IMG/VR virus record: IMGVR_UViG_3300022666_000045
Location: 1-37,310 of that record
Source of the DNA: a virus
Taxonomy: Duplodnaviria > Caudoviricetes
DNA length: 37,310 bases
Strand: one strand, 5' to 3'
The position numbers were made by a program, and so were the translations under genes. The notes beneath the pieces are model-generated. The model searched no databases and had not been told where the DNA came from. It worked only from the letters and a program-made list of their open reading frames with translations. Of this stretch, positions 1 through 37,310 are shown piece by piece. Position 1 is the first letter of the stretch; each line of letters starts with the position of its first letter.

Positions 1-127
1 GCTTCGGCTTGGTGATCCCGCTCACCGATGGCGGGCAGGCTGTGGTAGACATCCGCTTCCGCATGTTGCAGCCGCACGAACTCGCCGCTGCCATGTCGTT
101 TCCCGCGGACTACCGCTTTGCCGGCAA
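1..127. repeat. Terminal direct repeat, copy 1 (circular assembly overlap)
   Basis: 1-127 is identical to 37184-37310, and a CDS continues in frame across the junction. Confidence 0.97.
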
Positions 128-209
128 CCGCAGCGAGCGGGTGAAACAGATCGGCAACGCCGTCCCAGGACGGGTTGCCGAAGCGCTGGTAACGGCGCTG
201 TTGCAGTGA
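1..209 (+). CDS. DNA cytosine-5 methyltransferase, 3' end
   Basis: RMLQPHELAAAMSFP (motif IX) and KQIGNAVP (motif X). Confidence 0.93.
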   Translation, partial: FGLVIPLTDGGQAVVDIRFRMLQPHELAAAMSFPADYRFAGNRSERVKQIGNAVPGRVAEALVTALLQ

Positions 210-229
210 GAATTTGAAAGGAGAACGAC

Positions 230-601
230 GTGGAAAAAGAATTTTCGGCTACGTGGATGGTGTCAGGTTATAGCAATGTGTCACAGGAATTCATCGACGC
301 TCGGCTTGAGGCGATGGAGCGGGAAGTGCTGCACAGGGCGATCAAGAGCGTTCCGCCGTCATGGGTCACCGTGAAACTCGAACGTAGTGAGCGCCACTTA
401 ATGGAAGGGTATAGGCCAGGAATATTGTATGAGGTGCGCGTGTTGCTTATGCATGTCATTGAACGCCCTCCGGTATTTTTGGCGACGCCAAGTCCGTTGC
501 ATCTCGACCGTATTAATCCGCCAGACTTCGCTGACAGAGTAGCGGACAAAATCCGCCAGGCAGAACGCTGGATGAAACGCGTTTTACGGAGGGGGAAATG
601 A
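230..601 (+). CDS. hypothetical protein
   Basis: AAGGAG RBS before the GTG; stop overlaps the next start (ATGA). Confidence 0.7.
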   Translation: MEKEFSATWMVSGYSNVSQEFIDARLEAMEREVLHRAIKSVPPSWVTVKLERSERHLMEGYRPGILYEVRVLLMHVIERPPVFLATPSPLHLDRINPPDFADRVADKIRQAERWMKRVLRRGK

Positions 602-786
602 GCAATATCAAAACCCTCAAAAAGGTTTTTGCCGACATCGTGAATGCTGCAAAAAAGGACAAGCGGATCATGATGGACATCCGGGTCGTGCGCAACGTGG
701 ATTACCCAAAAATTGATAGCAGGCACCAGAAAGACGAATACGTAATCGAGATTTACTGGTTCGATAACCGGGAGGAGAAATCATGA
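598..786 (+). CDS. hypothetical protein
   Basis: GGAGG RBS; translationally coupled on both sides. Confidence 0.7.
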   Translation: MSNIKTLKKVFADIVNAAKKDKRIMMDIRVVRNVDYPKIDSRHQKDEYVIEIYWFDNREEKS

Positions 787-1937
787 AACAACAAAGCCTG
801 TTTGAAGGCGCCCGAATGACGCTGGAGGACTCAATCTCTCTCACCGCCATGTCGCTCCAGGCATACGGTGAGCAGTACAGAAATTGGGCCGTCGCTTTCA
901 GCGGCGGCAAAGACTCCACGGCGCTCGTGACCGTGGTCATGCACCTGATCCAGACCGGTCAGGTCAAGCCGCCCGAAAGCCTGACAGTGCTCTACGCCGA
1001 CACCCGCCTGGAATTACCTCCGCTCCACGCCAGCGCCATGCAAATCATGGACACAGTGCGGTCGCTCGGCTATCAGGCAAGAGTCGTGTTGCCATCGATC
1101 GACGAAAGGTTTTTCGTCTATATGTTTGGGCGGGGCGTACCTCCGCCGTCCAACACGTTTCGCTGGTGTACGGCGCAGATCAAAATCGAGCCGATGCTGT
1201 CAGCGCTCAAATCTCTGCGCGACGAAACCGGGGAGAAATACCTCATGCTGACCGGTGTTCGTATCGGAGAGAGCGCAGCCAGAGACCAGCGCATCGCGTT
1301 GAGTTGCGGAAAAAACGGTGCCGAGTGCGGTCAGGGATGGTTTCAGCAGGCGACGCCCGAGTCTGTCGCCGACACCCTGGCCCCGCTCCTGCACTGGCGG
1401 GTGTGCCACGTTTGGGACTGGCTCACGTTCCACGCCCCGGACGACGGTTTCTATACTGCCGGCGTCGCTGACGTGTACGGAGGTAACGAGGCCGAGGAAA
1501 TCAACGCCCGCACCGGGTGCATCGGCTGCAATCTCGCCAGCCAGGATCATGTCCTGGAGCGCGTCATCCGTAAACCGGCCTGGGCGCACCTATCGCCGCT
1601 GCTGCAATTACGCCCGCTCTACGCCGAACTGAAACGGCCGATAAACCGCCTGCGCAAAAACGGGGACGAGCGGCGAAACGACGGCAAGTTGAGCGTCAAC
1701 CCGCAGCGCCTCGGCCCGCTAACCATGCGCGCCCGCCGCTGGGGTCTATCTCAGGTGCTCGACATCCAGGCCGCCGCCGGAGTCGATCTAATCAATCGCG
1801 AGGAGCGGATTCGCATCGACGAACTGATCGACGCCAACACATGGCCGCAAAAATGGTCAGGCGATGAGGCGACCGGAGATATCCCAATGGACGCCATTCT
1901 GGCCGAAGGCGTCATTCAGCCATTGTTAGTGAGGTAA
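783..1937 (+). CDS. PAPS-reductase-family (DndC-like) PP-loop protein
   Basis: AFSGGKDS PP-loop, YADT, FRWCT..IKIEP, TGVRIGES..R and RTGCIGC cysteine motif. Confidence 0.88.
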   Translation: MKQQSLFEGARMTLEDSISLTAMSLQAYGEQYRNWAVAFSGGKDSTALVTVVMHLIQTGQVKPPESLTVLYADTRLELPPLHASAMQIMDTVRSLGYQARVVLPSIDERFFVYMFGRGVPPPSNTFRWCTAQIKIEPMLSALKSLRDETGEKYLMLTGVRIGESAARDQRIALSCGKNGAECGQGWFQQATPESVADTLAPLLHWRVCHVWDWLTFHAPDDGFYTAGVADVYGGNEAEEINARTGCIGCNLASQDHVLERVIRKPAWAHLSPLLQLRPLYAELKRPINRLRKNGDERRNDGKLSVNPQRLGPLTMRARRWGLSQVLDIQAAAGVDLINREERIRIDELIDANTWPQKWSGDEATGDIPMDAILAEGVIQPLLVR

Positions 1938-1941
1938 CAGC

Positions 1942-2166
1942 GTGAACATTATCCAAATGGAAATTAATGCGGAAATAATGCGCATCGCGAATGAGATCAA
2001 CGCGGCGCGGATGTATCGGCGTGCGCTCACAGAGATTGCGCAGGAGCGCATGGACTGTATGGGGGACAACTGCCCGTACTGCGCCGCTGGCCTGGAGCAT
2101 CCGCCAACCCGCGCCGCACAATGTGCGCTGGAGGCGTTGAACTGGAGCGTTGAAAATGTGCGCTGA
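1942..2166 (+). CDS. hypothetical protein (CxxxxCxxC)
   Basis: GAGGT RBS; in-operon position. Confidence 0.6.
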   Translation: MNIIQMEINAEIMRIANEINAARMYRRALTEIAQERMDCMGDNCPYCAAGLEHPPTRAAQCALEALNWSVENVR

Positions 2167-2404
2167 TTGCTCGCTGCTCGTTGCGCATATCGAGCATCTA
2201 CGCAGGCAGATGCAAACCGTCTCGCTGGACGATGAGGCGCAGATCAATCTATTCATGGCCCGCATCGAACAGGCGGAAACAGAGTATCAATATCACGTCT
2301 GCCTGCATCACGGACAGGTGCCGCATGTATCCGCATTCTGGCGCGGCATCGATTGGCGCGACATGATGAAATTGAGCCATGCGATCACCGGATGGAGCAA
2401 CTGA
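2150..2404 (+). CDS. hypothetical protein
   Basis: Overlapping operon spacing; start uncertain. Confidence 0.55.
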   Translation: MKMCADCSLLVAHIEHLRRQMQTVSLDDEAQINLFMARIEQAETEYQYHVCLHHGQVPHVSAFWRGIDWRDMMKLSHAITGWSN

Positions 2405-2592
2405 TGAACCTGTACGAGCTCATAGCGCTATCAGGGTACATCACCAACCTATGGCGTGCACACACTGGCGCCAGCGCAAAAACATACCCGACGTTTGACC
2501 AGGTGCGGCAATATCTGGTTGAGATGTTCGGCATAGAGTTCGATTACACACCGCCGGCCTGGACAGCGCCGGCAAACGAGAGGAGAACATGA
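2404..2592 (+). CDS. hypothetical protein
   Basis: GGAG RBS and TGATG coupling at 2402-2406. Confidence 0.6.
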   Translation: MNLYELIALSGYITNLWRAHTGASAKTYPTFDQVRQYLVEMFGIEFDYTPPAWTAPANERRT

Positions 2593-2978
2593 GCGAACAC
2601 GAGATCCAAAACGCCATCATGGAATGGCTCCACCAGCACGGCATCTATGCCGTGCGTGTCAACTCCGGTCGGGCAATCGTCAAAGGCAAGGGCCGGATGT
2701 ACGCCATTGCAGGCGCACCAGCTGGAACGCCGGATATTATCGCCTGTGTCAGCGGAGTATTCGTCGGTATCGAGGTGAAAACAGAGACCGGGAAAATGTC
2801 ACCTGAGCAACATGAGGCAGCGCGGAATATCGAGAGTGCAGGCGGGAGGTGCTACACGGTCAGGAGCCTGGACGATGTGAAGCGCATCACCGGATATATC
2901 TACGAGTGCGAGAATGCACAAACTAACCACTCGCTTGACGGCGGAACCGTCGTAAATGCAACAGAGGATGTGAAATGA
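2589..2978 (+). CDS. VRR-NUC domain nuclease (Holliday-junction resolvase-like)
   Basis: MSEHEIQNAI, GTPDII, FVGIEVKT and SPEQ match the PD-(D/E)xK VRR-NUC pattern. Confidence 0.9.
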   Translation: MSEHEIQNAIMEWLHQHGIYAVRVNSGRAIVKGKGRMYAIAGAPAGTPDIIACVSGVFVGIEVKTETGKMSPEQHEAARNIESAGGRCYTVRSLDDVKRITGYIYECENAQTNHSLDGGTVVNATEDVK

Positions 2979-3217
2979 GGATACCGGCATGGGTCGAAAA
3001 CGCCGCGCACGTCACGCGCGGCACAATGGCGGATCACGCCGAATGGCTGACGCGCAATTACAAACACGACCGCCTGTCAGGTCGCGGTGCAGAGTATGCC
3101 GCAGCCGTGCGCAGGTCTGGAGCCAGGGATTTGCAACTGCGCGGCTACGATGTCATCTCGCACCACGATTGCAACACGGGCGAGACGATCTATTTTGTGT
3201 TGGAGGAACAGAAATGA
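2975..3217 (+). CDS. hypothetical protein
   Basis: ATGA coupling at both ends. Confidence 0.65.
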   Translation: MRIPAWVENAAHVTRGTMADHAEWLTRNYKHDRLSGRGAEYAAAVRRSGARDLQLRGYDVISHHDCNTGETIYFVLEEQK

Positions 3218-3564
3218 CGATCATAAAACGAGGCGAAATAGTTTGCGTGATTGAGGCTATCCAATACGAGGGGGACAGCACTGTTGCAATGATGATTGCA
3301 CTGCAAGATTTCGATTTCCAGGATGCAATTAATCGTAGCGGGCACGCGGAGGCCGAGAAAAATCAATTCTGGAATTACCCGAAAGATTTTTGCGAATGGC
3401 TTTCGGAAAACAAATTATGCGAATTCGTGGATCATTCAGTTATTGAATTTACGTTTGTACGGAATACTATTGCGTATAATATGTTTCACGTTAGCCATGA
3501 GATGAACGGTGAAAAATGGGCAACGCTCCCGGCTGCGACAGAGGATGATGGAGGTGAGAAATGA
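3214..3564 (+). CDS. hypothetical protein (AT-richer than neighbours)
   Basis: GGAGG RBS before ATG 3214; coupled. Confidence 0.65.
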   Translation: MTIIKRGEIVCVIEAIQYEGDSTVAMMIALQDFDFQDAINRSGHAEAEKNQFWNYPKDFCEWLSENKLCEFVDHSVIEFTFVRNTIAYNMFHVSHEMNGEKWATLPAATEDDGGEK

Positions 3565-4229
3565 GCGAGAACAGGACAGATTGGTACTATCGTCAGATCG
3601 AGAACGCAACGCTGCAAGTTATCAGCGAAAGCGATGGTGTGCGCATTTTTATGCTGCGAAAATATCCCAACAGCACGATGATGAGCACCTATATCATTTT
3701 TGCAGTTGGCCGTATCATCATCACGGGGGATATGCCGGTGCGCGATAACGGCATTATCGCCGCTGGCTACGATCTCGAATGGTTTTCTGGGGGTCTATCG
3801 CCCGATTACCTTGCCGAAAAGTTTCTGGAAAAAGATTTTCATCCCGAGATCGCAATGCGCCAATGGCGGGAAATGATCGATCAGTACCAGACCGAACTGG
3901 ATCAGTTTCGCGCAGAATGCGGAGACGAAGAGCCAGACAACCTGCTCTTGCGCGAAACGGCCTGGCGCTATGATTGGCACAAAGTGCACGGGACGGTCAT
4001 TGATGCGATGAAACTTGTTATCGAGCGCGGCGTTGAGGATTTCGACAGCTACGAGAGCGTAACAGGAATTGCGCTGCGCCAGGACGGCGGCCCTGTAGAC
4101 GAATTTCATCCAGCGAACGATCTTGAGTCAATCGGCTGGGGTTACGACCCAAACGAAATCGGTTGGCTCGCCGCAATTCAACGACGGTTCGCCGAATGCT
4201 ACGCGGCGATGATGGAGGTCGAGAAATGA
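3561..4229 (+). CDS. hypothetical phage protein
   Basis: 222-aa ORF with GGAGGT RBS; contains IIITGD..DYLAEK. Confidence 0.8.
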   Translation: MSENRTDWYYRQIENATLQVISESDGVRIFMLRKYPNSTMMSTYIIFAVGRIIITGDMPVRDNGIIAAGYDLEWFSGGLSPDYLAEKFLEKDFHPEIAMRQWREMIDQYQTELDQFRAECGDEEPDNLLLRETAWRYDWHKVHGTVIDAMKLVIERGVEDFDSYESVTGIALRQDGGPVDEFHPANDLESIGWGYDPNEIGWLAAIQRRFAECYAAMMEVEK

Positions 4230-4516
4230 GCGAGAACACAGAATTGTCAGAACTCCGCGCCGATCTGGCACTGCGCATGGCCGAGATCGAGCGCCTGCGC
4301 GAGACGATCAGCGTGTTGAACGCGCAGATTGAGGCCGCGCCGCGATGGGTGTCGTGTAGTGAGAGACTGCCGGACACCGACGGTATGTATCTGGTGTACT
4401 GGGGTGAGGATGTTTACAGCGCTGAGTATTTCGGTCGTGGTGATGGAGGATGGGGTAATTACGCAAACAAGCGCATTGTGGCCTGGATGACTATCCAGGA
4501 GGTAAAAAATGACTGA
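4226..4516 (+). CDS. DUF551-like phage protein with N-terminal coiled coil
   Basis: RWVSCSERLPD...IVAWM pattern. Confidence 0.75.
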   Translation: MSENTELSELRADLALRMAEIERLRETISVLNAQIEAAPRWVSCSERLPDTDGMYLVYWGEDVYSAEYFGRGDGGWGNYANKRIVAWMTIQEVKND

Positions 4517-4916
4517 GAACCAGGAGCTATATACCAGCGATGCGCAGCGCCGGGTACATGCCAATGTAATTCAGCGCGGGTATAAAAACGGCTGGACTGA
4601 CAAGCAATTCATCGCCCGGCAGGTAGTCAAACTCGGCGAGGAACTCGGAGAACTTGCGGTCGTGCTGGAGTTTTTCCTTCCGGCCAATGCCTATCGCCAC
4701 CTGGTGCAGACAGGCCAGGTGTGCCGCATGGAATTTGGCGAGAACAAATTCTTGCGCGCAAAAAATATTCTGGCGGATGCGAACCGGTCGTGGGTCAGAC
4801 AGGAACTGACCGACATCGTGGTAATCTGCCTGGTGTTGGCGCAGGCGATTGGGTTTGACGTGATCAGCGCTGCGGTCGAGAAATCGCGCAGCGATATTAG
4901 CAGAGGAGTGAGATAG
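4509..4916 (+). CDS. MazG-like nucleotide pyrophosphohydrolase
   Basis: KLGEELGELA and ELTDIVV (EExxE...ExxD). Confidence 0.75.
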   Translation: MTENQELYTSDAQRRVHANVIQRGYKNGWTDKQFIARQVVKLGEELGELAVVLEFFLPANAYRHLVQTGQVCRMEFGENKFLRAKNILADANRSWVRQELTDIVVICLVLAQAIGFDVISAAVEKSRSDISRGVR

Positions 4917-4929
4917 ACAGCCGCAAATC

Positions 4930-4959
4930 AAAAGGCCCCGACCAGGGGCCTTTTTTGTT
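4930..4959. terminator. Bidirectional intrinsic terminator between convergent operons
   Basis: AAAAGGCCCC-GACCA-GGGGCCTTTTTT. Confidence 0.9.
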
Positions 4960-4970
4960 ATCTGCGCTCA

Positions 4971-5243
4971 TCAATCAGCATAGTATCCGATGTATCCGCG
5001 CTCGATACCCTCGGCGCTCCTGCTACCTAGCGCCCGCTGCACACATTTGCGCCAGAGATACGCCAGACGAGTTGCAGCATACGGTCTGTCCTGATACATA
5101 TCCTCTACATGACCCCAAATGCGGGTCTCGCAATCCTCGGCGTTTGCGTAAAAAATACCGTGTCTGTCGCAGAACCGCCGCGCTGATTTTTTCAATTTCG
5201 CCTCATCAACAGACGAGGCCTCGCGAATGATTGACCATGCCAT
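4971..5243 (-). CDS. hypothetical protein (90 aa)
   Basis: GAGGA RBS before ATG 5243 (MAWSIIRE). Confidence 0.7.
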   Translation of the reverse strand: MAWSIIREASSVDEAKLKKSARRFCDRHGIFYANAEDCETRIWGHVEDMYQDRPYAATRLAYLWRKCVQRALGSRSAEGIERGYIGYYAD

Positions 5244-5289
5244 TTTATCCTCTGTCCGGTGATTACGCTCACTAGGAAGCGACTGAAAA

Positions 5290-5631
5290 TTATTTCGAGA
5301 AGTAAATCGTCGACGATTGGCCGCAGCCGTAATCCTCGACGACCGAGTACACCAGCATTTCGGTTTCGGGCCAGTAATGCAGATTGCGCGGCAGCGTCGT
5401 TCCATCCGGCAATTCGTTCTCGTAGTATACGCCAATCTCCAGCCGTTGCCGGATGTCGGCCACGATATCCGCCGGGCCGTAATACTCACGACCCGATCCA
5501 TTGTAGTCAGACCAGGAATACCGGGCCGCCGCGACCTTCGTAAATCCGTATTTTTCAGCAGTGATACTGGCAGCGGTCGTGCTGGCATTTCCTACAATTT
5601 CCGGGATTTCGGTTTCGATCTTGATTTCCAT
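5290..5631 (-). CDS. hypothetical protein (113 aa)
   Basis: AAGGAG RBS before ATG 5631 (MEIKIETE). Confidence 0.75.
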   Translation of the reverse strand: MEIKIETEIPEIVGNASTTAASITAEKYGFTKVAAARYSWSDYNGSGREYYGPADIVADIRQRLEIGVYYENELPDGTTLPRNLHYWPETEMLVYSVVEDYGCGQSSTIYFSK

Positions 5632-5648
5632 TCTCGTTCTCCTTTTGT

Positions 5649-5702
5649 CGCTCATCAGCACAGGCCGTTTTCCTGTGGACACCCCTAGCGGGGTGTTTCG
5701 CG
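5649..5702 (-). ncRNA. Hammerhead ribozyme, type II
   Basis: Minus strand reads CGC-GAAA-C-ACCCC(gcta)GGGGT-GTC^-CACAGG(aaaacgg)CCTGTG-CTGATGA-GCG. The full core and all three stems are present. Confidence 0.88.
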
Positions 5703-5704
5703 TG

Positions 5705-5884
5705 CTAGTCCTCGTCTGACACAAATTCGAGTTGAAATGCATCATAATCCCACATGGGGGTGTCCTCATCCTGCATCTCGTCCAGGTCAATGTTGAGCAG
5801 GGAGGCGACCTCCTCCAGACTCATGGAGTGGTCAGTCAGGATTTGCCCCAGAAACTCGCCCTCGTAAAACAGTTTTGCGTACAT
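5705..5884 (-). CDS. Small highly acidic protein (59 aa; not in the ORF track)
   Basis: AAGGAG RBS; MYAKLFYEGEFLGQILTDHSMSLEEVASLLNIDLDEMQDEDTPMWDYDAFQLEFVSDED. Confidence 0.8.
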   Translation of the reverse strand: MYAKLFYEGEFLGQILTDHSMSLEEVASLLNIDLDEMQDEDTPMWDYDAFQLEFVSDED

Positions 5885-5912
5885 CGTTTTCTCCTTGTTT
5901 CAAAATAGTTGT

Positions 5913-6332
5913 TTATTCGATCTCAACAGCGTCCAGGAGCAACGGCTCTCCGTCGCTGCCGGTCTCGATCGTGTTGAGGTATCCGCGCACCCGCACCACG
6001 GGCCGACCAGCGCTCAAAAACGCTGTGCTTATTAAATCTACGGCGGTCTGACCGCCATCTACTGCCATCAGGCTGACACCCTGCTCCGGGCGGTCGGCGG
6101 CGTAATTGTAGCTGTGGCCGATGGCCGGAACATGGCCGTAGCGCCAACCAGTAACCATGTAGGGCATCTCGGCGCCACACATGCCGGCGCTCAGGAAAAC
6201 CAGGGCGGTGCTGTTCATGCGGTCAATTTCTTTCCAGTAGGACGAATAAACAAGCTCGTCAAAATTATTGATACCGCAGGCCGCTGCCTGCTGCCCGATC
6301 TCGTATGCTCTCTCGTAGTATTGGTTGCTCAT
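5913..6332 (-). CDS. hypothetical protein (139 aa)
   Basis: AGGAG RBS before ATG 6332 (MSNQYYER). Confidence 0.75.
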   Translation of the reverse strand: MSNQYYERAYEIGQQAAACGINNFDELVYSSYWKEIDRMNSTALVFLSAGMCGAEMPYMVTGWRYGHVPAIGHSYNYAADRPEQGVSLMAVDGGQTAVDLISTAFLSAGRPVVRVRGYLNTIETGSDGEPLLLDAVEIE

Positions 6333-6362
6333 CTCTGTATCTCCTGTCTCTCTGATGTATCT

Positions 6363-6445
6363 ATAATACAGTTTTTCGGATGCAACAAATAGTGTCATAT
6401 GTCATATTTTTGATATTACATCATATGACATTTATCATATGACAT
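6363..6445. promoter_or_regulatory. Divergent control region: leftward promoter with a degenerate CRP-like box and TCATATGACAT repeats
   Basis: Minus strand ATATGACATATGACAC-TATTTG-17nt-TATTAT; TCATATGACAT at 6421 and 6435. Confidence 0.65.
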
Positions 6446-6522
6446 CGTGGTATAATCATCTCAGCCCAAATACACACGTGACAGGCAACGCAGAGCCGCG
6501 AGACTCTGCGTTTGCGTTATGG

Positions 6523-6550
6523 TTGACATTTGCGCCCGGTGTGCTATACT
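6523..6550 (+). promoter_or_regulatory. sigma70-type promoter
   Basis: TTGACA-16nt-TATACT with extended -10 TG. Confidence 0.8.
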
Positions 6551-6555
6551 CTAGT

Positions 6556-6618
6556 AGGGTGTTGACCCGCCATGCTGTTCTCCTCACCAGACCAGGCTAT
6601 ATGCCTGGTCTGTGTGTT
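6556..6618 (+). ncRNA. Candidate small antisense RNA
   Basis: Lies downstream of a strong promoter. It has a small 5' hairpin, an unpaired CATGCTGTTCTCCTCACC, and a 10-bp hairpin (6588-6612) followed by TGTGTT. Confidence 0.45.
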
Positions 6619-6645
6619 GTATAACCTGCTATTGCGTTGTATAAT
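6617..6645 (+). promoter_or_regulatory. Promoter for a leaderless ParB-like mRNA
   Basis: TTGTAT-17nt-TATAAT, with ATG 6 nt downstream and no SD. Confidence 0.6.
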
Positions 6646-6651
6646 CATCGT

Positions 6652-7233
6652 ATGAGCGGAATAACATGGTCAAACCAAAAACGCAGATTATCGGAACTGG
6701 TGCCCTGGCCGCGCAATCCACGCCAGATCAGGAGCGACCAGGCTAAACGGCTGGCAAAATCGTTCGAAGATTTCGGACAGGTGGAGACAATCGCGGTCGG
6801 CCCGGAAAACGAGGTGTATAACGGTCACCAGCGCCTGAACGTACTCATGCAGCAATACGGTGCAGATTACGAGGTTGAGGTACGCGTATCAAGCCGGGCG
6901 CTAGACGAGAAAGAGCGCGAGCGACTGACAGTGTATTTGCACAAAGGCGCCGCCGGCGAATGGAATTTCGACGAGCTGGCAAATTGGGATTTGCCGGATT
7001 TGCTGGAGTGGGGATTCGGCGAGGCGGAGCTTGGGATATCCATCGATCACCAGGATGGAGACCACGCAGGTGCATCCCCCTGGGATAGAATGGCAGGGGA
7101 TTCTGCCGATGGAGTTTTGTTTCAATTCGGGGCTATCACCTGTCGGGTTGATCAGGCTGTATATGATGCATTTATGGCGTCCTGTCCAAACGATGATATT
7201 GCCGGTTACCTGGCGGGTGTATTTTTGCCATGA
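6652..7233 (+). CDS. ParB/Srx N-terminal-domain protein (packaging-linked type)
   Basis: LVPWPRNPR, SFEDFGQVETI and YNGHQRL; no HTH evident. Confidence 0.85.
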   Translation: MSGITWSNQKRRLSELVPWPRNPRQIRSDQAKRLAKSFEDFGQVETIAVGPENEVYNGHQRLNVLMQQYGADYEVEVRVSSRALDEKERERLTVYLHKGAAGEWNFDELANWDLPDLLEWGFGEAELGISIDHQDGDHAGASPWDRMAGDSADGVLFQFGAITCRVDQAVYDAFMASCPNDDIAGYLAGVFLP

Positions 7234-8444
7234 ACTATTCAATTTTTGACGCGTGCTTCTCGGAGAACAGGCAATCCGGGCGCGGCATGTCTGCCGCATA
7301 TTTGGCGTGGGAGCTAGGGAGACATGGGCTGCAGGAATGCCAGATCGACAAATCTGATTGCATTTTGGCAACATGCCAATCTACTGAGGCGACAGATGCT
7401 ATCAGGGGATTGCGCCGCAAATATCCAGATAAGATCATCGTTTGCGGTGGCGCTGCGTCAACTAGTCCGTATTCCATAGGAAAATTCTGCGATGTTGTTT
7501 GTGTTGGCGACGGGCAAAAATTTTTGTCTGTTCTGTTTGAACATGGTATTAGGGCGGCGGCGCAACTCCCAAATGCATGGGTAGATGGAGAGTCAAGGCG
7601 CGTTGAGATAGATCAGGGTTTCCCGTGGGATATGCCACCTATTCAGGCAGAGGATGGCGCATATCGTATATGGTGCGGGCGCGGATGCAAACACAAATGC
7701 AGGTTCTGCCAAACCGGATGGGCCTACCGTTACTCAGAAAATCCAAACCCGTCAACGGTGGTATCACAGGCAAATACGCTGCTCGGACAGCGCAAAAAAA
7801 TAGCCTATCTGTCAAATGATTTGTCGCAGCACAGTTTTTACAGAGCGCTTCCGGCAACGGAGCATGGGTCATACAGCGTTTCGTTCTTAAAAAAAACAGG
7901 GTCGCTGCCGCCGGCGAGGCAAATACGTCTAGGCGTTGAGGGCGTTTCCGATAGGTTGCGCAAATGCGTCTCAAAACCAATCAGCGACCTAGATTTGTTG
8001 GGTTGCACGCGATGGCTAAACGCCAACGGAAAGAGCGTTAGATGGTTCATGATTGCCGGTTTGCCTGGAGAAACCAGCGAGGATTGGGACGAATTGCGAT
8101 CTATTATTCAACGCTGGAAAATCCAAACATCAAAGGGGGTATTGGCGTTATCGTTTACGGCATTTTGTCCAGACCCGGCGACACCATTTGCTACCGCGGC
8201 GCTAGACGATGGATATTGGCGCAATTTTGAGAAATTCAGGGAATGGTTTTTTGGCGGTCGCGGATGGAGTAATCGTATAAAATTGATGATGCCGCAACAG
8301 CCAGATAGCCGCATGAGGAAGGCCATGCTGTCGATGGGATTGACAGAGGGACAGCTACGCGATGGAGGGCATATGTCTCCAAATGCTCGTCTATTGTATC
8401 CATACGCATCTAATGCGTACAGTGAGGGAACAGCGAATGGCTAA
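7230..8444 (+). CDS. Radical SAM protein with N-terminal cobalamin-binding-like domain
   Basis: RGCKHKCRFC (CxxxCxxC), IIVCGGAASTSP..DVVCVGDGQ, LGVEG and FMIAGLPGET. Confidence 0.88.
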   Translation: MNYSIFDACFSENRQSGRGMSAAYLAWELGRHGLQECQIDKSDCILATCQSTEATDAIRGLRRKYPDKIIVCGGAASTSPYSIGKFCDVVCVGDGQKFLSVLFEHGIRAAAQLPNAWVDGESRRVEIDQGFPWDMPPIQAEDGAYRIWCGRGCKHKCRFCQTGWAYRYSENPNPSTVVSQANTLLGQRKKIAYLSNDLSQHSFYRALPATEHGSYSVSFLKKTGSLPPARQIRLGVEGVSDRLRKCVSKPISDLDLLGCTRWLNANGKSVRWFMIAGLPGETSEDWDELRSIIQRWKIQTSKGVLALSFTAFCPDPATPFATAALDDGYWRNFEKFREWFFGGRGWSNRIKLMMPQQPDSRMRKAMLSMGLTEGQLRDGGHMSPNARLLYPYASNAYSEGTANG

Positions 8445-8805
8445 TCCGCAAAATCTAAAACCATTCAAGCAGGGCGATCCGCGCATCAACCGCAAGGGCA
8501 GACCGAAAAACTTCGATGCCCTGCGCGAACTGGCGCAGGCGATCAGCCACGAGGTAGCGCAGTCTGCGGGCGAACCGATTGTAATTGACGGTCACACAGC
8601 GACTGTGGCTGAAATGATCCTGCGCCAGTGGGCGCAGTCCAAAAACCCGCAGTTACAACGTGCATTTGTCGAATACGCGTTCGGCAAAGTCCCTGAGCGC
8701 CAGGAGCACACCGGGGCGAATGGTACTCCGCTGCTCGGTGGCGTAGAGTCGGCGATCAGGCAGGTATACGGTGACGACAGCGACGGCGACAGTAGCGGCG
8801 ACTAG
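8437..8805 (+). CDS. Probable terminase small subunit (DUF5681-like N-terminus)
   Basis: NLKPFKQGDPRINRKGRPK and QEHTGANG; immediately upstream of TerL. Confidence 0.75.
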   Translation: MANPQNLKPFKQGDPRINRKGRPKNFDALRELAQAISHEVAQSAGEPIVIDGHTATVAEMILRQWAQSKNPQLQRAFVEYAFGKVPERQEHTGANGTPLLGGVESAIRQVYGDDSDGDSSGD

Positions 8806-10177
8806 GCGAATGGCGCGGGTCGCGCGTGATGCTGGCTGCCCGGCAGACCAGTTGATACGATTTGCGCGCGCCGGCTATGTGCCGCAGCCAAAACAACTGC
8901 AATTCCACGCCGCCGCCAGGGCCTGCCAGACAGGCAGGATAGACGAGGTCGGTTTTGGTGGCGCTCGCGGCCCTGGAAAATCTCATGCACTGTTCGCTCA
9001 AATGGCGCTCGATGATTGCCAGCGCATCGCCGGTCTGAAATGCCTGTATCTGCGCAAGGTCGCCCGCCAGGCGCGTGAACAAATCGAGGATTTGCGCCGG
9101 GCTGTGCTGTGGTGCACGCCGCACGATTACCGCAGCCATGACGGCGTGATCACGTTTCCGAACGGATCACGAATACTGATCGGTCATTTTCATGACGAGG
9201 GCGATGTCGATAATTACCTTGGGATCCAATACGACCTGATCGTGATCGAGGAGACCACCACGCTGACGCTGGCGAAATACAAGACGCTGCGCGATAGCAA
9301 CCGCACGTCTCGCCGTGATTGGCGGCCAGCGATCTACAACAGTACGAACCCTGGCGGTGTCGGCCACGCCTGGTACAAAGACAGATTTATCAAGCCGGCG
9401 CGAGAACGCCGGGAGACTACAACACGCTTCGTGTTCGGCACGGTAGACGACAACAAATTTATTGACGCCGGGTATCAGGCGAAGCTTGAGGAAAACACCG
9501 GCTGGAAACTGCGCGCCTATCGATACGGAGATTGGGACATCAGCGCCGGGCAATTTTTCACGAACTGGGATTACAATCGAGTCGTTATCAAACCGTTTGA
9601 CATCCCGTCAGATTGGCCGGTCTGGATGGCGATGGACTACGGCTACAGTCACTATACCGTGGCATACCTGTTTGCGGCGGATGGTGACGGCAATATCTAC
9701 ACCGTCGCAGAACATGCAGAGCGCGGCCAGCTACCGGATTACCACGCCAGCCAGATCAAATCCATGCTGGCGCGGCGCGGTCTGTCTCTCAGCCATCTGC
9801 GCCGGTTCGTCGCTGGCTCGGATGTATTTGCCGCTCGTGGCACAGTGCAGACCATCGCAGAGCAATATGCCGCGCTCGGTATCTATCTCAACCCGGCGCA
9901 GATGGACAGGATCAACGGCGCTGGCCGTATCCTGGCGCTGCTCGGCGATGCAGACCGCGGCGTCAAAAATCGCGTGTACGTGTTCGATACGTGCGCACGC
10001 CTGATCGACTGCGTACCGACGATGGAGCACGACCCGAACCGGCCGGAGGACGTGTTGAAGGTCGACACGGACGAGGATGGCATAGGCGGAGATGATGCAT
10101 ATGACGCCTGGCGCTATGGCGTCATGGAGCAGATTACCCCGCGCGGCAATCAGACTGACCCGTTTGCGGGATGGTGA
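8771..10177 (+). CDS. terL: Terminase large subunit
   Basis: Walker A GGARGPGKS, Walker B IVIEE, STNPGG, and nuclease motifs AMDYG and DDAYDAWRY. Confidence 0.95.
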   Translation: MTTATATVAATRRMARVARDAGCPADQLIRFARAGYVPQPKQLQFHAAARACQTGRIDEVGFGGARGPGKSHALFAQMALDDCQRIAGLKCLYLRKVARQAREQIEDLRRAVLWCTPHDYRSHDGVITFPNGSRILIGHFHDEGDVDNYLGIQYDLIVIEETTTLTLAKYKTLRDSNRTSRRDWRPAIYNSTNPGGVGHAWYKDRFIKPARERRETTTRFVFGTVDDNKFIDAGYQAKLEENTGWKLRAYRYGDWDISAGQFFTNWDYNRVVIKPFDIPSDWPVWMAMDYGYSHYTVAYLFAADGDGNIYTVAEHAERGQLPDYHASQIKSMLARRGLSLSHLRRFVAGSDVFAARGTVQTIAEQYAALGIYLNPAQMDRINGAGRILALLGDADRGVKNRVYVFDTCARLIDCVPTMEHDPNRPEDVLKVDTDEDGIGGDDAYDAWRYGVMEQITPRGNQTDPFAGW

Positions 10178-10184
10178 GGTATAC

Positions 10185-11585
10185 ATGAGTATCATTGATG
10201 ACTATCTGATTGCGCCGCTGGCGCGCCGGCTGGCCGAACGCCTGGAACGAGACCGGGATGACGTTGAAAAATCTCGCGCCTATCGCGTCGGCGTCCAGCC
10301 GCCATCGCTGCGTGTTGTTGCCGGAGGAGCGAACGACAACACAACGATCAACCTGTGCGGTCTGATTGCGGATCGGATTGTATCCGGCCTGCTCGGTCGC
10401 GGTATTGAGTTCGACCTACCAGGCGATGAGGAAACGCAGGAGAGCCAATACATCGATCTGGTTTGGAGCGCCAACAAACAGCCAATATTGCTGCACAAAG
10501 CCGCGCTCAACGCATCGGATGCAGGAACCGGATATCTGATGATCGTTCCTGGCGGCCTGCAATTGGATGACGGCACATTGTTACCGCGACTGGTGGCGAC
10601 AGACCCGGCGTTGGTTGAGATGGAGTCATTGCCGGATGACTACGAAACCGTGATCCGCTATACGATCACGTACCAGGTCACACAGGATGATGTCGACATG
10701 ATGACAGACGCCATCTATCGGCGATACATCATCGAACATGTAGCGCCAGACATTGACGAAGCCGGCAACCAGTCTGGCGGAAACACCTGGCAGACCGTCT
10801 ACCAGGTGCGCGACAAATCCACCGCCTGGAACTGGCAGACCGTGCAGGTCATTCCCTGGCCGTACACGTTCCCGCCAATCATCCACTGGCAAAACCTGCC
10901 TGCCGGAAATTCGGTCTACGGCCGCCCGGACATCACGCCAGATGTGCAGCACGTCCAGGATCGGTACAATTTTGCGGCGAGTAACATTCAGAAAATAATC
11001 AGGTTGTACGCACACCCCTTGCGTTGGGCGCGTGGGATCAGCGCACAATCCGTATTACAGATGGGGCCTGACAAACTCCTGAGCCTGGACGGCCCTACCG
11101 CCGAGATCGGCCAAATGGAGCAACTCGGCGATCTGTCGGCTGCGCAGTCGTTTGCGGCTACCCTGCGCAAATCCATGTTCGACGTCACGCGCACTGTTGA
11201 CACCGACAGCATGGCGGACAAAGTTGGAGCATTGACCAATTTTGGCCTGCGTGTGCTCTATCAGGATTTTCTCGCCATGATCGGCACAAAACGGGAATTG
11301 CTAGGCGATGCGCTGATCGAGATCAATCACCGCCTATTAGTGCTGGCCGGGTTCGCCAACACAGACGGCGGCGATATCATCTGGCCCGACCCGCTGCCGG
11401 TGAACGATGCTGAGGTAAGCGCCAGCATTGCCAACGATCTGGCAAATAAACTGGTCAGCCGCCAGACCGCAGCCATGCGGCGCGGCTACGATTGGGAACA
11501 GGAACAGGAACGGATCGACGCCGAAGCCGCCGCCGCGGACAATATCGGCGCGCAGCTTTTACGATCGTTCAACCAGGGCCTATAA
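10185..11585 (+). CDS. Portal protein (SPP1 gp6-like)
   Basis: Position after TerL, size, PIIHWQN..YGRPDI and IIWPDPLP; GAGGT RBS. Confidence 0.88.
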   Translation: MSIIDDYLIAPLARRLAERLERDRDDVEKSRAYRVGVQPPSLRVVAGGANDNTTINLCGLIADRIVSGLLGRGIEFDLPGDEETQESQYIDLVWSANKQPILLHKAALNASDAGTGYLMIVPGGLQLDDGTLLPRLVATDPALVEMESLPDDYETVIRYTITYQVTQDDVDMMTDAIYRRYIIEHVAPDIDEAGNQSGGNTWQTVYQVRDKSTAWNWQTVQVIPWPYTFPPIIHWQNLPAGNSVYGRPDITPDVQHVQDRYNFAASNIQKIIRLYAHPLRWARGISAQSVLQMGPDKLLSLDGPTAEIGQMEQLGDLSAAQSFAATLRKSMFDVTRTVDTDSMADKVGALTNFGLRVLYQDFLAMIGTKRELLGDALIEINHRLLVLAGFANTDGGDIIWPDPLPVNDAEVSASIANDLANKLVSRQTAAMRRGYDWEQEQERIDAEAAAADNIGAQLLRSFNQGL

Positions 11586-11597
11586 CGGAGGTGCAAA

Positions 11598-12125
11598 ATG
11601 TTTCGTGACATGCAGATTGCAGGCGAGGTGCTCAAACACGAGAACGGATACACGGGAGGTATCGAGTTTGTGCGCGGCCTGGTACACGAGGGCCGCATGA
11701 ATTACCTGAACGCCTATTTTGCCAGCGTCGCAAACGGCGGCACAGTTGACATTGCATTCGTGTGCGGCGCCGCTGTGCCGAGAGCTACAGCCGCCATCGC
11801 GACGGGAGGCGAGTGCAAAACGGAACTGTATCGCGGCGCGACTGTGACAGGCGGCACAGTCGTACCGATCTACAACGCAGACGACAATCTAGATTATTCC
11901 GGCTCTGCATCTGTCTATCACAGCCCGTCCGTTTCCGCCGCCGGATCACTGATTGCACAGGGCTATATCGCTGGAGGATCAGGCGGAAACGCCGTAGGCA
12001 ATGTCGTGCAAATGGACAGTGAGCGGGCGCTGAGGCCTGACACAACCTACCTGCGCCGGATAATCAATATGTCTGGAAAATCGATTGAAATTTGTTATTC
12101 GGTCGAATTCTACGAGGTGGCGTAA
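11598..12125 (+). CDS. hypothetical virion-associated protein (Gly/Ser-rich)
   Basis: GGAGGT RBS; located in the head module. Confidence 0.65.
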   Translation: MFRDMQIAGEVLKHENGYTGGIEFVRGLVHEGRMNYLNAYFASVANGGTVDIAFVCGAAVPRATAAIATGGECKTELYRGATVTGGTVVPIYNADDNLDYSGSASVYHSPSVSAAGSLIAQGYIAGGSGGNAVGNVVQMDSERALRPDTTYLRRIINMSGKSIEICYSVEFYEVA

Positions 12126-13118
12126 TTGCCGAACACCGCACTCATTGACCAGGCCGCACGCTATCGCACCGCGCTGGAGCGCAGCGACGCCGAGACCATG
12201 CGCAAACTGGCGGATGCGTACAATGTCATCTATCGCCGGCTTCTCGGAGACATCGACGCATTGTCGCTCGAACTGGCTGCGCTTGACAATCCGACGCGCG
12301 AGCAGGTCAAACAGCTACAACGCTACCGCCGCCTATTGACCGATACCGCAGAGCAGCTCAACCGCTATGGCGTGTACGTAGATACCGAGAGCAGCGCAGC
12401 ATCGCGCCTGGCAGTGGAGGTCGCGCTGAGAGATACGCGTACCCTGGCGCGCCTGTCTGCCGGCACTGACGCAATCCTGGCCGAGTGGAAAACGCTCAAC
12501 CCGCAGGTGGTTGAGACGCTAACAGGGTACCTGGACGACACCGGGCCGTTGTACAAGGCCATCAGACAGATAGCGCCGGACACCGTGCAGTCTGTCGCCG
12601 ATGCAATCCTGGAGGGTGTCGGCTATGGCCGCAACCCAAAGGACATAGCGACCCGCATCACGAACGCGCTTGGGATGGGCCTGACCGACTCAATGCGCCT
12701 TGCGCGCACGGTGCAAATCTACAGCTACCGCGAGGCCAGCCGCGCCAATTACATTGCCAACAGCGATATTGTCATAGGCTGGTGGTGGATGTCGGCGCTT
12801 AAATCCGAGACCTGCGTATCATGTATCGCCATGCACGGCACATTTCACGGGCTCGACGAAACGCTGAACGACCATTATAACGGCCTGTGCACGGCTGTAC
12901 CCGCAACCGTCACCAACGAGAAAACGCCATTTGCGCAGACCGGCGAGCAATGGTTTGAAAGCCTGAGCGCCGGCGACCAGCGCGCGTATATGGGGCCTGG
13001 GCGATACGACGCCTGGAAGGCTGGCAAATTCTCGTTCTCGGATTTGACAACGACGCATGATGATGACGTGTTTGGCGAGATGCGCACCGCCACGCCGTTG
13101 AAGGACTTGGAAAGTTGA
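12126..13118 (+). CDS. Minor head protein (SPP1 gp7/Mu gpF-like)
   Basis: RLARTV, WxWMSA..TCVSCIAMHG..HYNGLC. Confidence 0.85.
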   Translation: MPNTALIDQAARYRTALERSDAETMRKLADAYNVIYRRLLGDIDALSLELAALDNPTREQVKQLQRYRRLLTDTAEQLNRYGVYVDTESSAASRLAVEVALRDTRTLARLSAGTDAILAEWKTLNPQVVETLTGYLDDTGPLYKAIRQIAPDTVQSVADAILEGVGYGRNPKDIATRITNALGMGLTDSMRLARTVQIYSYREASRANYIANSDIVIGWWWMSALKSETCVSCIAMHGTFHGLDETLNDHYNGLCTAVPATVTNEKTPFAQTGEQWFESLSAGDQRAYMGPGRYDAWKAGKFSFSDLTTTHDDDVFGEMRTATPLKDLES

Positions 13119-13142
13119 CAAACGTGATACAATAGATATACA
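13115..13142 (+). promoter_or_regulatory. Possible promoter for the scaffold/capsid genes
   Basis: TTGACA at 13115 and TGnTACAAT at 13125-13133; the pairing of elements is ambiguous. Confidence 0.4.
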
Positions 13143-13167
13143 CACATTGTACAGGAGCAAAACAAAC

Positions 13168-13683
13168 ATGGATCAACAGCCAGAGATTGGCAAAATCGAA
13201 GCGCCGGCAGGGATTGCCGCGCAAAACCCGCCGGCCGCACAGGCCACCGAGATGGTGAGCATGAGCGCCGCGGAATTGGAGCAGTTACGATCAGCACTGA
13301 AACAGGCGAACGCCGAGGCCGCCAAACGCCGGAAGGAATTGGAGGCGGTCGAGGCCGACCGGAAAGCGAAGGCTGAGGCCGAGATGACCGAATTGCAGCG
13401 CGCGCAGCAGCGCATGGCAGAACTGGAGCAAGCGCTCCGGCAACGTGACATCGCTGATTTGCAGCGCGCCGCAGCCGAGAAGGCCGGCATCCCTACCGCG
13501 CTCGCCTCCCGCCTGCACGGCGCAACCGCCGAGGAGATCGAGGCGGACGCCGCAGAGTTGGTGAAACTGCTCGCCATCAGCAAACCACAACCGCAGGCCG
13601 CAGCCGTGGCCGCGAATCCTGGCCCTGCCGCAACGCAGGTGCGGGAGAGCGACGCCGAACGCCGCCGCAGGTTGGGTATCTAG
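13168..13683 (+). CDS. Capsid scaffolding protein
   Basis: Coiled coil, ANAEAAKRR, and RLHGATAEEIEADA; precedes the capsid gene. Confidence 0.85.
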   Translation: MDQQPEIGKIEAPAGIAAQNPPAAQATEMVSMSAAELEQLRSALKQANAEAAKRRKELEAVEADRKAKAEAEMTELQRAQQRMAELEQALRQRDIADLQRAAAEKAGIPTALASRLHGATAEEIEADAAELVKLLAISKPQPQAAAVAANPGPAATQVRESDAERRRRLGI

Positions 13684-13692
13684 GAGCGTATT

Positions 13693-14568
13693 ATGACTAT
13701 GACGTACCAAATCAACCAATGGTCGGATGTCTCGGCCATTGCCAACGCGATGCAGGATGATGCGATTTTCATCATCCGTCAGACCGCGCTCATGCCGTCA
13801 CTGGTCACCGTGTTGACTGACGCCACCGGGATGAACCCGCGCAAAGGCTACAAATACGGGTCTGGCACTATCAGTCAGGTCTCGGACGGTGACGACCTGG
13901 CATCTCAGGCGTTCACCCCGGCGCTGGATCAGACCCTGACGCCGTACGAGTACGGTATGCAGTATTTCGTCACCGACGCCCGCGCCGAGAGCGAGCTGCC
14001 GGAGTCGATCATGACCGATGCCACCCGCGACTTGAGTTTTGCGGCCGTGGATAAAATTGAGACGCTGTTGTGCGGCGACATGGCGTCGCTGACCGGTGGC
14101 ACTGTCGGCACTGCCGGGACTGCCATCACCTGGGGCTATGTGAGCGCCGCGATTGCCCGCGCCCGCAATGCCAACAAATCGAACAGTGTTCCGCTGTCCG
14201 TCGTGATCCACGTCTACCAGGCCGCCGTGCTCGCCAAATCCGCCAGCATTGCTGGTGCAACCACGGTTGCCGCAACCGGTGTCGCCGATCAGGTGACTCG
14301 CCAGGGCATTACGCAGGCGTTCACGTTCATGGGGGTTCCTGTCTATCAGGTGTTCGCCTCGCCAGACGCCAATGACGATTTCACCGGTGGCGTATTCCCG
14401 CGTGAGGCGTTGGCGCTCGACTGGCGTCGGCCTGTGCGGATCGTCCCGCAGCGTGATGAGAGCCGGCGCGGTACCGAGTTCAACATGTCGCTCGTCATCG
14501 CTCACGGCGTCTGGCGCCCTGACCGTGGCGTCAAAATGGTATTCGACGCAACTGCGCCGACCAGTTAA
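13693..14568 (+). CDS. Major capsid protein
   Basis: Position, 291 aa, strong RBS, and C-terminal QRDES..HGVWRPDRGV pattern. Confidence 0.85.
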   Translation: MTMTYQINQWSDVSAIANAMQDDAIFIIRQTALMPSLVTVLTDATGMNPRKGYKYGSGTISQVSDGDDLASQAFTPALDQTLTPYEYGMQYFVTDARAESELPESIMTDATRDLSFAAVDKIETLLCGDMASLTGGTVGTAGTAITWGYVSAAIARARNANKSNSVPLSVVIHVYQAAVLAKSASIAGATTVAATGVADQVTRQGITQAFTFMGVPVYQVFASPDANDDFTGGVFPREALALDWRRPVRIVPQRDESRRGTEFNMSLVIAHGVWRPDRGVKMVFDATAPTS

Positions 14569-14582
14569 CAGGAGCGTGCAAA

Positions 14583-14942
14583 ATGGCTGATACGTTTGAT
14601 GTGAATGTTGTTTGTCTCGGCAACGTCGGCGCGCTCTCCAACGGGAGCCGCGCAATGGCGCAATTGCCTGCTACTGGCGGCGCGATCACCGTGCTCAATG
14701 CCAATGTTGTGTCTGGCGGAGCCGGCACGACCTCGCTGTACCTGGTCGACATGGGTACCGCCGGAACGTCGGTGAGCGGTACTATCGCCTCGTTTCCTGG
14801 GACTGTGGCCGCAGGGCCGAACACCGGCACGCTGGTTACCGCCGTCGTCGAGGGCGGGCACTGGATCGGGATTTACGAGGCGAATGCCGGGGCCGCTAAC
14901 GCGGTTACCGTGCCGTCATTCTCGTACCTGATGGGCAAATAG
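14583..14942 (+). CDS. Probable capsid decoration/cement protein
   Basis: Small beta-rich G/T/A protein directly after the capsid gene. Confidence 0.55.
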   Translation: MADTFDVNVVCLGNVGALSNGSRAMAQLPATGGAITVLNANVVSGGAGTTSLYLVDMGTAGTSVSGTIASFPGTVAAGPNTGTLVTAVVEGGHWIGIYEANAGAANAVTVPSFSYLMGK

Positions 14943-14961
14943 CCAATATCGGTAGTCCAAA

Positions 14962-15039
14962 ACGGGCGGCTAGCGTGCGCACGCGAAAACGGGACACCCT
15001 CCCCCGCTGCCGCCCGTCACACCGGAGGGATCGGAGGGT
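14962..15039 (+). promoter_or_regulatory. Structured leader with an anti-SD upstream of the glycosyltransferase
   Basis: Stem 14962-14975/15005-15017; the internal ACCCTCC (14996-15002) is complementary to the SD GGAGGGT (15033-15039). Confidence 0.55.
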
Positions 15040-15044
15040 ATCGT

Positions 15045-16223
15045 ATGAAAATCCATTGGCTTAGCAACGCACCCTGGGCCGCAACCGGCTACGGCAATCA
15101 AACCGCGGTGTTCGTTCCGCGCATCCACAAACAGCATCCCGTATCTATCACGGCATTTTATGGCCTGGATGGTGGCGTGCTCAACATGGATGGCGTCATG
15201 GTCTACCCGAAGGCCACGCACCCATACGGCCAGGACATTGCCGCCGCCAACGCCCGCAACAACGATGCGCGCGTCATTATTTCGCTGATGGACTCCTGGG
15301 TCTGTGATCCGCGCATGTTGCAGAGCGACGGTATGCTGTGGGCACCGTGGTATCCGGTCGATATGGAGCCTCTGCCGCGCCCGATCCGTGACAATATTTC
15401 TCAGGCATTTGCGCGCATCGCCATGAGCCGCTTCGGTGAGCGCATGACCAACGAAGCCGGGCTGAACTGTTATTATGTTCCGCATGGCGTTGACCAGCGC
15501 ATCTACCGCCCGCTACCGCGCGCTGAGGCGCTGGAACGGCTGCATTGGCCGAATGATCGGTTCACGGTCTCAATGGTCGCCGCCAATCAGGGAAATCCGT
15601 CGCGCAAATCGTTTCAGCAGGCGCTCGAAGCGTTTGCAATGCTGGCTGCAAAACACGATGATGCTCACCTGTACCTGCACACGAACAAATCAGAGCACGG
15701 GGAGCGCGCCGGGGTCAACCTGCCTGAGATCGTCCGGCATCTCGGCATCGAAAAACACGTCTCATTTCCTGACCAGTACGCCTACGCCATGAGCCTGTAC
15801 CCGCCATATTATCTGTGCGATGTATACAACGCGTCCGATGCGCACATGCTGCCATCGATGGGGGAGGGGTTCGGCATCCCAACGCTGGAGGCGCAGGCGT
15901 GCGGCTGCCCGGTGATCGTCGGCGATTGGACGGCATCGAGCGAACTGTGTTTTAGCGGGTGGAAAATCCCAAAGTCGGAGTCTACGCCGTTCTGGACGCC
16001 ACTGGCCGCGTATCAGTACATTGTGCACACCGGCGCACTGTACGAACGCCTTGAGGCTGCGTATCAGATGCGTGGCAATGAGGATTATCGCCGGCGCGCG
16101 GTCGATGGGGCCAAACCGTATCATGCTGATCGTGTGCTCGAAAAATACTGGCTGCCGGTGCTGGCCGATATTGAGGCCAACATCAACGAGCGCCTGACGT
16201 TTGACCAGGCGGTGCGGGCATGA
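15045..16223 (+). CDS. GT-B fold glycosyltransferase (GT4-like)
   Basis: TGYG, VPHGVD, RKS and PSMGEGFGIPTLEAQACGCPVI. Confidence 0.93.
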   Translation: MKIHWLSNAPWAATGYGNQTAVFVPRIHKQHPVSITAFYGLDGGVLNMDGVMVYPKATHPYGQDIAAANARNNDARVIISLMDSWVCDPRMLQSDGMLWAPWYPVDMEPLPRPIRDNISQAFARIAMSRFGERMTNEAGLNCYYVPHGVDQRIYRPLPRAEALERLHWPNDRFTVSMVAANQGNPSRKSFQQALEAFAMLAAKHDDAHLYLHTNKSEHGERAGVNLPEIVRHLGIEKHVSFPDQYAYAMSLYPPYYLCDVYNASDAHMLPSMGEGFGIPTLEAQACGCPVIVGDWTASSELCFSGWKIPKSESTPFWTPLAAYQYIVHTGALYERLEAAYQMRGNEDYRRRAVDGAKPYHADRVLEKYWLPVLADIEANINERLTFDQAVRA

Positions 16224-16834
16224 CGCAGAGTGATGCTATCCTGATCCAGCACGCCTACAGCGGTAGTGATTACAGCCGCATGTTGGCGCAATTCTACGCG
16301 CGCCATAGTGAGTATTGCGGCCTGTGGCATATTGACTATCAGTGCTATGTCGGCGATGTGATCCAGTTAGACCCGCGCCTGGGCGGTTGGGCAAAAATCC
16401 ATCTGATCCGTGAGGCGCTGGTACGCGGATACCAGCGCGTAATCTACTGTGACGCAGACGCGTTCGTGTATGATTTCCGGTCTGACATCCGCGACGGCTG
16501 CCCGCAAGCGCCTGGGTTTGGCGTGACGTGGCACGAGCGCCCGGAACGTCACTGGAACGTCGGGATGCTCTACGTCACCGCCGGACTGCAAACGAATGAA
16601 TTTATCCGCGAGTGGCTGCGGCGTGCTCCAGGTGAGGATGCATGGCATGAGCAGCGGATTTTCAATACGATGGCGACCGAGGATGCGTACCGCGAGACAG
16701 TATGCACTATTGCGGCGAAGTGGAATTCGTGCTATGCTAATAACGAGGTCGCTGACGCAGTCGTGAAATCCTATCACGGTGCAGGATCGGCGCAGGAACG
16801 GTTATCGCTCATGAGAGAGGCTGCAAAATGTTGA
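16220..16834 (+). CDS. GT-A glycosyltransferase (GT34/GMA12-MNN10-like)
   Basis: WAKI, YCDADA (DxD), WNVGM, WHEQ and WNS. Confidence 0.8.
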   Translation: MTQSDAILIQHAYSGSDYSRMLAQFYARHSEYCGLWHIDYQCYVGDVIQLDPRLGGWAKIHLIREALVRGYQRVIYCDADAFVYDFRSDIRDGCPQAPGFGVTWHERPERHWNVGMLYVTAGLQTNEFIREWLRRAPGEDAWHEQRIFNTMATEDAYRETVCTIAAKWNSCYANNEVADAVVKSYHGAGSAQERLSLMREAAKC

Positions 16835-17292
16835 AAACGATCGAACTCGGCTGCGGTGTGCATCCAACACCCGGCGCGGTGCATCATGATCGTATCCTGC
16901 ACGCCGCACACGTTGACATTGCACACGATCTGGATATGCTGCCGTGGCCGTGGAGCGACGGCGAGTTTGACAAAATATTGGCGCTGGATGTCATGGAGCA
17001 TTTGCGGCTGGACGTGCAAGCCTGGCTGGACGAGTGCTGGCGCATCCTGTCGCCTGGCGGCCTGCTCGTGCTGCGCCTGCCAGCCTGGGACAATCCAGTA
17101 TCATGGCGCGATCCAACGCATCGCCGGGTATTTCACCCGGAAACGTTCGACTACTGGGATCGTTCCAGGCCACTGCACCAGGATTACGGGTATTTCTATT
17201 TTTCCGAGTCGGGCCGCTGGTGGAGCGTGCAGAGCGTTAGCCGCGAAAACGGCGGCGATCTCGGTTACGTGCTACGCAAGGAGGCGTCATAA
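16828..17292 (+). CDS. Class I SAM-dependent methyltransferase
   Basis: IELGCG, HDLD..PWPW, DVMEHL, WRILSPGG and DPTH. Confidence 0.9.
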   Translation: MLKTIELGCGVHPTPGAVHHDRILHAAHVDIAHDLDMLPWPWSDGEFDKILALDVMEHLRLDVQAWLDECWRILSPGGLLVLRLPAWDNPVSWRDPTHRRVFHPETFDYWDRSRPLHQDYGYFYFSESGRWWSVQSVSRENGGDLGYVLRKEAS

Positions 17293-17408
17293 TGCCGTTC
17301 AAATCCAAAAAACAGCGTTCGTGGATGTATGCCAACATCCCGACGGTTGCCAAAAAGTGGACGAAAAAGTACGGATCTAAAATCCGTAAATCCGGCGGGC
17401 GCAAATGA
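17292..17408 (+). CDS. Small basic phage protein (38 aa; not in the ORF track)
   Basis: MPFKSKKQRSWMYANIPTVAKKWTKKYGSKIRKSGGRK; AGGAGG RBS; coupled at both ends. Confidence 0.8.
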   Translation: MPFKSKKQRSWMYANIPTVAKKWTKKYGSKIRKSGGRK

Positions 17409-18001
17409 CTGCACGAACCGGGATGGCAAACCTGATTGCCGATCTGCGCGGCCTGACCGATGCCGGTACGGCTGATTGGACATCTGGCACGGTAGTGTAT
17501 TGGGATGATGACCAGTTACAAAACGTGCTCGACCGCAACCGCATCGACCTGTATTTCTCGGCGATCAATCCGATTGCGCAGACCGTGAGCGGCGGGTCAA
17601 CCGTCTATACTGAGTATCGTGCGCAGTATGTCAACATCGAGAGCGGCACAGCCGCCATGTATTTGCAGGACGCTATCGGCGCGACTGTGCCAGCCACAAA
17701 CTACACGATGGATTACCGGCGCGGCGCATTCACGTTCACAGCCGACCAGGGCGGAACAATCTACTACCTGACCGGTCGGGCGTATGATCTGTACGGAGCG
17801 GCCGCCGACGTCTGGTCGATGAAGGCGGCCAACGCCGCAAAACGGTTCACATTCTCGACAGATAATCACAAGGTAGAGGCCGGGCAGTTGGTGCAGGTGT
17901 ACAATGCTCAGGCGCAATATTACCGCTCGATGTCGATGCAGAGCACCAGCAGCATCGACCTGACGCGCGGCGATGAGGTGACGTGCTATGACCTGGATTA
18001 G
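17405..18001 (+). CDS. Probable head-tail adaptor
   Basis: Synteny; DDDQLQ..L and YGAAADVW. Confidence 0.65.
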   Translation: MTARTGMANLIADLRGLTDAGTADWTSGTVVYWDDDQLQNVLDRNRIDLYFSAINPIAQTVSGGSTVYTEYRAQYVNIESGTAAMYLQDAIGATVPATNYTMDYRRGAFTFTADQGGTIYYLTGRAYDLYGAAADVWSMKAANAAKRFTFSTDNHKVEAGQLVQVYNAQAQYYRSMSMQSTSSIDLTRGDEVTCYDLD

Positions 18002-18359
18002 CTCCGCCGATCTGGACTATATGCGCAGTATGATCAACGGCGGGATGCTGCCCGACACGTGTAATATTTTGGCGGCTGCACTGGTCGCGGATGGTGAGGG
18101 CGGCGCAACCACGACTTGGGGCACAGCCTACGCAGGCGTTGCCTGCCGGTTGGATGCGAAATCCGGCGACAAAACAACGCAAAACGAGCGCCTGACGCCG
18201 TATCATACGTATCAATTGACGCTGCCGTACAATGCCAGCATTTCGACCGCAAACCGCGTGCAGGCTGGCGGCTATCTGTTCGATGTGGTGACCATTGACC
18301 CGCCTGGAAAATCCTGGTCTGCATGTGTGCGCTGTGAGTTGGAGATCGTGAATGGCTAG
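17988..18359 (+). CDS. Head closure / head-tail joining protein
   Basis: Synteny; DGEGG..TW, LTLP and NRVQ. Confidence 0.7.
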   Translation: MTWISSADLDYMRSMINGGMLPDTCNILAAALVADGEGGATTTWGTAYAGVACRLDAKSGDKTTQNERLTPYHTYQLTLPYNASISTANRVQAGGYLFDVVTIDPPGKSWSACVRCELEIVNG

Positions 18360-18774
18360 GCAAATTGTGCTCGATACGTCCGAACTCGACCGCATTGCAG
18401 CGCAGCTAGGCGCAAACGTACAGCGCGTTATCGCATCGCTGGCGTTTGATATCGAGGCGGGCGCAAAACAGGCCGCACCTGTAGATACATCGGCGCTGCG
18501 CAACTCAATCTATACCAATGTTGCCGGCAACAACGGCTATTCTCAGGCGTCCGGCGCTGCTCGTGGTGCGCGCCCGGATGTGCAGACCGAACCTATCCCG
18601 CAGCCGTCCGGCAAAATCATTGCCACGGTCGGCGCGTGCGTCGAGTATGCGGAGCATGTTGAGTTAGGCGGATCACATTCAGCCGCGCAGCCGTATCTAC
18701 TGCCGGCGTGTGAGGCGGTGTACCGTGATCTGGCGAACGGCGAGACCTGGCGGTCTGTGGTAGGGGAGGGATAA
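18352..18774 (+). CDS. HK97 gp10-like tail completion protein
   Basis: APVDTSALRNSI, YAEHVELG and AQPYLLPA. Confidence 0.9.
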   Translation: MARQIVLDTSELDRIAAQLGANVQRVIASLAFDIEAGAKQAAPVDTSALRNSIYTNVAGNNGYSQASGAARGARPDVQTEPIPQPSGKIIATVGACVEYAEHVELGGSHSAAQPYLLPACEAVYRDLANGETWRSVVGEG

Positions 18775-19187
18775 TGGCAATAGGATATGATCTGTACCCG
18801 GCGATCTACTCCAAACTGACAGGATCAACGGCGCTGACGGCGCTCCTGTCTGGCACAACGGCGGTGTACGACAAACAGGCTCCAATCGGCGCGGCGCTGC
18901 CGTATGTGGTGTACTCGATTGCGGCGGGCGGGCCGGATAATATTTGTCCATCGCCGCTTGAGAATGTGGTTGTATCCGTGCGGGCCTGGGCCGAGACCGG
19001 CAAACAGGCGCGGGCGATAGATCAACAGATTGACAACCTGCTACGCGGCACGAAGCTGACCATGACCAATGGTTGGGTGAATTTCTGGTCGGCTCGCGAG
19101 CAGGATATAGAGATGGTGGAGACCAGCACTAGCAATCAGGTGCGATACATGGCTGGCGGTCTCTATCGGTTCAGGTTCGACAAATAA
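18774..19187 (+). CDS. Tail terminator (DUF3168-like)
   Basis: IYSKL..VYD.QAP..LPYVV; synteny. Confidence 0.8.
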   Translation: MAIGYDLYPAIYSKLTGSTALTALLSGTTAVYDKQAPIGAALPYVVYSIAAGGPDNICPSPLENVVVSVRAWAETGKQARAIDQQIDNLLRGTKLTMTNGWVNFWSAREQDIEMVETSTSNQVRYMAGGLYRFRFDK

Positions 19188-19199
19188 CGAGGTGCAAAA

Positions 19200-19610
19200 A
19201 TGACTGATGGTTATGCTGGTTCTGTGAGTTACGCGGCGTTCATCGCCGCGGGTGGCGGTACGACTGTGCTCACCGGGAAATTCCGCGAGCAATCGCTCAC
19301 CCCGTCTGTGGCTCTGATCGATCAGACCGCGGGGGCGGACGCGACAAAATCCTATATCCCGAACGTCACCGACGGCCAATACTCGCTGTCCTGCCTGGCG
19401 CAGACTGGCGGTAGCGCGTTCGTCAATGCGATGGTCGCCGGCGCTCAGGGTACGTTGGTGCTCGGCTTCGAGGGCACCGCCGCCGGCAAGCCGAAAAAGA
19501 CCATTCCGGTTATCTCGCTCGGCGCGAAGTTGGACATGCCGTACAACGACGTGGTTACCGTGTCGGTCGATTTTCAATTCAACGGTGCGGTCGTGGATGC
19601 GTCCTGGTAG
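19200..19610 (+). CDS. Major tail tube protein
   Basis: Synteny; C-terminal DVVTVSVDFQFNG. Confidence 0.75.
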   Translation: MTDGYAGSVSYAAFIAAGGGTTVLTGKFREQSLTPSVALIDQTAGADATKSYIPNVTDGQYSLSCLAQTGGSAFVNAMVAGAQGTLVLGFEGTAAGKPKKTIPVISLGAKLDMPYNDVVTVSVDFQFNGAVVDASW

Positions 19611-19620
19611 GCGGTGACGT

Positions 19621-19857
19621 ATGCCAAAAATCGGAGGGTATGATATCACCATCGACATGAACGCCATCACCATCCGCGAGTATCGCCGGCTGTTCGCAGA
19701 CGACAAACCGGACGGATATGATGACGAAATCCTGGCGCGCGCGTGCAATCTCACCGTTGATCAGATTGGCGAGCTCGGCCAGCATGATTACCGGCTGCTG
19801 GTGCGCGAATTCTGGCGCGTCGCTCGCGATCCGCTGGCGAGCGATGAAAAAAACTAG
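19621..19857 (+). CDS. Tail assembly chaperone (gpG-like)
   Basis: Located between the tube and TMP genes; ends in the slippery A AAA AAC. Confidence 0.8.
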   Translation: MPKIGGYDITIDMNAITIREYRRLFADDKPDGYDDEILARACNLTVDQIGELGQHDYRLLVREFWRVARDPLASDEKN

Positions 19858-20045
19858 GTAGGCGAGTTTGGGAATATCTATCCGGGTACTCCCAACTCGC
19901 CCCGCTCGAATTCGTGATCTGGAACATGGCGGAGCATTTCCATTGGACGCTGGACTACATAGAGTCGCTGCCGGTGGAACGGCTGAGAGAGTACGAACGC
20001 ATCCAGGACGCCAGGAACAAGGCCGGGAAGGGCAGGCGTAAATGA
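19848..20045 (+). CDS. -1 frameshift extension of the tail chaperone (gpGT-like)
   Basis: The -1 frame is open to TGA 20045: LGRRVWEY..AEHFHWTLDYIESLP..RRK. A hairpin at 19861-19901 begins 6 nt after the heptamer. Confidence 0.85.
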   Translation, partial: KKLGRRVWEYLSGYSQLAPLEFVIWNMAEHFHWTLDYIESLPVERLREYERIQDARNKAGKGRRK

Positions 20046-21898
20046 GCACAAAAATTGCAACCCTATTCGCCGAGATCGGCGCCGACACCACAAAATTTGA
20101 CCGTGGTGCTCGTGATACGAAGCGCGGCCTGTCTGATCTGCGTGACGGGTTCGAGGCGTTGACCGGCGTCACTGTCGGCGCGGCTGCCGGCATCGGCGCG
20201 CTGGTCGCCGGCCTGAAATACTCCACCGCTCAGGCGATGGAGAGCGAGAAGGTCATGGCCGCCACAGAGGCGACCATTCGCGCGACCGGCGGCGCCGCCG
20301 GCATGACGGCTGATGAAATCTCAGACCTGGCGAGTTCCGAGAGTCGTCTGACCGCCATCGATGACGAGGTCATCCAGTCCGGCGCGAATATGCTGCTCAC
20401 GTTCAAAAACATTGGCGAGAACACGTTCCCACGCGCTACCAGGGCTATGGAGGACATGGCCGCTGCAATGGCGAACGGGAACATCGCGCAACTTGATTTG
20501 CAATCTACCGCGATTTTGTTAGGCAAGGCTCTCAACGATCCGATTGCTGGCATTGGCGCGCTGACAAAAAACGGCGTCACACTGTCAGACGTGCAGAAGC
20601 AACAGATACGTGATTTCATGGCGGTAAACGACGTCGCCAGCGCTCAGGCCGTCATCCTGGCCGAACTGGAAAGCGAATTCGGCGGGATGGCCGAGGCGAT
20701 GGGAGGCACGAATCTCGGCAAAATTCAGAAGGCGAAAAACGAGCTTGACAATCTTGCGGCGACCATCGGCGAAAAATTGCTGCCGTTTCTCGGTGATGCG
20801 GCTGCCGGCGCTGCAACGCTGATGAGCGCTCAGGACAGGTTGAGCAGCGCATTTCAGGCGCAGGAACAGCGCACACGTGAGACGGCCGGATCATACGAGG
20901 AATACATCACCGAGGTGCAGCGGGCCTATGCTGCGTCTCATCTGTACGGCGTGCGACAGGAGGTGTTGGTCAGGCAGGGTGACGCGCTGAGTGAGGCCAA
21001 TTTCAACGCCGCCAAGGCTGGTCGTGAGGCGAAGGAGAGTTTTGCCGGCATGGCCGGCGCGGCGGCGATGATGAAACAGCCGATGCAGGACGCCGCGGAA
21101 GAGGCCGACATCGTCAAAGGCAAAATGTCCGAATTAGGGCTGTTTATGGCGGGCGACGTTGGGCAATCGTTTGTTGATTTTTCGGACAAAATGAGAAATC
21201 TCGGCGACCAACAGAATGAGATCGTGACCAAAATCTCCGAACTGGAGTCAAAAGCCTGGCTGACGCCGGAGCAGCGCCAGCAGCTTGAGGATTTGCGCGG
21301 CAAATTGGACGACAATAAAAACGCCGTCAAAGAAGCCGCGGACGCATTCGAGAAGGAGTCAAAACGCATCGTATTCTCGATCCTCCAGCAGCGCCTTGCG
21401 TCTGATGGCCTGACAAAAACTGAGGCAGACGCGCTGGTGACGGTCGCGCAAAAATTCGGCCTGATCGACCAGGCAACAAAAATGACGTATGATGCAATTG
21501 GCGACGTTGTGACACAACTGGACGAGGGCAAAATCTCAGCCGATGGCATGGCCGACGCAATCGAGCGTATCAGCGACAAGAACGTGAAAATCGGCATCGA
21601 ATACACAGAGAGCGGGGTATACAACCCATACGGCAACCGCGTAGATGTGCGCGGCGGCGCAGTGTCCGGCGAAAATGCCAATGGCGGCGTGATCATGGCA
21701 GGAGAAACGCGGCTCGTTGGCGAGCGCGGGCCGGAGATGATCTCGACAACCGCACACGCGCAGGTGACGACAGCAGAGACGCTCTCAGGCCAGCAGCAGG
21801 GCACAGGCGGCGCCGGAGGCCAGATCATCATCTACGGCAATCCTACCATCTCACTGTCCGGCGACACTCAAACGATGTTGCAGCAGGTGACTGTATGA
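20042..21898 (+). CDS. Tape measure protein (618 aa)
   Basis: IATLFAEIGADT N-terminus, LGKALNDPIAGIGALT, helical Ala-rich body and LVGERGPE. Confidence 0.92.
   Translation: MSTKIATLFAEIGADTTKFDRGARDTKRGLSDLRDGFEALTGVTVGAAAGIGALVAGLKYSTAQAMESEKVMAATEATIRATGGAAGMTADEISDLASSESRLTAIDDEVIQSGANMLLTFKNIGENTFPRATRAMEDMAAAMANGNIAQLDLQSTAILLGKALNDPIAGIGALTKNGVTLSDVQKQQIRDFMAVNDVASAQAVILAELESEFGGMAEAMGGTNLGKIQKAKNELDNLAATIGEKLLPFLGDAAAGAATLMSAQDRLSSAFQAQEQRTRETAGSYEEYITEVQRAYAASHLYGVRQEVLVRQGDALSEANFNAAKAGREAKESFAGMAGAAAMMKQPMQDAAEEADIVKGKMSELGLFMAGDVGQSFVDFSDKMRNLGDQQNEIVTKISELESKAWLTPEQRQQLEDLRGKLDDNKNAVKEAADAFEKESKRIVFSILQQRLASDGLTKTEADALVTVAQKFGLIDQATKMTYDAIGDVVTQLDEGKISADGMADAIERISDKNVKIGIEYTESGVYNPYGNRVDVRGGAVSGENANGGVIMAGETRLVGERGPEMISTTAHAQVTTAETLSGQQQGTGGAGGQIIIYGNPTISLSGDTQTMLQQVTV
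20538..20670 (+). repeat. 133-bp segment with an inverted copy at 31312-31444
   Basis: Manual alignment gives 117/133 identical. Confidence 0.95.
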
Positions 21899-23838
21899 AA
21901 CTACAGGTAGTATCCTATCGTGGTGCGACCATAACCAGCAGCACGCTATCGGCATGGCTGCCGGTGAGCGCACCGCCAGCGGCGCAAACTCAGGTGATCG
22001 AGATCAACCGCAGCGGCAAATATCCTGCCTATGCCGGCAAATCGTTCCAGTCCTGGACGTTTCCGGTGCAATTCGGCATGACCGGCACGCTGCCTGCGCA
22101 GCAGGTGGATAGCCTGCGCCAGATGTTCGATCTGGAAAACCAGACGCCTGGAACGCTGGTATTCCAGGACGCGGCGGACTCGAATAAACAATATTACGTC
22201 ATGGCAGTTCCTGTGTCTATGCCGTCGTGGGAATATCGGTTCGCACAGGTCAACATGAACGCCAGTGATCCAACATGGCGCAGCATGGACACCTACGCGG
22301 GTACGATTACGGCTGCCGGGAGTGTTGCGTCTGGCACGCTGACGGTTGGCGGAAATCTGTACACCAGGCCGACGATCAGTATCACGCCATCGTCTGCCGG
22401 CACAGTCGGCTATGCCTACCGCGAGTATGTGACGGTGATCAACCAGGCTCCTGTGCCGTTCCAAAATCTCCCGTATGATCTAGGCGGCACAGCCGGATAC
22501 GATACGGCGACGCTGGTTTCTGCCGGAAAAATGCAGGCCACCTGTGCCGATCTGCGCGTGATGGTGGATGGCGTCGAGACAGACTATTGGCTCGACGCGC
22601 CGAACTCCAGCACAACGCATGTTTGGTGCAATCTATCGCTTCCTGGCGGCACAACCTGCGCGCTCGGCACAGCGATTACATCCGGCGGCACAGTGACAAC
22701 GCTCGGAGTCAGGGTTGACGCCACCAACAGCCGGGCGTTTGACGTGTTCCCGTCATCTGGAATTGTACGCATTGACTCAGAGGAATTCGCCTACACCGGC
22801 AAGAGCAAGACCAAAACATCCTACACGCTGACCGGTGTCACTCGCTCGGTGCGCGACACCAGCGCCGGCAATCACAGCGCGAATGCCACGATCTACCAGG
22901 TGGCGCACGACATCCAATTCCTGTACGGCAACCCATCCGCGTCTGCAATCTCGGCGGACGACGCACGCAAACCGATCATCGAATTGACATCGACGAATGC
23001 GGCATGGACATTTGCGAATTTCCAGAGCGCCGATAAACTGCGTTCGGGTGGCTGGACATCGGCCATCGTGACATCTGCCAGCCAGACGGCCGCAGACCTG
23101 ACGCAGCGATCAGACACCTACACGGCCACGCAGGAGACAGACGCAGACCCGGCAAGCGTCATGGGAATGACGGCCAGGGCCTACCAGAAAAAAGCGACCT
23201 GGGCGGCTGAGTCATGCACATTGGCCTGGTCAATCTATCACCCGGCAGGTATCACGCAGGTGGCGGCGTCTGGGAGCAAATACCGCAATGCCACGTCCTG
23301 GCCGTCTACGGCGGCACTGCAAAAATCCACCACCGGCGCTACGTGGACAAATGTTGTCAACCAGACAACGCCCGGAACGGTATCCACCTGGACGGCCTGG
23401 ACGTTCTCTGGGACGTCTCTAGGAGGCACGGTGAATTACATCCGGTTTGCGTTTGCCGGCGCGATTGCTGCCAGCGCCAACGCGCGGGCGTCGTTCGAAA
23501 TCTCGGATGTGACATTGACCATGCCTGCATCGCGTGTGCCGGTAGTCTACCGTAACAGCGAGCAGACCAACTACACACTCACAGCGCGTATCACGAACGT
23601 TACAACCGGCGCTTACATCGACCTCAACTATGGCATGGCGACCGGGAACACGATCACCATCGACACCGAGAACCGCACCGCCACGTACAACGACATCAAT
23701 GCCATTGGCGGCGTCTCGCCGTCTCGCGTCGATGAATGGCTAAAACTCGTACCAGGCGCAAATGAGATTGCCTGGACGACTGAGGCAACAGACGGAACAG
23801 CATCGCTGGTATTTTCGTGGAGGGAGCGAAAAGCATGA
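21895..23838 (+). CDS. Distal tail (Dit-like) protein with large Ser/Thr-rich insertion
   Basis: Follows TMP; C-terminal WLKLVPGANEI..FSWRER; DUF2341-like DLRV..DYW. Confidence 0.75.
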   Translation: MKLQVVSYRGATITSSTLSAWLPVSAPPAAQTQVIEINRSGKYPAYAGKSFQSWTFPVQFGMTGTLPAQQVDSLRQMFDLENQTPGTLVFQDAADSNKQYYVMAVPVSMPSWEYRFAQVNMNASDPTWRSMDTYAGTITAAGSVASGTLTVGGNLYTRPTISITPSSAGTVGYAYREYVTVINQAPVPFQNLPYDLGGTAGYDTATLVSAGKMQATCADLRVMVDGVETDYWLDAPNSSTTHVWCNLSLPGGTTCALGTAITSGGTVTTLGVRVDATNSRAFDVFPSSGIVRIDSEEFAYTGKSKTKTSYTLTGVTRSVRDTSAGNHSANATIYQVAHDIQFLYGNPSASAISADDARKPIIELTSTNAAWTFANFQSADKLRSGGWTSAIVTSASQTAADLTQRSDTYTATQETDADPASVMGMTARAYQKKATWAAESCTLAWSIYHPAGITQVAASGSKYRNATSWPSTAALQKSTTGATWTNVVNQTTPGTVSTWTAWTFSGTSLGGTVNYIRFAFAGAIAASANARASFEISDVTLTMPASRVPVVYRNSEQTNYTLTARITNVTTGAYIDLNYGMATGNTITIDTENRTATYNDINAIGGVSPSRVDEWLKLVPGANEIAWTTEATDGTASLVFSWRERKA

Positions 23839-24893
23839 CGATCAGTCACAGTATTTCGATTTACGACCATGACGGCTACGAACTGGCGGAAATTGAGGCC
23901 AGCATCGAGGTAAACTGGATTCTGAACGAGTACGGCAATGCATCGTTTACACTGCCTGTTCGGGATCCAAAATGCACAGAAGTAAATTTGCGCTACGGCA
24001 ATTTCGTCCTGGTGCGTTTCCGCGACGAAAACAACGCGCCCGTTCTGCCGGATTGGTGCGGTATGATCGACACGCCGCGAGAATGGCTCAACCAGCAGGT
24101 GAAAATATCCTGTTACTCTGCGGAGTACATCCTGACCAAACGCACCGGGACGCGCGATGAGACTGTGACCGGTGTAGCTGGTGCGCTGTTCCAGCGCTGC
24201 ATCAACCGCGCTAACGAGGATGCGGATACACTGATCCGGCTCGGAAACGTCTACGGCGGCGGTAGCGAGCGACAACTGACGTTCCACTACCAGCAGATTT
24301 ACAAGGCCGTCACCGGCGACGGTACGGGCGGATTGGCGCAGCGGGCTGAGAATGATTTTGAGATCGTTCCAGACGTGCAGCAGTCCGGGAGGTTACAGTT
24401 TTTGGCGAACTGGTATGAGCGCGCCGGGGTAGACCGGCTGACACAGTTGATTGAGGGCTACAATATCGAACGAACGACCGTGCGCGAGCAGGGCCGGCTG
24501 ACCAACGATCTAGTTGGCTACGGCGACGGCGCAACATGGCCAGACAGGCCTGTGTACCACGCGAAAGACCAGGAGTTAATCGGCAAATATGGGCTGATGA
24601 AAGACAGTTTTTCCGCCGGTGCTTCCGAGTACGGCACGGTGCGGGTCAACACAGAGCAGGAGATTGCGCGCCGCAAACAGCCTACATTGTCTCTGCGCCT
24701 GGCGGCGCTGGATGTCGCCGATACGTACGCAAATATCCGTTTGGGCGACCGGCTGCCGCTGCGCCTGACTACTGCCGGATTTGCGGACGCAAACGGCGAG
24801 ATTGGCCTGTCTACCGTTGTGCGAATCGTCGGCATGAAATACAATACAGATGCACACAAACTAGAGTTGACGTGCGAGGAGGATAACGAATAA
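23835..24893 (+). CDS. Baseplate hub/tail protein (Gp37-like)
   Basis: LNEYGNASFTLP, WCG, and IRLGD..RIVG; synteny. Confidence 0.7.
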   Translation: MTISHSISIYDHDGYELAEIEASIEVNWILNEYGNASFTLPVRDPKCTEVNLRYGNFVLVRFRDENNAPVLPDWCGMIDTPREWLNQQVKISCYSAEYILTKRTGTRDETVTGVAGALFQRCINRANEDADTLIRLGNVYGGGSERQLTFHYQQIYKAVTGDGTGGLAQRAENDFEIVPDVQQSGRLQFLANWYERAGVDRLTQLIEGYNIERTTVREQGRLTNDLVGYGDGATWPDRPVYHAKDQELIGKYGLMKDSFSAGASEYGTVRVNTEQEIARRKQPTLSLRLAALDVADTYANIRLGDRLPLRLTTAGFADANGEIGLSTVVRIVGMKYNTDAHKLELTCEEDNE

Positions 24894-26110
24894 TGGCGGA
24901 TGTCGATACCAAATCTGGAGAGCAGACGAACCAACTGCTAGCCGTGATCAATGAGCTACGCGCTCGCGTGGATGCATTGGAGCGCCGACCGGTGCAGGCA
25001 GATAGCCTGGATCATCTGGCTGAGACGCTCGGCACAATTGAGGCCGGGGAATTGCGCTGCCATGCTGACCCGGCTGACCCTCACGCACCCGGAGATGGTT
25101 TCAGCGGCGTGCGTGTGTCCGGCGCTCCGATGTCCGAATATTCGGATGCGCCAAATATCGCAGGCGTCGAGAATGACGTACCAACATTCTGGCTGCGCTC
25201 GGCGGATGGCGCTGCGTCATTCCTGGGCGGTAGTGCGGTGTTGTCTGTAGATGGCGTCAATATTACCGGAGCCAACACACCATACACGCATACGGTCGGG
25301 AGCGGGGCATCGCAAAGAACTGGTATCCTAACTATGACTAGTTCTGGCGGAGTTACCGAGTGGGGGCTGCGATATAAAAAACCGGTAGCCGCTGTCGCCC
25401 AGATCGACGGCTCTACAACCTGGACGACATCAGGCACAACGATTTCAGCGAGCGGGCAGAATGTAACTGCGATCACAAACGAAATTTCAGGCGGAGACGC
25501 AACCGTGACGGCTGTCACCGGTCTAATGCGCACCTATCCGGGTGCGCAAAACTCGTACAGCGTCACCGTCAAACGCGGTTTGGCCGCATATACTCCAGAT
25601 TGTCTGCTAGACATACAGGCTATATGGTATACGCGATCTGATTTGACAATTCCTCTCAGCGCGTCATCTATCGTGTACCTGGATGATGACGATATCCCGG
25701 CGTCGCCAACGGTGTTCACAGCCACAGCAACAACGCCGGTTTTAGCGAATTACGTTCAGTTTCAGGTACGAGTTACGCACGACATTAGCGGATACAATCA
25801 ATCTGTCGTGGTCACTGATCTGTCTGCGACGCGTGAGGCGTGCGAGCAGATCATCTCGCTGACGTTCTCCGACCGGGGTACGAAGCTCTCAAATGCGCCG
25901 TTGCAGATCGAGAAATTGACGGACTCGGATTTGAGCGACCTGTTATATACGCCGGTTGGCGGATACGCGAGCGTTTATGCCAAAACGGATACGCGCCTAT
26001 ATTACGATCAGCAGATCAACGACCTCGGAAACACAGATGAACGGCGTATCGCTGACATTGACGATATTGACGATCTGCTCATGAATATGGCATTTTGGTC
26101 TGGAATATAG
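24893..26110 (+). CDS. Minor tail/fibre protein
   Basis: N-terminal coiled coil LRARVDALER followed by beta-rich domains. Confidence 0.65.
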   Translation: MADVDTKSGEQTNQLLAVINELRARVDALERRPVQADSLDHLAETLGTIEAGELRCHADPADPHAPGDGFSGVRVSGAPMSEYSDAPNIAGVENDVPTFWLRSADGAASFLGGSAVLSVDGVNITGANTPYTHTVGSGASQRTGILTMTSSGGVTEWGLRYKKPVAAVAQIDGSTTWTTSGTTISASGQNVTAITNEISGGDATVTAVTGLMRTYPGAQNSYSVTVKRGLAAYTPDCLLDIQAIWYTRSDLTIPLSASSIVYLDDDDIPASPTVFTATATTPVLANYVQFQVRVTHDISGYNQSVVVTDLSATREACEQIISLTFSDRGTKLSNAPLQIEKLTDSDLSDLLYTPVGGYASVYAKTDTRLYYDQQINDLGNTDERRIADIDDIDDLLMNMAFWSGI

Positions 26111-26118
26111 GTACAGAT

Positions 26119-26451
26119 ATGGCAATCACTCAGGCAATGCAAACCGGCAATCTCGACGGCACAAACGCCGTGGACATCCTGGACGCTCCGGCGTCCGGTG
26201 CGCGGCGGATCACGCGCGCAATCATCATCACCAATCTGGACACTGTACCTGTGGATTTCACGCTCTACCGCGACAAGAACGGCACGGATCACACTATCGT
26301 ACTGGGGGTTAGCATCACTACCGGGCGTTCGTTCATCATCGAAATTCCGTTCGTGCTCTCGGCCACAGACGAGAAATTGCAAGGCGTTCTGGCGGCCGTC
26401 AAAACCACGACAAACCCGACGTTCACCGTATCGTATGCGGAGGAGTCGTAA
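26119..26451 (+). CDS. Minor tail-associated protein
   Basis: Beta-sandwich-like 110 aa; in operon. Confidence 0.6.
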   Translation: MAITQAMQTGNLDGTNAVDILDAPASGARRITRAIIITNLDTVPVDFTLYRDKNGTDHTIVLGVSITTGRSFIIEIPFVLSATDEKLQGVLAAVKTTTNPTFTVSYAEES

Positions 26452-26452
26452 A

Positions 26453-27163
26453 ATGCCCATCGTCATGTTTGACAAGACTTCCGGGCAGGTGATCGAAAAG
26501 CGCGGCATGTTTTTTATGGATTTGAAACGCATCATGATTGCCAACACCGGCTACGGCAACAGCGGATCATCTGCTGGCGTTTCGTCTCTCACGTGGAATC
26601 ACACGGTCGGGAGCGGGCCAAACCGTATTCTGACCGTCGCGGTATCGGTATACAAATCATCCGGTGTTGTTGCGCCGACGTCGGTAACCTATGGCGGCGT
26701 GGCGATGACGAAAATTGCCGATGTGACCAGCAGCGTTGTTAATGCCAGTCTGTGGTATCTGGTCGCTCCAGCGTCTGGAACCGCTCAGGTGGCATGCTCG
26801 TTCTCGACCACGATCATTGGCGGCGGGGTCAGTGCGGATTACACCGGCGTGCACCAGACTGCACCGCTCGGCACAGCCGCCACGGCCACCGGCAACACAA
26901 CCACCGCAACCGTAGCCGTTACCGCCGCTGTCGGTGATCTTGTGATCGATGCACTGGCAAAACGAGACACCACAGAAGCTCCGACATGTGACGCATCTCA
27001 AACGCTGGCATACCAGACCGTGAGCGCATACGTCACCGCCGGGAGCAATGCTCATGCCGGTATGAGCTATGAGGATGGCGCCGCGTCGGTTACAATGTCC
27101 TGGACGTGGCCGACCAATAACCGGTATTGGTCTATTATCGGTGTCGCGCTCAAACGAGCATAA
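26453..27163 (+). CDS. Ser/Thr-rich beta-sandwich tail/receptor-binding protein
   Basis: GAGGAG RBS; HTVGSGPNRILTV..VTYGGVAMT..WYLVAPASG. Confidence 0.7.
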   Translation: MPIVMFDKTSGQVIEKRGMFFMDLKRIMIANTGYGNSGSSAGVSSLTWNHTVGSGPNRILTVAVSVYKSSGVVAPTSVTYGGVAMTKIADVTSSVVNASLWYLVAPASGTAQVACSFSTTIIGGGVSADYTGVHQTAPLGTAATATGNTTTATVAVTAAVGDLVIDALAKRDTTEAPTCDASQTLAYQTVSAYVTAGSNAHAGMSYEDGAASVTMSWTWPTNNRYWSIIGVALKRA

Positions 27164-27174
27164 TTGAGGTGTAT

Positions 27175-27561
27175 ATGATATTACCGCCGCCATTGATAGA
27201 CAACCCGCTGCCGCTGGCAGACTATCCGGTTGCTGGCGCTATGCTGGTAGTCATTATCACGCTGGCGGCTGGCGCGTACAAAATCGCCAACATGCTGCAC
27301 GCCTGGCAGATCGAAAATCAGGCGTGGCAGGAAAAAATGGCGGCGCTGCGCGAGGAAGCGCAGGATAGGCGCGATGAGAAATTCACGGCGGCGATCAATG
27401 CGCAGAACACAGCGATCATGAACAGCCTGGAGCGTCTCGGTGTGCGCGTGGATGCGCTTGCCGACAAACTACAGGATCATGATACGCAGGCGAAATTGAT
27501 TGCCGCCGAGGTTACGAGGCTCGCGGTGAACGGCCGCGGCGGAAAGGGAGGTGCGATTTGA
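27175..27561 (+). CDS. Membrane-anchored coiled-coil protein (holin/lysis-associated candidate)
   Basis: GAGGT RBS; one TM segment followed by a coiled coil. Confidence 0.55.
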   Translation: MILPPPLIDNPLPLADYPVAGAMLVVIITLAAGAYKIANMLHAWQIENQAWQEKMAALREEAQDRRDEKFTAAINAQNTAIMNSLERLGVRVDALADKLQDHDTQAKLIAAEVTRLAVNGRGGKGGAI

Positions 27562-27845
27562 TCGGACGGGTATTAGTTTTGTTGGCTGGCGGGTACATGC
27601 TCAGTCATACGCTGACGACGCCAACGCGGCGCTGGTTTCCGGGCGAGAAGCTCAACCGGCTGGCATCCTACGCTCAAGGCGGCCTGGTGCTGATGGCTGG
27701 TCTCGGTGCGCTGCTATGGCCGCACCTGGATGATGACCAGCGCCGGGTATATCCTATGGCGGCGTTATCCACGCTGCTCAGTGTCGGTCTCGGTGTGCTG
27801 TTCGACGTCATGCGCCGGGACCCTCAAGATTTTGAACGGAGTTGA
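27558..27845 (+). CDS. Multi-TM membrane protein (holin candidate)
   Basis: Two to three hydrophobic segments and a charged C-terminus; GGGAGG RBS. Confidence 0.55.
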   Translation: MIGRVLVLLAGGYMLSHTLTTPTRRWFPGEKLNRLASYAQGGLVLMAGLGALLWPHLDDDQRRVYPMAALSTLLSVGLGVLFDVMRRDPQDFERS

Positions 27846-27848
27846 GAA

Positions 27849-28238
27849 ATGGGAGAATTGTTTCAGTCTCGTAAGTTTTGGGCGCTGATCATTGCGCTCA
27901 TGGTCGTGATCGTCGCTCAGTTTGCGCCGGGTGTCTCTGGAAACCTGGATGCGCACGCCGATGAATTGGCTGGCGGTCTGGTGGTGCTGTCGGCCTATAT
28001 CGTGGCTGTGGCGCTCGACCCTGGGAGCGGATGGCGCGGTCTGTTGCAGTCGCGCAAATTCTACGCTGCCCTGATCGGCGTCGTGCTGACTGTGCTGTCT
28101 GTGTTTGACATCGCTCTACCGGCTGGCATCACCGGCAATCAGGTGGAGTACATCCTGTACACTCTCAGCGCCTATATTGTTGCCGTTGCGTTTGAGCGGC
28201 AAAAACTGCCGGATAACACGCAAAACGGTCAGGAATAA
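27849..28238 (+). CDS. Holin-like protein with internal duplication
   Basis: LFQSRKFWALI/LLQSRKFYAALI and LSAYIVAVA each occur twice; four TM segments. Confidence 0.7.
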   Translation: MGELFQSRKFWALIIALMVVIVAQFAPGVSGNLDAHADELAGGLVVLSAYIVAVALDPGSGWRGLLQSRKFYAALIGVVLTVLSVFDIALPAGITGNQVEYILYTLSAYIVAVAFERQKLPDNTQNGQE

Positions 28239-28242
28239 CGCA

Positions 28243-28273
28243 ACTCGCCGGCTGTGTAGCCGGCGAGTGCTTT
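28243..28273 (+). terminator. Terminator-like hairpin ending the late operon
   Basis: ACTCGCCGGCT-GTGT-AGCCGGCGAGT followed by GCTTT. Confidence 0.7.
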
Positions 28274-28427
28274 CAGGGGGTGAGGAGAAACGATGGATGA
28301 TATCTGACTGGCTCAGGCGCCTTGCTCAACGAGCGCTATACCAAATTGGATAACTACATCCCGTTACCGCTTGGAGACCTTGTATCCTTTCCAGACCGCA
28401 AACAGTTTACACCTGAGCCATGCGGTG

Positions 28428-28498
28428 AGCCGCCAGCAGGGTTCGAACCTGCATCATCCGGGTACAGACCGGACGCTCTGCCATTGAGCTATGGCGGC
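28428..28498 (-). tRNA. tRNA-Thr(TGT)-like with atypical anticodon loop; CCA not encoded
   Basis: GCCGCCA/TGGCGGC acceptor, GCTC/GAGC D-arm, TCCGG-TCTGTAC-CCGGA anticodon arm and GCAGG-TTCGAAC-CCTGC T-arm. Confidence 0.85.
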
Positions 28499-28503
28499 TG
28501 ATA

Positions 28504-29190
28504 CTACCAGTTTATATTTGCGAAATCTTCCCAGGCGGCAATGATGTTATGACAACTCCGGCGGAAGGCTTCATAATTTGCGTCATTTCCCCAACCGATA
28601 TCGCCGACTTCGTACATGTTTACCCAATGACCGTGTTGGCCTTTCTTAGATCTCCAAAATCGGCAACGATGAGCCATTTTTCCAGCCATATTTCCATCCG
28701 CGGATATAACCCCTGGAAGATGAGCGCAGATTTTCATCTGCGCGTGTGGCGATCCGCCCAACAGGTGAACCGGCCAATCGAGAAAATCCCACAACGGCAA
28801 TTCAGAACCTCCGAATTTTGTCGGAACGCTATACGCTAAAACGACCTGTTTTCCCCCAATCGTTTTAGGGAGTTTTCTCACGCCGCCCTGTACCTTCGGG
28901 ACAATCAAGACCCGCTGAACGTATTGCGCCGCCTCCTCTGCCCATGACAAAACCTCGTCCAATTGATATTCGTACTCCCAATCAAGGACGGTTGCCATTT
29001 CAGGACGGAGATCCGCCAGGGATGCCATATACCGTTCGCGGTTTGGGTTTCTCCAATCCTGGTCGGCGAAGTGGATGGGATGGTAAACTGTGCCAGGCAA
29101 TTGAGCGCCGAGCTTATATCCTGATTCATAGGCAATATCAGAAAGGCGCCTATTTCCACCGTAACAAAATATCAGAGTTGGAGCCGCCAT
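28504..29190 (-). CDS. DUF6610-like TIM-barrel protein related to tRNA-guanine/DpdA transglycosylases
   Basis: FADQDW, TVLDW, LIVPK, VHLLGGSP and ISADGN; GGAGG RBS before ATG 29190. Confidence 0.65.
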   Translation of the reverse strand: MAAPTLIFCYGGNRRLSDIAYESGYKLGAQLPGTVYHPIHFADQDWRNPNRERYMASLADLRPEMATVLDWEYEYQLDEVLSWAEEAAQYVQRVLIVPKVQGGVRKLPKTIGGKQVVLAYSVPTKFGGSELPLWDFLDWPVHLLGGSPHAQMKICAHLPGVISADGNMAGKMAHRCRFWRSKKGQHGHWVNMYEVGDIGWGNDANYEAFRRSCHNIIAAWEDFANINW

Positions 29191-29480
29191 AATATTAACC
29201 TCCGCCCGGACGGGGAGACTTCTATTCCTTCGCATTCGAACCCATGCCGCCTATACCATTCGTTTGCTGGTAAATCCGTTGGGCATTTTGCGAATAAACT
29301 CACTGCCCCCGCTGTTGTTCGCAGAATATCGAGCATCTTCCGCGCGGAACCGGGCTTTGTGCTGATAATTTCCCTGATGGTCAGCTGACCATCGCGACGC
29401 AGGTGCCAACGGCAAAATCCGCCATCGATTAAAAGCAATTCTCCGCGCTTAAAGCTTTCGTGCAACGCTTCAAAGATCAT
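29172..29480 (-). CDS. GNAT-family acetyltransferase (minimal)
   Basis: LTIREI..PGSARKML and AKCPTDLPANEWYRRHGF (GNAT motif B). Confidence 0.8.
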   Translation of the reverse strand: MIFEALHESFKRGELLLIDGGFCRWHLRRDGQLTIREIISTKPGSARKMLDILRTTAGAVSLFAKCPTDLPANEWYRRHGFECEGIEVSPSGRRLILWRLQL

Positions 29481-29630
29481 ATTACCTCACGGTATACATT
29501 TTTGCCGCCCCGAGTTGGCGGGGTTGGGCTGATTGCAAGCCCGCGACCGGCCGCGTTCGCCGACCTTTATCGTCGACTACTTGCGCCTGATAATTGCCCG
29601 GTGTCACGTCCACGCCGCGGCGGATTATCA

Positions 29631-30554
29631 TTAGATCAGCTTACCCTGCTCATCATCGCCAGCTTCGATGATGGCATCGACAATCTGACAGGTCAGGCCG
29701 CGTCTGCGGGCCTCGATCAGATATTCCACAGCCGACATCAACTCATCGCGTTTGGCGCGGGCATTGTCGTTTCCTGGCTTCATCGCGCCGAGTGCGCCGA
29801 ACAAATCCGCCAGCTCGCTGTCTGCGAATTTTCCGAGTGGCTTACCATACCGCACGCTGTGGATTGACTCCACCTCATCCGTGCGTTCGATGGTGAAAAC
29901 CATCTCAGCAGCGGCAGGCTGCGCAGGCTGTTCAACGGTGACTGGTGCTGGTGCGGGTTGTTCCTGTTTCACGACGGCATCAACCGGGTGATCGTCATGC
30001 GCCAGTTCGTCCGATGTGTATAACCCGCTCGTTTCCTGAGGAAACGCTTTGCGCAGCGCCAACGCCTCTGCACATTTTGCCAGCATCACATCTGGCATCT
30101 GGCTCCACAGGCCAGCAGGATTGCCGTCCCTGCCATTTTGGACATATGCGCCAAACCGCGCCACGCCCCAAAACGGTTCGCGGCAATTCGTTTTCAGAAC
30201 GCCGACCTTCGCAGCGGCTGGAGGCTGACTACTCAGCCACACATCGCGCCACACTCCATCCTGACCGCACCATAACGGGCCAAGCTGGCCCTCGTATTTG
30301 CCTGAGCGGTCTGCGATCAAACGCAGGCCATCAATGCTCACCTGCACGCTCATGACCTCGCGCCCGGCGCGTTTGTCCCATCGTTTGATGGCATAAATCT
30401 GGCGGGCGAATGGGTTCAGGCCGGTGCTGTTGGCGATGTTGACGAACAATGCAAGCTCGTCATCGGTTGCACCATTCGCAATGGTGCGTTTGATGAGCTC
30501 GATCTGTTCCTGGGCTAATCCGCGTTGTTGAGTAACAGATAATTGATTATCCAT
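29631..30554 (-). CDS. bet: Bet/RecT single-strand annealing recombinase
   Basis: GATDDEL..GLNPFARQIY, VSIDGLRLIADRSG and MLAKCAEALALRKAFP. Confidence 0.93.
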   Translation of the reverse strand: MDNQLSVTQQRGLAQEQIELIKRTIANGATDDELALFVNIANSTGLNPFARQIYAIKRWDKRAGREVMSVQVSIDGLRLIADRSGKYEGQLGPLWCGQDGVWRDVWLSSQPPAAAKVGVLKTNCREPFWGVARFGAYVQNGRDGNPAGLWSQMPDVMLAKCAEALALRKAFPQETSGLYTSDELAHDDHPVDAVVKQEQPAPAPVTVEQPAQPAAAEMVFTIERTDEVESIHSVRYGKPLGKFADSELADLFGALGAMKPGNDNARAKRDELMSAVEYLIEARRRGLTCQIVDAIIEAGDDEQGKLI

Positions 30555-30561
30555 GCAATCC

Positions 30562-30864
30562 TCACATTCCTGGCCGCAGACTGTCGATAGTCGCGGCGCA
30601 ATCAGCGGCTTCCTCATCGAGCGCCGCATTTGGGTTATTGAGAGCATCGGCGCGTGCTTTGGTGAGCGCAGACCAGGCATCAAACTCCGCACGCTCTGCG
30701 GCATGCATCCTGGTCAAATTACCGCTCGACGGGCAACCATCGTAGGCGTCAATCGCCTCAGTCAACTCGTCCAGTTTTTTGTGCCATTCGTCCTCAAGCC
30801 GAACGATCAGCGGATCAATAGGCCTGTGTGTCGGGCGTTGGTCGAACCATGTTGCGTTCTCCAT
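30562..30864 (-). CDS. hypothetical protein
   Basis: AAGGAG RBS before ATG 30864. Confidence 0.7.
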   Translation of the reverse strand: MENATWFDQRPTHRPIDPLIVRLEDEWHKKLDELTEAIDAYDGCPSSGNLTRMHAAERAEFDAWSALTKARADALNNPNAALDEEAADCAATIDSLRPGM

Positions 30865-30876
30865 GCGAGCTCCTTT

Positions 30877-30932
30877 CCTGTGCATCCATGATAGCACTGG
30901 ATGCACAGGCGTGCTAGTGACATTTGTAACTA
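30877..30932 (-). promoter_or_regulatory. Promoter with CRP-like box (30915-30932) and a 12-bp inverted repeat around the -10
   Basis: TAGTGACATTTGTAACTA; CCTGTGCATCCA/TGGATGCACAGG flanks the minus-strand TATCAT. Confidence 0.7.
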
Positions 30933-31982
30933 TTTTGCAAACTCTGCGTACATCTGGCGCCCGAAATCATGGTACACAGCGCTCATCACCTGGGCGCGGT
31001 GCTCAAAGAGCTCCTGCATCATCACGCGCCCACTCGACCACGACAGGTTCGTCCACGCTTCCAGGTGCGCATCCAGCGCCCGGCGTGCGGCCAACAGCGC
31101 GCCCTTGCGCAGATCATATTTATCATCGCTGTGGCAGGTGGCGTATCCGAGCGCCGGAAAAATTGCATGGTCGCCGATGCGCCCGGAGACGATGCAGGCC
31201 GTGATCTGGCCCCACGCGAACACATCGAACCGCACATCCTTGACGGCGATTACCAGGCGGTCGCTCTGTGTAGCTGTGGCAATCGGATTGACGGCATCGT
31301 CCCGCAAACACTCCAGATCGGCGAGGATGACAGCCTGAGCGCTGGCTACATCGTTTACCGCCATGAAATCCTTGATCTGCTGTTTTTGCACGTCTGACAG
31401 TGTGACACAGTTTTTCGTCAGCGCGCCAATGCCGGCAATCGGATTTTTTGCGTCGTCCCGCAAACACTCCAGATCGGCGCGGGAGTCATTGATTTCTGCG
31501 CGCAGGTCGTCGATGTGATCCATCACCCGTTTTGCGGCGCCCGCAGGGCCACCGACGCACGCAAATGGAACGGCTTCTGCGTATCCACTCGCATGGCGCA
31601 GACACGACAATAGAGAGTCTCTCCATGCGTCATGACTGCCCCGCATGATTTCGCTTTCCGTGCTCCATTTCTCGCACTGTTCGCGCAGCCGTTCATTCTC
31701 CGCGCGTAACTCAACATATTTTTCTCTCATCAATGTGATCAATTCCGCGATCTTGGTTTTGACGGTTTCTGGATTGGTGCGGTCGATGCTGTATTTGGCG
31801 CCGTTGATCCCGACATCCAGGCATCGAAGCGCTGCGTCTTGCCAGGCGCTCGCGCGCTGTTTTTCATATACGGCTGAGCATTCGGCGGTATTGAGCTTGC
31901 AACTGAGACTCTCAATCTGCGCGCTCAACACCGCGATTGTTGCGGATGTCTCCGCACTGTTTTCACGTTCATTCTCGCTCAT
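30930..31982 (-). CDS. Chimeric coiled-coil protein carrying a tape-measure fragment
   Basis: 350 aa; contains NPIAGIGALTKNCVTLSDVQKQQIKDFMAVNDVASAQAVILADLE, nearly identical to TMP. Confidence 0.85.
   Translation of the reverse strand: MSENERENSAETSATIAVLSAQIESLSCKLNTAECSAVYEKQRASAWQDAALRCLDVGINGAKYSIDRTNPETVKTKIAELITLMREKYVELRAENERLREQCEKWSTESEIMRGSHDAWRDSLLSCLRHASGYAEAVPFACVGGPAGAAKRVMDHIDDLRAEINDSRADLECLRDDAKNPIAGIGALTKNCVTLSDVQKQQIKDFMAVNDVASAQAVILADLECLRDDAVNPIATATQSDRLVIAVKDVRFDVFAWGQITACIVSGRIGDHAIFPALGYATCHSDDKYDLRKGALLAARRALDAHLEAWTNLSWSSGRVMMQELFEHRAQVMSAVYHDFGRQMYAEFAK
31312..31444 (-). repeat. Copy of TMP 20538-20670, flanked by 46-bp direct repeats (31278-31323 and 31434-31479)
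   Basis: Manual alignment; the flanking repeats are 41/46 identical and 156 bp apart. Confidence 0.95.
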
Positions 31983-32227
31983 TTCTGTTTCTCCTCGCTC
32001 GTAATATCCACAACAGCAGCGCCGCCGTGGTTGTGACCATCATACCGCGCCGTGAGGCCGTGTAGCTCACTGTTTGTATTCTCGATCTCGCTGGACATCT
32101 GCGCCAACTCGATCTCGATCTGAGCCATGCGGCGCTCAATATAGCCTGCGCGTGCCGATAGCTGGTATAACTGTTCCGCCACCAGCATGCGGATTTTATC
32201 GCCAAAAATAATTTCAAAAACATTCAT
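31979..32227 (-). CDS. Small coiled-coil protein
   Basis: GGAGG RBS before ATG 32227; coupled to the next gene. Confidence 0.7.
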   Translation of the reverse strand: MNVFEIIFGDKIRMLVAEQLYQLSARAGYIERRMAQIEIELAQMSSEIENTNSELHGLTARYDGHNHGGAAVVDITSEEKQK

Positions 32228-32244
32228 GTGCGCCTCCATGTACA

Positions 32245-32316
32245 ATGATACAGTTTCCGCAGCCGTAAATCTAGTGACATTTGTCACTATTCCAGGCGGC
32301 CAGGAGTGTGTATTAT
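32245..32316. promoter_or_regulatory. Divergent promoters sharing the palindrome TAGTGACATTTGTCACTA (32272-32289)
   Basis: -10 TATCAT (minus) and TATTAT (plus) lie symmetrically around the box. Confidence 0.8.
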
Positions 32317-32345
32317 TGAGATACGTCTAGTTTTTGGAGGTTAGC

Positions 32346-32477
32346 ATGGATAGCGTGCAGTTAGCGTATGTGTATTGTTGCTTTGGCGCGATTGTGTTTT
32401 TCGCAATCGGAGCGGTATTGTCCTGGTGCGTCATCCGCGCTGGTGCACTCTCAGACCGCAACGACCGCATCGAATAA
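32346..32477 (+). CDS. Small single-TM protein (43 aa; not in the ORF track)
   Basis: GGAGG RBS; MDSVQLAYVYCCFGAIVFFAIGAVLSWCVIRAGALSDRNDRIE. Confidence 0.7.
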   Translation: MDSVQLAYVYCCFGAIVFFAIGAVLSWCVIRAGALSDRNDRIE

Positions 32478-32529
32478 CCAGGAGCCGCCAGGGTGCAATC
32501 TCTGCACCCTGGCGGCGAACGGATATCAA

Positions 32530-33597
32530 ATGACAACGACATTTTCCGAAACTATCTTGCGCGCCAAACAGGTCAGCCTGGAGGACACCATTCGCCAGGC
32601 TGCAAACCTGCATCGCGTCGGGCCTCACGAATACGCCGGGCCATGCCCGCGCTGTGGTGGCCGCGACCGTTTCCGCCTCAATACTCAGCGGGGTTGGTTT
32701 TGCCGGCGCTGCACTGGCGAGCCTGGCGGCGGCGGACGCTGGTTGGACGTGATCGATTTTGTACAATTTTTGTACAACGTTGATCTACGCAATGCAGTAC
32801 AACGCCTGATCGGCGACCGCCAGCGCATGACGCCAGCAGAGATCGAGCAGATCAGCCGCGAGCGCGCAGAACGTGAGCGCGCCGAGGCCGAGGAACAGCG
32901 CCGAAAACAGGCCGAGGTGCTGTATGCGCTCAACAGCCAGCACATACCGGAGCGATACCATGCAGCGCTAGGCAGACATGGCCGGGAGTTATGGTATCTG
33001 CGCGGCCTGGACGATAGCTGGATAGATTATTATCGCCTGGGATATTGCGCCGAGCACAAATACACCCTGGGTGATACGCTCTATTCATCGCCGTCACTGA
33101 CTATCCCGTATTGGGAGCCTATCTATACAGATGGCTGCGTATCCTATCGCTGTGTCGGCCTGCAACACAGGCTGTTAGAGCCAGCAGACCCCGGCGACAA
33201 ATACCGCCCGCATCTGCCTGGTGCTGGCAAACACCTGTTCCTGACCGATGTCAGCGCCAAACGGATCACCTCCACCGTCCTGCTCGTGGAGGGCGAAATC
33301 AAGGCGATGGTCACCTGGTCGCGGCTGTGGGATGGCGATACCTGCCTGTCGCCGGCGATGTCAGTTGTCGGCACGGCTGGCGCGGCGATCAAACCCGATC
33401 TACTGGCCGCGTTCGGCCATTGCCAGCGCGTCTATATCCTGCTCGACCCGGACGCCGGCAAACGAGCGCAGGCTATCGCTGAGATGATCGGCCAGCAGCG
33501 CAGCAGGATTGTCTACCTGCCCGAGAAAATAGACGACATGCTGAATGATGGCCTGATCACTGGCCGGGAACTGTTGCGGGTGATCCATGCCAGTTGA
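32530..33597 (+). CDS. DNA primase (Zn finger + TOPRIM)
   Basis: GPCPRCGGRDRF..WFCRRC, VLLVEGE and LLDPD. Confidence 0.88.
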   Translation: MTTTFSETILRAKQVSLEDTIRQAANLHRVGPHEYAGPCPRCGGRDRFRLNTQRGWFCRRCTGEPGGGGRWLDVIDFVQFLYNVDLRNAVQRLIGDRQRMTPAEIEQISRERAERERAEAEEQRRKQAEVLYALNSQHIPERYHAALGRHGRELWYLRGLDDSWIDYYRLGYCAEHKYTLGDTLYSSPSLTIPYWEPIYTDGCVSYRCVGLQHRLLEPADPGDKYRPHLPGAGKHLFLTDVSAKRITSTVLLVEGEIKAMVTWSRLWDGDTCLSPAMSVVGTAGAAIKPDLLAAFGHCQRVYILLDPDAGKRAQAIAEMIGQQRSRIVYLPEKIDDMLNDGLITGRELLRVIHAS

Positions 33598-33622
33598 CAC
33601 ACAGCCAGCGCCGTGCTACAAT
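33594..33622 (+). promoter_or_regulatory. sigma70-type promoter
   Basis: TTGACA-17nt-TACAAT with extended -10 TG. Confidence 0.85.
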
Positions 33623-33766
33623 GAATATGCGCTCCAACAAATCGGCGCTGGCTGTGGCGGCCATAATGGCGATACCACTAGACCGTTTTGTGTCTGGCTT
33701 GTCGGCTACCCAATCGCAGGGAACGCCACAGCCGCAAGTCAGACACAAAGCGGTCTTTCGTTTTTC
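33600..33766 (+). ncRNA. Structured leader/attenuator (C4/CI-antisense-like topology)
   Basis: Three complementary pairs (14, 10 and 22 bp, the last with two G-U) followed by a U-rich tract. Confidence 0.6.
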
Positions 33767-33777
33767 TTGGAGGTTTG

Positions 33778-34632
33778 ATGGCTAATAAAATGCCGTGGTT
33801 CAAACACATGTACACTGACATTACAGACCGGCGGATTGCGTCATTGCCTGATGATCTGTGGCGCAGATATTACGAGTTCATCTCGATTTCGAGCCACGAG
33901 GGCCTAGACGGATATTTGCCGGACATCGCGGATATTGCATGGGTATTGCGTGCGGATGAGGATCAGATCACCAGCGCAATCGAGCAGCTAATCAGCCGGA
34001 AATTACTCGTGGTTGACGAGATCGGCACATACATTGCGGCATTTGCCGGCCAGCAGGCGCCGACAACGCCGGCGCAACGTATGCGCCTGCACCGCGACCG
34101 GCGTAACAATCAGAGTGACGCTGACAATAACGAATGTTACGACGGTGTTACGACGATGTTACAAAACGTAACACAGAAGAAGAAGAAGATTAAAGAAGTA
34201 GAAGAAGAAGTAGATATAGATGCAAAATGTAACGCTTGTTACGACATCGACACGCCTACAATTGACGAGCCATCTACTTCTTCTACCGCTTCTCAACCTA
34301 TTCAACGACGAAGACCATTTGCAACCGTAGACAGTGTACCAGCAGGCCACGATGGTTATTACGTGCGGGTCTGGTCTGCGGTGACAGGCCAGCCGGCAAT
34401 ACCCGGGAATGCTGGAGACGTGATGGAAAAACTAGACGCCCTGCTCGACAGTGTTGGCGGAAACGAGCAGGCATTGATCGATCGGCTAAAACCGTGTTGG
34501 GACGCATGGACGCGCGGGAAACGCAAAGATGGCCGGTCGTTCAGCCGGACAAATACCGGGTGGGTCGACTGGGCAATCGATGGTCGTGTGCCAGATATGC
34601 CGCGCCGCGCGCCAGGTATCAATTTTCTGTGA
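33778..34632 (+). CDS. Replication initiator (replisome-organiser-like N-terminus)
   Basis: MPWFKH..DRRIASL..DIAWVLR; internal iterons; upstream of DnaB; GGAGG RBS. Confidence 0.8.
   Translation: MANKMPWFKHMYTDITDRRIASLPDDLWRRYYEFISISSHEGLDGYLPDIADIAWVLRADEDQITSAIEQLISRKLLVVDEIGTYIAAFAGQQAPTTPAQRMRLHRDRRNNQSDADNNECYDGVTTMLQNVTQKKKKIKEVEEEVDIDAKCNACYDIDTPTIDEPSTSSTASQPIQRRRPFATVDSVPAGHDGYYVRVWSAVTGQPAIPGNAGDVMEKLDALLDSVGGNEQALIDRLKPCWDAWTRGKRKDGRSFSRTNTGWVDWAIDGRVPDMPRRAPGINFL
34103..34284. repeat. Iteron cluster / probable replication origin
   Basis: TGTTAC at 34135, 34146 and 34157 (11-bp period), inverted GTAAC copies, a purine tract, and a 13-bp inverted repeat 34203-34215/34272-34284. 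Confidence 0.75.
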
Positions 34633-34659
34633 TGGTAACGTGAGGGTGAGGATAGGATT

Positions 34660-35634
34660 ATGACAGACTCAGCAGCAGCAGTAAATGACAAATACGGGCA
34701 GATCATTTACAGCCCGTCGCGGTCGAGCGCTAGTACCGCGCAGTATCTCCAGGAGCGGATCAAAAACAAAGCGTTTGCCGTTCCTCTCGGCATCCGGTCG
34801 CTGGATGATCGTTTCCTTCCGATGGTACGCGGCGAGGTGTGCGCCGTGGTTGGCCGGCCAGGGAATGGCAAGACCGGGTTCATGGTGGCCTGGGCGCGCC
34901 GGCGCAGCGCCTGGCTGCGCGAGAACGGATTTGAAAACCGGGCGGTGGTGTATGTGACTCTGGAACAGACCGTCCAGGAACTGACAGCGTTCTCGATTGC
35001 AGCAGACGCCAGAAAATCGATCAGCGACATGGCGCGGGGCAATATCACGGAGGCCGAGTGGGCGGAGTGTATGCGGGCGGCCGTCACGCGCAGCACCCTG
35101 CCAATGTGGTTGGTAGGATACAGTGCCATGCCTGAGGATAGCTGTTCGCTGCGCATCGACGTTCCCGCCGTGTTCGGCGCGCTGGAGGCCATCCAGGCGC
35201 AGGGCCGGGTGATTGACCTGGTGCTGGTGGACTACCTGCAACGGTTTCCGATGCGGGCCAGTGAAAAAACGATCGATGTCATGAACAACATTGAGTCGCT
35301 CAAAAACATGGCGTTGCAACGACATTGCCCGGTCGTGGTTGGCGTGCAGGCCAGCCGTGAGGTAGACGATCTGTCTGTACCTGTTCCGCAGCCGCAGCAT
35401 TGTCAGTGGTCATCCGGGATCGAGCAGACCGCGGATAAAATCATCTCGCTGATGAGGCCGTCAAAATATTTTGAGGATGGCGAGGCGTTTGGAAAATACG
35501 TCACGCGCGGCAAAAATCAAATCCTGATCACCGTCCTGAAACAGAAACTGGGCGATTCCAATTTTTCACAGATGGCATTTTTCGAACCGGCGTTCAACCG
35601 CCTGGACGATCTGGAAGAGGAACGTAGCAAATGA
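34660..35634 (+). CDS. dnaB: DnaB-like replicative helicase (C-terminal domain only)
   Basis: VVGRPGNGKT, TLEQ, VLVDYLQ, QASR and IEQTAD. Confidence 0.9.
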   Translation: MTDSAAAVNDKYGQIIYSPSRSSASTAQYLQERIKNKAFAVPLGIRSLDDRFLPMVRGEVCAVVGRPGNGKTGFMVAWARRRSAWLRENGFENRAVVYVTLEQTVQELTAFSIAADARKSISDMARGNITEAEWAECMRAAVTRSTLPMWLVGYSAMPEDSCSLRIDVPAVFGALEAIQAQGRVIDLVLVDYLQRFPMRASEKTIDVMNNIESLKNMALQRHCPVVVGVQASREVDDLSVPVPQPQHCQWSSGIEQTADKIISLMRPSKYFEDGEAFGKYVTRGKNQILITVLKQKLGDSNFSQMAFFEPAFNRLDDLEEERSK

Positions 35635-35849
35635 GTATTGCATACGATGTGTACCACGACGGCAAATACAAATACACCGTGCACCTGGATGGTGCGCATA
35701 CCAGCACGCAGCCAGTACGATCACTGGCGCCGCAATTCGTAGCCGAACGCCAGAAAACGCAGATACCGCACGCATCAATCCACGCAAACACGGACAGAGT
35801 AGTGACATTTGTCACTATTATAGCGGTATCGGATGTCGTATCATGGTAG
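35631..35849 (+). CDS. hypothetical protein
   Basis: ATGA coupling to the helicase; its 3' end overlaps a promoter. Confidence 0.45.
   Translation: MSIAYDVYHDGKYKYTVHLDGAHTSTQPVRSLAPQFVAERQKTQIPHASIHANTDRVVTFVTIIAVSDVVSW
35800..35844 (+). promoter_or_regulatory. Promoter with palindrome TAGTGACATTTGTCACTA (35800-35817)
   Basis: Identical to the 32272 box; TATCAT at 35839 has the same spacing. Confidence 0.8.
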
Positions 35850-35863
35850 GTGGAGGTAACAGC

Positions 35864-36046
35864 ATGAACGGAACAACAGAGATAGAAAACGTCAATGGCC
35901 TGCACAAAATTCAGGCCGAACTGGACGATTGCCGGAAAAAACTTGCCATCGCGCTTGAGGCGCTGCACGATATCTCGTCCTGGAATTGCGGTGCTGGAGA
36001 TTTGGCCCGCTGGGCGCTGGAGGATTTGGCGGAGGAAAAGAAATGA
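35864..36046 (+). CDS. hypothetical protein
   Basis: GGAGGT RBS; coupled to the MTase start. Confidence 0.7.
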   Translation: MNGTTEIENVNGLHKIQAELDDCRKKLAIALEALHDISSWNCGAGDLARWALEDLAEEKK

Positions 36047-37310
36047 TCCGCATGGCAGACCTATTCTGCGGCGCGGGTGGCACATCCACCGGAGCCGTTC
36101 ACGCAATCCGAAAACTCGGCCTCGATATCGATCTTACGGCCATCAATCACTGGTCGAAGGCCATCGAGACCCACGCCGCAAATCACCCAGGCGCTCGCCA
36201 CCTGTGCGAGAGCCTGGATAACGTTGACCCCCGAAAATTATTTCCAGGCGGCTATCTCGATCTGCTGGTAGCATCGCCGGAATGCACACACCACAGCATC
36301 GCTCGCGGCGGTCGCCCGATCAATGATCAGTCCAGGGCCTCGGCCTGGCACGTGCTGCGTTGGGCCGAGGCGCTCTACATCGAAAACATCCTGGTCGAGA
36401 ACGTCCCAGAATTTATAACCTGGGGGCCACTCGACAAAGATGGCCGTCCGATCAAGAGCCGTAAGGGCGAGACATTCCTGGCGTTCATCCAGGCGCTGCG
36501 CTCCCTGGGATACAACGTCGAGCACCGGGTGCTGAACGCTGCCGATTACGGCGACCCGACAACCCGCCAGCGGTTGTTCATTCTCGCCCGGCGCAGCAAT
36601 CCGGTCAGGTGGCCGGAGCCAACGCACTCAAGGAGCGGAGATTTGGGCTTCCTCGGAAGCCACCGCCGCTGGAAAGCGGCCCGTGATGTCATCGACTGGA
36701 GCATTCCCGGCGAATCGATCTTCACCAGGAAAAAGCCCCTGGCCGAGAACACCATGCGCCGCATTCGCCGCGGCCTTGAGAGGTTTGGGGGATACCCGTT
36801 CGTCATCGGACAGCAAAGCTGCTCCGCCCCCCGCGGCGTAGACCAGCCCGTGCCGACCGTCGCCGCCGCTGGCGCAATCTCTCTGGTAGAGCCGTTCCTG
36901 GTCGAGTACCACGGCGATGACAGAGGCCGCGAGCGCATCCGCTCGCTGAATGATCCACTACCGACCCAGGACACATCAAACCGATTCGCTCTATGCCAGC
37001 CGTACATCGTCGCCCTGAACCACGGTCAGGACGACTGCCGCTCATACTCGCTCGATGCGCCGATGCCGACTATCACCAGCGTGGACGCCTGGGGCCTGGT
37101 AGAGCCGTTCCTGGTGCGCTACAACGGCACCGGGGCCGCGGTCAGCGTGGATGAGCCAATGCCAACGCTCACCGCCAAAGACCGCTTCGGCTTGGTGATC
37201 CCGCTCACCGATGGCGGGCAGGCTGTGGTAGACATCCGCTTCCGCATGTTGCAGCCGCACGAACTCGCCGCTGCCATGTCGTTTCCCGCGGACTACCGCT
37301 TTGCCGGCAA
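36043..37310 (+). CDS. DNA cytosine-5 methyltransferase, 5' part (continues across the junction to 209; about 449 aa in total; absent from the ORF track)
   Basis: Manual translation from ATG 36043 gives MIRMADLFCGAGG (motif I), VASPECTHHS (motif IV), ILVENVPEF (motif VI) and TTRQRLF (motif VIII). It is in the same frame as 9..209. Confidence 0.93.
   Translation, partial: MIRMADLFCGAGGTSTGAVHAIRKLGLDIDLTAINHWSKAIETHAANHPGARHLCESLDNVDPRKLFPGGYLDLLVASPECTHHSIARGGRPINDQSRASAWHVLRWAEALYIENILVENVPEFITWGPLDKDGRPIKSRKGETFLAFIQALRSLGYNVEHRVLNAADYGDPTTRQRLFILARRSNPVRWPEPTHSRSGDLGFLGSHRRWKAARDVIDWSIPGESIFTRKKPLAENTMRRIRRGLERFGGYPFVIGQQSCSAPRGVDQPVPTVAAAGAISLVEPFLVEYHGDDRGRERIRSLNDPLPTQDTSNRFALCQPYIVALNHGQDDCRSYSLDAPMPTITSVDAWGLVEPFLVRYNGTGAAVSVDEPMPTLTAKDRFGLVIPLTDGGQAVVDIRFRMLQPHELAAAMSFPADYRFAG
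37184..37310. repeat. Terminal direct repeat, copy 2
   Basis: Identical to 1-127. Confidence 0.97.

Follow-up and report, generated by a model that had tools for sequence, protein, structure and literature searches.

A candidate system for acetylated 7-deazaguanine in phage DNA: a DpdA4-family barrel genetically coupled to a small GNAT-fold protein

DpdA4 was named by Cui et al. 2023 from HVTV1_69 on the basis of an HHpred match to TGT, and the carriers given there are Halovirus HVTV-1 (gp69), HF2-type singletons, and the mycobacteriophage Knocker (PMC10516641). In HVTV-1, about 30% of G is described as dPreQ1, and DpdA4 is the only DpdA listed; a host DpdA is an alternative source of this modification. 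In the account of Cui et al., activity is shown for no member of the DpdA4 family, the tests in E. coli being unsuccessful (PMC10516641). Orion is described as a phage with DpdA only and no modification. For the aminomethyl group of preQ1 in phage DNA, two additions are described: DpdM provides the methyl group of mdPreQ1, and DpdN provides the formyl group of fdPreQ1 (PMC10516641). PaMx11 gp48 is described as a GNAT-like 5-NmdU N-acetyltransferase that makes 5-AcNmdU in phage DNA (Lee et al., PMC8989533), and the BRC defence systems as containing a GNAT and a TGT, sometimes fused, with a DNA self-mark proposed as their product (PMC12839542). In the literature searched, Cui et al. was the only work on DUF6610 and DpdA4, and the word 'acetyl' is absent from the main text of the preprint. 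Neither acetylated preQ1 nor a pairing of DpdA4 with a GNAT was found in that literature, although TGT-like and GNAT genes may already be linked in Iyer et al. 2013, and the BRC supplements may show the same subfamily.

We examined a viral record of 37,310 bases, which in its whole length is hereafter referred to as the window. It carries a 127-base direct terminal repeat and is, for this reason, probably a whole genome, whereas its completeness by CheckV, 56%, is at odds with this reading. The gene set is siphovirus-like (terminase, portal, tail genes, RecT, primase, and DnaB). The cassette under study is summarized in Table 1. The first-pass annotation had described overlapping GNAT and 228-aa genes, a tRNA beginning 5 nt past the stop codon of the latter, and a composition richer in AT than that of the structural genes, and all of these were verified: the two minus-strand frames overlap by 19 bases, the 5-nt spacer is present, and the GC content is 0.504 in the two genes vs 0.583 in the region 8771-27163. 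Only 3% of the 977-base windows are as low in GC as the GNAT-barrel genes, and the GC content is also low at 3001-8000 (0.524). The GC3 of the cassette is 0.51-0.54 vs 0.63-0.75 in most core genes. A scan for promoters and terminators gave a result at chance level.

Table 1 Features of the cassette in the window
Feature	Position	Strand	Remark
GNAT-fold ORF, 102 aa	29172..29480	-	short motif-A (CoA loop) form; predicted N-acyltransferase
DpdA4 (DUF6610) TGT-superfamily barrel, 228 aa	28504..29190	-	predicted DNA guanine transglycosylase
tRNA-Thr(UGU)	28427..28498	-	neighbour, no conserved part of the system

The 228-aa protein had been proposed to be a TGT/DpdA-like barrel. The fold assignment stood, and the family is not a new one: the protein matches DUF6610 (PF20314) with an E value of 1.5e-36 and 126.4 bits against a cut-off of 27, and it shares 33% identity with HVTV1_69 over 174 residues (pairwise E 1e-23; tblastn 8e-17). 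It is thus a DpdA4-family protein with a TGT-like fold, and it is predicted to be a DNA guanine transglycosylase. Its homologues number 1,663 at 90% clustering and 744 at 50%. When the AlphaFold model (pLDDT 96.7) was compared by VIA with 48,161 chains, the top match was the archaeosine TGT 1iq8 (Z 15.8, rmsd 3.2, 219 residues aligned), followed at a margin of 1.5 by PdxJ (14.3). Further scores were 13.9 for hexulose-phosphate synthase, 13.8 for Cap10, 13.1 for bacterial TGT, 12.7 for QTRT2, and 12.0 for DpdA, and four TGT-family chains besides 1iq8 are found in the top 13. The structural comparison with TGT/DpdA that had been suggested as a check therefore came out favourably in VIA, but not in Foldseek, in which TGT was mixed with pyruvate kinase and the latter ranked first. 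At the sequence level, hhalign against a TGT profile made from only three bacterial TGTs was not significant (E 0.11 and 0.12), and a PDB sequence search gave no match to the barrel. PF01702 (bacterial tRNA TGT) matched nowhere in the phage genome, while it matched all 14 control genomes.

The motifs that had drawn attention to this barrel, FADQD, VHLLGG, and SADG, are located at residues 41-45, 141-146, and 163-166, respectively. Five residues, all at or just past strand ends in the model, are almost invariant among the best 150 diverse representatives, when counted in those covering each site: D43 (135/135), D70 (148/148), K99 (149/150), H142 (144/144), and D165 (141/142). They occur in the same order as D73, D122, K154, H226, and D248 of Cap10, a correspondence inferred from the order and the strand position. 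In TGTs, two base-reading Asp, a His or Tyr, and the nucleophilic Asp stand at the strand ends, and D43, D70, H142, and D165 would presumably occupy these places.

The call of the small gene as a GNAT was also borne out by its fold. The AlphaFold model of the 102-aa protein (pLDDT 95) has only GNATs among the Foldseek and VIA matches listed, the best having a Z of 12.7 and an rmsd of 1.8 over 102 residues. The top matches include many protein N-terminal or lysine acetyltransferases, and AcrVA5, an anti-CRISPR of 95 aa, matches at Z 10.3. No match to this copy was given by the Pfam, PHROG, and NCBIfam profiles; it has 794 homologues, and the distant partner GNATs score with Pfam acetyltransferase families.

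The acyl-CoA loop of GNATs, motif A, has the form R/Q-x-x-G-x-G. In the phage protein, the first Gly is retained and the following two positions are altered, and the loop is four residues shorter than in the long-loop relatives. Among 74 partner GNATs, the loop is short by four residues in 41, of the usual length in 30-31, and of another kind in 3; most of the short-loop GNATs fall in one derived group. The phage copy has non-consensus residues at three otherwise conserved sites (H24, A45, and G46), while K65-C66-P67, H26, R28, and E37 are invariant and family-specific, and the C-terminal N..Y..GF motif is retained. In 24 short-loop genes, the differences from the phage copy are 0.31, 0.22, and 0.61 at codon positions 1, 2, and 3, as expected for purifying selection, and short-loop GNATs thus look to be under such selection. 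The short-loop and long-loop GNATs have the same neighbours.

The GNAT and the barrel are a real, well-coupled two-gene module. Their being a functional pair had been proposed from the window alone, with gene-neighbourhood analysis as the check, and this analysis revealed tight coupling in both directions. Among 123 barrel clusters (formed at 90%, with the window and three named phages left out), a GNAT is found within 2 kb of the barrel in 80; in the 56 well-flanked clusters, it is found in 36, including five fusions, and not in the other 20. Conversely, a barrel lies just downstream of the GNAT in 14 of the 15 viral GNAT loci. Neither gene occurs in any of the 21 RecT control loci. Fused GNATs are carried by 22 of the best 150 diverse barrel representatives (4 N-terminal, 18 C-terminal), and a Pfam GNAT match was obtained for half (18) of the 36 long barrel proteins scanned. 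Repeated fusion in both orders, together with the reverse linkage, fits consecutive steps on one substrate. The tree distances of the two proteins are also correlated (Spearman 0.61 for 70 pairs; highest value in 999 shuffles, 0.40), for which shared descent alone would also be sufficient.

Several loci deserve separate mention. At 6001-6306 of L163 lies a GNAT with no barrel in its own locus, the sole case of this kind. A tandem double GNAT-barrel pair, which may be an assembly artefact, lies at 368-2914 of L052. In L013, L024, and L047 (cluster 15; e.g., L024 6734-7435), genes for Mom-like acyltransferases are near the barrel (PF25680, E 7e-4, below the cut-off). Second DpdA-like barrels, called by motif and matching neither Pfam nor NCBIfam, occur near DpdA4 at L054 5105-7184, L011 3432-4139, and L087 914-1480. 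In the mycobacteriophage Rinkes (L009 1-2560), gp1 is a ParB-DUF6610 fusion, gp2, annotated as GTP cyclohydrolase, scores as QueF, and gp3 is a second DpdA.

As for the precursor, FolE, QueC, and QueD had not been seen in the window, and a source outside the phage genome had been supposed. Both points agree with the profile searches: among FolE, QueD, QueC, QueF, TGT, QueT, and YhhQ (QueE being outside the set), none matched in the 37-kb genome. By score, its single radical SAM gene belongs with the B12-type families. In the relatives, the commonest other neighbours of the barrel are the transporters QueT and YhhQ/Vut_1, an assignment confirmed by Pfam for all 12 chosen representatives. A transporter is found in 35 of the 123 clusters (QueT 18, YhhQ/Vut_1 18); in 27 clusters it lies within 300 bases of the barrel, and in 14 between the GNAT and the barrel. 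In the RecT control loci, a small and unmatched set for which the search profiles were themselves derived from these neighbours, none of 21 has QueT or YhhQ. Of 49 viral records, only 5 have a transporter as judged by Pfam; QueF is present in only one of the 49 and QueC in two. Both transporters are linked to preQ0/preQ1 salvage in the sources consulted, in which YhhQ is also described in some DpdA phages.

The nature of the base matters here, since preQ1 is a primary amine, as a GNAT requires, and preQ0 is not. In the complete phage G007, the GNAT-barrel pair is accompanied by adjacent QueF and YhhQ genes, without QueC or QueD; this points to preQ1, with preQ0 presumably imported and then reduced. 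In G043, the pair is accompanied by FolE, QueE, QueD, and QueC, with no match to QueF. This fits preQ0, the amine-free base, unless the host reduces preQ0, and thus counts against a strict preQ1 reading. In G039, QueC is beside a separate DpdA-like gene. QueF is present in all five of the DpdA4 viruses with Que genes among the rows consulted in the table of Cui et al. (PMC10516641).

The tRNA had been regarded as part of the cassette, and this was rejected: no tRNA was found within 300 bases downstream of the barrel in any of the 107 related loci. The gene itself, called by ARAGORN and matching Rfam RF00005 with 67.3 bits, folds well and has a UGU anticodon, C33, C38, and no encoded CCA. U at position 33 is near-universal among tRNAs; here it is replaced by C in the Rfam alignment. 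A 22-base stretch of the tRNA had no exact match in the viral contigs, and no close match to the tRNA was found in the viral contigs or the sampled genomes. The best matches among host tRNAs reach about 80% and are of other tRNA types, so that there is no sign of an attachment-site copy. This tRNA-Thr(UGU) is most plausibly a phage tRNA in its own right; changes in the anticodon loop have been associated with the idea of evading host tRNA nucleases.

A Chloroflexota host is weakly hinted at by two observations: 5 of the 15 barrel homologues in prokaryotic assemblies are in Chloroflexota bins, and a comparison of the RecT gene with 301 genomes of Chloroflexota, the sole phylum compared, gave matches in 3 at 67-70% DNA identity. 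No spacer-like match was obtained in the search for a host by DNA match, and no RNA was listed among the sequencing runs. In a sample of 151 Chloroflexota genomes (including one unpublished genome, G092), TGT exceeds the cut-off in 131 and QueF in 57; the former number makes a Q precursor pool likely in the possible host phylum. Regarding the DNA itself, eight composition measures applied to 33, 17, and 15 loci gave no convincing signature of modification. Palindromes of 6 bases are strongly avoided in the phage genome (O/E 0.62), no less than in the control loci, and this equality argues against strong protection by modification.

Other genes of the window are also worth recording. A PAPS-reductase/DndC-like gene at 783-1937 (+) (TIGR03183, E 1e-33, below the cut-off) possibly has a second DNA-modification function. 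At 6637-8444 (+), immediately upstream of the terminase, a ParB-like gene is followed by the B12-type radical SAM gene, the GC3 of which is low (0.51). Genes for a GT4 glycosyltransferase, a nucleotide-diphospho-sugar transferase, and a methyltransferase, possibly for virion glycosylation, are inside the head-tail block at 15045-17292 (+). A partial match to a C5 cytosine methylase (129 aa) is at 36238-36627 (+), where the gene may be split or run on in another frame.

The pair is adjacent or fused across dozens of phages, often accompanied by transporters of queuosine precursors, and preQ1 insertion followed by acetylation is therefore its likely task. As a mechanism, DpdA4 would, after replication, excise guanine of the phage DNA via D165 and insert host-derived preQ1 in its place; the GNAT would then acetylate the free aminomethyl group, giving N-acetyl-preQ1 in DNA. 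This base is predicted to protect the DNA from restriction and from enzymes recognizing plain 7-deazaguanines. We infer the catalysis, the DNA target, the preQ1 base, the acetyl group, the acylation after insertion, and the protection. For salvaged preQ1 inserted by DpdA4 and N-acetylated by the GNAT, we consider the chances about even. DpdA4 is sometimes beside a second DpdA (Rinkes, Knocker, and G039), so that its role may differ.

Other explanations divide the work of the two proteins differently. DpdA4 could insert plain preQ1 or preQ0, with the GNAT having a protein as its substrate in the manner of AcrVA5, be it the barrel itself, an enzyme of the host Q pathway, or a protein of host defence. 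This is unlikely, although the GNAT model does resemble AcrVA5 and many protein acetyltransferases, the modification of host proteins by phage GNATs is described as common, and QueF is missing in G043: the fusions in both orders and the reverse linkage in 14 of 15 loci fit successive steps on one substrate, and other phages are described as methylating or formylating the same amine (PMC10516641). The pair might instead work on the free base or on tRNA, the GNAT acetylating the preQ1 pool, or the barrel editing or binding host tRNA or, like Cap10, a deazaguanine-tagged protein; translation would thereby be steered, or a deazaguanine-based defence blunted. The best fold matches are indeed a tRNA enzyme and Cap10, which is described as binding deazaguanylated protein, and QueT and YhhQ are described as Q-salvage transporters. 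We nevertheless regard this as distinctly improbable in view of the dPreQ1 described in the DNA of HVTV-1, the closest characterized context, the ParB fusion of Rinkes, the frequent occurrence of DNA methylases and replication genes as neighbours of the barrel, the length of the 228-aa barrel, which is far below that of tRNA TGTs, and the lack of linkage to tRNA genes (0/107).

The cassette of this phage may also have been recently gained or be partly decayed, with little or no modified DNA, either because the host lacks preQ1 or because the short-loop GNAT is poor at acyl-CoA binding. The low GC3, the absence of a transporter gene, the limited number of QueF-positive genomes (57/151) in the possible host phylum, the Orion precedent, the consensus departures A45 and G46, and the palindrome data are all compatible with this. 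It is set against by the intact frames of both genes, which retain every residue of the catalytic positions, by codon-position differences that fit purifying selection on the short-loop GNATs, and by the Q precursor pool that TGT in 131 of 151 genomes makes likely, and its probability is small. Finally, the same two-step route may be followed by a short-loop GNAT that transfers another acyl group, for instance an aminoacyl group, from a donor other than acetyl-CoA, so that a different hypermodified preQ1 would result. The derived clade has been conserved despite the loss of four residues of the CoA pyrophosphate loop, its K65-C66-P67, H26, R28, and E37 are invariant and family-specific, and Mom-type GNATs are described as transferring non-acetyl groups. 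However, the profile scores place the long-loop relatives with ordinary acetyltransferase families, the two loop forms share their neighbours, and the N..Y..GF motif is kept; this exchange of the acyl group is accordingly the least probable of the explanations weighed here. A broader form of the idea, which we offer as very much a long shot, is that a widespread phage system based on salvage, made up of a transporter, DpdA4, a GNAT, and optionally QueF, writes the undescribed base N-acyl-preQ1 into DNA, and that the short-loop clade, including this phage, changed the donor and adds a group larger than acetyl.

If the insertion and N-acetylation of preQ1 were true, a further 7-deazaguanine base, with a definite mass to look for, would be added to those in DNA. 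The known range of DpdA4, so far a few viruses of haloarchaea, now takes in a large clade of phages in which the precursor seems to be scavenged, and hundreds of compact DpdA4 enzymes of predicted activity are now available from non-halophilic viruses. In this clade, two unrelated transporter families occupy the same gene slot.

In comparison with the described systems, the enzyme family is known, while the DpdA4-GNAT pairing and its predicted product are undescribed; PADLOC and NCBIfam gave no match for the GNAT or the barrel. Cap10 of type IV CBASS shares the TGT barrel (Z 13.8) and the D, D, K, H, D layout, but it is described as binding a deazaguanylated protein and requiring Cap9 and CdnD (bioRxiv 10.1101/2025.04.06.647259). 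The BRC systems, compared here by their description, are cellular seven-gene defence loci for which dPreQ0 is proposed and, in the relevant section, acylated preQ1 is not. PaMx11 gp48 is alike in function as described, being a GNAT-like enzyme that acetylates a phage DNA base with an aminomethyl group, but it belongs to a thymidine pathway without a transglycosylase. DpdM and DpdN are alike in that a second enzyme caps the aminomethyl group of preQ1; they are, however, described as a methyltransferase and a PurN-like formyltransferase that accompany DpdA1/2/3 and full synthesis clusters, whereas in the phage examined here DpdA4 and salvage go together with a GNAT fold. The closest relative is the DpdA4 of HVTV-1, which is of the same Pfam family and keeps D43, D70, H142, and D165, with H at the position of K99 in the phage barrel clade. 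The GNAT profile matched none of the HVTV-1, HF2, and Rinkes loci compared. Compared with the DpdA4 of HVTV-1, the present form is compact (228 aa), belongs probably to a bacterial phage, lacks Que synthesis genes in its genome, and is coupled to a GNAT.

Follow-up and report, generated by a model that had tools for sequence, protein, structure and literature searches.

Genes at the locus

The window analysed, the whole 37,310-nt stretch of DNA, corresponds to an entire virus record and has terminal repeats of 127 nt; its completeness was estimated at 56% by CheckV. Siphovirus-type head and tail genes occupy 8.8-28 kb, a leftward block contains the gene for a RecT-family single-strand annealing protein (29631..30551, minus strand; PF03837, E 1.5e-30, and PHROG), and primase, replisome organiser and helicase genes lie from 32.4 kb. 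A holin-like gene was seen at 27849-28238. No tyrosine integrase or serine recombinase was found in the genome, and neither an endolysin nor a repressor was found among the ORFs scanned.

The accessory gene ORF350 (30930..31982, minus strand), which has the RecT gene two genes downstream, encodes three parts: an N-terminal region of long helices and coiled coil (31452..31982), a piece homologous to the phage's own tape measure protein (TMP), hereafter the graft, and a predicted C-terminal dsRBD-like alpha/beta domain (30993..31259; Z 5.9-6.0). A ribosome binding site, GAGGAG, lies upstream, and an ATGA overlap links ORF350 to the preceding 82-aa coiled-coil ORF (31979..32227, minus strand), to which it is translationally coupled. 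The codon-usage score was positive solely in frame 0 of the coding strand for all three parts of ORF350; across the graft core two of the six frames are open.

In the structural model of ORF350 (mean pLDDT 75, pTM 0.34) long helices extend to residue 177 and are followed by the three graft helices and by the alpha/beta domain, which has four strands. The graft helices were modelled with a pLDDT of 85-97, driven by the TMP rows in the alignment. No hydrophobic segment that could serve as a membrane anchor was detected in ORF350 (best 19-residue hydropathy 1.14).

A palindromic, promoter/operator-like motif of 21 nt is present in three copies in the window, compared with none in 100 shuffles: at 32271..32291, ahead of the operon of the 82-aa ORF and ORF350; at 30914-30934, ahead of the RecT operon; and at 35799-35819, ahead of ORF 35855. 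Each copy is followed 23-24 nt on by TATCAT and then by a ribosome binding site. The motif is likely a phage-specific promoter/operator, and its occurrence ahead of three units suggests that ORF350 is expressed non-late, likely in an early operon. The promoters linked to the palindrome were not called in a sigma-70 scan.

The N-terminal part of ORF350 has short exact runs in common with ORF 4226-4516. Three such runs of 13-15 nt, of which one falls where the repeat described below begins, are shared with the start of that ORF, a level which was reached in 4 of 2316 sliding windows, including those over ORF 4226 and the TMP gene. Judged from these comparisons, module shuffling appears to be at work among the accessory genes here, ORF350 being already a patchwork. 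ORF 4226-4516 (plus strand) itself encodes a 96-aa coiled-coil and DUF551 protein, and shares with 31880-31990 (minus strand) the start context, a 30-nt piece and a 14-nt run. In the same region, a 31-nt direct repeat at 3544-3573 and 4208-4238 covers the ribosome binding site and first codons of two adjacent genes; the gene at 3561-4229, flanked by these repeats, therefore resembles a swappable cassette.

A protein of 322 aa, P0145, shares the C-terminal domain with ORF350 (37% over 90 aa) and has a coiled-coil N-terminus, but lacks the TMP piece. A comparable architecture is that of the lambdoid protein Ea22, described in the available portion of PMC10834534 as a short N-domain, a coiled coil and a variable C-terminal domain. 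The two are alike in combining a coiled coil with a swappable C-domain and in their position beside recombination genes in an early operon, which for ORF350 is a presumed one. They differ in the C-domain itself and in that the phage of ORF350 has no integrase; Pfam and PHROG scans yielded no sequence match between Ea22 and ORF350.

The graft and its flanking repeats

The TMP gene (20042..21898, plus strand) codes for 618 aa and was recognized by the PHROG TMP profile (E 1.6e-24); the viral matches of its model in Foldseek were gpH-type TMPs. The first-pass annotation had reported that 31312..31444 (minus strand) matches 20538..20670 of the TMP gene (plus strand) at 117/133 nt. This was reproduced by blastn within the window (E 2e-42) as an ungapped match, codon for codon, with both segments in frame: TMP residues 167-210, which form three helices of a conserved globular domain, correspond to residues 181-224 of ORF350, and the two fragments are identical at 41 of 44 residues. 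The segment includes both of the junction microhomologies described below; the unique core between the repeats (31324..31433, minus strand; 110 nt) is identical to the TMP gene at 97/111 nt over 37 codons. The longest exact word common to the two genes is 20 nt, shorter than a 31-mer.

The 16 differences had been divided into ten synonymous ones and six giving G>C, R>K and E>D, and these counts hold (two, three and one nucleotides, respectively). Two of the 16, a synonymous change at A169 and the E>D change, fall inside the repeats, and are therefore letters of the host gene and not changes of the graft. At TMP position 190, where the R>K replacement spans three nucleotide changes, K is found in 119 and R in 10 of 150 TMP homologues, and K in the graft; in this alignment R in the resident TMP is the derived state and K in the graft the family residue. 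At position 178 the graft has C where 149 of the 150 homologues have G, although conservation is inflated in this sample since the homologues were picked by similarity to the graft. On this comparison G>C is the one clearly graft-specific change, and it breaks an invariant glycine. In the same alignment, selected on the graft segment, the graft region ranks 12th in conservation among 575 TMP windows of 44 aa.

The dN/dS of the insert, a calculation proposed with the original observation, was 0.08 for the unique 37 codons compared with the resident TMP (dS 0.56, dN 0.043), and 40% of the synonymous sites differ. This synonymous bias does not show selection acting on the graft.

The graft lies between two direct repeats of 46 bp, 156 nt (52 codons) apart, which encode ADLECLRDDA(K/V)NPIA as first described and are identical at 41/46 positions. 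Copy 1, upstream in the gene (31434..31479, minus strand; ADLECLRDDAKNPIA), ends with the entry microhomology; copy 2 (31278..31323, minus strand; ADLECLRDDAVNPIA) begins with the exit microhomology. All five differences between the copies are located within one block of 7 nt (P 0.0004 if the five sites are independent), outside of which the copies are identical over 27 and 12 nt. The longest exact word between them is thus 27 nt, again shorter than a 31-mer. That the block was derived from a copy lying close by upstream is no more than suggestive, as the 7-mer is found 20 times on both strands.

The microhomologies with TMP that had been noticed at the junctions were confirmed: the last 11 nt of repeat 1 (entry) and the first 11 nt of repeat 2 (exit) each match the TMP gene at 10/11 nt, so that short homology to the donor gene family is present on both sides of the graft. 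A mini-CRISPR array was considered for the repeat arrangement and rejected: the spacer would be 110 nt long, the repeats overlap the TMP match and the coding frame is kept.

The possibility that the graft is an assembly chimera, built from TMP reads of a co-occurring phage, was addressed with two Logan assemblies (runs X1 and X2), in each of which the genome is one contig of 37,213 nt, at depths of 51.4 and 67.8. Over 30800-32450 these contigs had no other letters and no gaps, and there was no joint skipping the insert. A misassembly at the junctions had been named as one refuting outcome; both junctions were found unchanged in the two contigs, at 51x and 68x, from one study. The two runs are possibly the source of the window, and contigs drop rare variants. 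X1 and X2 are identical over 14 kb, so that the population looks clonal.

All the datasets holding the sequence come from this study, and no RNA runs are listed among them. The common origin of the holders, and the fact that the evidence consists of contigs, speak for a chimera; against it, the two contigs are identical to each other and to the source record at every base of the two junctions, the exact words shared with TMP and between the repeats are below 31 nt, and the reading frame is kept. We consider a chimera extremely improbable. The graft is real and apparently fixed.

Donor and origin of the graft

In a tree built from 38 TMP-type segments, the graft groups with the resident TMP as its sister (98/90), their branches measuring 0.083 and 0.073, respectively. 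The closest TMP donor, which the first-pass annotation had proposed to find, did not emerge beyond the resident gene: DNA-level searches, including 51 of the 64 parts of one set, gave 98/132 nt for the best other locus, compared with 115/132 nt for the phage's own TMP. From the sister placement and this distance the donor would be either an unsampled close sister or an earlier allele of the phage itself.

Protein searches gave a similar picture. When the whole of ORF350 was compared with a set of 5.8 billion proteins, from which those longer than 613 aa are excluded, six TMP-type matches were obtained besides itself; in that set the C-terminal part had no match and a profile of the flanks retrieved only ORF350 and P0145. 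A second search was made in a set of 1.84 billion representatives, with one protein per 50% cluster and the best 150 of 180 matches considered. The length exclusion in one set and the clustering in the other mean that a close donor TMP could be hidden. The homologue search that had been suggested brought up no other protein carrying the graft, nor did the two protein sets or IMG/VR scans yield a close orthologue without it. In 23 loci around RecT relatives the N-terminal part, the C-terminal part and the graft were all absent, and cultured phages had neither a grafted copy nor an ungrafted orthologue.

The TMP match extended beyond the graft segment in 150 of the 151 TMP-matching proteins, among the matches listed; the exception, P0032, in which it was confined to the segment, sits on a contig of 506 nt. 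No second copy of the segment was seen in 128 cultured phage records (one place each), in 42 loci, many of them fragments, or in six whole records (one match each). Within these limits the graft appears as a singleton, and as far as the searches reach the insert is unique to this genome, which the first-pass annotation had named as one part of a refuting outcome. A transfer in the opposite direction, with TMP as the recipient, was rejected, the segment being universal in this TMP family.

Also rejected was a scenario in which the phage took the segment from its own TMP long ago and the copy then drifted neutrally: about 24 nonsynonymous changes would be expected and 3.5 were seen (P 7e-7). Such a deficit of nonsynonymous changes relative to neutral decay means that the donor was a different TMP or that selection has acted on the graft. 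The duplication must date from the capture, and the divergence of the repeat copies can be used as a clock: outside the 7-nt block there are no differences at about 9 synonymous sites, compared with 40% between graft and TMP (P 0.013; Fisher 0.036). This favours a recent event, although P rises to 0.12 when the two synonymous changes of the block are counted as independent point mutations, and gene conversion could cause the likeness of the copies.

A rival proposal is that the graft was captured long ago from the own TMP lineage and kept by purifying selection as a structural module, such as a helical spacer or oligomerisation element, with no mimicry. The equal lengths of the graft and TMP branches and the single nonsynonymous change assignable to the graft branch agree with this proposal, and the two synonymous repeat differences could be ordinary divergence. 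It is harder to reconcile with repeat flanks identical over 27 and 12 nt, with the lack of relatives among the sequences searched, which a long-lived graft should have left, and with P0145, a protein that combines the same C-domain with a coiled-coil N-terminus and manages without the TMP piece. We regard such an old module as unlikely.

The first-pass annotation had offered a double template switch or Bet-type annealing, with capture either from a related phage or long ago with later purifying selection. The mechanism, combined with a related-phage donor, fits the data and is the best reading; the old capture under purifying selection is weakened by the repeat clock (P 0.013-0.12) and by the broken glycine. 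Taken together, the in-frame copy of 44 TMP residues is, in our judgement, probably a recent acquisition from a sister phage, through two crossovers at microhomologies, and probably a tolerated passenger in a linker rather than a decoy.

The proposed course of events would be as follows. An ancestral gene would have carried a single copy of ADLECLRDDAxNPIA. In the course of co-infection or replication, a strand whose end lay at the NPIA codons would have paired with the DPIA codons of a related TMP by means of some 10-11 nt of chance homology; the RecT encoded next door probably assisted. About 110 nt further on, the strand would have rejoined the host gene at the ADLE codons. Because these lie 45 nt upstream of the point of leaving, 46 bp would have been duplicated. 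Exit at NPIA and return at ADLE gives exactly the order repeat-insert-repeat. Frame and C-terminal domain were preserved after the capture. The 12% divergence from the resident TMP would then be divergence between the two TMPs from before the capture, with G>C as the one probable later change. Both ancestral states, the donor TMP and the ungrafted allele, are ones that we infer, neither having been found in the searches above.

Sites at which the host gene and TMP agree in sense orientation at 10/11 nt occur often, and 40 of the 54 overlapping 11-nt windows (junction windows included) are in frame. Since these sites are mostly in frame, an in-frame product needs selection for an intact host gene only.

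The available text of PMC3945230 describes Rad52-like recombinases (Red-beta, RecT, Erf) as acting on short, diverged homologies, and intragenic phage exchanges of about 100 bp as frequent, illegitimate recombination being much rarer. The graft resembles this intragenic mosaicism in being a piece of about 100-130 bp exchanged between related phages, with RecT adjoining and short homologies at its junctions. It differs in having entered a non-homologous gene and in having duplicated 46 bp of the target, whereas the exchanges described in that portion of PMC3945230 occur between homologous regions through homologies longer than 10-11 nt. Because the microhomologies are shorter than those, and illegitimate recombination is much rarer in the same account, the role of RecT is unproven; the identity of the recombinase is conjectural and a replicative template switch fits equally well.

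Two observations run counter to a simple scar. No variant of the insert was present in the contigs (51x, 68x), although a perfect repeat of 27 nt beside RecT should favour its popping out, a point tempered by the clonal look of the population; and the graft falls on almost the most conserved stretch of TMP, in a gene whose C-domain has a fold like that of an anti-defence sponge. As a neutral scar, the locus shows cleanly, with the duplicated target still readable, how segments are added to phage accessory genes; a fragment of a virion gene pasted in frame through microhomologies of 10-11 nt is then an illustration of a known process.

The C-terminal domain and TMP-directed defences

The model of the C-domain gave tied structural matches to Acb4 (Z 6.0, rmsd 2.8-2.9, 74-75 aa), Rv1738 (Z 6.0) and Rv2632c (Z 5.9); the alignments span 72-75 residues and the Z scores are middling. 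The predicted domain contains the dsRBD-like three-strand core with following helices, a fold common to the nucleotide sponge Acb4 (PF13876, SPO1 gp1.3) and to Rv2632c/Rv1738 (PF08962). It differs from Acb4 in being fused to an N-terminal part of 240 residues and in being tied with folds that are not sponges.

PF13876 gave no match to ORF350 at E<=1 and none in the genome at E<=10, while the control SPO1 gp1.3 was recovered at 1.5e-8. A weak collinear alignment with Acb4 was obtained (24% over 49 columns, E 0.036). Of the ten Acb4 residues in contact with the ligand (K36, F48, E49, V56, Y57, F62, N63, I66, T70 and K81), one is identical in ORF350, where these positions read Q, F, P, C, H, Y, D, K, L and E in a weak hhalign register (probability 1.4%). 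PDB sequence searches with the C-domain returned nothing relevant. By these comparisons the modelled C-domain is Acb4-like in fold only, and its family may be sponge-like and distinct from PF13876. Acb4 is covered in bioRxiv 2024.12.30.630793; going by the part available, its supplementary homologue alignment may bear on the membership of ORF350. The C-domain of ORF350 is a common small viral domain of the CHxDDxYDxxxGxxLAxxRA type, with atlas clusters of 61-176 members.

In the TMP model a confident globular domain extends over residues ~61-240 (~180 residues; pLDDT mostly 95-98), and the graft corresponds to its helices 167-176, 183-194 and 198-210. Among relatives, the stretch matched by Pfam TMP_2 stops close to the position equivalent to TMP residue 190. 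The TMP model had no PDB match in Foldseek at E<=0.001.

The first-pass annotation had proposed that a non-late copy of this segment could act as a decoy for TMP-targeting defences. Such an early TMP fragment would occupy an Avs18-like sensor, a SNIPE-like nuclease or a Tab-like blocker without triggering it, and defences of these three kinds exist. According to the available parts of PMC13581612, Avs18 senses a central, conserved helical TMP segment of about 130 residues, which alone is enough to kill, and Avs sensors read whole folds through extensive interfaces; in Mu TMP the epitope is 62-196 (supplementary file 7). No sequence alignment was obtained between Mu TMP and this TMP family (TMP_3 and TMP_2, respectively). 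SNIPE, in the accessible portion of PMC13190303, binds TMPs and meets them during injection. For Tab, the part of PMC10884400 at hand describes dependence on the C-terminal region of TMP and a countermeasure in the form of a separate Tab-binding protein.

The graft shares with the Avs18 target its origin in a conserved helical TMP region, and it lies within the conserved globular domain, its helices being modelled with high pLDDT, though with TMP rows driving the alignment. The low dN/dS, the likely early operon and the consideration that a decoy would have to be a fragment that does not activate are also in line with the proposal. In addition, ORF350 could be a composite anti-defence protein in which the C-domain (Acb4 Z 6.0) would be a nucleotide sponge.

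Other features weigh against a decoy. The graft is a singleton among the sequences searched, where a decoy would be expected to occur in at least two lineages and to show selection acting on the copy; its low dN/dS is explained by the history of the donor. It comprises 44 of the ~180 residues of the domain, without the invariant LGKAL and FGG flanks and with an invariant glycine broken, and is far shorter than the ~130-residue region sensed by Avs18. Going by the same part of PMC13581612, the conserved segment alone triggers death, and a faithful copy would be a trigger. Tab is directed at the TMP C-terminus, and its known counter is a Tab-binding protein and not a TMP copy, as far as the accessible text of PMC10884400 goes; SNIPE would act at injection, before new protein could be made, if the account in PMC13190303, itself available in part, is followed. 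No TMP-fragment decoy was described in the literature among the matches listed (titles and abstract openings).

No positive evidence for the proposed decoy emerged. The graft is a singleton within the limits given above and consists of three helices from a larger predicted domain, Tab acts on the C-terminus, and no integrase through which a prophage could express the gene was found. A third of a domain with a broken invariant glycine would be a poor mimic, while the C-domain, with its possible anti-defence fold, still lends the idea some weight; we hold a decoy to be rather unlikely. The most specific form of the idea is that ORF350 is a composite anti-defence protein caught at birth, in which a truncated TMP PAMP from a sister phage, carried on an early coiled-coil protein with an Acb4-like sponge domain, would occupy Avs18-like receptors without activating them. 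This form we judge improbable. If it held, a counter-defence would have been built from a virion gene by one recombination event; and protection by the fragment against TMP-sensing immunity would show phages to be capable of turning pieces of their own PAMPs into receptor decoys.

The annotation had also raised the possibility that the fragment disrupts a competitor's tail assembly. As a dominant-negative weapon, it would poison the tail assembly or DNA injection of competing phages, and TMP, of which each tail contains few copies, makes a sensitive target (PMC10884400, in the part available). A fragment 41/44 identical to the phage's own TMP should, however, poison its bearer first. No positive evidence for this activity was obtained, and expression from a prophage is unsupported, there being no tyrosine integrase or serine recombinase. 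Ltp and HK97 gp15 are membrane or secreted superinfection-exclusion proteins that act on TMP; ORF350 differs from this class in having no hydrophobic segment, and hence no membrane anchor, and its phage differs in having no integrase. A weapon of this kind seems to us very unlikely. The tolerated linker passenger remains the reading that we prefer.

Further features were recorded elsewhere in the genome. A repeat of 213 nt in the C5 DNA methyltransferase gene (36846-37140) was considered as a second graft and rejected, being an internal protein repeat of 71 codons. A contig of run X2 matches 22783-22815 and has on both sides a CRISPR-repeat-like sequence, for which no exact match was found in GTDB genomes; from this arrangement 22783-22815 is a probable target of a host CRISPR spacer. 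A radical SAM gene (7230-8444) lies between a ParB-like gene and the terminase, two glycosyltransferase-like genes (15045-16834) follow the capsid gene, and a PAPS-reductase-like gene and DUF6610 are found at 783-1937 and 28504-29235. Going by these gene assignments, a role in DNA or capsid modification is possible for the radical SAM, glycosyltransferase-like, PAPS-reductase-like and DUF6610 genes.
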